NCBI GenBank assembly: GCA_964016885.1
Contig: OZ024740.1
Location: forward strand, 193,130,001 to 193,194,000
Direction of reading: 5' to 3'
Source: Eledone cirrhosa
Lineage: Eukaryota
Length of the DNA: 64,000 nucleotides
In this document: positions 1 through 64,000 of the stretch, piece by piece
Layout: each line of letters opens with the position of its first letter
Position numbering within the stretch: position 1 is the first letter of the stretch
Notes under the pieces: generated by a model
Databases searched by the model: none
What the model was told of the DNA's origin: nothing
What the model saw: only the letters and a program-made list of their open reading frames with translations
Made by a program: the position numbers and the translations under genes

Positions 1-150
1 ATAGAGACTTGATAGTTTTATGACCCTAACTGAGGGCGATAACAGTCGCCGTGTTTTGACTGCTTGATCTTCATATGAAGGATTAAACTCTGCGTGAATG
101 AACACCGTTACTTCTCTCCCTCATCTCAAGGATTTGAAGACAATTCATTT

Positions 151-224
151 TCACCTGACGAGTTCAGTGATAATCGATCATGACTACACGATCGATCTAT
201 CTCTTATTGAAAACTGTGTCGTGA
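151..224 (+). ncRNA. degenerate type I hammerhead ribozyme
   Basis: tcac-CTGACGA-long stem II (ttcagtga/ttattgaa)-aac-tgt-GTC-gtga. The GAAA junction appears damaged. Confidence 0.4.
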
Positions 225-785
225 TTAAAATGATTGGAAATGTATACCATGCCTTCTGATCTTTATTTTGATTCAAATACTCCGATTTACATCATCTAGC
301 TGTTCCCATACATGGAATTGGAGATATACAAAAGCGTGGAGAACTTAATATTGCTAACAACAAATTTAATGGACCATTTGATACAACCAATAATACAGCT
401 TTCTATATAATAACTATATATATATATATATATAAGAGAGTATTGAAGTTTGCTTGAAGCATTGTGGAATAATGAGATATATTTTATTTTGGTCGTTTTG
501 TAAGCCTCAACAATGCAGATGGGTAATTCTCCGGGTAACAAGATCTGGTGGTGAAGAGAGAGATGTAAGTGAATGTAGAATGAGATGTATAGTGTGTAGA
601 AGAACGTAGGAAAGAGCGTAAAAAATAAAAATAATAACACGAGATAGAGCTACCTTTAGAGAGATTTAATTGTCCCTTTATATTTAGGATTCACATCCAT
701 CAAATGAGTTTTTTCCAGGGGAGGAGGGGGGGTATCTATGGGAAAGGTGCGAAACGTTTCCTCCGCTCTTTGTTGTTTTGATATT

Positions 786-847
<62 letters not shown>

Positions 848-853
<6 letters not shown>

Positions 854-1173
854 CGAAACATAAGTCAATTGCATGAACTCATAATCCTTTATTTACTGCT
901 ATATATATTTAGATGATAGCCATTGAATGGCTATGACCTCATCAGACAGTTAGTCAGTTCTTAGATATGGCCAGCTCTCTGTGAATAGTGTTGATGGTAT
1001 CAGAGCCTTGGGACATATCTGATACCATCAACACTATACACACAGAGCTGGTATATTTAAGAACTGACTAACTGCCTGATGAGGTCATATCCATTCAATG
1101 GCTATCATCGAAATAAATATAGCAGTAAATAAAGGATTAAGAGTTCATGCAATTGACTTATGTTCCGTCACTA
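848..1173. mobile_element. fold-back (palindromic) non-autonomous element with an HHR in each arm
   Basis: About 155-bp inverted arms around a 13-nt loop, next to (TA)n. HHRs at 895-950 (-) and 1071-1126 (+). Confidence 0.85.
1071..1126 (+). ncRNA. type I hammerhead ribozyme
   Basis: actgc-CTGATGA-stem II hairpin-GAAA-ta(a/t)ata-TA-gcagt. Stem I is actgc/gcagt. Confidence 0.8.
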
Positions 1174-1306
1174 TTATAACTCCGGAACTTATATATTCGT
1201 TGAGTGCTCCACATCCGCATACTGAAGCACTGGATTTTACCGACACTTACTTTCTTGCTTATATATACATATATATATTAACATCTTTGAATATATCAGG
1301 AACTTC

Positions 1307-1398
<92 letters not shown>

Positions 1399-1420
1399 GA
1401 TAAATGTATATATATATATG

Positions 1421-1535
<115 letters not shown>

Positions 1536-1560
1536 GTATATATCTATATATATGTATATG

Positions 1561-1622
<62 letters not shown>

Positions 1623-1623
<1 letters not shown>

Positions 1624-3004
1624 AAGACGTAAAATCAGCACATTTTAAAAATTAAAAATTAACTTACTTACTAAAATGTTCACTCCAACTAATTAGTTTC
1701 TGTAATGGGATAAATATAGTTACACAATATAACTATCGAGAATTCATTACGTCATCAGGGAGTCTATTCCCAGGCAGTGCGCGGACACTAGGAACCCATA
1801 TAAAAATAATAATTCAGTGGATGGAATAAGCTAGCGAGGACTAAATTCCAGAGCACTGAAAAAGTTCACTGCCTCTGGTCAGTGGCAGATTCTAAAGAAT
1901 CAATCACGTGACACTGAGGTTAGTCAGTTAGGAGTGGGGTGGTATTATGACAAGAGCCTACTACTACTACAATGAATTAGCAGTAGATTTGGCAAGTTTG
2001 CTCAACAAATAATTTGGAGATAAATATAGAGAATTAGTACATCTACCAACATATGCGTTCAGATGTACACTAATGCTAGCAAATATATAAGTTATGTTAA
2101 AGTACCTAGGTGGTTCTATGCAGGGGGAGGCAGAACAATTATATGAAAGACGTAAAATAAGAACATTTTAAAAATTAAAATTAACTTACTTACTAAAATT
2201 TTCACTCCAACTAATTAGTTTCTGTAATGGGATAAATATAGTTACACAATATAACTATCGAGAATTCATTACGTCATCAGGGAGTCTATTCTCAGCTAAG
2301 TTCCCAAGCAATGCGCGGACACTAGGAACCCATATAAAAATATTAATTCATTGGATGGAATAAGCTAGCGAAGACTAAATTCCAGAGCACTGAAAAAGTT
2401 CACTGCCTCTGGTCAGTGGCAGATTCTAAAGAATCAATCACGTGACACTGAGGTTAGTCAGTTAGGAGTGGGGTGGTATTATGACAAGAGCCTATTACTA
2501 CTACTATGTATTAGCACTAGATTTGGCAAGTTTGCTCAACAAATAATTTGGAGATAAATATAGAGAATTAGTACATCTACCAACATATGCGTACAGATGT
2601 ACACTAATGCTAGCAAATATATAAGTTATGTCAAAGTACCTAGGTGGTTCTATGCAGGGGGATGCAGAACACTTATATGAAAGACGTAAAAGAAGAAAAT
2701 TTTAAAAATTAAAAATTAACTTACTTACTAAAATTTTCACTCCAACTGATTAGTTTCTGTAATGGGATAAATATAGTTACACAATATAACTATCGAGAAT
2801 TCATTATGTCATCTGGGAGTCTATTCTCAGCTAAGTTCCCAGGCAATGCGCGGACACTAGGAACCCATATAAAAATAATAATTCAGTGGATGGAATAAGC
2901 TAGCGAGGACTAAATTCCAGAGCACTGAAAAAGTTCACTGCCTCTGGTCAGTGGCAGATTCTAAAGAATCAATCACGTGACACTGAGGTTAGTCAGTTAG
3001 GAGT
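1623..3004 (-). repeat. tandem array of 522-535 bp HHR-containing monomers (retrozyme-like), about 2.6 copies
   Basis: Units start at aaagacgtaaaa (~1623, 2146, 2680). One minus-strand HHR per unit at 1682-1763, 2204-2285 and 2739-2820. Confidence 0.9.
1682..1763 (-). ncRNA. type I hammerhead ribozyme
   Basis: Reverse complement: actcc-CTGATGA-(gtaatg...cattac)-GAAA-ctaattag-TT-ggagt, with palindromic stem III. Same motif at 2204-2285; core mutated at 2739-2820. Confidence 0.85.
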
Positions 3005-3021
3005 GTGTATATATATGTGTA

Positions 3022-4068
3022 TCATTATCTATAAAAGGCAGATTGTTTTTGTTGTATGTGTGTGTGTGCATGTTCCATGATTATACATTTCCACGATTTC
3101 AAACCAATTCGACTCAAAGTCTGTAAGAGTGTTGTAGTTGGTCTACCTCAGGTCAACGACTATGTATTTCATTCAAAAACACCAGAATTATGGAAATAAC
3201 CGATACAACTAAATACATGACTCTTTAATACAATCAGATATTCTCTCTCTACTCCCCTTAAAATTCGATAAAACTACATACATGCTGCATATTCTCTTAT
3301 ATACGATTAAACTTACACACTTTAAGAGAGAGAGAGAGAGTGAGAGGGGAAGAGAGAGAGTGAGAGGGGGAGAGAGAGATGGAACGTTTGTTTTTGAGTG
3401 TGGAACGGTCAAATATTTATTTACTGCAATGACAAAGAGAACTTATTACATTTCATACGAAACAACAATTATTCAAAAGCAACAGATAAATTTATTCAAC
3501 AACAAAAAAATAGCGATAAATCTTTTTTAAAACATCTATCAACGAACGTGGAAGAAAGAAGTATCAGTTCATTTACTATACACAATAATATCCTCTATAA
3601 GGTCACTAAACCTGCTAGAAACAGCAGCTAACTCTCCCCCATTTAACACCACTCCCTACTGTCTTAAATTTAGAAAACATATCCTCTATGAGGTCACTAA
3701 ACCTGCTAGAAACAGCATCTAACTCTCCTCCATATCACACTCCTCCCTACTGTCTTAAGTTTAGAAAACACACATTAGACAACCATGCAGAACAACTCCA
3801 TAGCAGCTCTGTTGTTCGGCTGGCATCGTCTACGCGCGTGCTGCGCAAGTACTGTGAAACAATAAATTTCAACACTTCTTTGCACAGAGATAATATCAAT
3901 AGGCGAAACTACAATTGTCACTGCTGGCGTAGCTCCTGCTTCGGCAGTCCAGGTCTGCAATTCATTCCCCCAGTGCCTGGCAGACAAAAGAGTGCTGCCG
4001 TAAAATGGGTGGTGCTACCTAACTTTGGCAACCTACTGACCCAGAGCAACGCCGGGCTTTAATGCTAG
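3022..4068 (+). mobile_element. probable non-autonomous Helitron
   Basis: 5' TC...tctataaaag followed by (TG)n. 3' subterminal GC hairpin (cccagagcaacgccggg) then CTAG|T. Contains a ~91-bp tandem duplication at ~3588-3770. Confidence 0.55.
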
Positions 4069-4084
4069 TATAAATATATATGTA

Positions 4085-4153
<69 letters not shown>

Positions 4154-4196
4154 GATATTAAATAAATGGAAACTATATTTATAAGACCATATTTAT

Positions 4197-4255
4197 TTCA
4201 TTATACATATTTCAGGGATACCAAATTAAAATATGGTATGCCTTCATCAGACAAA
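4197..4255 (-). ncRNA. type I hammerhead ribozyme
   Basis: Reverse complement: tttgt-CTGATGA-aggcatacca...tggtatccct-GAAA-tatgta-TA-atgaa, inside a (TA)n-flanked module. Confidence 0.65.
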
Positions 4256-4331
4256 ATACAATATATAAACTGTTTTATAAATAATTTTGACGTACCCTAT
4301 TAGAAGCGACGATTATTTTTGGAAGCTGTTT

Positions 4332-4369
<38 letters not shown>

Positions 4370-4436
4370 TATATATATATATATAAAGAATGAATAATAA
4401 CAGGTAGACATCATAAAAAAGGTAATTTATTCCGTG

Positions 4437-4548
4437 TGCTTACAAATGTTTTCACGATGGTAGTACAGCCTAGTTATGCTATGTGAAAATTATCAACTAT
4501 TTGCAGAACTCAAATATCAAATGCTGTGACCACTGTATCATCAGAGCA
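4437..4548 (-). ncRNA. hammerhead ribozyme with long stem II
   Basis: Reverse complement: tgct-CTGATGA-extended stem II-GAAA-acatttg-TA-agca. Confidence 0.5.
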
Positions 4549-4828
4549 GAATGGTTAAAATGTACAATGTAAATACACTTAAGTGAGGTTATTGGAGAAA
4601 ATAGATTAGAAAATGAAGAGAGAAAAGTAGGGGAGAGAGAGAGAAAGATATGCAGGGGTTGGAGAAATAGGAGAGAGTGGTTTGTAGATATCTTAATCAA
4701 AATGTTGTGGTAAGGGTTTTATTATACTGGTTACTTTTAGAGAGATGCGTTGATAGTCAAGGTTGGAATTATTTATTGCCCCAGAGGGCAGGTTCATAGA
4801 TGTGGAGAGAGAGGGAGGTAGGTCAAAG

Positions 4829-4863
<35 letters not shown>

Positions 4864-4888
4864 ATGGAGATAGAGGGAGAGATAGAGA

Positions 4889-4962
4889 CGGTTAATTCTG
4901 GACTCAGTCCAGAATTAGCCGTCGAAACGGCTTGAGCTCAGCCGTCGGGGTCCTACTCGTTC

Positions 4963-4966
<4 letters not shown>
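4889..4966 (+). mobile_element. fragment of Naiad-PLE terminal repeat
   Basis: Matches the 3' end of the 45643-48182 element (ttagccgtcgaaacggcttgagctcagccgtcggggtcc). Confidence 0.75.
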
Positions 4967-5025
<59 letters not shown>

Positions 5026-5034
<9 letters not shown>

Positions 5035-5461
5035 AGATCAAAAGATGGTTAAAAGAGTTCCATGTATTTTATTATGAGCATTTCAAAAACAAATATCATC
5101 ATGAAATATCATTTGTGTTTTCATCAGATAAAATAGGAAGACATGATATGAAGGTTAAAAAACACTTGTGAATAGTGCAGACCGGGCCCGTCGCTCGGCG
5201 GCGGTTTTCTGTCGTCCCAGGCAGGCTAACAGGCGGGGACGGGAACCTTCATATCATGTCTTCCTATTTTATCTGATGAAAACACAAATATTATTGCATG
5301 ATGATTTTTGTTTTTGAAATGCGCATAATAAAATACATGGAACTATTTTAACCATCTTTTGATCTTATATATTATGTATACTCCAGTCCTAGACACTGTA
5401 GAGTGCTTCTTATCCGATATCTGCATTGCTTCATTGTACTACAATAAAACTCACCTCCTAC

Positions 5462-5462
<1 letters not shown>
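5026..5462 (+). mobile_element. fold-back HHR element with 3' tail
   Basis: Inverted arms of ~130 bp plus a ~90-bp tail, flanked by (TA)n. A sibling lies at 53875-54288. Confidence 0.9.
5265..5335 (+). ncRNA. type I hammerhead ribozyme
   Basis: tattttat-CTGATGA-stem II-GAAA-tgcgca-TA-ataaaata. Stem I is 8 bp and stem III is palindromic. Confidence 0.9.
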
Positions 5463-5535
<73 letters not shown>

Positions 5536-6632
5536 TGAATACTTAGCAATATATGTACATATGTTTTCTACTTTAGAAGTAAGGTGGTATATAACATTTT
5601 TTTCAATCCTTTGTTTACGCGAATGTTTAAACTCAACTAAGTATATGTTATAAGTCACTATTGAGTTATTTTTATTTCAAACATTACATAATATCTATTC
5701 TATAGAACACCTTGCTTCTTAACTTCAACACTATATTTTCTCACCAAATGCATGGTAAGATGCGTTAACCTAGAAGTTGAGGGCTTTACCACGAAAAATA
5801 TTTGCTCTTCTGATAAATAAAACAAAATTTAGAGCAAAATATAAATGTTGGGTCTGTGACTTAAAATCAAATATCTTGGTATATTCAAGTATTTTATAAC
5901 GTACAAATGCTCATGCATAGGTAAGGTATGCACATATTTATATATGTTTGTAAATGTACTTGTGTTTGTACGTGAGTATGTGCAAGTATCTTCAGTATTT
6001 ATAAATATATTTATATATATTTATACCCATTTATATATAGCAAAAATGACAACATTTCTAATGTGAATGCTCTGTTGTTAGGAAATGTTGCGGTAGGTGT
6101 TTTGAGTCAGTAGTACCTTCATATTGATTAGACTTCGACGTGTGGAAATTCCTGATATATACAAAGATATTAATAAATGTAAGACGATATATGTAATTTT
6201 CTTCGCTAATCAGAAAAGGTTGATGAATGAAATGAAGGCAACCACTTCATTCCTCATGTACCTAATAGCATTGCTACAGTAACGGATATAGCCATCTTAC
6301 ACGGTGAGTTTTGAAGAGATTAGTTTCACTAAGAAAGTGTCCGAGAGAAAATAATTTAGTTGGTTTATTAAATGACTTCTCTGTTACGCGAATAACACTC
6401 ATTTACTTTCCTTGATTTTTCACCAAATTGATTGTCGTAATTTTAAGGGAAGACGTTTAATAAGCAAACTTAATTATTTATTATTACGCTCGTTCTCAGT
6501 GAAAATACCCACATTAACTAGCCACCTTGTATGATGAATATATCCCTTACTGTACTAATGCTATTGGTTTCTCGAGGAATGAACTGCCTTCATTTCCTTC
6601 ATATATCTATCTATATATATATATATATATAT

Positions 6633-6838
6633 ATAGGAACGAGTAGGACACCGACGGCTGAGCTCAAGCCGTTTCGACGGATAATTCTGGACAGCATTCT
6701 GAGTCCAGAATTAGCCGTCGAAACGGCTTGAGCTCATCCGTCGGTGTCCTGCTCGTTCCTATTTACCACTCAACTACACTAAGTATTGAGTACTTTGGTG
6801 CGTTATGGTCCACCTGGTTCCTTACCACATTTCCTTCG

Positions 6839-6842
<4 letters not shown>
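6633..6842 (+). mobile_element. fold-back copy of Naiad-PLE terminal repeat with tail
   Basis: ataggaacgagtagg...gttcctat palindrome plus a ~78-bp tail ending ccttcgtt, in (TA)n. A diverged relative lies at ~6900-7027. Confidence 0.85.
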
Positions 6843-6903
<61 letters not shown>

Positions 6904-7024
6904 GAAACGGCCGGAGCTGAGCCGTCGTGGTCCTGACTCTTTTCATATTCCCCTCTCTAATACCCATAGTATAGAGTACTCTGGTGCGTTATGGTCTACC
7001 TGGTATCTCACCACACCTTCTTTG

Positions 7025-7059
<35 letters not shown>

Positions 7060-7315
7060 TAGAATATTTAAGTATCGTGAGAGAGAAGAGGTTTAAAGGG
7101 ATAAGTGATGCATATAGTTAGTTGCCAAAAGGTTGTGCATTTGTGCTCAATACTTGTGCCTACAGGGTTAAATATTATTCAAACACCGGCCAGAGCTACT
7201 CCTCTTGCTCTGTGACAATAACAACGTGTATGTTTGAACTAAGAATGAGGTTTGATATATTTATCACTTTAAATCCCCTTCTGGGTCCTGCACTGAACAC
7301 TCTTTAGTTTTCTAT

Positions 7316-7356
7316 GCCCTTGAGAAGCCCTTTTCGGGCGAAACGTACGTAGGTGC
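7316..7356 (+). ncRNA. minimal hammerhead, U3-A8 core variant
   Basis: gccc-TTGAGAA-gccc-ttttc-gggc-GAAA-cgtacg-TA-ggtg. Stem I is partly mismatched. Confidence 0.6.
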
Positions 7357-7406
7357 TTTTATATAAACATTTTCTAACAGTATATATTCTCCTTTGTAAT
7401 CCTTTC

Positions 7407-7461
<55 letters not shown>

Positions 7462-8289
7462 AATGTATGTGTGTGGGTGTGTGGGTGGGTGTGCGTGTGT
7501 GTGTGTATGCATGTGTAATATATAATGTTATTATAGTGTAGTAGTTCACTATTATCTTTGGTAAGGTGGGGGAAGCTCTATGCACTTTACAATCATCGGT
7601 TCAGCAGGAGTTTAAGACGAACGATAAAGTTATCGACAGTTAAATATATTGTTAAGGTGTGTTCTAGTAGCAAAGCATTCAAATTGAATACTAGAAAAAA
7701 TAAAGATTACCAACTTACATTGATTCTTTTATTTCTACGTACATGTATTTGCAGAACAACTGGAAAATTATCAATTAATAATTAATTACACCATACATAT
7801 TACCTACAACTTCGATATCCCCAGGAAGGTATAAAGAACAATAATAGGATTTACCAACCTCACAAAGTTTCAAGAATAAAACAAATGAAAAAAAACAATA
7901 TCAAGAACAGTTCGCGTAAAACATATTATGTGGATGGGATTTTTTGAAGAAGCTGTGCCAGCACCCACATGCAAAGAAACCTATCTCTGGGAGGTATAAA
8001 GTACACAGCGTTTGAACTTTAGATATAAATGAAAGCCTATGAATATTGTAAGTAGCAAGGACAGTCCTCGTGTCGAAATAGGTTGAGTGCCTGGGGGGCA
8101 TATAAAGTAGCTAATCTACTAGAATTAGCAAATAAAAAAAGTTTCGAGGGGCTTTTTATAATGGTTTCAAGGCGGTGAATTGTCCGAGAGAGGGGAGAGG
8201 GGTATAGAGAGAGATTTAGACAGACAAACAGACCAGAGAGGCAAGAGAGTTGGCCATATTTAATTATATACTCTAGTGGTACAATCCTA

Positions 8290-9330
8290 TACACAGACAA
8301 ACCTGAGATACTTTCTCGTTGGAAAGAACATTTTGAGAAGGCCCGTAATGCTGAGTCAAACGTAAATGAAGATGTTATATCATCTATTCTACAAATGCCT
8401 AACCTAAGTGAATTAGCATTCAATCACAGCTTCAATGAGTAGCCTCTATAAAGCCTCTTCCATCTCATAAATATCCTGGTAAAGATGGCATCCCACCTGA
8501 AATTTACAAATATTGTGGTCAAAATTTAGTTCGGAAGATACTTCCGTTATCTCCAAAAACCTCTTATGACGAACGTGCCCTTCGAGATTGAGAGATCGCA
8601 TTTATTAACCATCTGTTCAAGAATAAAGGAACATAATCTATCTGTGACAACTCTCTCGCGGCATGCCTCTTCCCTGTATTGTGTGTCATTCTCAACAGAA
8701 TTATATCCAGATTTGTAAATGTTATCTTCCCTGAAAATCTATGTGGTTTCGGCATTGGTCGGGGTACTATTGACATGACATTCTCCCTTCACTAATTCGT
8801 GAAAAGCACCAAGAATTGTTCATGGGTTTTGTCGATCTGACCAAATTATTTGTTACTCTCAATCGCAAAGACCTCAGTAAAATACTAAAAATGCCTGGTA
8901 TGCCTGAAAATATGATTAATATCATCGTATCATTGATGTGAGTATGAAAGCATCAGTTATATTAAATGGTAACTGTGCTGATCCCTTTGATATTACAAAA
9001 AGTACGAGACAGGCTGTTTTGTGCTATGGTTCCTGTACTCTGCTATATCGTTTTTGTAATGCTTCAGTATGCATTTGGAGACAAAGGCACTGGCATCAAA
9101 TCTGAACTCCGCACATCAGGTGGGTTATTTAACTATCCACGATTTAAGGAAATTGATTTACTCGAACATGTGTTTTTCATACTTTACTGTTTGGTGACCT
9201 TGTTGCAAAATCTCTCGCAGAAGCACCCGAACTGATGAACCGCTTCATAATTGCCTGTAAGGATTTTGTGTTTTATAATCAGCATCAACTACACTGAGTG
9301 GGTACCTCAACGAAATACAACCTACAAGCA
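8290..9330 (+). pseudogene. RTE-clade LINE reverse transcriptase remnant
   Basis: Frameshifted motifs DGIPPEIYKY, CGFGIGRGTIDMTFSL, FVDLTK and ELRTSGGLFN. Confidence 0.8.
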
Positions 9331-11479
9331 AGTAGAAGGTGTTAAGCAAACGCAGCTGGGCATGGACATCCTCTTGTTCTCATCAATGTTGATGGAAAGC
9401 ATATAAATGTGGATTCCGTTTCCATGACATTTAACAGAATAAATATTACGAAATGTCATCAAATTTCAAAGATGAAATCTACTTCTTTTCAAACACTTTG
9501 CAAAGAGAAAACAAAACGGCATCATGGGGTTAAGCTCTGTTTGGTAGTTCAGTGTATGATAATTTAACTTCAGGTAGTTGAAATATAGAAATTAAAACTA
9601 TAATATTATTCAAATCTGGACATCTGGCTTTGATATGCTTATCGCTACAACGACTTCTGTCATTTATTTAAATGGCATTCTTCTGGATCACGCGCCCTGG
9701 GGCGCCAGACAAATGCTATATCTTCGTCGATATAATGAGATCGTACTTAAAGCACTTTAAAACTTGATTTAATAAGTATCATTTTACTACAATGCTGTGT
9801 CAGTGACAAAGATCTTTTGAAGTGAAGCATGCTTGGAATAAGCAGTTTAACATGCTTTGTTTTCAAAAGTATTGTTCAGCGTTCAAAATAATTCATCCAA
9901 TGTTTATTATAACAATTATATATATCTACCCCATACCAATATATATATGATATCATCATATGCACTCTTTTGATGCTATTACACCATAATTATATGTTAC
10001 ATGCCTCCCTCCTTTTTTTCCTGTATGCTCCAATGTACTAAAAATCACGTATTTCTTGATTAATATAGCAATAACATTAGCTTTTATTCCCTACATTAAC
10101 ATAACTATTAATCCTAAGACTAGAAGCAATGAGTAGTACCTTAGTATCCAGGTATTTAATTTCATTCAAGTCATGATTGTCATCATCAAATGGTTGCATA
10201 CACATTGAAAGGAATTGCTACATAGTAAGTGATTTGTGACTGAACATAATCAAACATCCTCTTTACTTAATGTGAAGTACTCTCATCCCAGACAAACATG
10301 CCCTTTCTGTTGTGTAATACACCACGTTATCACTGGATCACTTCCCCTATCGATTTTCTCCTTCCGTCTTCATCTGCAACCTACTGTATATGGGAATTGT
10401 GCATAAAAATACAACTTCGGAAACATACATTTCTTTAGAGAAATATATATATATATATATATAAATGTAATCTGAGTTATTCGATTCATTTGCAATTAGC
10501 ATTTCCTGCTTATTACCTTTTCCATTCATTAGTCAGTTAAATCAGCAACAACAACAACTACAACTACAACGACAAAAAAAAAACGGAGGAAAATTGCCTT
10601 ATCTGTTTTAACCACACCCTTGCCTACAACGGCAACAACAACAATAAAAACATGGGAGATATCGGGTTATATTCCTCATTGCTGTGAGACAGTGTAGAGT
10701 TGCATGATCAGGTGGCGGGCCGCAATCCTACCATTCCTGTCACTACTAATTATTTCCTGCGCGCAGGGCCGATCACTCCAATGAGTTACCAAGTCCAAAC
10801 ACAAAGGAACCAAACTCCCACTGTCTCCCGCTCTCCCCATCTCTCACTATCATGAGCAAATCGGGGCCCGCGTGCTGGTCGCATCGTAGAGACAGGCAAG
10901 TAGGTGTGGAAATATGTAGCTATGTAGGTATGCCAAAAGATAGTCTTAATTCTATATAAAAGCATAGTATATGTGAATTGTGTTGGCTAGACAAGGTGTC
11001 ACTCATTAAACTATAGAGAAGCAAGTATTATTATATAAATGTACCCAGATAACATTTTGTTAATAAATATATATGTATTAATGTAACTATTACACAATGT
11101 TTTCCAGTCGTATACTTCCTTGCTCCTTTTCCTCATCTTAATTTCTTACTTTTGTATATTCCACTTAGTTTCAGTATATAATGACCATACCGAATAAGCA
11201 GTGTAGATTGAATATGCATATAGATGTGTGTTTGAGCGCATTTTGTGTTGTTTAACCATAGGCCATCATTGATTGAAGAAATATATGAGCAATGGCATCC
11301 TAAACGTAAACACCGCATTTTATAATGTTATCTGAAACAATATTAACGAACGTGTATAATGGGATTTTAAGGAGATTTGTCTGATATTTCAAGTGTGCGG
11401 TGGGATTATAGATAGACATCCGTATTGGCTTCTAGGTGTAAATTCTGGAATATGTTGACATGATTGTGTGTGTGTGTGC

Positions 11480-11524
<45 letters not shown>

Positions 11525-12204
11525 TGTGTGTGTGCACGACTTCACATATGCACAAGTTTTGTAAATTGAAAATAACTTTAAAGAGAAGGCAAATGATATC
11601 AAATAGATGCCATGAAAGTATAACATTTATGTATCTTGCTTGACGAGTGTTAATATTTTTTCCCAATATCTATCCTCTTAGTAGTGAGAAACACGACGCT
11701 GCCAGCACCTGTTACTCGACAATAACCTATAAACAAGTAAATAATTCTTAGATATAATATCCATTGTTATCTGTAGGGAGTAGTTATATTTAATTTAATC
11801 CTGTTTTGAATATTATAGTGGCTGATTTTTATCTCTCTCGCATAACTAGGAAACTAATTCAATAAAGGAATTACTAGAAAAAGCCCTAGGGAAGCGTGCA
11901 GCATGAGATTCCTAGGCTAAATTGAGCGGTAACATACTTTATGTAGTGAATTATATCAAGAATGTTAACGTTTACTTTAATATGTTTGGTTAGATATGGA
12001 ATATATAATCGGAAACGGAAAGCAAATATTAATTTTCCAAAATATTTACTCTTTAACCCAATGATTTGACTAGCGGTTTCGACCTTTAGGTTTCAGCTCT
12101 TGGTGGTCCATTGCATGGAAGTATTAGCCTGAAATAATGTGTGACAATGATGGATATAAAATTACGAGTACACACCATTTCCCTCAAAAAGATTGGATCG
12201 ACGC

Positions 12205-12295
12205 GAGACTATCTTAAAGATACTTGCCAAAGATGGCACCCAGTGGGATCGATATCATGGTCCCATGGTTGGGGACAGAAATCCATAACCGCTTA
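12205..12295 (-). mobile_element. tRNA-derived SINE 5' part (octopus OK-like)
   Basis: Reverse complement contains ggtta...cccaaccatggg...cccactgggtgccatctttggcaagtatctt. Confidence 0.5.
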
Positions 12296-12341
12296 ACTAA
12301 TCAGCACAAGCGATTTGCTCATATATATATATATATATATA

Positions 12342-12550
12342 TATAGGAACGAGTAGGAAACCGACGGCTGAGTTCAAGCCGTTTCGACGGCTAATTCTGG
12401 ACTAAATTTAGTCCAGAATTAGCCGTCGAAAAGGCTTGAGCTCAGCCGTCGGGGTCCTACTCGTTCCTATTACCCACTCTACTACCCTAAGTAGTGAGTA
12501 CTTTGGTGCGTTATGGTCCACCTGGTTCCTTACCACATTTCCTTCGTTAT
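12342..12550 (+). mobile_element. fold-back copy of Naiad-PLE terminal repeat with tail
   Basis: Same family and same two end points as 6633-6842. Confidence 0.85.
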
Positions 12551-12912
12551 ATATATATATATATATATATGTCTGTGTGTGTGTTTGTGTGCGTGTATGG
12601 CTGTGTGTGTGGCTGTGTGTGCATGCATGTGTGTGTGTGTATCCTTATATATGACATACCACAAAACTATTGGTTGGGTTAGTGTTCTGTTGATAGTTAA
12701 AGCATCCTACTTTCAGGCAGTTTTCATCTAAATGGCATCATGAGTGATCTTCATTCCATGCTATATCGAATTTGAAGCCTAACGTATACTATGGCGTACA
12801 TATAGACAATCCGAAACAGACTGAAGCAGCAATCACACATTTGTTCAGAGGATATTTGTATGGATGCAATAAAAGATGCATATGTCACGAAAAAAGACTT
12901 TTTAATAGACAC

Positions 12913-13105
12913 GGGAGGTGTAGTGGCAGTATCGGCAGAGGGTCGGGCGCCATGCTTTTCAGCAAAGAGTTACGCCGCTTTTGCGGGCTGAATTCCAATA
13001 CTGCCGTGGTTAACTTTGCCTTACATCCTTACAGGGTCCATAAAATAATGTACCAGTAATTCACTGGGATAATTGCTGGCCTTGTGCCAAAAAGTAGAAG
13101 CAATT
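12913..13105 (+). mobile_element. tRNA-derived SINE (octopus OR-like central domain)
   Basis: A-box-like head tagtggcagtatcgg, then gccgtggttaactttgccttacatcctt...taaaataatgtaccagt...ctggccttgtgcc. Confidence 0.7.
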
Positions 13106-13212
13106 ATGAAATAGACAAATTGGCATGATTAATCTTACAACACTTCTAAACACGACTACCCAATGAATCCGCATGTATAGTTATATTTATATATATATAT
13201 ATATATATATAT

Positions 13213-14074
13213 ACAGTATTTTCCGTTGTGTTGTAATATAAATATTACACACAGTAGATTATCAGCTCACGTAGAGTTTGCTCGACGGTTCCAGTTGTAG
13301 TTCCAAAAGTAATCCGGAGAAAAATAGAAAGATTTGAATGGATACAGTTTAGTTGAAAGGAATTTATTGACACGTGTTTCTATAACAGTTACATAACCTA
13401 AAACAGCTATCTACAAACTTTTAGTTATGCAGACATTCAATATTTCAATGTTATTATTTACTGTCATTTCATCAGAATAATATTACTGAGGACCTATTTA
13501 GTTTTTATAGAGAATATTAGGAGGGAGGGGTGAAGTTGTTAGAAGAATAGTTGAAGGAGTGGTTTTTCGATAGCAGTGAGAATTCTTGGTGGCAGTGAGT
13601 AATTAGATTCCCATCTGTTGTTTTGACATTTTTTATAGAATATATTATTGGTTATTTTTCTAAATCTATAGAAGGATTAGAGATAGTAAAGATATGCGTG
13701 GTTGGTTTTGTGTTTGCACTTAATTAACATTCAGACTTAAATTTTTCTTTCAAGTGTACGTATCCTTTCACCCACGCATTCACACACAAATATATTTGCA
13801 CACCTCTACAAAATACATATACTCACAATTCACATATTCATACTTACATATATATACACATGCATACACATATATATACACACATGTATTCATATACATA
13901 CATACGCGCTCATGTGTATACATTTTCATACTCAACTTATCTTTATATACACACGTATAGACACACTCATATATACATACATACTCTAGTCCATGTGTAC
14001 ACACATACACATACTTACACATCCATATACACATATATACATACATATATATATACACATATATATATATATAC

Positions 14075-14164
<90 letters not shown>

Positions 14165-14332
14165 ATACATACACATACACATACACACACATACATACAT
14201 ATATATATATAAGCACTTTAATACATGAATACACTTACATCTAACTATACAGTTAGATGTAAGTGTATTCATGTATTAAAGTGCTTATATATATATATGT
14301 ATGTATGTGTGTGTATGTGTATGTGTATGTAT

Positions 14333-14424
<92 letters not shown>

Positions 14425-15172
14425 GTATATATATATATATGTGTATATATATATGTATGTATATATGTGTATATGGATGTGTAAGTATGTGTATGTGTGT
14501 ACACATGGACTAGAGTATGTATGTATATATGAGTGTGTCTATACGTGTGTATATAAAGATAAGTTGAGTATGAAAATGTATACACATGAGCGCGTATGTA
14601 TGTATATGAATACATGTGTGTATATATATGTGTATGCATGTGTATATATATGTAAGTATGAATATGTGAATTGTGAGTATATGTATTTTGTAGAGGTGTG
14701 CAAATATATTTGTGTGTGAATGCGTGGGTGAAAGGATACGTACACTTGAAAGAAAAATTTAAGTCTGAATGTTAATTAAGTGCAAACACAAAACCAACCA
14801 CGCATATCTTTACTATCTTTAATCCTTCTATAGATTTAGAAAAATAACCAATAATATATTCTATAAAAAATGTCAAAACAACAGATGGGAATCTAATTAC
14901 TCACTGCCACCAAGAATTCTCACTGCTATCGAAAAACCACTCCTTCAACTATTCTTCTAACAACTTCACCCCTCCCTCCTAATATTCTCTATAAAAACTA
15001 AATAGGTCCTCAGTAATATTATTCTGATGAAATGACAGTAAATAATAACATTGAAATATTGAATGTCTGCATAACTAAAAGTTTGTAGATAGCTGTTTTA
15101 GGTTATGTAACTGTTATAGAAACACGTGTCAATAAATTCCTTTCAACTAAACTGTATCCATTCAAATATTTC

Positions 15173-15174
<2 letters not shown>
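13213..15174. mobile_element. 1.85-kb near-perfect palindrome with HHRs and a ~112-bp tail
   Basis: Arms 13325-14246 and 14251-15174 around a 4-nt loop (atac). Tail at 13213-13324. (TA)n on both sides. Confidence 0.95.
15019..15135 (+). ncRNA. type I hammerhead ribozyme with long stem II
   Basis: ttatt-CTGATGA-aatgacagt...actgttata-GAAA-cacgtg-TC-aataa. Mirror copy at 13364-13480 (-). Confidence 0.85.
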
Positions 15175-15234
<60 letters not shown>

Positions 15235-15238
<4 letters not shown>

Positions 15239-15762
15239 AAAGAATAGAGGTGTAACACACAAGTTATTATATATTGGTAAACGGAATAGAAATTGTTGAC
15301 AAATTGTTCACAGTGAAAAATAGTTTTATTAGGAATAAATGAGAATTAGTAATTGTATTGGTTAGTAATCAGTTTTGGTTTTAAGTTTTACCGGTTGCGC
15401 ATTTATAAATGCTTTCAAAAATAATTTTGAGATAGAGCAACCGTGATGTTTGCTCTGATCTGATTAGTTGGGGAATTCTACCTGTTTTTATGTTAAAAAA
15501 GTGGCTCCAGCGCTATTAAAATTGTTTTTTTGCGCCAATTCGTGTTGCAAAAATGTTTGTGGTCAAAAGAATTTTGATTGGTCGGTAGAGGTCATGTGAA
15601 TGTAAAAAATTGATTTTGCGCCAAGACTGAGAAATGACTCTATCACAACAAATATGTGTGTGTGTGTGTGTAGTAGTAGTAAAGTGTTCGTTGTTGTGAT
15701 AATGGTTAGCAGGGATCTGTGTGCGACAAGCAGCCTGTTGACGGTTCAAATGCCTATCAAGA

Positions 15763-15820
<58 letters not shown>

Positions 15821-18792
15821 TGTATTGCAGAGTAATTCGTGGTAGAGGGATGGTCAGTAGGTATGTGTCTGTAAGTGAGTGGGGTATATTTTAACATGTT
15901 AAAATATATTTTTCAGCTCTTGTCTTATACGGAGAAGTGTGTGTATGTGTGTGTGTATAAGTCTCTTTGTATGTTAATGTACGCGGGTGTATGTGTGTGC
16001 GTATATATGTGTGTGTGTATGTGTGTGTGAGAATATGTGTGTGTGTGTGTGTGGGTCGACCAGTAATTTTTCCCTGGTAAATCGATTCTCTCAATAGAAC
16101 ATCAAAAACCTTAACAATAAAAGGTTTGAAATGATATTCACTATATATATATATATACATACATATATTCACTATATATATATATACATATATATTTTTG
16201 TGTTCCACCATAGAACGTGTGTGTTTACGTATGTCATTGTGTTTATATCTGGGTATGTATGTTGACGTGTGTATGTTGTGGGTTCGTCTTAGGGAGAAGT
16301 GTTTAGACGGGGTCAGTATTTGTTAATAAAGTAAGATTCCTTGGTGATGCGCTGGGTGTGGGTGGCATTATCTTTAAATTTGTAGAGGGGAAAGATTCTG
16401 AAGTTGGGATGATTTTGGGCGGCACAGGTATCAATGTGTTCACTCAGTGGTATTTTCCTATATTCCCATATTTTAATTTGGGATCTATGGACAGTCATGC
16501 GTTGGCGGAGGCTGATTTTGGTCTGGCCTATGTATTGTTCTCGACAACCTGAGCAAGTTAATACATATATTAGATTTTCCAATGCACATGTGAAATTGTG
16601 TTTTACTATAAAACGTTGGCCTTCTTTGAAATAGAATTCCGAACCCTCTATTAGGTTGATGCAAATGCCACAGTTGGGTCTATCGCATTTTTTTACTGTG
16701 GGTTTCGTTGTTGTGGTTGGTGGTACTTTGGCATGTGTTAGGATGTTTTTCATTGACTTAGATTGTCTTTTGCTCATTATGATATCGTGTGTGGGTAGGA
16801 TTTGGTTCATTCTATGGTCCTTTTTCAAAACAGGGATGTTCTGGGGGATGGTGTCAAAGGCCTCATTGTTGAAGGGGTTGTGTGTGGAGATGTATGGAAG
16901 AGCTTTTAGTTTCGGTTGATTTACTTTAGGGTGTCTAAGGTCCTGGGTACTGAGTTTTAGGGCACGTTGGATTCCATTGTCAATTAGTGATGCAGGGTAG
17001 TCCCTGCCTTTGAGTGTGTCCTTTAGTTCTTGTAGCCGTAAGTAGCAGGTGTTTTTATTGGAGACTATAGTACATAATCTCTTGGCGAAGTTTTAGGGAA
17101 TATTAATTTTAACGTGTCTAGGGTGGCAAGAGTTGAAAGGTAGACATTGCTGGAGTCTGTGGGCTTGTAGTATATGTCTGTCTCTATTTTTTTGTTATGG
17201 ATCTTAATAAGGATGCCGAGGAAGGGGAGTTGTTACTGGCTGTATTCCATCGTGAAGTTAATAATCGTGTTGAGCCCATTTATAAGTTTTTCGATGTTTT
17301 CGTGCCAAAGGATGAAGCAGTCATCTAGATATCGCTTCCAGTTCCTTTCTATGTGTAAGTGGAGTGTGTTTCCAAATTTGTTTAGGACTTGAGTGTAGAG
17401 GGTGATTTCCAGGTATCCCATGACTAGGTTGGCATAAGTGGGGGCTGTTTTCATTCCCATAGCGGTCCGAGATTTCTGCCTGTAGGGTTTCTTATTGAAA
17501 ACGAAGTAATTGTTCTCCAAGATAAATTTGAGTCCCCCTATCACGAATTCTTTTCTGATGCGTTGTGGGAGATCATTGTGGCAATTATCCAGCCAGAATT
17601 GGATAGCTTCTATGCCTAGGTTGTGGGCGATGTTGGAGTATAGGTGGACTACATCGAACGTCACTAGTAGGGTTTGTTCAGAAAGTGGCATATTAGTGAG
17701 GTGATTGAGCATATCTAAGTCGTCCCTTATATAGCTTTTGATGTGTTTGTGAAAGGGCTTGAGAAGGGTATCAATGAAGTTGCTAAGGCGGTGGGTTTCG
17801 CAAGCGGGGCCTGCTATTATAGGTCTTAATTTGAGATCATTGGGTGAGGGGACATTGATGACTATGTCTGTGGCTTCTTTGCATGCCTTACTTATTAATT
17901 CGATTTTATGTACTTTAGGGATACCGTAGAAAAGGCTGGATTTACTTGTGAAGTCTGTGATGAAGCTGAATTCCTTGTTAGTGAGTCCTTCTTTGTATTG
18001 GTTGATTAGAGCTTTTAGGTTTCTCATAATTTTCTGTTGATTGTAGTGTTCAGCCTTTTCGTAGTATGTTTCGTTTTCCAAAGTGGAGAGCGCTAAGTTG
18101 ATATATAATTCTTTCTCCATTAGGACTACAGTACTACCTTTATCAGCCTCTTTAATTGTAATGGTTCTGTCGGTTTTTAATCTATTTAATTCTTCCCATT
18201 CTTTCTTGTTGAGGTTTGGCTTGTGTTATTGTATGTTCAAGTGTTGGTAATGGCAGTGTATGATGTGTTCACAGAATTCGTCCAGGATTTTATTTCTACC
18301 TTTTGATGGGGTGTAATTGCTACTATTTCTGGCTAATGATTCATCCTCATTGTACTGGTCGAATAGTTGTTCACTAAGTCGTAACTTTCTACAGAAGTCT
18401 GTGATGTCTTCCTTCATTTCATAGTAGTTAGGACGTAGTAGGGTCGGTGTGAATTTAAGACCTTTGGAGAGTAAGTTGATAAGGTTGGGTGTTGGTTCTG
18501 CACTAGTAAGATTGATAATTTGTATTACTATCGGTTTCTCCTCCCTGTCTAAAAATTCAGACATATTCCTTCTGACCATCCCTCTACCACGAAATACAGA
18601 CATATTCCTACTGACCATCCCTCTACCACGAATTATTCTGCTACACACACACACACACACACTTCTCCGTATAAGACAAGAGCTGAAAAATATCTTTTAA
18701 CATGTTAAAATATCCCTCACTCACTTACAGACACATTCCTACTGACCATCCTTCTAGCACGAATTACTCTGCTATACACACGCACGCACACA

Positions 18793-18823
<31 letters not shown>

Positions 18824-19318
18824 TTCTCTTAATAGGCATTTGAACTGTCAACAGGCTGCTTGTCGCACACACATCCCTGCTAACCATTATCACAACAACG
18901 AACACTTTACTACTACTACTACACACACACACACACACACATATTTGTTGTGAAAGAGTCATTTCTCAGTCTTGGCGCAAATCAATTTTTTACATTCACA
19001 TGACCTCTACCGACCAATCAAAATTGTTTTGACCACAACAATTTTGCAACACGAATTGGCGCAAAAAAACAATTTTAATAGCGCTGGGGCCACTTTTTTA
19101 ACATAAAACCAGGTAGAATTCCCAAAACTAATCAGATCAGAGCAAACATCACGGACGCTCTATCACAAAATTATTTTTGAAAAGCATTTAGAAATGCGCA
19201 ACCGGTAAAACTTAAAACCAAAACTTATTACTAACCAATACAATTACTAATTCTCATTTATTCCTAATTAAACTATTTTTCACTGTGAACAATTTGTCAG
19301 CATTTTCTATTCCGTTTA

Positions 19319-19323
<5 letters not shown>
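15235..19323 (-). mobile_element. Penelope-like retroelement (Neptune-type) with inverted pseudo-LTR
   Basis: RT plus GIY-YIG coding remnant. 18640-19323 is an inverted copy of 15273-15945. Tail at 15235-15272. Flanked by (TA)n. Confidence 0.92.
16313..18545 (-). pseudogene. PLE reverse transcriptase / GIY-YIG endonuclease ORF, frameshifted
   Basis: INLT..LLSKGLKFTPT, ADKG, FYGIPKVHK, LRPIIAGP, TFDVVHLYSNI, AMG..APTYANL, RYLDD, CDRPNCGIC and LIYVLTCSGCREQYIGQT. Confidence 0.92.
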
Positions 19324-19391
<68 letters not shown>

Positions 19392-19397
19392 TTATAG

Positions 19398-21243
<1,846 letters not shown>

Positions 21244-21419
21244 CTACCCTATAATAAAAACTGATACGTAATCCTCATCATAATTCACCTAACATTAATT
21301 AAGCGCCAGGGAGCGTACATCTCTCTCTTCCACTAAACCCTGTCCCCTCCCTCACTCTATTTCCCTCTCTCTCTCCCCACTCTCTCTCTCATAAGTCATA
21401 GAAGAATAGTTTTATTTGA

Positions 21420-22410
21420 CAAATGCTTCTTGACACATCACCTTCATGTATTAGATTATAGCATCGATAAATGCTTCAATATAATGTTTGCAATGTTTCT
21501 ATGCTCGAATCAAATAATCTTTGTCTATTTTTGGACATTGTGTTAGTTATGACAGATTTCAAAGATGTTATACTGTTGTGGCGGCGTTGATTTCTTACAT
21601 TTCGGCTATGTCGTGTAATTGTATTCAAGTCAGGAGAGCTAGGAGGTCGTATATGTGCGGCGATTAGATAGTGGAGATTATAACTGACAATAGTCATGTT
21701 AGTAGGTTATGTTCTTCCTTTTCTCACGCTCCCTATCAAAGCAGACTTCACAATGCTTTACATCAGCAGCATTGACACTTAAGCTCTGAGGAAAGTGAAG
21801 AGGAATGGCAACTTCCCCGTTGCTCATGAAACCCAGATCCATCACATATGCCGGAAACCTTGCGTACATGACCGTTGAAACGTTGGGAGGGTTTCTGTAT
21901 ATCCACTTGTCATTCTCTTCAATGACTCCATGGTTCTGGTCAGTGGATTTCTCACCAGAGAAAAATTAAAGCATTCCTCACTCTTGATGTATCTCTGTGT
22001 TAAAAAACCACTTTGCGCGGATCAAGTGGTTATTATTCTCTTTGAAGACATAAATCGGCCCCTCAACAACTCATATAACTTGCATTGAAGGCAATCATGC
22101 ACAATTCGTCCAATAGTGTTGCTTGAAACTTTGAGATCTATATCAACGGTACTAATTCTGGGGTTTTTATCGGTGATTTTCTGCACCTGTCTTAAACTTT
22201 AGATGTTCTGATAGTATTAGTCCCCTTAGCCGGTGTTTTACGTTTGACCATTTCTGTAGAATCTTCATCAGCGGATTCCAGTTCTTTGCGAACCTAGACA
22301 ACGAACTACTTGCAACTTTTAGGAAACAGCAAACAATATTTAAATCACTAAGCTCTGCCGTTAAGGCAATTGTTACAGTGTGGCATTTTATTTACTGAGT
22401 TTCCTTGCTG
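21420..22410 (-). pseudogene. Tc1/mariner-superfamily (maT/DD37D-like) transposase remnant
   Basis: PPSSPDLN, STVMYARFPAYVMDLGFMSNGEVAIPLHFPQSLSVNA and IFSGEK (a degenerate FSDEK). Confidence 0.8.
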
Positions 22411-24978
22411 TCTGACGGGATTAAACTGAAAAGAAATGATAATCAGTATGTTAGAAAAACGTTCTCAAATAATTAGTAGCGGTGCAGTAAAACCAGTTTC
22501 TGTTTCTGTTTAGACTTTGCCCATGGAAAATATATTAACATCGTCTAATTGCAAAATCCATACATTGTAAACATTATGGTAGACTTGAAATTCTGTAACA
22601 TATATAAGATATTGTTGAAAAAGAAACATCTGTGTTGTTGATATTCTGTTTTTAATTGAGTAGCTATGAATGGGCTTAAGTATTTCTACTGTATTAAAAT
22701 TGCTTCTACCACGGCATTTAATAAATAGTTATATCCATCCTTCTTGGTGCTATTTTGTACAAGATGGGACGATAGCATAGAAAATGTGGTACCCGGTTTA
22801 GAAATTAAATTATATGATACACGTAAAATTCAAAATATATGATTCACATTCTATAGTTCAAAGTACACGAAAATGATCTCAGAGGTTAAAATATATGGTT
22901 GAGCTTTTAAAAACGTCCGCTTGTTTAAGAGTCATAGAGCTAAAAATTTGATAACCTAATATGTGTATTTTCTCTCGTTGACTCAATGTACATCTGAATG
23001 GTCAGGAAAATAGTTTAAGTGATTTTAATCAGTTTAAATTTACTTTATATATATTGCAGCAATTTCTTTACTATGTTTATTATATATTTATATTGTTGCG
23101 TTAATGTATTAAGCCACTATTATTATTCTGTAAAAGTAAATTATGATTTTATTTTAAACTAGAAGAGACTGTAATCTTAGTATCACTAATTGTAAGAGGG
23201 GTAGGATTTCTTAGGTATTTTGTCTTAAAAGGAACCACTTCCTCACAATAGCTTTGTATTTTGCCATTTATGTTATTTCACACAAACATCGAAGAAATTC
23301 CTTTATATATTTCTAGAAAAACTCAATGATTCCGTGACAGACTGAGACGTGGTGACAAGAACATGTTTGAATTGCAAACCTCAATCAGATTATGTGATTT
23401 ATCCTAGAATTATACGCCCTTAAGAAAGAGAATATACGATGCTTACAATTCCCAGCCCAGCATAAGTACTTTACAAATACCCATTTAATGTCTTATCAGT
23501 TTTGACTAACTAATTGTTTCGTACATAGTGTAGTCGATCGAGGATATTGCTTGATACATTAGCTTGCATATTCTTGATTAATTAATCAAATAAGCCATTG
23601 CGTTTGCTTTACAAATGTCCATTATCGTCTTCTTGAAGCTGAGTAATTATATAATATAACAGTAGAAAAGACGTTGGTTGAAATTATAAAAGACATTTTA
23701 CAATTCTATTTCTATTATATAATTATTTTACAACTTCCTTTGATTGCTAATAATTTATGGCGGACAGAGTCAGACATAATTAGCAGAAACTAAATTTAGC
23801 TTCCTAGCTCTACTTTGGTTATCTCAAGTGAGACATTAGCAATATCACTTCTGACATTTTTGTCTAAATTTTATACTCTTCCAAAACTAAACTTTTACAC
23901 TTTTATATCTAATTTTTCGAAGCATTGTCACATTTTTCACGTTCACTGTCTGATTTCAACAAAACTTCAAAAATATAGTTATTCTATTTCCATTTGAATA
24001 GCCGAATATTACTAATAGAGGTTTTGAAGATAAAAGATTTATTTCATTTCACATGAAACTGAAGAAATAAAGATTCAATTTAAAAGACAAAAGTTTATGA
24101 TTTATAAAGATTACTATCCATCTGAATAAACACAATGTCTCACAGTATTTGTTTCTTATAGCATACTCCATCGTCTTTATTAAAATATCTGAGATTTAGG
24201 GCAGCAATAACATTAAACATGCGAAAGACATATTTCTACGTATATGGTGTCTCTCTACGTGTTTTCATTGCAAGTTATGAACCAATTTCCACACAACTAA
24301 TTAATCCTGTTTGCATTTTCTTAAATGTGCATTCGATATACATAATGGAAGTGCTAGTGAAAAACTATTGTCCATGATGTTAAAGAAACATATAATAAAT
24401 TAGTACTTTCAACGCATGAGAGTTTATAGGAAAATCTCGTCTAATATGTTATGCAATATGTCTGTCAATTCAAAATGTACTTAGCCTATAATACATTCTC
24501 GCTTTTTTATAGATGCAGTATGTCAAGAAATGAAGGCAGTTGGAACTCATGTCTGCAAACAATTAATGTCATAAATGAATGTTAAATAGTTTCACTTAAA
24601 AAATAATAACTTTAATGGTATATGATGATTTTGTTCCTGCAAATAATAAACCTGTATTATCCTGAACATAATTGTCTATAACAGATATCATTGACATTGA
24701 TGACATTGTATTTACACTGGGATAAGAGGGAATTTATACGGAATTCCCCTCCTAGTAGATAACATTCTTGCAGAAATACATCGATTGTATGAAAAAAGAT
24801 ACTTGGTTTACCTTTCATATACAGGTAGTCCTATTCACATAACTCTATTGTAACAAGCATTTCTTAAGCTAACATGGATATTGTATTATCCTAACTATAA
24901 TGTTAGATGTTACTACTGCATATGAAATTGGGAAGATACTGAAATAGCCTTTTCAAAGCGGGTTAGAGTACTTGGCAT

Positions 24979-25006
<28 letters not shown>

Positions 25007-25009
<3 letters not shown>

Positions 25010-25131
25010 GGAACCAGTAAGACCCCGACAGCTGAGTTCAAGCCGTTCCTATTACCCACTCTACTACCCCAAGTATTGAGTACTTTGGTGCGTTATGGTC
25101 CACCTGGTTCCTTACCACATTTCCTTCGTTA
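25007..25131 (+). mobile_element. short fold-back copy of Naiad-PLE terminal repeat
   Basis: Same termini as 6633-6842. Confidence 0.8.
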
Positions 25132-25149
25132 TATATATATATATATATA

Positions 25150-25193
<44 letters not shown>

Positions 25194-25203
25194 TGTGTGT
25201 GTG

Positions 25204-25241
<38 letters not shown>

Positions 25242-25539
25242 TGTGTGTATGCATATATATACATATGACGTATTATCTTTGTTTTTTCGTTCATTGCCAG
25301 AGAACGTCTCCATGAACCACCTAATAGAATATTAGGCTACCACTTCTTTTATACCATAAACGTGGCTTTGTCTTCGCGTGTAATTGTTTTCACTGCAACA
25401 AATAATGACGTATTATCTTCGTTTTTTTTTCGTTCTTTGCTCGGGAACTTTTCAACGAACTACAGTATCGTCTTCCTGTCTTCCTTCGGTTGCAACGTTT
25501 TTTGAAATATTTACTTCTGCGTTCCAGATTGACTTTTTT

Positions 25540-25590
25540 AGTTTCAGAAGATCCCGTTAATGGTGAAAGCAGCGATTCTTTGCTTAAACT
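25540..25590 (+). ncRNA. degenerate hammerhead
   Basis: agttt-CAGAAGA-stem II-GAAA-gca...tgc-TT-aaact. Related sequence at 62180-62235 and 62468-62522. Confidence 0.45.
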
Positions 25591-25715
25591 TTAATCTGTT
25601 ATTTTAATAAATATTTGCTCTACGGTTCTTATATATCTGATATATATTTATCCTTATCGAGCCCTCTTTGTATTTTAGTCTTCAAATTTATTATTATTAC
25701 TTTATATATATATAT

Positions 25716-25874
25716 AACGAAAGAAATGTGGTAAGGAACCAGATAGACCATAACGCACCAAAGTACTCAATACTTAGGGTAGTAGAGTGGGTAATAGGAA
25801 CAGGTATGACCCCGACGGCAGAGCTCATACCGTCGAAACGGCTTGAGCTCTGCCGTCGGGGTCATACTTGATCC

Positions 25875-25947
<73 letters not shown>

Positions 25948-26335
25948 CGAAGGAAATGTGGTAAGCAACCAGATGGACCATAACGCACCAAAGTAGACAA
26001 TACTTGGGGTAGTAGAGTGGGTAATAGGAACAAGTAGGACCCCGACGTCTGAGCTCAAGCCGTTTCGGCGGTTAATTCTGGACTAAATGAACATTTTTAG
26101 CCTGGTAAATAAATAGCCGAACTTCTCAGCGAGTAATTCCATATATGGTAAAATTGATTGTCACAAGAATTGGGCAAAAGTTTGTTGTTGAGACACATGA
26201 TTCTATCATGGCATTTTGTGAAAGGTAGGGGTAGCTGAACTTGCCAGTAGAAGAAAGAGGGAGAGGGAGTGGAGAAAATCCAGTGAAGCCTTGAAAGTGA
26301 CAACTACAGCAGATTCTAAGGATAGAAGGTCGAAA
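25716..26335 (-). mobile_element. two 3'-end copies of the Naiad-type PLE (terminal repeat plus 3' UTR)
   Basis: 25946-26335 is the reverse complement of ~47800-48182. 25716-25878 is a short fold-back copy. Confidence 0.85.
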
Positions 26336-26344
26336 AAAGTATAC

Positions 26345-26608
26345 TAGAGAAGGGCTGAGGAGGCCAACATGTCAAAGTATCGATCGCTCTCCGACAGGTC
26401 CGCAGTTCTGCCCTTGGCAGTGGAGACATCTGGTGTCCTTGGCCCTAAGACTACCTCTCTACTCATCACCATAGGCGCTGAGCTAGCCAGCCGCAGGTGT
26501 GAGCTTCGGGAGTTGGAATGGATCTTCCAGTGCGTTTCCCTTGCCGTCCTCCGAGGAAACGCCTTCTCCATTCTGTCAGCCGGGATTGCGGGGAGGCCAT
26601 CAATATGA
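26345..26608 (+). pseudogene. C-terminus of CRE-clade non-LTR retrotransposon restriction-like endonuclease
   Basis: KYRSL...PLAVETSGVLG...FQCVSLAVLRGNAFSIL. Confidence 0.75.
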
Positions 26609-27487
26609 TTGACTGACTTGTCATGTTATCATGGACCCTACTTCTGCTAAACGTTTTCATTTTGAAAAAATTTAAATCTGTCATTAAGTTGAATTGGTTG
26701 ACTGTAGCTTAGCAGCTGTTGAGAATTACGTAAACATAGAAGTATATATTCTCTATAAATCTGAGATATATATATATATATAATAGATGACATAATTATG
26801 TAATTCCATATACAAAAACGGTTAAAGGTTTGAGTATAACGCTTGTGAAATTTCAAAATATATTGTGTTTATATTGCCAGATGTTTGTTTTGAAATATAT
26901 AATGTAATATGATATTTTTTACTTCTAAAGAGAAATGTGTTGTATCCATTAACTTCGCTAAAACTTCGCGACTGATGATACCGAAGCTGTTAAAGATTTT
27001 ATTTAACGGTTGCAATGAAGGCTATGGTAGTTAAAAAAGAAATATATAATTGTTCTTCCAGAAATCCATATTCTGGGAAAAAATAACAGTTACTTCTGAG
27101 TAAAAGGAGCCACTGTACTTATAATAGAATATGTTTATTGATGGGTTCGAAGGACTGTAATACAGCAATAAAACTGTTTTTTATAACAGTTGAAGGATAA
27201 ACCGTCGAAGCTATTTCTATGTGTGGTGTTTAAAACGCCAGCGTGCTTAGCTACAGCACCGTATTAGACAAGAGAACAGAACTCTATTGTGTGTCTCAGC
27301 TCAGCATTGTAGAAAGTTAGTAGCTGTTGGAAGTTAATGTATATTCTGAATACGAAAGAAGAATTTATTAAACAATGATGAGCGATTTCCAACTAAATTC
27401 TTCAGGTATGTTAATGCCCAGGATTGGTGGAGATATTCTGTCTCCTCAAATCTTAATTTTCGGAAAATAAAATAATAAAGAAAAATG

Positions 27488-27538
<51 letters not shown>

Positions 27539-28011
27539 GTACTCTATCTACTTTTTCATTGAAGGTGCCTTGATCCTTGCTAATTACCTGTCGCTGACTC
27601 TTTAGGCACTGCCGTTTGATAGAAAAGATCTACTATGGATTTCGCATCAACTAAGGATTGTTTAACAGTGTATCACTGCTAACAACCATATTTAATACAT
27701 ATGGTTTCTACCATCGAAACGTTTTGAAATCTAACTCTTAGAATAGGAAACAAAAAATAATGCTGATATCAGTTGCCTGTCCCTCTAACTTCCAATAATT
27801 AGTTTCCAAACTTTGACCGATGAGCCACACTCAAAACGTTCCTGGTGCATACATACAAAGCAAGTATTATATTCATTGATGAAAGAAATTTAAAATTGAA
27901 AATATAAATTTAACACTAAATTTTGCTTCATAATACTCATTGTTTGGCCATCTAGTCATTTAAAATTGATGTATTCGGTTATACTTCACAGTCTTATTTT
28001 CCAATATTTGC

Positions 28012-28090
<79 letters not shown>

Positions 28091-28214
28091 GTTGAGATAC
28101 TAACTTCATGGTCGCTAGAAATTAGTTTCTCACTAAGGGCTGTATCAATGTACATTGATACACGTTCTAGATACAATGAGGGAATAGCCTCAACACACAC
28201 ATACACACACATGC

Positions 28215-28245
<31 letters not shown>

Positions 28246-28817
28246 TGTATATATACTGATATTACTGATATACTCGCAAACACATATGCGCGTGCAGACA
28301 AACTGATATATACACACACGGACACATATATATTTATATATTCTTAACACATTATCATTTTGAACCATGCATCTCCTTCAGCAAATGACAATTACTGAAA
28401 TGAACAGATTTATATTATTAATACTGCTGATATATATATATGTCCATAGTGCTTAGCGCACGTAGTCATGCGAACGTTTATCAGTGCATATGCTTATTTT
28501 CACTTTGATTTAATATTCTTAGTCCAAAGTTGAATGGTCGACTAATACTATAAACTAATATCAATGCCAGTGTAAGATTCTGCACTGCTATTTCTAGAAC
28601 TGATAAGAAAAGGGCAGTAGCAATGTCAGACATAAACTATTCAGTTAAACAAATTATAATGTTATCACTGAATGTCGACTGATTCCATTCAGTGTTCCAT
28701 CCGCCTAGAATATTTCGCAATCATCGTTCGTATTCGGGCATCTATAGATCCTCCGTTTGTCAATATAACAAAAACTACAGAAACAAACATTGCAATAATA
28801 TTAATAATAATGATAAT

Positions 28818-28851
<34 letters not shown>

Positions 28852-29559
28852 GCAACAAAAAAACAACAACACCAACAATAATAAATAGCCTCATTTTTAT
28901 AATAATGATAACAATAACAGTGATAGTAACAAATACAACATTATAAACAGCCTCATATTTATTGTTGTTGCCTTCTCATTAGTAAGTTGTTGGTAGGCGT
29001 TCTCCGCCAGATGAAATGTCACCAAAACAATGGTTTTTACATATTGATAGTTACACTTGTGTTACTTGATGTGAATGCGTAAAACTTTTTTCCAGGCTAT
29101 AGATAACAGTGAACGATTGCTACTCTGGAGGACTTTACGGTTTCATGTTCAATTGTTGTGCGGATTCGCGGATGCCCTTGAATGCCATTGAAAAGAAATA
29201 GTATGTATGTTCGCAAGTAAATATGTTTTTATAATCAGAAATGTATTATCACCATCATTGTTACAACTGTTGGCACCGCTATGATTCTTGTTATGGTTGT
29301 TGTTGTTGTTTGTTACCTTGGTCAGCTCTACAAAAAAAAAAAAGAGGATCTCTGTCATTTCATCAATCATTCTACCGTTTTGCCAATATACAGCATATTT
29401 AGAATAATTTTATCAAATATCTATCTCATGTTTTACTCTGTTAGTGTTTAGTTTATGGGAAATTTAGCCGCTATATCCAGCAGATCAAGCAAGAATCTGG
29501 TTTGCTAAATTATGCCCATATAAATATATATATATATATTCGATAAGGGGGGGGGGGCA

Positions 29560-29592
<33 letters not shown>

Positions 29593-29599
<7 letters not shown>

Positions 29600-29945
29600 G
29601 TGAGGTTTTTTTTACAAAATGAAAAATAACCGAGGTGTCCTACACGAGTGAAAGTATAAAGAAAAAGAGATGAAATCGAAAATGCAACTGAAGTCTTATT
29701 TTTTTTTTAAATATATATATTTATTTGGTTCCTTTACCGGTTTCGCAGTTCTTCTGCTTTTCAAAAGGTGAGTTGAGATGGAGGGTCTGTGGTTTTTCTC
29801 ACATCTGAGAAAAACCACAGACCCTCCATCTCAACTCATATTTTGAAAAGCAGAAGAACTGCGAAACCGGTAAAGGAACCAAATAAATATATATATTTAA
29901 AAAAAAAATAAGACTTCAGTTGCATTTTCGATTTCATCTCTTTTT

Positions 29946-29952
<7 letters not shown>
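29593..29952 (-). mobile_element. fold-back HHR element with tail
   Basis: Arms 29656-29800 and 29805-29952, with a ~63-bp tail. A shorter sibling lies at 31342-31525. Confidence 0.9.
29731..29768 (-). ncRNA. minimal hammerhead, U3-A8 core variant
   Basis: Reverse complement: cctt-TTGAAAA-gcag-aagaa-ctgc-GAAA-ccgg-TA-aagg. Confidence 0.75.
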
Positions 29953-30019
<67 letters not shown>

Positions 30020-31291
30020 ATGAGGGGAAAACCCAAAGGTTTTTGCAGTTTTTACAAGTTCTATCATTTAACTCCACGCAGTTAATTTATAATCAAAATT
30101 ATTGGCCGTTTGGCAGAAACAAACATCCGGAGACGATAACATTAAGTAACAACCACGTTCGGTTATTTGTCTTTTCAGATAATTATGATGGAAAAGAATA
30201 TCTGTTTCGTATTTGCTGATTGTAACTAGTAAGTTTATTTATTCATGAGACATATTATGTAAATACAGTTGAATAGAAAAAGAAAATGAGGACATTTAGA
30301 TGGAGAAGGAAGATTTGAATGTAAAATGGGAAAATATAAAGAAAACAGAAAAAGAAATCGGAAGCTGTAGGGAATGGCCAGGAATCTAATGTCACAGAAC
30401 AATGGAAAGCAGGGAGGGATGTGTCTATAATTTGTTTACTTTGTCTGTCATATGCGAAAACAATGTATTTGCATATGTACATATATGTATATATATATAT
30501 ATATACATATGTGTTTTGTGTATGTGTGTGTGTGTGTTATGTATTTTCGTACAACATGTAAAGGAAAGAATAGTGTTCTATGAATAGTACAGAGCTATAT
30601 TATTACATAATAAACAACACAATATAATTATTCCATTACCAAATGTTTCTGGAAACAAGACCATCCTAACAGAAGCTTCCAGTACGCTTATCAGATGAAT
30701 TATTTGTTTTGTAAATAAAATTTGAAATTGATATCAAAAATGAAAGTGATGCTGAATTAAAATAACGCAAAAAGCAAGTGTACACACAGATTCAGATACA
30801 TGCACATAAAAATACTTGCGCGCATCCATACGTACATACACACATAGACGCACACACACATATGCATATATATATATATATGCATACACACATACATATA
30901 TACACATACAAACGCACATACATATAGACATAGGCACACATGTATATATACGCGTACACATACACATATATATACATATATACATTCACAGACACACACA
31001 CAAACACACACACACATAAACACACATATCGACAGTATTAGCAACTGGAAAGACCAACGGAAATACTCTCTCCTCGGTCCAAATTCACGAAAGTCGATCA
31101 ATCCTTTATATATAAATATATATAATACAAGGACGATTTGTTATGTCTTCATATATATATAAATATGTATATGAAGGCGTAAGCCCTGGTGTTTGCATCG
31201 CTACGGCTTCCTAAAAGCGTGTTTCTTTAGAAATACCAAATTTTTATTAAGATTTGTATAAAGCTATGCTTGAAGCGAAATCTTACGAAAT

Positions 31292-31341
<50 letters not shown>

Positions 31342-31346
<5 letters not shown>

Positions 31347-31525
31347 ACAAAGGGATGAAATCGAAAATGCAACTGAAGTCTTATTTTTTTTTTAAATATA
31401 TATATTTAAAAAAAAAATAAGACTTCAGTTGCATTTTCGATTTCATCCCTTTTTCTTTATACTTCCACTCGTGTAGGACACCTCGGTTATTTTTCATTTT
31501 GTAAAAAAAACCTCACTTTCTAATA
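31342..31525 (+). mobile_element. short fold-back element with tail, same family as 29593-29952
   Basis: Palindrome centred on tatatatata, with the same tail ending ctcactttctaa. Confidence 0.85.
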
Positions 31526-32980
31526 TATATATATATATATAAACAATTAAGTTAAAAATGTACATCCACATATGTATACTGAAATACTAGTATGCATATG
31601 AATACCCACACGTATACATATGTAGATGTACCGAGTTTTTCACTGGTCACTTTACTGTGAGTGTCCAGCTATTCTGTATGTAAACACACAGACAAACCGG
31701 TTTTTAGAGTCATACTGGTTTTTGAGGAAACACCTTTCCTCTATTCTCCAGAAAGCCAGACAAGGAATATTGAACTAGTTTCGATGTTGTTACATCTCAT
31801 CAGCAATATTTACCTATCTTCCGGCCTCTCTAGAGAATCGTAAAAGCACATATCGTTATATGCTTTTTCTATGAAAATTAGTAGTGGGCAGACTAATTTG
31901 CATAGAGCGTGAGTACGTACCGGTTCAACGGAGACGATAAAAACAAATAACGAAACGAAATTAAATTTCGTTTCGTTTGTAACTCACTTTTGTATGACTG
32001 ACGCTTAAACAATTAAGTTAAAAATGTACATCCACATATGTATACTGAAATACTAGTATGCATATGAATACACACACGTATACATATGTAGATGTACCGA
32101 GTTTTTCACTGGTCACTTTACTGTGAGTGTCCAGCTATTCTGTATGTAAACACACAGACAAACCGGTTTTTAGAGTCATACTGGTTTTTGAGGAAACACC
32201 TTTCCTCTATTCTCCAGAAAGCCAGACAAGGAATATTGAACTAGTTTCGATGTTGTTACATCTCATCAGCAATATTTAGCTATCATCCGGCCTCTCTAGA
32301 GAATCGTAAAAGCACATATCGTTATATGCTTTTTCTATGAAAATTAGTAGTGGGCAGACTAATTTGCATAAAGCGTGAGTACGTACCGCTTCAACGGAGA
32401 CGATAAAAACAAATAACGAAACGAAATTAAATTTCGTTTCGTTTGTAACTCACTTTTGTATGACTGACGCTTAAACAATTAAGTTAAAAGTGTACATCCA
32501 CATATGTATACTGAAATACTAGTATGCATATGAATACACACACGTATACATATGTAGATGTACCGAGTTTTTCACTGGTCACTTTACTGTGAGTGTCCAG
32601 CTATTCTGTATGTAAACACACAGACAAACCGGTTTTTAGAGTCATACTGGTTTTTGAGGAAACACCTTTCCTCTATTCTCCAGAAAGCCAGACAAGGAAT
32701 ATTGAACTAGTTTCGATGTTGTTACATCTCATCAGCAATATTTACCTATCTTCCGGCCTCTCTAGAGAATCGTAAAAGCACATATCGTTATATGCTTTTT
32801 CTATGAAAATTAGTAGTGGGCAGACTAATTTGCATAGAGCGTGAGTACGTACCGGTACATTTTTAACTTAATTGTTTAAGCGTCAGTCATACAAAAGTGA
32901 GTTACAAACGAAACGAAATTTAACTTCGTTTCGTTATTTGTTTTTATCGTCTCCGTTGAACCGGTACGTACTCACGCTCT

Positions 32981-32988
32981 ATGCAAAT
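32981..32988 (+). promoter_or_regulatory. octamer motif ATGCAAAT upstream of HHR, in every monomer
   Basis: Exact octamer ~93 nt before CUGAUGA. Equivalent motifs at 19856-19863 (-), 20295-20302 (-) and 44770-44777 (+). Confidence 0.45.
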
Positions 32989-33073
32989 TAGTCTGCCCAC
33001 TACTAATTTTCATAGAAAAAGCATATAACGATATGTGCTTTTACGATTCTCTAGAGAGGCCGGAAGATAGGTA

Positions 33074-33118
33074 AATATTGCTGATGAGATGTAACAACAT
33101 CGAAACTAGTTCAATATT
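33074..33118 (+). ncRNA. minimal type I hammerhead ribozyme
   Basis: aatattg-CTGATGA-gatg-taacaa-catc-GAAA-ctag-TT-caatatt. Five identical copies in the array. Confidence 0.9.
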
Positions 33119-33871
33119 CCTTGTCTGGCTTTCTGGAGAATAGAGGAAAGGTGTTTCCTCAAAAACCAGTATGACTCTAAAAACCGGTTTGTCTGTGTGT
33201 TTACATACAGAATAGCTGGACACTCACAGTAAAGTGACCAGTGAAAAACTCGGTACATCTACATATGTATACGTGTGTGTATTCATATGCATACTAGTAT
33301 TTCAGTATACATATGTGGATGTACATTTTTAACTTAATTGTTTAAGCGTCAGTCATACAAAAGTGAGTTACAAACGAAACGAAATTTAATTTCGTTTCGT
33401 TATTTGTTTTTATCGTCTCCGTTGAACCGGTACGTACTCACGCTCTATGCAAATTAGTCTGCCCACTACTAATTTTCATAGAAAAAGCATATAACGATAT
33501 GTGCTTTTACGATTCTCTAGAGAGGCCGGAAGATAGGTAAATATTGCTGATGAGATGTAACAACATCGAAACTAGTTCAATATTCCTTGTCTGGCTTTCT
33601 GGAGAATAGAGGAAAGGTGTTTCCTCAAAAACCAGTATGACTCTAAAAACCGGTTTGTCTGTGTGTTTACATACAGAATAGCTGGACACTCACAGTAAAG
33701 TGACCAGTGAAAAACTCGGTACATCTACATATGTATACGTGTGTGTATTCATATGCATACTAGTATTTCAGTATACATATGTGGATGTACATTTTTAACT
33801 TAATTGTTTAAGCGTCAGTCATACAAAAGTGAGTTACAAACGAAACGAAATTTAATTTCGTTTCGTTATTT

Positions 33872-33942
<71 letters not shown>

Positions 33943-33944
<2 letters not shown>

Positions 33945-34766
33945 CGGAATTAGTCGATCTTGGATTTACAGGAACCTAGCGTGGATGTTGTGTGCTGTGT
34001 GTGATGTATATCGTATGCTATACGATGTGCATTATATTTTGCATTCGGTCTCCGCGCTATGTCCAGTTCAGTCTAAAATATTTTCCTGAGTCCAACCATT
34101 TTCGTTGCTGCGGCAATGCGGCTGGATTGCCGATCACTATATTTCATTTGCAAAGCTGTGTAAACGTATTGTTATTACTCTGGGGTACTATTCCCTATCG
34201 AGTGCTAAAGCTACATATCGAATTTGCTTCGTTATGTAGCTTTAGGGAAAGAATGCGCGTGCGCGTAATAGGCTGTGGCAAAAGCTACTGACCAATTGGG
34301 TTAAGTCAATAGGGTGCGCTAGCGTGTGAAAGCTGTAAAGTGTGTGTGTGTGTAAATATATATGTGTGTGTAACTGTGTGTGTGTATGTGTATGTGTGTA
34401 TGTATGTGAGTGTGTGTGTGTGAAAGATAGTGGGCCGTGGAAGCTGGAATACAAAGGGTGTGAATGTTCCCCATAACGGCATTCCTATGTTTTAACGACA
34501 ATACAACTTTCTCCGGCTTAGCCTGTTCCCCCCTTTTGGAACTTTCCCCCGTTGATGCGCGTGAGCCCGAAATATTGGGTTAAATCTCCACTACGGTAAC
34601 CCTTCTACCTTTGTTTTGTTTTCCTTTTTCGTTTCTCTCAATTTTCACTTTTCTCCTATTTCTCACTCACTTCTTACCTCGAGATTTCCCATCTGCATTG
34701 TTGTGGCTTTCTAAACTACATATTTTACATATTTCACAATGCTTCAAGCAAACTTTAACACCCTCA
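33943..34766 (+). repeat. (TA)n-flanked interspersed repeat of unknown class
   Basis: Its 3' part (34580-34765) is a diverged reverse complement of ~437-670. Confidence 0.55.
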
Positions 34767-35395
34767 TATATATATATATATATATAAATAAGATTTCGCT
34801 TCAAGCATAGCTTTATACAAATATCTATAGAAATGTATATATATATGTATCTATATTTTATATTATAAAGTATAGGTACATCTCTAACGTTTCGCGTTCA
34901 TATGGTGGTCAGTTTATGTTGTTTTGATTGATGGTTTTCCTATGATGAATGTTTTGGAATATGTGATAGGTGGGGGGGGGGGACATAGTGATGAGGTGGT
35001 GATTGTGGGTAGCGAAGGTTGATGTGAGTTGCGGGTGTGTGGTATTTTGGCTTATCATAGACATTCTGGCTTGTACGTGGTGAGGCAGAGGTGCTGTGTT
35101 TGGTGTGGATGCGGTAGAGCAGTGCCTGATGGAAGATGGATCGGAGTTGACTTGTTTGTTTGGAAAGCATATTTAAGTTAAAAATATGAAAATAAATAAA
35201 TAAATAAAATCTGCCTTCCAAATAAACAAGTCAATTTTGGGTCTCTCACAGGGATACTCTTTTGATAATGGGTTTTTAAACCTAAACATGTTTGGGATTA
35301 TTAAATTTTGAAAGGTAAGATTCTTTTGTTATCTTAGCAATCTTGATTTTCTTTCTCGTGCATTGTATGGTTTTCCTAATTATTTGAATTTGTAT

Positions 35396-35461
<66 letters not shown>

Positions 35462-35511
35462 TGTGTTTGTGTGTGTGTATGTGTGTGTGTATGGGTGTGG
35501 GTGTGTATGCA

Positions 35512-35563
<52 letters not shown>

Positions 35564-36089
35564 TGTGTGTGTGTGATGTGTTTATGTGTGTGTATCTTCG
35601 ACATTCACGTGTCCTTAAATTGCTGGATTTGTACCGAAAATTGAAATAATTATAAGCATCTATAACCAGTCTAAAAGCAACAGAAACTACACAAAGCTTG
35701 ACGCATAAGGTTGGTTAGATGGGATATAAAATAATATCTTATATTTAACTATATATACGAATCTGATAGTATGAAAATGCATACACCAGGAAATTATTTA
35801 GTCTATTCAGATAAAATTAAGATACATATAAAATATAAAATGTAATAACCTCAATGTGAGGAAATAAATGGATATCGAATAATAAAAGTGGATTTTGGTT
35901 CAATAATTATCACGAAGCCGCCTATATATTGGCAGCAACATTATCATACTTTGATTCATGATAGAGTTGTATGTATGTATTGTCCCGGACACGTGATGGA
36001 TTCGTAAGTGCCGTACTGACATACGGCATTTCTTTGGCATTTTAACCCAGGTCCGAATATAGTAGATTTCTTCCAGAGAAGAATAAAAT

Positions 36090-36182
36090 GTTAGACAGAG
36101 GGGAAATGAGAATGATCGGCCCCAGTACTAGACTGGGACTTTTTTATGGACATCCACAGGATGAAAGGCAAAGTTGGCCACT
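36090..36182 (-). mobile_element. SINE fragment (OR-like)
   Basis: ccccagtac...ggatgaaaggcaaagttg is the reverse complement of the central domain. Confidence 0.6.
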
Positions 36183-38479
36183 AGGTGTATATGAAATTAT
36201 ATATGGCATGTATGTGTAAGATAAGCAAAGAATAATTCTCGCTATGATTATTCTAAGTTTTGGTTATGTTGCATGTATCTCAGTAAGTGTTTCTGGAATT
36301 TTATCCGTTATAGGTGTCGTTTACACACTCAGTACTTAACCAAGAATAAGCTATAGTTCATATACTTTTCTCTGCATGAAACAGTTGGTGGAGATGCTCA
36401 TTTGCATACTGTGTCCACTTGACCTACTTCGATTCCTTAGCAGTAATGGGCAATTATTAGATAATATATAGTTACAGTAATTTGTATTAATTGATCTAGT
36501 TAGATTAGATCTCAGAATGTCAAAGAAAAATATTTTCGATAGTTTTCTATTGCTTTAAGCCTGTATTATGCGTTTTGAATGAGGTTTTCCTGCTATTTGA
36601 AAACATAGAAAGGCCACTTATATATTCCCTAATTTTCCCACTAATGATACATTGCTCTGTAGTGTATATGATGGCCTAAACATTCACTGAAGCCTACATA
36701 TATTATGCTTCCCATTGCTCTCTGGAATGAAAGGTCGTTAACATTTCAAGTTGATTGATAACTGTTTACGACTCCAGTTGAGAATTTTGACACAAATTAT
36801 AACAAATTATAACAGATTCAAAATTAAATCCTGTAGGAGCTACATCCCCTACTCAGGTCTCATCATGTTTCTTAACGTTTCATTTTCGGTGGATAACTCA
36901 ATTTCGCCCTGATTGAAAACATGAAGAGTTGTCAAATTATAAAGCAATGAGAAATAATTATGAGGCAAATCGCACTAGAAGGCGATTATTTTAAATAACG
37001 AACATAATGTACTAAAATATAATTATATAAAGTACACTCAAATTAGAATTGTCATATTATTTTATTGTTACACAAAAAGCAATGCCGTATACAACACGCT
37101 CCAATTCTGTCACGAAACATTCTATTACACGTGTAAGAAGGAAGATGTAACATCATATAACCTACATAGAGAGAGATTTAGCAGCCAATCTTATTTATCA
37201 TAACTAAATGGCGATTTTCCAAACTGTGTCAATTTCAATTAATTTCATATAAAGTATGAAATGAAATACAACAAAAAGAGAATAAAAAATGGGAGAAAAA
37301 TTAGCAGATTTCCCTAAAGCAGGAAAACCTGTTTAGATTGATACTGTGTCCAACCAAAATAAAAGCCATCAATCAGACAATAGTTTGAAAATTGATTCAA
37401 TGCCACTTTTAAAATAATTGGGAGGAAAATTGGAATATTTCCCTGGCTGGCATCATTTACAATTGTTAAACAATACATAAATTTATCTAAATCTCATAAA
37501 ACAATATCGTTCTCCTTGGTTATTAATGGCGATTACATTGAAATACTGTTCACAAAAAGCAAAATCTCTTCTCGTAAATATTGCCACATTAAAAGATGAA
37601 AACAATTGACTATCTTGGATTTAATTTTGAAAATTTATTTCACTTAAAAGCTTTCGTTATACCGCAGGACAGGCAACCTTCCAAATATACCATATTGAAC
37701 GTTTATATTATAAATAACATTATTATTAATAGGCTTTTCTCAGATAAGCGTGTTTCAAATGGTATGTAGTAATAAAAGATCATGCAACGAATATGGATAC
37801 AGGAGTAATATATTTATATAAGCTTCATACAATTAGTGTTCTGAATACACTGTAGGCTCAGTATTATTGTTATTGAAGTGATTATTAGTAATATTATAAT
37901 ATTGGTTTTGTTTTCGTTATTGTTGTGATGGTGGCCCACGACAACAGTCAACCTATTTTGTATATTCTTTTACTTCTTAATTAGATTCATTCAATATACC
38001 ATGGCCATTTTCGGAAAATAGATATTTATTCAATTAGTAGCAACATTACAAGCCCCTATTTTCTCGATCAGTTTTGTCGAGCCACTAGGTTACGCTACTT
38101 TGTCTCAAACACGAACGCATGCACGCACAAAAACGCACGCACAAGCCAGGTCGCATAAACGCAAACGCACGTACACATATATCCAGGCAATATATACAAT
38201 AATTAGCTCCCTTTCTAAACCTCTCTACTGCCTTTGGATACCCACTGACTAGAAATTCATCAAAATGGCTGACTGAATATACATGTGCCTTTTCTGAAAC
38301 TATGTTTCCGTTAATTCCTTTTCTAAATCTCTATATTTCTGTGTTCGTTTATTTCTCATTCTAACTACTGATGAAGAACTACTGTCCGTCCGAAACGTAA
38401 CGACATGTTTGCTAATATCTCAAGCTTAAATCTCAGATATTGCTTCCTTGTATGATTTTTCGATTCCGTTTACTGTTTG

Positions 38480-38515
<36 letters not shown>

Positions 38516-38636
38516 ACAAGTGCTTTCAGAAGACAACACAAAACTTCAGTACACTGCGCATATAAATAAATCGAAATAACAGATGTAAGCTTTGTTCCAT
38601 TGCTATGTTTTTTCTGTTTTTTCCGTATAAATTCTA

Positions 38637-38694
38637 GCTGTCTGATGAGGTAATGACTGTTGCATGACAGTTATCACCGAAATGTATGTAATAC
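38637..38694 (+). ncRNA. hammerhead ribozyme (stem I partly decayed)
   Basis: gctgt-CTGATGA-ggtaatgactgt/acagttatcacc-GAAA-tgtatg-TA-atac. A second decayed motif lies at ~38363-38408. Confidence 0.6.
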
Positions 38695-38744
38695 CTAATA
38701 TGAATAAACGACGTTAATGTTAACCTGTTGACTTACACTTCTTG

Positions 38745-38781
<37 letters not shown>

Positions 38782-39159
38782 GTGTGTGTGTGGGGGGGGG
38801 GGGGGGGTGAGTGTGTGTATCTATACTCAAGTACATTGATTTTACGTTATACAGAGAAAGTATAGACGTTGTGCTTCAAGTACAATCAGCCAATTCGAAA
38901 CATAAGCAATTACTTTGTATCATAATCATCTCAAAATAGAAAGTGTCATGAGAAATACAATTACACCTGATGACTACAATATTTATCGATTTCTTTATTT
39001 GACATAGAATGTATATTATTTTTTATAGGAAATGCGCGATATTTTTGAATTCTTCTATGGTTTAATGTATTCACAGATGACTGTGATTGTCGTTAAATAC
39101 AGACCATTTGTATTTGATGTTTTGACGTATATATTAGAAATGTATTACACACACACACA

Positions 39160-39244
<85 letters not shown>

Positions 39245-39458
39245 GCGTGTGTGTGTAAGTGTGTAGATGCATGTGTGCGAGAGTGCACGTGTATGGGTAT
39301 GTGCGAGTGTGATAATCATAGAGAGAACGTTTTGAAAGAGATCGGAATCAGAGTGTGATTAACAATATATATAACAGGAATAGGTATTTGAGAATACAAT
39401 CACGGACTATATCAAAAGAAGCATATATGTATGTATGTATGTATGTATGTATATATAT

Positions 39459-39552
<94 letters not shown>

Positions 39553-39555
<3 letters not shown>

Positions 39556-39726
39556 GAGGTGTGTCAGAAAAGTCACAGAAAAAGGTTTGATCGCTGCAGA
39601 CAGCTAAGATTACAGTTACATACTCCAGGGGGATTACTTTGAAAGAGAAAACTCTTAGTGTGAAGTTTGGGTTTGAAATAAATCTTTTGTGACATCAGTC
39701 GTGGAACTTTTCTGACACACCTCGTA
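39553..39726 (+). mobile_element. mariner-derived MITE
   Basis: 21-bp TIRs tacgaggtgtgtcagaaaagt/acttttctgacacacctcgta in TA context. Internal ggggattactttgaa encodes the mariner C-terminal GDYFE. Confidence 0.9.
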
Positions 39727-39879
39727 TATATATATATATAGGAAATGAGTCAAGACCCCGGCGGCTGAACTCCCATCGTTCAGTACACATATTTTAATAG
39801 CTTTAAGATTTATCTAACATAGCCTAATTAACCTTATTTTTCCAGATAAATGATGACAAACATCAAGCTATCTCTGCAT

Positions 39880-40500
39880 ATGAAAAGGCCCACTGCACTC
39901 GTTACCCTAAAAGCAGAGTTTAGATATTTCGAGTTAACTCACTTCCTGAAAGTTTCCCGGAAGTTCGCAAAGAGCTGAAAGCCACTGACGGGGGTTCTAC
40001 AGCATTAGCCAAATGTGAAGCGCGTACTATGTCTCATAATACGATCAGAAGCCCAAATTGACATCAAAGGTGCAGAAACGTATCGATAAGAACGCCGGAA
40101 AGAAAGTTAGCACCATTGCTACGGAACTCAATGATTCATGGTCGATTATCGGAAGAATTGTGCATGTGGACCTTTGATACGTCATATGCGATACCGTGAG
40201 ATCAATTCCTAACCGGCTGATCCACAAAGTTATTGTTGAGTAAGCTGACCCATCAAACATCTGGGGTGCTTTTGATTTTCTCCGATACGAAACTTTGATG
40301 AGGACTAAAATATCAACCGAAAGAAGGAGAGATGGTTATACATAGACCGTCAAGTTGTTCTAACGGTCATGCACAAAATTTCTCCGGCAACTGTGATCGT
40401 TCTGGGAGTCGTGAACAGCAAGTGAGATGTCGTGCCCCTCAACACTGTAAATTCTTTGATGTCCGCCATAACTAGCATATTGTCCATACTAGATAAAGAT
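39880..40500 (+). pseudogene. Tc1/mariner-type transposase remnant
   Basis: KRIDKNAGKKVSTIATEL, IIGRIVHVDL and LIFSD; highly degraded. Confidence 0.5.
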
Positions 40501-40734
40501 TATCAGATTCGGGCAAGACATCATTTCAACGTATTCATTAAGTAGGTTATTTTCGTCTCAAACATGGTTCTACTTTCGCGACGTATTCCTCCTTTACTAA
40601 ATTCATGCAAATGTTCAGCTTTATACATACATACATTTAACAATCACAGATATTCACGCGTACATTTATATATATTTATAAATACATACAAGATGGCTGC
40701 AAACTCACGCTAAGAGCATTGGAATTGCTTGTGA

Positions 40735-41330
40735 GCTTCAGATGTGTGACGCTCGGATATGGCTTTGCAAACCTGATAGAAACTTCCACTCCTTCACACA
40801 CTGACGACAACTATGGACGACATTGGCGACTGCTATGGCCTTAGTTCTTGCATCAGGTTGCCTATGAAACTTCCCACGCCACTTCAGTCCTGCTACATTC
40901 TTTGAGGTATTTATTAGATTTGTCAATACCTTTGAGATCATAATTCACTGGTTCTTACTGAACATGGCTGCAACGGTGGCTCCTGAGACTAGATTTGCTC
41001 AAGCATATTTTTCCTCACTCAGAGCACACCAATTGATTGGAGAGACCGATTGTTTCAAGAGAAACACCAGGGCATTGCTTACGCAGGTTCCGTTTTATCT
41101 CGTTCTCTATGCGTTTGTTCTCAAATCATTCACCATTCTACGCTAAGTTTCTCTTTAAGGAGCTTCTATCTCCCAGTCAGCCACTATCAAACCAATCTAT
41201 TTTCAATTTGATTTGTGAGATGGTCTGTTACTTTTCCAAAGCTCTCCATACACAATTTCTTTCGGGATTCGATCGTCTTCCAATCTTCTGAAGTGTCCAG
41301 TCCGTCGCAACGACGTTGGTGGATGATACG
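40735..41330 (-). pseudogene. RTE-type LINE 3' remnant
   Basis: C-terminal CRQC...GLQSHIRASH zinc-finger-like motif. Confidence 0.55.
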
Positions 41331-41469
41331 TTAAATGCTCCAGCACTCACTGTTCTCATGGATCTCACTCACATCGCTGACCTGCATCTGCCACTTGATA
41401 CCCAACATCTTTGATAGGCCGTTTGTAGGCAATCCGTGTCTCACACGCATACAACAATGCTTACAGCAC

Positions 41470-42430
41470 ACATGCGGTTATACACTTTCACTTTTGTATT
41501 CATGATGATCCCAAATTCTTTTTAATTCCAACTTTAAATCCTGGTATCGGTTCAATTTCTCCTTCTTCTCTTCTTGCACTCTTCTGTCAAAGGGGCAGGC
41601 TACATCTACAATCAGAGATGATATTTTTTCCATGTGAAAAATCACTAGGACAGGGCGATTTTTTTCTAATTTCTTGTCTGTCTGTATTCTGAAATCCCAT
41701 AGCATCTTCACTTGATCGTTTTCTATCACCGACTCTGGCTTCTACTCATACAACTTCTCAGAATGTGGTAAATTATTTAGTTTGCATAAATGCCAGTGAA
41801 TCACTTTTCCTATTATATCATGCCTCCAGCCTTTGTAGTGAGTCTAGGATACGTGTTTACACTCAGATACTATTTGAACCACAGCCTCCTCTCTCTCTCT
41901 CCACAGAACCTACAGTGAACTAGCCTCCTCCATGTCAATATGGTGTTTCACCCACTTCGTGCTTTTTTAAGGATTTCTGAATTCCGTTTTCTTAAAAGAG
42001 GTGCTATGAAAGGATTTTTCATGAAGGTTGCTCTCCCTAGTTGTTGTTACTTCCTCCTTGGAAATCCCGTGGTGTATTGTATTCTCCTTCAGTACAACTT
42101 TAACCATCGACTCTTTACTCTGAGACACATATGTGTGCAGACTACTGTTCTACATTTGAACACATTCCTCTACGCTGGTAAGACCTCTTCCACCTCAGAT
42201 TTATTTAAGTATTCTGCCAACATCACTCCTCCTGTGGAACATACTGTCATTAGCTTTCTAGACTTTCTATCCATTTCTTTTTGCTCAGTAACATTCAATT
42301 TGAGAATTCCCGCAATATACCTAATGATAAACACAGTTCGAGAATTTACTACACTTATGACATTCCTACTATTTTGATGTGATTTTATAATGTTCCTTAC
42401 TCTCCTTATGTATTCAGATCTTACACACTG
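41470..42430 (-). pseudogene. R4/Dong-like LINE remnant (CCHC + restriction-like endonuclease)
   Basis: RFCGER..EC..WRHDNIGKVIHWHLC and END..LWDFRIQTD...NRP...IVDVACPFD...EKLNRYQDL. Confidence 0.85.
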
Positions 42431-43215
42431 TTCAACGTCATTTGATTGTCGTCCTATGCCAGGCTGAGTTTTCTTTTAGGGTTATGGCTGTATTGATTAG
42501 CAACCCGTCTTTTCAACCATATTAGTATTTTCAGTATCCTTTCTTTTCTTCCGGAATAAGGTTGTTTATTCGAGGGTGCTTGGCTAGTTTCTGCGATAAT
42601 ATTGCAATTAAATATTTGCATATAATATATCAATACACTGGTAAACAACACAGGGAAATTACACATTACAACGGTAGTTTAACTCTTGATATAGTAAGGA
42701 ATATGTCTTAACTTTTAGGGCGTTAGTCCTTAATCAAAGGAGGTTAAGATGAGGAAGAAAGGATGCAAGATTTGGATCATGTGTCTCTTTAGTTAACTAT
42801 TTCGAGGCAATGTTCGCGCACTACATATATATAACATTGAGGTAAAACTGTATGGACGTGTAAATATAAAGATAAGAAACTATAGCTGATAATAATAGCA
42901 TAGTTGAGGATGAAGATGATATTGGTGATATAGATGACGTCAAAAACGGCTGCGTTTACTATTGACAGGGTAAGAACATATGAATAAGAATAAGGCTGGG
43001 GAGTTTCCTAAATAAAGAAGATGTTGTTTATGATAAGGTGATGTGATGTGATACACTACATAATAACTCTTTCGGAGAGATCTATAGCTGGCTCCTACAA
43101 GCATTACTGTAATACTTATAAATATGCATACACATGCACGTAACGCCCCACCAAACAATCATACACAACCACGCGCAACCACGCACTTACATACATATGT
43201 GTATATTCATACATA

Positions 43216-43353
43216 TCGTCTGCTTAGTAAACAACATGTAACACAAACACACAAACACACACATCAATATATATATATACGTATATATATATATTGATGT
43301 GTGTTTGTGTTTGTGTGTGTGTCAGAGTTACATGTTGTTTACTAAGCAGACGA
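43216..43353. repeat. short palindrome
   Basis: tcgtctgcttagtaaacaacatgtaac ... gttacatgttgtttactaagcagacga. Confidence 0.85.
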
Positions 43354-43589
43354 AATATATTATAAGGTTTATATATATATATTATATATATATATAAAGA
43401 GTACAGGTAATGAAACTCCTAAATGCGCAAATAAATGTACCCATGTCTAGTATTAACTCATTTAACCCTGCCAAACTCCTTAAATCGATTTTGAAGGGAA
43501 TATGTAAGAGAGTATATGCCATATCACTGTAATAACATACAATGGACGTACTAATTTGCATATTATTAGCTTCTAGTATAGAGTCCTGT

Positions 43590-43740
43590 ACAGTCTGAGT
43601 TCAAATCCCGCCGAGGTTAACTTTGCCTTTCATCCTTACGAGGTGGATAGAATAAGGCACCGGTTACGTACTGGGGTCGATTCAATCGACTTTCCTCTCC
43701 TCAAAATTACTGGCCTTGTGCCTCCCCTAGAAACCATTAT
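43590..43740 (+). mobile_element. SINE (OR-like), 5' truncated
   Basis: ctgagttcaaatcccgccgaggttaactttgcctttcatcc...ctggggtcgattcaatcgac. Confidence 0.8.
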
Positions 43741-44041
43741 TGGCGTGTAGTTAATTATAATATATATTTAGTTGTGCATTAAGCAGCGAAACTATATGAT
43801 GAAGTTATATTTCTAAATATTAAGATTAGAGGTATCCTAGATTGCGTGGTTGTGTATGTATATCTACACATTAAATATATAGACATTTTAGTACATTTTC
43901 CTGTAACTGAAAAAAATACTGGTGATTGTTTTCAATTCACATGAAAATATGTATATTTGGGATGTTTACATGCTTATATACTAAAAATGTGTACATTTAT
44001 ACATAAATGTATACATTTATACACAAATATATAAACTGATC

Positions 44042-44097
<56 letters not shown>

Positions 44098-44184
44098 GGA
44101 ATAGAATGAAACGAAATTTCATTTCTCACTCTTAGTACGGCACTTACATAAATGTAAGTATGTATGTATACGTACATAGTGGCT

Positions 44185-44560
44185 GCCAACTCGTTTTCGA
44201 GTATGGCCAATACTTTATATCCATGTAGGAGAACCCCTGCCGATGCGCTGAACGAGTGTGACTTTTTAGTCCAGCCAGCGACTTGAAAACTCTGGTACAA
44301 ACATTACACTTGTGACAATTATTAACACATAGTGCTGGGCCCATGGTACCATGTGACGATAAGTGCAGAGAGATCTCCAGATATAAAGCAATGCCTGTGC
44401 CCTGAAGCTTTTATAGTGAGCAAAGGCACTGCACAAAGCCAGTCACACTCTCTTAACCAATATGATATTTACCAAAAAGAACAAATCAACATCATTGGAT
44501 ACCATGAGAGTTGCAGGTGTTATATCAGAGTTTTCCTTCTCCTAGAATTCTGCCTTGACA
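44185..44560 (-). pseudogene. RTE-type LINE 3' remnant
   Basis: CNVCTRVFKSLAGLKSHTRSAH. Confidence 0.55.
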
Positions 44561-44585
44561 AAGGCTAAGGGGTCATCTCTCATCT

Positions 44586-45087
44586 GTATACGTACATACA
44601 TATATGTATACAGACGTACAGTATTATGTATATATATACATGCATGCACACATATATACATGCACGTATCGGTTTACCGAACATTTATTATAATGCTCGG
44701 TTTGATTGTTTGTAAACAAACATTCCATTTATCGTTTTCGGTGTGCCTGGCCGACTGAACTCACTCGATATGCAAATTAGGCTGCTTAGCCGTTAATATG
44801 CATCAAGAAAGTATATACTTTCAGACGTTCAACCATCTGGCGGGAAGGTATGCGATGCTGACGATAGCTAATAAGCTTGAAACTAGTACATCGTTCCTGT
44901 GTCATTGTTGAACAAAAAGTTGACGTGGTTGCCTAAACACTGTACGGCGTAATGCGGGCTGTTTGTTTTGTTTACAAACAAACAAACCGAGCATTATAAT
45001 AAATGTTCCGTAAACTGATTCGTGCATGTATGTATATACATATACATACTACTGTAAGTCTGTATACATATATGATTGTACGTATAC
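44586..45087 (+). mobile_element. solo ~500-bp element with long terminal inverted repeats, an octamer and one HHR
   Basis: 44586-44720 pairs with ~44965-45087. HHR at 44853-44893: cgatg-CTGACGA-stem II-GAAA-ctag-TA-catcg. Confidence 0.8.
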
Positions 45088-45129
45088 ATACATACTTATA
45101 TATGTATATATATATATATATATATATAA

Positions 45130-45512
<383 letters not shown>

Positions 45513-45518
45513 AAGTAA

Positions 45519-45609
<91 letters not shown>

Positions 45610-45642
45610 TATATAACTGTCTCTCTCTCTCTCTTTATATAT

Positions 45643-48178
45643 ATAGGAACGAGTAGGACCCCGACGGCTGAGCTCAGCCGTCAAGGTCCTACTCGTTCCT
45701 ATTACCCACTCTACTACCCTAAGTATTGAGTACTTTGGTGCATTATGGTCCACCTGGTTCCTTACCACATTTCCTTCGTTGGAAAAAGATGGATAAAGAG
45801 AGCTACCGACTCCCTCTTCGATGTCAGTAAGGGCACGAGGGATTCGGCTGAGGTCACAGATCTTATAGGATTATTCCTACTAGTTAAACTGACCGATATG
45901 CTTCCTGCATTCGGCGGTGGATTGCACCGTGATGATGGGCCCCTTACCCTTAAAGGGTACAACCCCAGTAGTACAGACCGGGTCCGTAAACAATTAATCA
46001 GCTTCTTCCGCGACTGGGGATTTAAAATAACCCTACAAACGTCCCTAACCCGAGTAAACTTCCTGGACGTTCGCTTCACCTCGATAATGATCTGTACTAC
46101 CCATACAGGAAACCAAACAACAACCTGCACTACATCCACCGCCGGTCAAACTATCCTAGAAACATCACCAATAACCTGGTTAAAAACATCTCCCTCCGCA
46201 TATCTCGTTTGTCCGCTAATAAGCAGATATTGTCCGCTAATAAGCAGATATTACAACCAGGCCCTCAAGCGGAGTGGCCCTCCAGGTGGAAATATCCTAC
46301 TGTCCAGCTTCCATTAGCGGAACCAGCAGGCGACTCCGCCGCTCAGGCAACGTAACATCGTTCAATACTCCACACAACGCCGAGGTGACATCACCTATCG
46401 GGAAAATCTTCTTTTTCTCATCGAAAAACACTTCCCACTACAACACCGCTACCACAACATAATCAACAAAAATATAATCAAACTCTCCTACAGCACCACA
46501 CCTAACTTTGCACAAACCTCGTCTCCTCTAACAACAAAGATCTCAACCCCTATGGAAGAAATAACCTAGATAGCAGTGGAGAGCCGACCAGGAGGTGTAA
46601 CTGTCCTGTTGGATCCATTTGCCCTCTCAACAACATTGCAGAGATCGTAATGCGATCAACCAGTCCAACGTGAGGACGGACACCTCCAACAAAGCTTATA
46701 TATGATTAACCGCTTGTGACTTCAAGACCCGGCTATACCAACATACACATACTTTTCCAAACCCGGCCCGGCGTCACGCCACTACACTTTCGGGCCACAT
46801 CTGGGACCTCAAAGATAACAATATAACCTATAATCTCACTTGGAGCTTACTGTCCAGAGCCAACTCTTACACGGGAGGATGCCGTCCGTGTAACTTATGC
46901 TCGGAGGAAACATAAAAAATGTTGTTTTCGACGGACCAACTCCTAAACAAGACGAACTGGTAACTGCATGCAAAAACAGATTGCGTAGGACTTACCTCGC
47001 CCTCAAACCCCATAATGACCCGGGGGGGGGGGGTTAGACAAGGGCTGTAACACCCCACCTGCCGGCTTTGTAGTGGGTAACCCCTGCTTACAAAAGGTAG
47101 ACGTAAGATTTTCTTATATATTTGTTATCGTTTCCTCTATATTTCCTTTTCCCCCATCCCTTCCTAGTCCTTCCACCCCAGTTCTCCTTTTTCGTCGTTG
47201 TTTCACCTTGTCGCCCACCCGAGGCAGCCCTTCGGTCCTCTGTAGCCTCAGTACCCCCACCCCACCCCTATTCTGTGATAGAATTGGCGACTCCGCTTTT
47301 TATAGCAGATGTGCTAGACCCCAGATACTTGCTTTCTTATCTGATTGCTGCCCCATTTCCGTGATTTCTAGATTTCTTAGTGGTATCTCTGCTTTAGCAA
47401 ATATCAGTATTTATTTTTTTTTTGGGGGGGGGGGATTCTGAATTAATATTTCGTATTAGTTTCGGGCCTCTGAATTATTATTTTATATTAGTTTTTTTTT
47501 TTAGTATTTTGGCCCCCTACTTGTTGACCTGTAATTGTAAGATAGATTTGGCCGATTACTACTAACTCATAAAATTCTTTCACTACAATCTGGTATTTAG
47601 TATTCCGTCCCACCAATTAAACTTTTCTATAGTATAGCAGTAGCAGTGAGAGATTTGATGATTGTGGTAGGGGTATAGTAACCAGAAATTGTGTTTTTTT
47701 TTATTTTTAACATTCTTATTTTTCTATATATTTACTCCATATAGATTTACTTATTGTTTCGACTTCCTCCCCCTCCCCTCTCTAGTATAATTCTCTTGAC
47801 CTCTCATCCTTAGGATTCTAATGTAGTTGTCACTTTCAACGCACGACTGGGTTTCCTCTACTCCCTCTCCCTCTTTCTTCTACTGGCAAGTTTAGCTACC
47901 CCTTCCTTCCACAAGAATTATGTGTCTCAACAACAAACATTTGACCAATCCTTGTGACAATCACGTTTACCATATATGGAATTACCCCCTGAGAAGCTCG
48001 GCTATTCATTTACCAGGATAGAAATGTTCATTTAGTCCAGAATTAGCCGTCGAAACGGCTTGAGCTCAGTCGACGGGGTCCTACACGTGTCTATTACCCA
48101 CTATACTACCCTAAGTATTGAAGTATTGAGTACTTTGGTGCGTTATGGTCCATCTGGTTCCTTACCACATTTCCATCG

Positions 48179-48182
<4 letters not shown>
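45643..48182 (+). mobile_element. 5'-truncated Naiad-type PLE with direct pseudo-LTRs
   Basis: RT motifs FDVSKG..DSAEVTDLIGL, GLHRDDG, VNFLDV, YRKPNN; GIY-YIG-region motifs CNCP..CPL, FKTR, TTLSGHIWDLK, CNLC. The terminal repeat is at both 45666-45780 and 48055-48182. Confidence 0.88.
47984..48079 (+). ncRNA. hammerhead-like motif in PLE terminal repeat (atypical CUGAGAA core)
   Basis: Family consensus: acccc-CTGAGAA-stem II-GAAA-cggcttgagctcagccg-TC-ggggt. This copy has a mutated cleavage triplet. Confidence 0.6.
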
Positions 48183-48277
<95 letters not shown>

Positions 48278-48340
48278 CATACACATACATACATATACAT
48301 ACGTACACATAGACATATACAGATATATAAAGATACACAC

Positions 48341-48377
<37 letters not shown>

Positions 48378-48379
<2 letters not shown>

Positions 48380-49060
48380 GAGGACCCCCCCCCCCCCCTC
48401 TGTGCTTGATTTCTTCTTATTCCCACTGCATTTTAAGTTACCTTATTAAATAGCAAACTACACAGCCATTTCTATTCTCCACATATTTCATCATGTTTTT
48501 CGCTGTGACCATTCTTCTCTCCCCTTCTACCTACCTATTTCGCTACTTTCTACTCTCACCCCTCTTTCCTCCCCTCCCTTTCTCCTCATCTACTCTTACC
48601 CTACTTTCTTCCTCTCTCTTTCTCCCTCTCACTTTCACTACCTCGTCTGACCGTTTAGCAGTTCTCTTTCTTCTCACTTACAACTGCGGCCATCGTACGG
48701 GTGTCTTCTTTCTCTCGACCTTAAGTCTTGAACTTAAGTTCTATTATCGAGTGGTCTTGGATATCCTACCTATAGTTGCTCGCACATTGATCGGTTTGTT
48801 GTTTTATGCGCTGTTTTGTTATTGTTTCTCTTGTCTTCCCCCTTTGCTTTCCTTCCTTCCTTCCTTCGTTTTCCCAATAACTTATCCAGTTATTGACGCC
48901 CTGGGGTGAAGTGGTATCTTGTCTTTAAAGCGTAGAAATATCCTAGACCCCCAGGAGACAACTGATGAGGGTGCCCCTCCCCCCTGTTCTTGCTTTCCTC
49001 GTATTCCCACTACATTTTAAGTTACCTTAAATAGCAACTACACAGCCGTTTCTATTCTCA
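48378..49060 (+). repeat. ~585-bp unit with ~100-bp direct terminal repeat
   Basis: 48378-48480 is similar to 48963-49060. Confidence 0.7.
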
Positions 49061-49169
49061 TATATTTCATCATATATATCTATATCTATATATATATATA
49101 TACACATACACATACATATATGCATACATATATACCCATATATACACACACACACACATATATATATAT

Positions 49170-49268
<99 letters not shown>

Positions 49269-49711
49269 CACATACATACACTCATACACACATACATACA
49301 TACACATACACACATATGACACCTGGAATATAATTTAAGAGAAACTTCACAATAAGGGGAAGAACCCGACCACTTGAACCTGTTTATAGAATTCTTTCTG
49401 CCTTTGTCACCCTAATTTCAGCCTTAAAGTATTAGCTTCTAAAGAATTTCCCTTTTCTTTAAATATTGAACCCCACCCATACTGTAGTCACCTGACTTAC
49501 AGGCATTGTTATTTTAAGAGATAACCAAGGATGGGTATTCCAATTTGAACCTGTTTACAGTATTCTTTCTGCCTTTGTTAATATAAATTATAGTTTTTAA
49601 TGAATTCCCTTTTCTTTAAATCCATCAACCAATGACCTCCGCCGATCCCAATTCCTACCCTCTCCTACCACCAGAAAATATATAAATACGACCACATGTA
49701 CTTGTACAGTC

Positions 49712-49762
49712 AGCTTCCTGATGATTTCTCACGAATGAAACAGTTCTAGTCCTGTAGAAGCT
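49712..49762 (+). ncRNA. type I hammerhead ribozyme
   Basis: agcttc-CTGATGA-tttctcacgaat-GAAA-cag..ctg-TA-gaagct, at the end of a PLE 3' UTR fragment (~49320-49778). Confidence 0.85.
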
Positions 49763-49789
49763 TTTCTATATTAAAACAAATATATATAT

Positions 49790-50393
49790 ATTGTTATATT
49801 TGGAGAGGGTCATATTGTTGTAATAATATTGCCAGAAATAATAACAGAACACACTTACTGTTTGGTTGGTTTTCGCTTCTGTATCTTTTATATCTCCATA
49901 GTTAATTTATTTGGCCATCAATGTTTATTACTGACTGACCAACGATCAAGAAAACAGATATAAATACATATATATAGTCTAACAAAGTTCTTTTATTGTA
50001 TATCTACAACATCATCAGTGGTACTATTATCATGTTTCTCCTACTGTATTATATGCATGTAGACATATCGTAGATATTAGAATACATACAATACAGTAGG
50101 GGAAACATGATAGTAGTACCACCGATGATGTTGCAGATATGCAACGAAAGAACTTTGTTAGACAATATATATATATTTATATCTGTATTTCTGACCGTTC
50201 GTCAATCAATGATAAACATTGATGACCAAATGAATTAACTATGGAGATATAAAAGATCCAGAAGCGAAAACCAACCAAACAGTGAGTGTGTTCTGTTATT
50301 ATTTCTTGCAATATTATTACAACAATGTGACCCTGCCCAAGTATAACAATATTTGTTTCGACACACGATTTCATATTAAAAACCTCGCAAAAT
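49790..50393 (+). mobile_element. older fold-back element with tail and decayed HHR-like motifs
   Basis: Diverged ~260-bp arms. The tail is related to that of 57785-58392. Confidence 0.85.
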
Positions 50394-50918
50394 ATGTTGT
50401 TTATTACATAACTAATAAGCTCTGTAACCTACATAGAGCATTATTTTTTCCAGGACCTTTCCGTCCGAATTACTTCATTTATATATATATATATGTATTA
50501 GTGTATGTGTGGATGGGTGTTGTTAGTATTATACCCGTCAAACATGTGGAATTTATAATAAAAATATTATTTAATTCAATAATTCCTTCATTGTAATATT
50601 CTATATAAATATTTTCTTTGACCTTCCACCTACTGTCACTCTGGCTAACGCTGTATTTCCTTTTATATTCATTAAATCAATCACAGAACATTTTTTCATA
50701 GTTTTTCAAATATTCAAAAACATATATATGCACTAAATTACGATGGTTTTGTTCTGTCTGTCTTTCTTATGGCTGCTTTTGGGAATTGTGCTTGGAGGTT
50801 ATTATTATACTTGTCCAAAATAGATACGTTGTTAAATATTGATAAATAGATAATTTGATAGTCATGCAGACAGATACCTCATTCGAGAGTTAGATATGCA
50901 AACAGATATCTATCTATC

Positions 50919-51019
<101 letters not shown>

Positions 51020-51064
51020 GTGTGTGTGTGTGTATTATATATATGTATATATATATATATATAT

Positions 51065-51440
51065 TCGTTAAAAAACAAAAGAAGGCCGGACAGGAAATAT
51101 TATTTAAAGTTTTAAAGTTACATAAAAGCTATACATATTTCAATTGCATAGTTACATCATCCGATCATGATGCAACATATGCAAATTAATCAGGTGTGGA
51201 TTGCAGCATTAGCTGTTTGATAACACTATTAGTGCCAATACAAAAAAGAAGAGAATATATATGATTCGGAACTGGCTCGCTAATTCAGTGTTATTGTTAT
51301 GGCATATCTTTCATTACATGTTTGGGTTCCAGGCAATCGTTTTAAGAAATACTTTGCACAACGCCTGATGAGACCGTATTGCGTCATAATAAGATGATGC
51401 AGATGGGCCATAGAAATATGTATAGCGAGAATTAAATAGG
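51065..51440. mobile_element. head-to-head pair of diverged HHR modules
   Basis: Plus: cgc-CTGATGA..GAAA-tatgta-TA-gcg (51362-51427). Minus: CTGATTA..GAAA-tatgta-TA (~51129-51197). Confidence 0.55.
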
Positions 51441-51979
51441 TAAGTAAATCTTCCAGTCCGATCTTCTACTATTGTTAAATGCGTGCGTTCGGCCCGCTGC
51501 TGCTGGACGTATGACTAGCAGTAAACTATAACTTAGTGGACGGCATGAACCCTGTTACTCTGTCACCTTACCAGCCTGGATGGGGAGATTGATTGGTTGG
51601 GGGAGGGCGCATGCCTGGACTAGTTTCCTTGTATTTTGTTGTAGTAGTTAGAAGGTGATCTTCCTTTATATTTGCTCCCGCGCAATGATTTGGAACAGGA
51701 ATATGGCTCACAAAGAAACGGGCGAAGCCTTCAAGAACATCATATTTGTTCGTTCGCTTGTTTTAATGTGGGTTGTCTCGAGAACTTAACCTTATTATGT
51801 GAGAAGTTGTCTGATGAGATCAGGATATTGGGTACTTGGCACCACGTGGTGACTGTCGTCGTGCAAATGTGTATCATAGCCTTTCAATAAAGGATTTTAA
51901 CATCTGAAACTACTTCGTAATTTCTAATTCTACATACATATATATTGACAGTCGATCGACTTTCGTCGAATCGGGCCGA

Positions 51980-52160
51980 GGAAACTGTTTCCATTGTTTT
52001 TTACCAATTGCCAATACTATCTATCGGCCGCAAATCCAGGTAGAAGGAGCAACGTGGAATAGTGTCTCTTGCTGAAGGACATAACGCATCACCAGGTCCG
52101 AGAATCGTACTCACTACCTCACAATTGCAATCCAATTCTCTAACCACTCAGCCATACGCC
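51980..52160 (-). mobile_element. tRNA-derived SINE
   Basis: Reverse complement: ggcgtatggctgagtggttag (A box)...gagtacgattctc (B box)...tgtccttcagcaagagacact. Confidence 0.75.
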
Positions 52161-52530
52161 TTCTTTATATACTTTAGTAATATTTTTCATCTCAGGTGGA
52201 GTGATCACTAAAATAAATGCATTCTGATTGTTATTAATTTAAGAAATAAAGAAATGCCCATGTAACTCTTTGAGTAGGAAAGCTAAAAGGCAAAAAAGTA
52301 AACTAAACTCGTTTGTGTTTATTCTATTACATATTGCAGGTATATTTCTTCTGTAGATTCCAATCAGTGACTTCTTGTTCGGTGCAGCTTGATAGTTCAG
52401 TAAAATTTGGTAAAATGAATTGATTTTAAATTTCAATTAAGAAAACTCAATCGTATATACTTTCGTCTCCATATATCATATATTAATACGATAGGTACAT
52501 AAAATACTTGTCATTAAGTGCTGGGCTATA

Positions 52531-52564
<34 letters not shown>

Positions 52565-52606
52565 ACAATTAAGTTATATAAACGCTTGTTTTTATATATA
52601 TATATT

Positions 52607-52689
<83 letters not shown>

Positions 52690-53804
52690 ACACGTGTATA
52701 TACATGTATATAGAGGGAGATCGATATATGATAGAAAACGATCAGATGGCACTGTGGGAGATCCATGAGAGAATTCGGGCTAAAAATGCAAAACCCCAGA
52801 GCTTCCAAAGTGGTTGCTGTCAATCACCTGTCATATATCATATACAGTCACCAAGATCACCCTTTCAACTACAGTCTTCTCTGCAGGTTGCATAGTAGTG
52901 GGTTCATTTGATTTTAAGTTCAGAATTCGCTTAAGCAGACAAAATTCGCGGTTTTTGTTGAGCCATTTTGTTTAACTTTCTTAATTGGCACATTAGTTTT
53001 GTTTTTTTTCCTTCACATTTTTACTGTCATCCATGACAGTTTCTCATAATTATTTTGTCTCTATATCATCTTTAATGCAGCAAGAATGGAATCTCATAGT
53101 TGTTCATTGCCTCTATTCTGGTCTGCGTTTCGGAGTGATTCTACTCTATTTATCGGTTATCTGTAGCTCCTGAAGTCCATGGCTTAAAGACACAGCTTTA
53201 ATTCCTTACATTCTACCTATTGTGAGAGTAGTGCTTTTGGTATTCGGAAAACAGCAGTAGATGCAGCATTTTTATTTACCTCTTCAGTCTGCTGCTGTTG
53301 GTGTTGCTGCTGTCACTTGTGATAATTCCCCTCCTCCAATTCTCCTATTCTGGGAAGATGACATTTATATGAAGTGGAATTTACTGAAAACTTATGCAAC
53401 AATTGAATCCTCTTCTGAACAAAGTCATTGTGATTAACCTTTCTAATTCCTGTGGTCTTTTCTAATGATTAGAAATTGGATGGTCTGTGGTCCATGCCAA
53501 TATTTGTATCAGGAATTCTGGTATTATTGATAGCCAAATACTGTGAAATTACCTTGTAGTTATGAGTGCGTTGTACCCTCTGTCTGTCTTCTCCTATATA
53601 TTTGTTTATTTGAAAATCAAGCATATATTTCCTGATGCATTTCGCTTGTCGATGAAGGAAACATTCGGCCAGAACTCATCCAGGGCCTCGGGTCTATGTC
53701 AGTTTCTTCCTTGCTCTTCTCTGGATATTTTATCGTGTATAGAAGAATAGAAGGTTGTGCCATATATCGCACATTCTTGTGCTGGTTCAAGTGATGTCAC
53801 ACCT

Positions 53805-53874
<70 letters not shown>

Positions 53875-53878
<4 letters not shown>

Positions 53879-54280
53879 GGAGGTGAGTTTTATTGTAGTA
53901 CAATAAAGCAGTGCAGATATCGGATAAGAAGCACTCTACAGTTTGTAGGACTGGAGTATGCATAATATAAGATCAAAAGATGGTTAAAGGAGTTCCATGT
54001 ATTTTATTATGCGCATTTCAAAAACAAACATCATCATGCAATAATATTTGTGTTTTCATCAGATAAAACAGGAGAACATGATATGAAGGCTAAAAAACAC
54101 TTGTGGATAGTGCAGTTGATATGTTGATTTAAAACTGCACTATCCACAAGTGTTTTTTAGCCTTCATATCATGTTCTCCTGTTTTATCTGATGAAAACAC
54201 AAATATTATTGCATGATGATGTTTGTTTTTGAAATGCGCATAATAAAATACATGGAACTCCTTTAACCATCTTTTGATCT

Positions 54281-54288
<8 letters not shown>
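53875..54288 (-). mobile_element. fold-back HHR element with tail, same family as 5026-5462
   Basis: Near-perfect ~155-bp arms. HHRs at ~54000-54070 (-) and 54180-54250 (+). Confidence 0.92.
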
Positions 54289-54354
<66 letters not shown>

Positions 54355-54744
54355 GTTATTCCGGGTTGAATCGGAGGTAACCACAGTAAGTAAGGTACTC
54401 AATACATAGCAGAGTATAACAGTTTTAATATAGATGAGATTCTACAGGACTAGAACTGTTTCATTCATTAGAAATCATCAGGAATCTGGGTATCAAAAAA
54501 TAAATATGGTATTTATAGGTCTCTACAAGTGGTAGGAGAGGGTGGGGAGTGGGATGGGTGCAGGTCATTGGTTGATAGAAAAGGGAATTCATTAAAAGCT
54601 AATTCTACAAAGCTATAGTTAATTTTTATTTTTATTTATATTTATTTATGTTTTTAGAGTGACAAAGGCAGACAGAATTCTATAAAGAGGTTCCGGATGG
54701 CATACCATTCCTTGTCAATAAGTTTCTCTTAAGCTAGTAAAAAG

Positions 54745-55584
54745 CGTCTCTATTAGAATATCTGGCCTCTCCGCCAACAACGATATTTTTAATGCATCTG
54801 CCTCCTACTACAATGACGCCCTAGCCCGTAGCGGATTTAAAGATAAGATGACTTACCTAGAAACCACCGCTAAATTGCAGAGGAGGAATAGACATAGGCA
54901 GATTAGCTGGTACAACCCTCCCTTCAATAGAGAGGTATCTACTCCGATATCTATGATTTTCTTCACTTTACTGAAATTACACTTCCCCATACAACATAGG
55001 TACTACACCATCTTTAATAAGAACACTATAAGACTGTCTTACTCCACCACACCTAACCTAGCTAGGAATATAGCCAACCACAACTCTAAACTAAATAAGC
55101 CAACCACCTCCGAAACCAATCCCCGGACTGGGGCTCTATGTAATTGCCTTAATAAGGAAGCATGCCCACTAGAAAACAAATGCCTCACAAATCACATCGT
55201 ATACAAATGCGATGTCATCTCGGGCACCGAGGATTGCAAAAAAACTTACATCGGCATGACCTCCAACACCTTTAAGACCCGCTGGTATGCCCATACCCAC
55301 TCCTTCAGAAGACAGGATAAATCTAATCAAACAACACTCGCCTCCTACGTTTGGGACCTCAAAAGGAACTCCACCCCTACACGCTTAATTGGAAAATACT
55401 CCAGAAAGCGCGCTCTTACTACGAAGGACACAAGGGCTGCGACCTTTGTATTTCAGAGAGCTACGAAATTTTATTCGCCAAGGACCCGCTACTGAACAAA
55501 CTCTCTGAACACTGCCCGAACTGCATGCACAAGAACTTTGCAACATTCAAACACTTTAAGCCAGTGTTAAAGCCCGATGGCTAG
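54745..55584 (+). pseudogene. PLE thumb/linker and GIY-YIG endonuclease, one frameshift near 55375
   Basis: WYNPPF, IFNKNTIRLSYS, CNC..CPL..C, IVYKC...YIG, FKTR..H, TTLASYVWDLK, CDLC and C.H. Confidence 0.9.
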
Positions 55585-55824
55585 AAACGACCTCCCCCTA
55601 TTGGCCCCTTTACCTCCTCCCCACCCTACCCCCACCCCTCCTCAACCTGAAATACGGCCACTATGGTCATGTGAGTACCTCTTTCGTATCTACATTTTCT
55701 GCCTGTAGAGGTGTCTTTATGTGCCTGTGTATATGCGTATATTTATTGAGTACCTATTTACTTGTTTGTGTATATATTTGTTTGTATATGTGTATATGTC
55801 TATGTGTGTGTGTGTATATATATG

Positions 55825-55933
<109 letters not shown>

Positions 55934-56099
55934 ATGTGTGTGTGTATATGTGTGTGTATGTGTATGTGTATATATATATATATGTTTGTGTGTATATGTG
56001 TTTTATGTGTGTATATTTATGTAGGTATATGTATGTATGTGTTTGTGTATATGTATGTATGTATGTATATGTGTATGTGTGTGTATATGTATGTGTATA

Positions 56100-56129
<30 letters not shown>

Positions 56130-56146
<17 letters not shown>

Positions 56147-56285
56147 GTATGTATATATGTATGTGTGTGTATATGTATTTTTATGTATATATATATATGT
56201 GTGTATATATATGTTTGTGTGTATATGTGTTTTATGTGTGTATATTTATGTATGTATATGTATGTATGTGTTTGTGTATATGTAT

Positions 56286-56347
<62 letters not shown>

Positions 56348-56512
56348 ATATATATGTATGTATATATATATATGTATGTGCGTACGTATGTGTATGTATG
56401 TATGTATGTATGTATACGTGTGTATGTGTGTGTGTTTGTTTATGTATATGTATGTGTATGTGTGTATGCATGTATGTGTGTGTATGTGTGTGTATATATA
56501 TGTGTATATGCA

Positions 56513-56557
<45 letters not shown>

Positions 56558-56566
56558 GTGTATGTG

Positions 56567-56619
<53 letters not shown>

Positions 56620-56654
56620 GCATGTATATGTATGTATGTGTGTATGTATGTATG

Positions 56655-56705
<51 letters not shown>

Positions 56706-56787
56706 ATATATGTGTATATATATATGTATATATGTATATAAATGTGCATTTGTATATATGTATATGTATGTGTGTGTGTGTATGTAT

Positions 56788-56859
<72 letters not shown>

Positions 56860-56998
56860 ATATATGTGTATATATATATGTATATATGTATATAAGTGTG
56901 CATTTGTATATACGTATATGTATGTGTGTGTATGTATGTATGTATGTATGTGTGTGCGTGTGTGTGTGTGTATATATATATGTATATATATATGTATA

Positions 56999-57052
<54 letters not shown>

Positions 57053-57191
57053 TATACATATATATATACATATATATACACACACACACACACGCACACA
57101 CATACATACATACATACATACACACACATACATATACATATATACAAATGCACACTTATATACATATATACATATATATATACACATATAT

Positions 57192-57257
<66 letters not shown>

Positions 57258-57287
57258 ATACATACACACATACATACATATACATGC

Positions 57288-57329
<42 letters not shown>

Positions 57330-57343
57330 ACATACACATACAC

Positions 57344-57384
<41 letters not shown>

Positions 57385-57551
57385 TACATATACACATATA
57401 TATACACACACATACACACACATACATGCATACACACATACACATACACATACATAAACAAACACACACACATACACACGTATACATACACATACATACA
57501 TACATACACATACGTACGCACATACATATATATATACACATACATATATAT

Positions 57552-57606
<55 letters not shown>

Positions 57607-57748
57607 TACATACATATACACAAACACATACATACATATACATACATAAATATACACACATAAAACACATATACACACAAACATATATATACACACATAT
57701 ATATATATACATAAAAATACATATACACACACATACATATATACATAC

Positions 57749-57775
<27 letters not shown>
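56130..57775. repeat. palindrome of compound microsatellite sequence
   Basis: Unique interruptions (cgtacg, tgtgcatttg, gttttatg) are mirrored around a TA run at ~57025. Confidence 0.85.
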
Positions 57776-57784
<9 letters not shown>

Positions 57785-57786
<2 letters not shown>

Positions 57787-58391
57787 TGTTATACTTTGGG
57801 AGGGTCATGTTGCCAATAAGAAACACACGCACCAGTTGCTTTCACTTCAATTTAATTTATTAAATATTTATAAATTTACAAATTTATAAATTTCTGGTTG
57901 GTTGGTTGGTTCCACAACCAGATAGTTGTTTATATATATATAGTCATAGTTCTTTCGTCACACACTCTGTGACCACTTCAGTGACTGGGGATTTCTTTCT
58001 TCGTTTCTGTAGCCTTTCCTTTCTTCTATCCTACGCCATTTTGTTTGCGTAGGATAGAAGAAAGGAAAGGCACATTTTGTTGGCGTAGGATAGAAGAAAG
58101 GAAAGGCACAGAAACGAAGAAAGAAATCCCCAGTCACTGAAGAGGTCACAGAGTGTGTGACGAAAGAACTATGACTATATATATATAAACAACTATCTGG
58201 TTGTGGAACCAACCAACCAACCAGAAATTTATAAATTTGTAAATTTATAAATATTTAATAAATTAAATTGAAGTGAAAGCAACTGGTGCGTGTGTTTCTT
58301 ATTGGCAACATGACCCTCCCAAAGTATAACAATATCGGTTTCAACACACGATTTCAGATAAAGAATCTTGCTAAACAAATTCAGAAACGAA

Positions 58392-58392
<1 letters not shown>
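57785..58392 (+). mobile_element. fold-back HHR element with tail
   Basis: Arms ~57785-58040 and ~58082-58332, tail to 58392. HHR at 58132-58176: agtca-CTGAAGA-..-GAAA-gaac-TA-tgact. Confidence 0.9.
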
Positions 58393-58422
<30 letters not shown>

Positions 58423-58423
58423 C

Positions 58424-58481
<58 letters not shown>

Positions 58482-58563
58482 ATATATATGTATACACACA
58501 TATATATATATATGTATTTGTGTATGTATGTGTATATATGTATGTATATGATTGTGTGGGCAG

Positions 58564-58627
<64 letters not shown>

Positions 58628-58642
58628 ATGTGTATGTATATA

Positions 58643-58705
<63 letters not shown>

Positions 58706-58861
58706 GTATATGTATGTATATATATGTACATATGTATATATATGTATATATATGTGTATGTGTGTGTATTTGTATGTATACATGTATATGCGTGTATGTG
58801 TGTGTGTGTGTATGTATTATATGAATGTGAGTATATATATATATATATATATGTGTATATG

Positions 58862-58896
<35 letters not shown>

Positions 58897-58959
58897 GTGT
58901 ATATGTATGTATATGTATATATATATATATATGTATATGTATGTGTATGTGTGTGTATG

Positions 58960-59016
<57 letters not shown>

Positions 59017-59342
59017 CATGAGATAGATAGTGTGTGTGTATATATATTTTGTGTGTCGGTGTGTGTATGTGTGTATGCGCGCGTGTGTGTGTATATGTGT
59101 ATATATATGTATGTGTATATGTATATGTATGTATGTGTATATATGTATATATTTATATATATGTGTATGTATGTGTATATATATATGTATATGTGTGTAT
59201 ATATATATGTATGTATATGTATATATATATGTATATATGTGTATGTATATGTGTGTGTATATGTGCGTTATATGTCTGTATATATATGTGTATATTTATG
59301 TATAGGTCTGTGTATGTATGTGTATGTTTTGTGTATGTATGG

Positions 59343-59374
<32 letters not shown>

Positions 59375-59392
59375 TTGTATATGTGTGTGTAT

Positions 59393-59436
<44 letters not shown>

Positions 59437-59469
59437 GTATGTATATGTATGTATATATATGTGTATATA

Positions 59470-59503
<34 letters not shown>

Positions 59504-59659
59504 TATGTGTGTGTATATATATATATATATGTGTGTATGTGTGTGTGTATAGATATTTATACATATGTATACTCGTGTTTGTTTGTATGCGTGTGAGTGT
59601 ATTCATTTGTGTATATATATGTGTGTGTGTGTGTATGTATGTGTATGTGTGTGTGTATC

Positions 59660-59712
<53 letters not shown>

Positions 59713-59875
59713 GTATATATATATGTATATATATATATACGTATATATATGTGTGTGTGTGTATGTGTGTATATTTATACATATGTATACTCGTGTTTGT
59801 TTGTATGCGTGTGAGTGTATTTATTTGTGTATATATATGTGTGTGTGTGTGTATGTATGTGTATGTGTGTGTATC

Positions 59876-59967
<92 letters not shown>

Positions 59968-60905
59968 CGTATATATGTGTGTGTGTGTGTATGTGTGTGT
60001 ATGTATATTTGTATGTATATATATGTATGTATGTTTGTATATGTATGTATATATGTATGTATATATATGTATATATATGTGAATATATATATATATATAT
60101 ATATGTATATGTGCGTATGTATATGTCTATGTGTATTATATATGTATGTATGTATGTATGTGTGTATGTATGTGTGTGTACATGAATATATATATATATA
60201 TATATATATATTTATTTATATATTTTTTATATATGTGTGTGTGTTTTTATGTGAGTATATGTGTTTGTGTGTGTGTTTATGGTTGCGCGTAAGTGTGTGA
60301 GTGAGTATGTGTGTTTTTTTGTTTTTTATGTGTGTTTTTTTGTTTTTCTGTTTTTTTGTTTTTTTTGTTTTTTTGTTTTTTTGTGAATGTGTCTGTTGAT
60401 TTTGGCATATTGTTGATTAGTTTAAGAGAAGTTCGAAGATAATAGTAAGATATGCACTCAGTATTTTGAATCTGTCTGCAGAATTCTCTAGACCTTTGTC
60501 ACTTAGTAGAACCTTAATGACTTTAGCTTTTAAAGAATCTCCCTTTTCTTTAATTCTATGGAGCATGACTGACCCCCCCACTGATTTTATAGACATCTGT
60601 TAGCTTAAGAGAAACTTATTGACAAGGAATGGTATGCCATCCGGAACCTGTTTATAGAATTCTGTCTGCCTTTGTCACTCTAAAAACATAAATAAATATA
60701 AATAAAAATAAAAATTAACTATAGCTTTGTAGAATTAGCTTTTAATGAATTCCCTTTTCTATCAACCAATGACCTGCACCCATCCCACTCCCCACCCTCT
60801 CCTACCACTTGTAAATACCATATTTATTTTTTGATACCCAGATTCCTGATGATTTCTAATGAATGAAACAGTTCTAGTCCTGTAGAATCTCATCTATATT
60901 AAAAC

Positions 60906-63193
<2,288 letters not shown>

Positions 63194-64000
63194 TTATATA
63201 TATATATAGATATATCAGTGTGCATTGAGCAATGAAAGTAAAACATAAGTCAGAGATAGGTAGTTAATTAGTTCAAAGTTTTGTAACGCATCAGACGGTT
63301 GATTGATAGTAATAGATCGAAACATCGACTAGCATGTGGTGGTTATGTTACTACTTGTTTCTAGTGTCGACATTCTTGAATAATCCCGCCAACTTCCACG
63401 GAAACAATTCGATATATATCTATATATTAAAATCTTTTCTCCGACATAGCTGTATATATATATACAGGTATGTGGATTTTGTATAGTTAATGGTATACAG
63501 TATGTTTTATAAATAAGCATTTGGAAACCCTCTATCTATGAATATTGAAAGGATGAAGGCTAGCAGAAGAAGTGAATGGCAACTGTTAATGTACATTTCT
63601 GGCTCTGGCTATCACCAGGGCTTCCCCTGCTCTCTAGTGGAATATGGAAGAGACGAAATTATATAGTTTTTTTTTTGCCTGTGTAGTGGGGGCTGATTAC
63701 ATTCATTTGCCTAGGCAGCTGTGTAAGGTGGCTCAGCTTGAAAGTAGATTTAAAATTTCAGCTCCGACAAGCTTCCTGCCCAGTGCTACATGGCTGCATG
63801 GCGGGAATGAAAATCCGTGCTGCGAAAACTGAGACACTCGGTCTCGAAAGGAAGCCTGTGCAGTACATTTTACATATGAAAGGGGTTCTACTGAAGCATA
63901 TAGAGAAGTTCCATGTTTCGAGTCACTTTAACAGTCAGTAACCAAAAGAATGGATGTCGGCGTAAAAGCCAAACTCACTAACTTAAAATTCAGTATTCAT

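Follow-up and report, generated by a model that had tools for sequence, protein, structure and literature searches.

One-tailed head-to-head insertions of Penelope-like elements in (TA)n tracts of Eledone cirrhosa and a possible origin by twin priming

Introduction

How does a retroelement come to lie in its host DNA as a palindrome that carries a tail at only one of its two ends? The question is raised by a short insertion in the octopus Eledone cirrhosa, found in a 64,000-nt stretch of contig OZ024740.1 (hereafter the window). Inverted 5'-truncated copies, junction palindromes and a tail at one end have been described for Penelope/Poseidon, Neptune, Naiad and rotifer Penelope-like elements (PLEs), according to sections of two reports (PMC8557442, PMC3846280), and both the completion of PLE insertion and the origin of inverted repeats with a one-sided tail are named as open in parts of the literature (PMC8557442, PMC11167929). 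A regularity of insertion across many families points to how PLEs copy into DNA, and PLE insertions over about a third of the window supply an exceptionally large natural collection of end points and junctions.

The focal insertion

The focal insertion, assigned to family A, is made up of two arms in inverted orientation, a spacer and one tail:

5028 to 5463: family A focal insertion, both ends abutting (TA)n
5028 to 5180 (arm alignment 5030 to 5180), minus strand: short arm, antisense on the plus strand, its 3' end abutting (TA)n at 5027
about 5073, minus strand: cut site of the short-arm hammerhead motif
5181 to 5245: spacer of 65 nt, G+C-rich
5246 to 5372, plus strand: tail arm
5263 to 5337, plus strand: type I hammerhead motif of the tail arm, with a CTGATGA core, palindromic helix III TGCGCA, an 8-bp helix I and a cut at about 5327
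5373 to 5463, plus strand: tail of 91 nt, beginning with TAT and ending at (TA)n
53879 to 54285, minus strand: second family A insertion, with two ends as in the focal copy, another fold-back point and arms identical at 125/125 positions

The focal arms are identical at 118/124 positions. The short arm stops at gatcttat(at)at/TAT (a slash marks the site here and below), and the TAT at the start of the tail overlaps by 3 nt with the (TA)n that adjoins the short arm. A first-pass annotation had placed a fixed short end at gatcttata; the end is indeed fixed, although it lies 2-4 nt past that point. The spacer has no second copy or match within the window, and upstream family sequence or a captured foreign RNA are candidate origins for it.

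A one-tailed layout in twelve families

The window has a G+C content of 22-44% per 2 kb and is rich in (TA)n and related microsatellites. Self-comparison of the window, together with follow-up, yielded 12 families with 20 head-to-head insertions whose two ends are both readable, embedded in (TA)n tracts. As the first-pass annotation had described, one arm runs to the end of a tail (31-131 nt) and the opposite arm ends at an internal site, and this one-tailed layout was found in 20/20 insertions. Each insertion is thus two 5'-truncated copies of an element's 3' end, head to head, with both 3' ends facing (TA)n; copy 1 ends at the distal (tail-end) site and copy 2 at the proximal site, usually on TAT or ATAT. 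Most insertions measure 120-600 nt, and together with their relatives they cover 23,227 of the 64,000 nt, about a third of the window, in 33 stretches. If arms chose freely between two start sites, 20/20 one-tailed insertions would have P ~1e-6, or 2e-4 when counted by the 12 families, among which the single-copy families F, G, H and L weigh less because their tail is defined by the asymmetry itself. The following insertions belong to families B to E (names in brackets are used below):

6636 to 6839, plus strand: B fold-back with an 80-nt tail (B6633)
12346 to 12547, plus strand: B fold-back (B12342)
25010 to 25129, plus strand: B fold-back (B25007)
25717 to 25874, minus strand: B fold-back (B25717)
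4887 to 4967, 6904 to 7025, 25947 to 26363 and 39741 to 39782: single B arms
45646 to 48179, plus strand: B partial tandem, with a fold-back and tail at 45646 to 45779 and a second tail ending at 48179 (B45643)
29594 to 29948, minus strand: C fold-back with a 65-nt tail and a U3-A8 minimal hammerhead at 29725 to 29774
31344 to 31522, plus strand: second C copy
45129 to 45245, minus strand: D mini fold-back with tail, its short arm reaching 21 nt further upstream than the tail arm (D45130)
54357 to 60908, plus strand: long D insertion, with an inverted tail arm at 54357 to 54736 and a tail-less, sense short arm at 60601 to 60906 (D54354)
57787 to 58391, plus strand: E fold-back with a 60-nt tail, a hammerhead at 58127 to 58181 and a 36-nt duplication at the centre (E57785)
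49792 to 50479: older E relative with a 131-nt tail

The seven short ends of family B (4967, 6636, 12346, 25010, 25874, 39741 and 45646) fall at or within a few nt of gttcc/TAT, and its eight tail ends all fall at one site, 80 nt past the short site. Between the two tails of the B partial tandem lies a 5'-truncated, broken reverse transcriptase (RT)-endonuclease remnant of Hydra type (about 45781 to 46990), and a 3' region with a hammerhead-like fold precedes the second tail; the tail end at 45779 is followed by the RT fragment, not by (TA)n. Both C copies share the short site ttctt/TATA and have a tail of 65 nt. The D short ends lie at attaaaac(t), with tails of about 64-67 nt. In the long D insertion, an RT-thumb and GIY-YIG remnant of Hydra type runs from 54737 to about 55560 (CxCX5C, CxxC, CxH) and the short arm is non-local, being 6 kb away, past the ORF remnant and a 4.6-kb microsatellite block; a family E copy interrupts the insertion as well. 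Its arms are identical at 305/306 positions, with a hammerhead in each. The E copies have the short site aaca/ATAT in common and are 76-77% alike.

The short-arm ends that had been stated for these five families were therefore recovered in all five (A to E). The further claim that the insertions of a family share the same two ends holds for A to D, but not for E, where the tails differ (60 versus 131 nt) although the short site is common. Fold-back centres vary within families A, B, C and D, as also claimed: with the short site set to 0, they lie at -124 to -175 in A, -4 to -61 in B, -64 and -131 in C, and -13 to beyond -315 in D, although those of B tend to coincide with self-complementary spots in that family's hammerhead-like fold. 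Families F, G, H, I, J, L and X follow the layout of A to E:

850 to 1259, plus strand: F fold-back with an 88-nt tail and a hammerhead at 1066 to 1131
13216 to 15172, minus strand: G fold-back with 888-nt arms that include a microsatellite, a 111-nt tail and a 4-nt loop
15235 to 19321, minus strand: H, a nearly full Neptune-type PLE with a 40-nt tail on the sense arm
19591 to 21178: I, an old head-to-head tandem array with about 2.8 units on the left and 1 unit on the right, a 31-nt tail and one intact hammerhead
31542 to 33874: J, a young head-to-head array with a 466-nt unit
60992 to 61270, plus strand: X fold-back with a 107-nt tail, its short arm reaching about 67 nt further upstream
61760 to 62136, plus strand: L fold-back with a 32-nt tail, an ATATA overlap and a hammerhead at 61869 to 61917

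Tails measure at least 60 nt in 9/12 families (60-131 nt) and are near 30-40 bp only in H (40), I (31) and L (32). Within young insertions the arms are identical at 125/125, 64/64, 114/114 and 305/306 positions, identity between insertions being lower, and in older copies the two arms have diverged by 5-12%. Perfect or near-perfect palindromes with a 0-4-nt loop make up 5/20 insertions. Symmetric terminal inverted repeats (TIRs) at both target junctions, by which TIR elements and MITEs are recognised, were absent, the ends being asymmetric in 20/20; only an unrelated element at 39557 to 39722 has them. Any target-site duplication is masked by the (TA)n flanks, and neither a duplication nor an empty allele was readable. 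Palindromes of this kind could easily be misfiled as MITEs or SINEs in octopus repeat libraries.

Hammerheads, reading frames and clades

A scan for hammerhead motifs gave 22 distinct cut sites in the window versus 0-1 in each of 20 shuffles. The strict scan was passed in 8/12 families (A, C, D, E, F, I, J and L); G in the strict scan and H yielded none, and in B and X hammerhead-like folds with a long helix II were recognised by eye, that of B with C3-A8, in a region that folds no better than shuffles (z 0.23). Within the fold-backs the motifs point outward and lie 22-231 nt upstream of the short site. The hammerheads of the window have a short palindromic helix III, to which C adds a U3-A8 core; both are described PLE hammerhead traits in part of an earlier report, which already noted hammerhead pairs close together on opposite strands (PMC4209133). 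Outside the listed families, hammerheads were found in two tandem units (1677, 2199), at 4192 and at 44848. The first two belong to a direct tandem array at 1622 to 3002 (units of about 530 nt, minus-strand hammerhead motifs, no inverted arm), which may be a third retrozyme-like family. A single arm between TA tracts at 4155 to 4331 carries a minus-strand hammerhead with its cut at about 4202, and a solitary minimal hammerhead-like motif at 7318 to 7355 has a U3-A8 core by eye, a short helix I and no inverted partner. Rfam at E <= 5 returned 395 matches, nearly all of them microRNA models on hairpins or microsatellites under their gathering scores, and only five HH9 matches, in J, were used.

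The tails themselves gave less. Folding was better than in shuffles for only 2/9 tails (G and J), so that no common tail structure emerged, and the tail translations contained no recognisable ORF start. A short motif, GAGT(A/G)C, picked after looking, occurs 20-30 nt past the short site in 4/12 tails (A, 5373 to 5463; B, 12468 to 12547; D, 54357 to 54420; F, 1172 to 1259), where it is a possible protein-binding signal.

Remnants of coding sequence were joined to three families. Those of B and D align to the RT and endonuclease (EN) of P0001, the GIY-YIG domain of D, at 0.011, falling below the cut-off. The B translation contains CNCPVGSIC (CxCX5C) and CNLC (CxxC), that of D contains CNCLNKEAC (CxCX5C), CDLC (CxxC) and CMH (CxH), and for the remnant at 54722 to 55492 one match was found among longer proteins, from Argonauta (1/503 candidates). 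The linker (CxCX5C, CxxC, CxH) and C-terminal EN motifs suggest that B and D belong to the Hydra clade. As described in part of Craig et al. 2021, that clade shares with them CxCX5C, CxxC, (in D) CxH, a C-terminal GIY-YIG domain, hammerheads and (TA)n targets, whereas the positions of its RWK and DKT motifs precede the points at which the B and D copies are truncated; these copies are broken and assigned by motifs (PMC8557442). H contains RVT_1 (3.6e-08) and GIY-YIG (4.6e-05) domains, and the motifs read from its translation are those of a Neptune-type element (DKG, GLKF as GxKF, a CX4CxxC linker and CCHH in the EN), the linker motif being common to Neptune and Nematis and not telling the two apart. 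By identity, the closest matches of the RT remnant at 17236 to 18225 are Octopus proteins (62-67%). The inverted tail-less H copy (18558 to 19321) carries three staggered re-copies.

The features of endonuclease-bearing (EN+) PLEs are thus present in the window: RT with GIY-YIG, 5' truncation, partial tandem or inverted pseudo-LTRs (pLTRs), a one-sided tail and a type I hammerhead motif. The insertions are almost certainly the 3' ends of endonuclease-bearing PLEs together with non-autonomous hammerhead repeats. The hammerheads in the arms and the ORF remnants joined to B, D and H bear out the link that had been drawn to the inverted pseudo-LTR with tail of PLEs. The view that the pattern extends to many non-coding elements fared less well. 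'Non-coding' is only partly right, since RT-endonuclease remnants of the Hydra clade adjoin B and D, and the window shows B, D and H to be the ends of PLEs that code for protein. For A, C, E, F, G, I, J, L and X no ORF was found in the window, and A, C, E, F, G, L and X may be severe 5' truncations of autonomous PLEs, only the tandem arrays I and J looking truly non-autonomous. The small hairpins are ordinary inverted-pLTR PLE insertions truncated to 120-600 nt.

Array J begins on the left at the short site, with a TA overlap, and ends on the right after a 66-nt tail. Its units are >99% alike, every difference between units being private, and each of the 5 units that span the hammerhead carries it, with Rfam HH9 scores of 36.5-36.8 (n = 5 matches), under the gathering score of 52. 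As in non-LTR retrozymes, its tandemly repeated units are non-coding, and two or more of them in a row contain a type I hammerhead motif. The two ends of the array sit 66 nt apart inside the unit; they fall inside the repeating unit and are therefore not transcript ends. Judged by its repeats and ends, J appears to be a retrozyme-type array with PLE-type ends.

Target overlap and raw-read check

The start of the tail continues the (TA)n beside the short arm by 3 nt in A, B, F and G, 4 nt in C and E, 5 nt in L and 7 nt in H; the overlap is small in J (2 nt) and in D, I and X (0-1 nt), the D short ends stopping 2-3 nt before TATA. An overlap of at least 3 nt in 8/12 families has P = 1.4e-4 against random cut points in the same arms, taken at the best TA phase with one copy per family, in agreement with the proposed microhomology between the short site and the (TA)n target. 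Template beyond the tail end is readable only in the tandem arrays, and the overlap there is 1 nt in J. A fixed short site that overlaps the target is left unexplained by self-priming on an antisense template, which would build the palindrome before integration and was proposed for the head-to-head junction palindromes of rotifer Penelopes in part of one report (PMC3846280). Since later in vitro work, as far as a section of it describes, uses sense RNA with internal starts (PMC11167929), we consider this origin very improbable.

Four public runs, consisting of three raw RAD sets from three samples under one species label and a contig set, were mapped on the family B arm only (25939 to 26400), giving 23,244, 23,316 and 26,848 mapped RAD reads per set. 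Most of these reads are 90-95% alike and therefore come from other copies, possibly those of a close relative. Among the loose ends listed, the top one in 3/3 read sets was 26024, at the short site with its TAT, and its consensus was (AT)n throughout (3378/23244, 3140/23316 and 3044/26848 reads), and the contig set ended at the same place in 75 contigs. The only other loose end listed on that side was 25957 (944, 1119 and 928 reads); its consensus looks like the tail end found in a diverged subfamily. A further 10,327-14,981 reads cross the ends of the mapped stretch. For family B, the read sets thus refute random short-arm end points, which had been set beforehand as the observation that would overturn the fixed-end claim, and the short site is fixed beyond the window. 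Of the reads covering the B arm, about 28% end at the short site (in set X6, 3378 of about 12,100), against the half expected if every tail arm had one short arm, a share in which library or filter bias is not separable; the window holds 7 short and 8 tail ends of B. Joints between opposite strands recur between runs at several positions, with tens of reads and 1-4 starts each and the direction not given, and since reads end at AATT inside the arm (26074 to 26077), fold-back centres are poorly mapped by joints.

These results also bear on the reading of the palindromes as foldback DNA transposons or MITEs, or as fold-back chimeras created during sequencing or assembly. Long reads are known to produce palindromes as artefacts, and a symmetric TIR element does sit in (TA)n within the window (39557 to 39722). 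However, the insertions have asymmetric ends, hammerheads and PLE ORFs, the arms of older copies differ by 5-12%, all three read sets, each from a different sample, show the same B short end, and opposite-strand joints reappear from set to set. We therefore give this reading hardly any credence overall, and for family B it is already largely refuted.

Mechanism of insertion

We infer, as the somewhat more probable course of events, that one RNA is twin-primed at two fixed sites and that the cDNAs overlap, a course that would involve both strand displacement and the use of a single RNA. The GIY-YIG endonuclease would cut both strands of the (TA)n target, and both DNA ends would prime reverse transcription on one RNA molecule at two fixed start sites, the proximal start being helped by a few base pairs with the target and the distal start being set by the RNA-protein complex. 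The distal cDNA would run through the proximal site and displace the other cDNA, so that the two cDNAs would overlap, unlike those of L1 twin priming. Both would stop at hairpins or at a broken 5' end of the RNA, and their 3' ends would join by short complementarity, followed by fill-in. The stop is not the 5' end of a cleaved RNA, as the hammerhead cut never lies at the fold-back point in the elements checked. One RNA with two sites would explain one tail per insertion, arms that are identical at birth and an upstream reach that may be longer in either arm. The course agrees with the anole PLE, in which both strands are cut and extended from a pair of neighbouring RNA starts flanking the tail and for which a dimer is modelled (PMC11167929), and its internal priming and cDNA annealing are taken from L1 (PMC2912911).

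The upstream reach of the two arms was compared in all 20 insertions. The short arm is longer in 8, the tail arm in 3, the arms are equal within 4 nt in 5, and 4 were unorientable. The short arm exceeds the tail arm in A5026, the focal copy (-150 versus -124), B25007 (-37 versus -4), B25717 (-45 versus -36) and D45130 (-34 versus -13), as well as in D54354 (the ORF), I, J and X; the tail arm is longer in H, E57785 and, tentatively, B6633. The ORF accordingly lies on the short arm in D54354 and on the tail arm in H, while re-copied segments lie on the short arm in H and on the tail arm in E57785. As either arm may hold extra sequence, both arms seem to be primary RNA copies, and the identity of young arms within an insertion points to one template.

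The first-pass annotation had put forward snap-back, with twin priming as a bracketed alternative, and the latter fits better. Under snap-back, the tail-primed cDNA would fold back, copy itself to an internal TA site and anneal to the other (TA)n end, which would account at once for the single tail, the identity of the arms and the TA overlap. The 5/20 palindromes with 0-4-nt loops, several of them centred on self-complementary spots such as TGAGCTCA or the internal TA run of C, agree with it, and self-annealing at 2-bp homology is reported, in part of one study, to make inverted duplications at L1 breaks (10.1101/2024.12.14.628481). Snap-back predicts a loop on the tail arm, but the loop is on the short arm in 8/11 informative insertions, among them D54354, where it holds the ORF remnant, and I, where it holds more than one repeat unit, and each short-arm loop would need a later one-sided deletion. 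In B12342 and B45643 the loops have zero nt, and such loops are hard to form within one strand. The 8-to-3 split is not different from even (P = 0.23), and it excludes snap-back only if later deletions inside larger palindromes are rare; since microhomology at the arm junction is indistinguishable from later palindrome deletion, snap-back keeps some weight, and we regard it as unlikely.

A short-arm loop in 8/11 would also follow from a hybrid course, in which a cDNA started at the internal site extends upstream, folds back to copy itself and then joins a second, short tail-primed cDNA that stopped at the internal site. The tail arm of B25007 does stop 4 nt beyond the short site, and several opposite-strand read joints, whose direction is not given, have one end at 26027 to 26030. 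This course cannot yield H with its tail-arm ORF, the B partial tandem at 45646 to 48179 or the many tail-ended single arms that reach far upstream, and it seems to us a rather doubtful one. Either arm could likewise be the longer if each subunit of a dimer primed one strand with its own RNA and the cDNAs were end-joined, in keeping with the extension of both strands in vitro and the modelled dimer (parts of PMC11167929). By themselves two RNAs leave one tail in 20/20, equal stops in 5/20 and arm identity within insertions without explanation, although arm identity could stem from one source locus or from gene conversion, and we take their use to be quite improbable.

For twin priming on one RNA, the target overlap under 3 nt in D, I, J and X counts against target pairing, as do the anole start sites, which lack homology to the cut DNA and show no strand preference (PMC11167929). 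Short-site stops at about 28% rather than half, and near-perfect palindromes that snap-back makes as easily, also count against it. With these points included, it is conceivable, if somewhat short of probable, that the one-tailed palindrome is the normal PLE product across Hydra- and Neptune-type clades, made by stereotyped twin priming on one RNA with a target-paired proximal site, and that the same machinery inserts retrozyme arrays whole in one event, as in J. The insertions offer three testable rules: each has a single tail, the proximal site overlaps the target, and either arm may be the longer.

Comparison with known systems

L1 twin priming uses a variable internal site and its two pieces overlap little; here each family has one fixed site, and the overlap of the two pieces forms a palindrome. 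What the two have in common, according to part of Kojima 2010, is that both DNA ends prime one RNA, the second at an internal microhomology, and that short complementarity lets the cDNAs anneal; the microhomologies left behind by L1 twin priming are the same (PMC2912911). Neither a model of twin priming nor target microhomology at the ends of PLEs was found in the literature searched, with most subscription journals outside its scope, and the sections seen of PMC2377424 and PMC13282606 hold nothing further on PLE ends.

The closest likeness is to EN+ PLE insertions, which, in parts of Craig et al. 2021 (PMC8557442) and Arkhipova et al. 2013 (PMC3846280), have 5' truncation, partial tandems, a head-to-head inverted copy, a tail at one end, junction palindromes, (TA)n targets, also given for the Hydra clade (PMC8557442), and pLTR hammerheads, as here. 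The claim that the window extends the known PLE pattern therefore falls, the layout being the insertion pattern already described in sections of PMC8557442, PMC3846280 and PMC11167929. The tail of EN+ PLEs is given as 30-40 bp, a typical rather than a defining length, and as 'optional', whereas here it measures 31-131 nt and is on exactly one arm in 20/20; the sections of these reports that bear on insertion ends (PMC8557442, PMC3846280) do not mention a TA overlap at the tail-less end, which is present here.

The Poseidon element PAc of Anolis carolinensis (Frangieh et al. 2024), as described in part of that report, cuts and extends both strands in vitro, and two adjacent internal RNA starts bound the tail (PMC11167929). 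Like the window insertions it has two fixed tail-bounding ends downstream of the hammerhead cut and AT-rich targets, and the arms here run through the hammerhead cut, as expected with an uncleaved RNA template (PMC11167929). The anole start sites are not homologous to the cut DNA and neither is preferred by either strand; by comparison, the proximal site here matches the target in 8/12 families (PMC11167929). The portion of that report on insertion contains no model for inversion or for a single tail per insertion (PMC11167929).

Retrozymes have been proposed as PLE passengers (Cervera and de la Pena 2020, PMC7229834; Li et al. 2026, 10.64898/2026.07.22.740005), and non-LTR retrozymes in sections of both papers share with J the non-coding tandem repeat and a type I hammerhead per unit. 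These sections argue from co-occurrence and pLTR similarity, whereas J shows the insertion signature itself (PMC7229834, 10.64898/2026.07.22.740005). Local tandem expansion after insertion is suggested in part of Li et al. (10.64898/2026.07.22.740005), while J has a head-to-head inversion, a short end, a tail end and a TA target. The junctions of J would be direct evidence for the mobilisation of animal retrozymes by PLE proteins, for which the evidence so far is co-occurrence and sequence similarity. With the layout already known, what is added here is the regularity across 12 families, tails to 131 nt, the proximal target overlap and array J, four points not found in the literature searched, most subscription journals lying outside its scope.

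Other inverted repeats in the window

Eight further inverted repeats were examined and kept out of the 20:

39557 to 39722: symmetric element in (TA)n with TIRs of about 25 nt and no hammerhead
6223 to 6602 and 35147 to 35234: old repeats without a hammerhead
43209 to 43398: probably the same plan, ends not resolvable
44592 to 45104: probably the same plan, ends not resolvable, hammerhead at 44848 to 44898
4887 to 4967: family B, left arm lost
56109 to 57786: degenerate TA/TG/CA microsatellite palindrome, arms identical at 738/766 positions
61489 to 63192: larger inverted duplication in which L and X each recur as a second copy

The first of these looks like a TIR transposon, with ends that we take to be mariner-like, and is a useful contrast to the one-tailed elements. 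The element at 44592 to 45104 is old, with 135-nt inverted ends, and is distantly similar to the J unit. The microsatellite palindrome at 56109 to 57786 abuts the short arm of E57785 inside D54354 and is possibly a fold-back of read-through or flank sequence. The duplication at 61489 to 63192 spans 780 nt at about 90% identity, is centred on a TA tract and copies an older L element and an X arm. The B arm at 25947 to 26363 meets, at its 5' end and in head-to-head orientation, a fragment at 26364 to 26620, as a chimeric or nested insertion; the translation of this fragment resembles the C-terminus of a restriction-like-endonuclease non-LTR retrotransposon.

Follow-up and report, generated by a model that had tools for sequence, protein, structure and literature searches.

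Non-LTR retrozymes are tandem repeats whose units carry hammerheads and are expressed as circles; Penelope-like elements (PLEs) have been put forward as candidates for their mobilisation, together with a model in which tandem cDNA is copied from the circular template (PMC7229834). Their units are reported to span 150-450 bp in metazoans (PMC7229834, Cervera and de la Pena 2020), and a range of 51-972 bp is given in a 2026 preprint, which also argues that retrozymes derive from PLE pLTRs (bioRxiv 10.64898/2026.07.22.740005; Li, Clavereau, Pollet 2026). Insertions of endonuclease-bearing PLEs are described as carrying an inverted, 5'-truncated copy, mostly head-to-head, with a one-sided tail and a bias towards (TA)n (PMC8557442, Craig et al. 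2021), and microsatellite targets of this kind mask duplications. One PLE protein is reported to nick and extend both target strands, is predicted to form a dimer, and starts at two internal RNA sites bounding the tail (PMC11167929, Frangieh et al. 2024); head-to-head junctions have been interpreted as the product of self-priming (PMC3846280, Arkhipova et al. 2013). The tandem and inverted insertion of PLEs and the mobilisation of animal retrozymes are treated as open questions in the available text of PMC8557442, PMC7229834 and the 2026 preprint.

The locus described here lies in a 64,000-nt window, by which we mean the whole stretch of DNA analysed. It consists of a 466-bp tandem repeat in two blocks, the left (31540-32854) with 2.8 copies at 98% matches and the right (32855-33879) with 2.2 copies at 99% matches; each block matches the reverse complement of the other with 99-100% identity. 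The unit is slightly longer than the 150-450 bp range and falls within that of 51-972 bp. Both element ends sit in (TA)n tracts, (TA)9 before the left arm and (TA)34 after the right arm, which mask any target-site duplication. With unit positions numbered from the predicted cut (33112 is position 1), the features are:

31524..31541, no strand: left (TA)9 target tract, its last TA common to the tract and the element end
31540..32856, minus strand: left arm of 2.8 units, ribozyme sense leftward, outer end at 233 (site 1), inner end at 315
31750..31821, minus strand: type I hammerhead motif, predicted cut after 31773
32216..32287, minus strand: type I hammerhead motif, predicted cut after 32239
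32682..32753, minus strand: type I hammerhead motif, predicted cut after 32705
32855..32856, no strand: head-to-head junction, asymmetric, joining positions 315 and 210 with a 2-nt overlap, GT
32855..33875, plus strand: right arm of 2.2 units, ribozyme sense rightward, inner end at 210, outer end at ~298 (site 2)
33063..33134, plus strand: type I hammerhead motif, predicted cut after GUU at 33111
33112..33577, plus strand: one complete 466-nt unit, cut to cut, the predicted monomer or circle; non-coding
33339..33413, plus strand: 'tail' within that unit, between site 1 (228-233) and site 2 (298-302)
33529..33600, plus strand: type I hammerhead motif, predicted cut after 33577
33875..33942, no strand: right (TA)34 target tract

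This layout agrees with the initial annotation, which had described about 2.8 and 2.2 near-identical 466-bp units running in opposite directions, ribozyme-sense strands pointing outward from the flip, (TA)n at both ends, and two strong hairpins in the monomer, both of which are present. The gtac/ggtac microhomology that it placed at the flip (~32855) shrinks to GT, the only exact sequence common to the two arms there (32855-32856), or to 4/5 positions if one mismatch is allowed. The tail holds a 29-nt hairpin, and we infer that its borders are two start points of reverse transcription. The longest ATG frame of the unit runs to 19 aa in the sense direction and to 50 aa in the antisense direction, and none of the 310 family ribozymes is followed by a reading frame. 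Judged by its reading frames, the element has neither the coding content nor the LTR/PBS/PPT organisation that non-LTR retrozymes lack, and no RT and GIY-YIG frame of the kind that marks an autonomous PLE occurs in it. Just left of the array, between (TA)n tracts, lies a near-perfect 122-bp palindrome (31340-31461), which is high-copy in contigs from public runs and may be a minimal two-armed insertion of another family.

An Rfam search returned no match in the array at the gathering score; five matches to HH9 fall below it (36.5-36.8 bits, E ~6e-7, gathering score 52), three on the minus strand left of the flip and two on the plus strand right of it, so that the 3' ends of the RNA point outward. 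The hammerhead at 33063..33134 has a helix I of 7 bp, a helix II of 5 bp and a helix III of 1 bp with a palindromic loop, a form described as needing a dimer (PMC4209133), and by analogy it is therefore likely to be active as one. In an alignment of 11 ribozyme variants from the 466-bp family and its sister family, 93% of cells are paired (28-50% in slid controls) and 6/13 pairs show two-sided change, the rows being related so that the shuffle control gives no probability. The core is intact and covarying, and self-cleavage is predicted. The whole 466-nt unit folds at -163 kcal/mol (z = -10), with none of 100 shuffles as stable, and has 141 consensus pairs, six of them with two-sided change among 47 units. 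Matches of the unit to microRNA and sRNA models were rejected, as they lie far below gathering scores and reflect the hairpins. A ATGCAAAT motif precedes each ribozyme by ~100 nt, at 32981 and 33447 on the plus strand and at 31896, 32362 and 32828 on the minus strand; it is kept in the sister family and present in the 440-bp family described below. The motif resembles the octamer of snRNA-type promoters, and is a possible internal promoter element. An octamer-driven promoter is reportedly found in newt satellite 2; a literature search listed no paper on it.

Dispersed copies of the 466-bp family, anticipated in the initial annotation, were found in the 3.0-Gb genome. An exact pattern search located 933 copies of a 39-nt ribozyme stretch, itself a minority variant (67/331 motifs in the surveyed loci). 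The element-to-(TA)n junction at site 2 (~298) occurs in 271 exact copies and that at site 1 (233) in 642, against none for the reversed control in either case. As the site 1 variant searched represents only 9/48 unselected site 1 ends, we estimate the family at about three to four thousand insertions. The array is real, young and abundant, and this locus is ordinary within its family.

To describe that family we surveyed 70 of the 100 listed places for each junction (of 271 and 642), which after removal of three duplicates (L100, L084 and L139) left 137 loci chosen by one end in (TA)n, 11 of them classed by hand; L071 is the window's own insertion. An inversion is present in 115/137, so that the recurrence proposed for the inversion and the (TA)n ends holds at other loci and the flip is the normal form of the family, not a one-off. 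Among the 70 loci anchored at site 2, the inverted partner arm ends at site 1 in 54 and at site 2 in none; four are inverted beyond the retrieved sequence, two are inverted and end elsewhere, nine are one-armed and one is unresolved. The 67 anchored at site 1 have 44 partner arms ending at site 2 and one at site 1, with eight inverted beyond the retrieved sequence, two ending elsewhere, seven one-armed, three whose retrieved sequence ends before any flip and two at gaps. Where both ends lie at the usual sites, ~68 nt apart (the tail offset), there is thus one of each in 98/99 loci (p = 2e-28 against free choice). Ten places first skipped added six one-of-each loci, two one-armed and two unclear ones, and no same-site pair. 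Flips are also present in 6/9 insertions reached by the ribozyme pattern alone, and opposite-strand ribozyme neighbours point outward in 52 cases and inward in none.

Partner ends, which were not chosen for it, nearly always sit in (TA)n where the locus could be resolved. At site 2, most ends fall where the RNA sequence is UAU (32/37 in one class), which could pair with a TA primer, while site 1 ends are spread over 228-233. Of the short site-2 arms, 3/11 stop exactly at 234, adjoining site 1 (p ~0.015), as if both primers sat on one molecule. One locus of unusual size, at C1:81.85-81.88 Mb (L040, L041), combines a 2.2-unit left arm with a right arm that extends for ~34 kb, or some 70 units, and ends at neither usual site.

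It could be supposed that such arrays arose at the DNA level, by fusion of two insertions or inversion through recombination, or that a palindromic repeat was misassembled. This window's flip is bridged by none of the 30 contig pieces listed (of 529), a circumstance that would suit an artefact and that we do not take as evidence, and growth at the DNA level does occur in a 30-unit array discussed below. The regularity of the survey argues against it: flips in 115/137 loci, always outward and with paired end sites, and haplotypes common to both arms. Contigs from public runs moreover contain at least 15 left-arm-to-right-arm joints at other positions (14 and 1, in two runs), the richest source of which may be the source sample itself; having been assembled separately, they indicate that flips are not confined to this assembly. 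A Hi-C run of another organism, sampled at ~1 in 100, gave no reads on the array and is likewise not taken as evidence. We regard an origin at the DNA level or by misassembly as scarcely plausible.

The initial annotation attributed the flip to the PLE fold-back step; on such a reading, one cDNA (or the RNA) would snap back on a hairpin and self-prime the inverted arm. Most junctions do not fit this; 100 clean examples were compiled after five complex loci were left out. The flip in this window is asymmetric by 105 nt, and 83/100 junctions join positions more than 15 nt apart, with nine at 4-15 nt. Mirror-symmetric junctions number between 8 (strict) and 13 (BLAST ends) per 100; they lie mostly at the unit's hairpins and exceed the 1.5 expected, which counts in favour of fold-back, and palindromic head-to-head junctions have been read as self-priming in rotifer Penelope elements (PMC3846280). 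Two separate cDNA ends can, however, anneal at hairpin junctions too. Among the 83 asymmetric junctions, 43 have no insert, and 17/43 of these overlap by at least 3 nt, against 6.9% for random joins, as scored by strict extension, since BLAST-end counts overstate overlaps (5 nt at this flip). Inserts are present at the other 40/83; part of them were copied from neighbouring unit sequence, and others are only apparent, because strict extension inflates inserts where copies have diverged between subfamilies.

Flip points are scattered anywhere in the unit. In many loci the second arm exceeds the first in length; over 85 loci the two lengths are similar (medians of 441 and 421 nt) and show no correlation (rho 0.13). 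These lengths count against fold-back, which also gives no reason for the two outer ends to use different fixed sites. We read the junction pattern as that of end-joining between two separately made cDNAs, and the scattered flips together with the haplotype common to both arms favour two-sided priming plus end-joining. Fold-back as the general cause of the flip is accordingly very unlikely.

The rolling-circle copying also proposed in the initial annotation predicts units that are clonal within an insertion, and this was observed, with both arms sharing one haplotype. Across 51 loci, the median divergence is 0.6% from arm to arm and 0.7% within an arm, against 4.4% to other loci, and subfamilies are up to 11% apart. 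Thirty-seven variants are fixed in one locus and absent from the other 133, 23/37 of them in both arms; they are private only among the 134 sampled loci, a few percent of a family of thousands. Three loci (L144, L168 and L169) carry a single haplotype through all units, L168 and L169 with zero differences among units. Arm-to-arm divergence is not below the distance to the nearest other sampled locus (47/79, p = 0.29), which would also allow two RNAs from one donor or subfamily. In the 30-unit array, variants recur in non-adjacent units, so long arrays also grow at the DNA level. Counts of A>G and T>C changes, compared as a possible mark of RNA editing, are 7 and 7 among locus-private variants and 27 and 14 among those in up to three loci, which are not independent. 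In this window, the unit at 32239-32704 holds 5/7 of the array's differences, and none of its private variants occurs in the 32 other loci that have whole units. A template switch, an assembly error or conversion by a copy outside the sample could each account for this.

We propose that a borrowed PLE reverse transcriptase/endonuclease cut both (TA)n strands and used the two DNA ends to prime the copying of a single RNA, probably circular, and give this reading a probability of about 0.62. Its two parts differ in strength: we are highly confident of PLE-driven priming from two ends, and lean, with much less assurance, towards a circular template. Under this proposal, arrays would be transcribed, cut by dimeric hammerheads and ligated into 466-nt circles. 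A PLE protein, most plausibly of the Hydra type, would bind the tail region and nick both (TA)n strands, and each target 3' end would prime at one border of the tail. Both polymerases would continue past the ligation point for a variable length, the two cDNA ends would be joined by microhomology end-joining to give the flip, and the longest arrays would extend further at the DNA level.

Arms cross the cut site in 142/200 cases, and inner ends do not pile up there (4/166 within 5 nt, 3.9 expected); since arms pass the cut site without stopping, the template was not a single cut linear unit read once. The same absence of a pile-up fits multimers as well as circles, and two-ended PLE priming could have used an uncut multimeric transcript of a young, uniform array, with no circle needed, or, in a variant, cut linear units with repeated template jumps. 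Very uniform arrays, possible donors, do exist, and uncleaved RNA was the main substrate in vitro, with ribozyme cleavage dispensable, in the reported PLE system (PMC11167929), which favours a multimer and counts against the circle. Copying a multimer, however, cannot lengthen an arm and should let internal variety build up, whereas subfamilies up to 11% apart each yield near-clonal insertions, and locus-private variants run throughout all units of both arms. The clonality calls for passage through one unit that is then repeated, as a circle would allow most simply, and we consider two-ended priming without a circle rather unlikely.

Several observations weigh against copying of a circle from two ends. 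A GUU site with a 1-bp helix III may cut poorly; 8/9 predicted frog retrozymes are reported to lack cleavage in vitro (bioRxiv 10.64898/2026.07.22.740005). The tail has no similarity to the two PLE families examined, mirror-symmetric flips exceed expectation as noted above, and the concentration of differences in one unit of this window is unlike a perfectly clonal birth.

Two PLE families represented in the window were considered as sources of the enzyme (14,844 and 48,531 candidates at first look, 150 of each scored), their clade names being assigned from motifs compared by eye with PMC8557442. The first is Neptune-type: a broken copy at 16313-18696 (minus strand) encodes an RT (RVT_1), a zinc-finger linker and a GIY-YIG domain. 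Many copies of this family are open over 784 aa; an upstream frame of 455 aa accompanies some, and outward-facing pairs occur. The second, of which the window holds a truncated copy, is Hydra-type by its CxC...C linker and lack of an internal CCHH, and has many 758-aa open copies and a hammerhead before its frame. Neither of these two families has detectable similarity to the 466-bp unit or its tail. The autonomous Hydra-type elements end in (TA)n either 49-65 nt (15/26) or 127-131 nt (11/26) after the ribozyme start; the two classes are 68 nt apart, the same offset as in the 466-bp unit, and three close outward pairs (L032, L108 and L220) have one end of each kind. By analogy, this suggests a Hydra-type PLE as the partner. 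Elsewhere in the window, 54354-60909 has two ribozyme-bearing ends, one inverted at 54481 that includes the tail and one direct at 60846 that does not; between them lie a truncated frame (54722-55495) and ~4.5 kb of TA/TG-rich sequence. This is probably one Hydra-type insertion, again with one end of each kind.

A more specific mechanism, which we offer tentatively and at slightly less than even odds, is that a PLE dimer sits on one small circular ribozyme RNA. The two cut target strands would prime its polymerases at opposite borders of the 68-nt binding site, and these would then travel round the circle one behind the other until their products are end-joined. If true, this would explain the inverted-plus-tail layout of all PLEs, long without an explanation, by two-ended priming, not self-priming, and would amount to evidence, at the genome level, that rolling-circle reverse transcription takes place in animal germ lines.

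Other hammerhead families were noted in the course of the survey. A sister family (44592-45098 in the window; L226, L263) aligns with the 466-bp unit over most of its length at ~65% identity, has helices that differ in sequence yet pair, and shows flips of its own. At least ten further families (L042-L272), including a 310-bp array in L222, mostly have two distance classes to (TA)n and only outward-facing pairs. A further 440-bp tandem repeat, older (85% matches), occupies 19594-21180 of the window; it shows a hammerhead-like core and an inverted block and is bounded on either side by (TA)n. Of 24 public runs listed for words sampled from the array, none is marked as RNA. Runs of sixteen other organisms contain at least a fifth of these words, and one of these organisms gave a 343-nt contig with two letters different; these may represent close relatives, mixed samples or horizontal spread.

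Retrozymes, the head-to-head PLE layout and two start sites are each already known. The link between retrozymes and PLEs drawn in the initial annotation is supported here by insertion marks of the PLE type on retrozyme arrays (the 68-nt offset, compared with PMC8557442 and PMC11167929), and its novelty falls away, as the available text of PMC7229834 and of the 2026 preprint (bioRxiv 10.64898/2026.07.22.740005) already makes it. For the one-of-each rule, two-armed retrozymes or PLE twin priming, no published description was found in the open-access literature searched.

Twin priming is known from LINE-1, where both target strands prime and outward-facing pieces are joined by microhomology. In that case the poly(A) end serves one of the primers, and there is no overlap between the pieces. 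The 466-bp family differs in that its two starts are internal and fixed, and in that one sequence recurs in both arms.

Like the metazoan non-LTR retrozymes, the array consists of non-coding tandem units of a few hundred bp with low GC, each with one type I hammerhead, highly self-paired and co-existing with PLEs. The available accounts of such retrozymes (PMC7229834; the 2026 preprint) describe no head-to-head arms, tail or two fixed ends, all of which are found here; the words 'inversion', 'tail' and 'orientation' are absent from the available text of the preprint. The preprint, as far as that text goes, prefers unequal crossover as the source of local growth and reports pLTR homology, whereas short arrays here look born as arrays and have no homologous pLTR in the two PLE families examined.

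With endonuclease-bearing PLEs the family shares the inverted copy, the tail at one end, the microsatellite target and the two internal start sites. It differs in having no coding frame, in that both arms are multi-unit, in a tail of ~68 nt (30-40 published) and in junctions that are mostly not palindromic. Hydra-clade PLEs, represented in this genome by the young 758-aa family, likewise have (TA)n targets, a hammerhead, outward-facing pairs and a 68-nt offset between end classes, but their ends lie 60-128 nt after the ribozyme start, against ~260-330 nt in the 466-bp unit, and they have no detectable sequence similarity to its ribozyme or tail. MRC1 and other non-autonomous Chlamys PLEs (PMC8557442, PMC9940879) resemble it as PLE passengers with multi-copy head-to-tail insertions; unlike it, they are described from a green alga, in a clade mostly without canonical hammerheads, and are similar in sequence to their autonomous partners.

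In every feature that could be examined here, the 466-bp array is a non-LTR retrozyme, and it works in the manner of a PLE insertion. Its family offers thousands of young insertions, two mapped start sites and the one-of-each rule, and its short 466-nt template, with an intact candidate enzyme family in the same genome, makes both of the questions left open for PLEs and retrozymes testable in vitro. Set beside the self-priming interpretation of PLE head-to-head junctions, it gives quantitative support for two-ended priming over fold-back.
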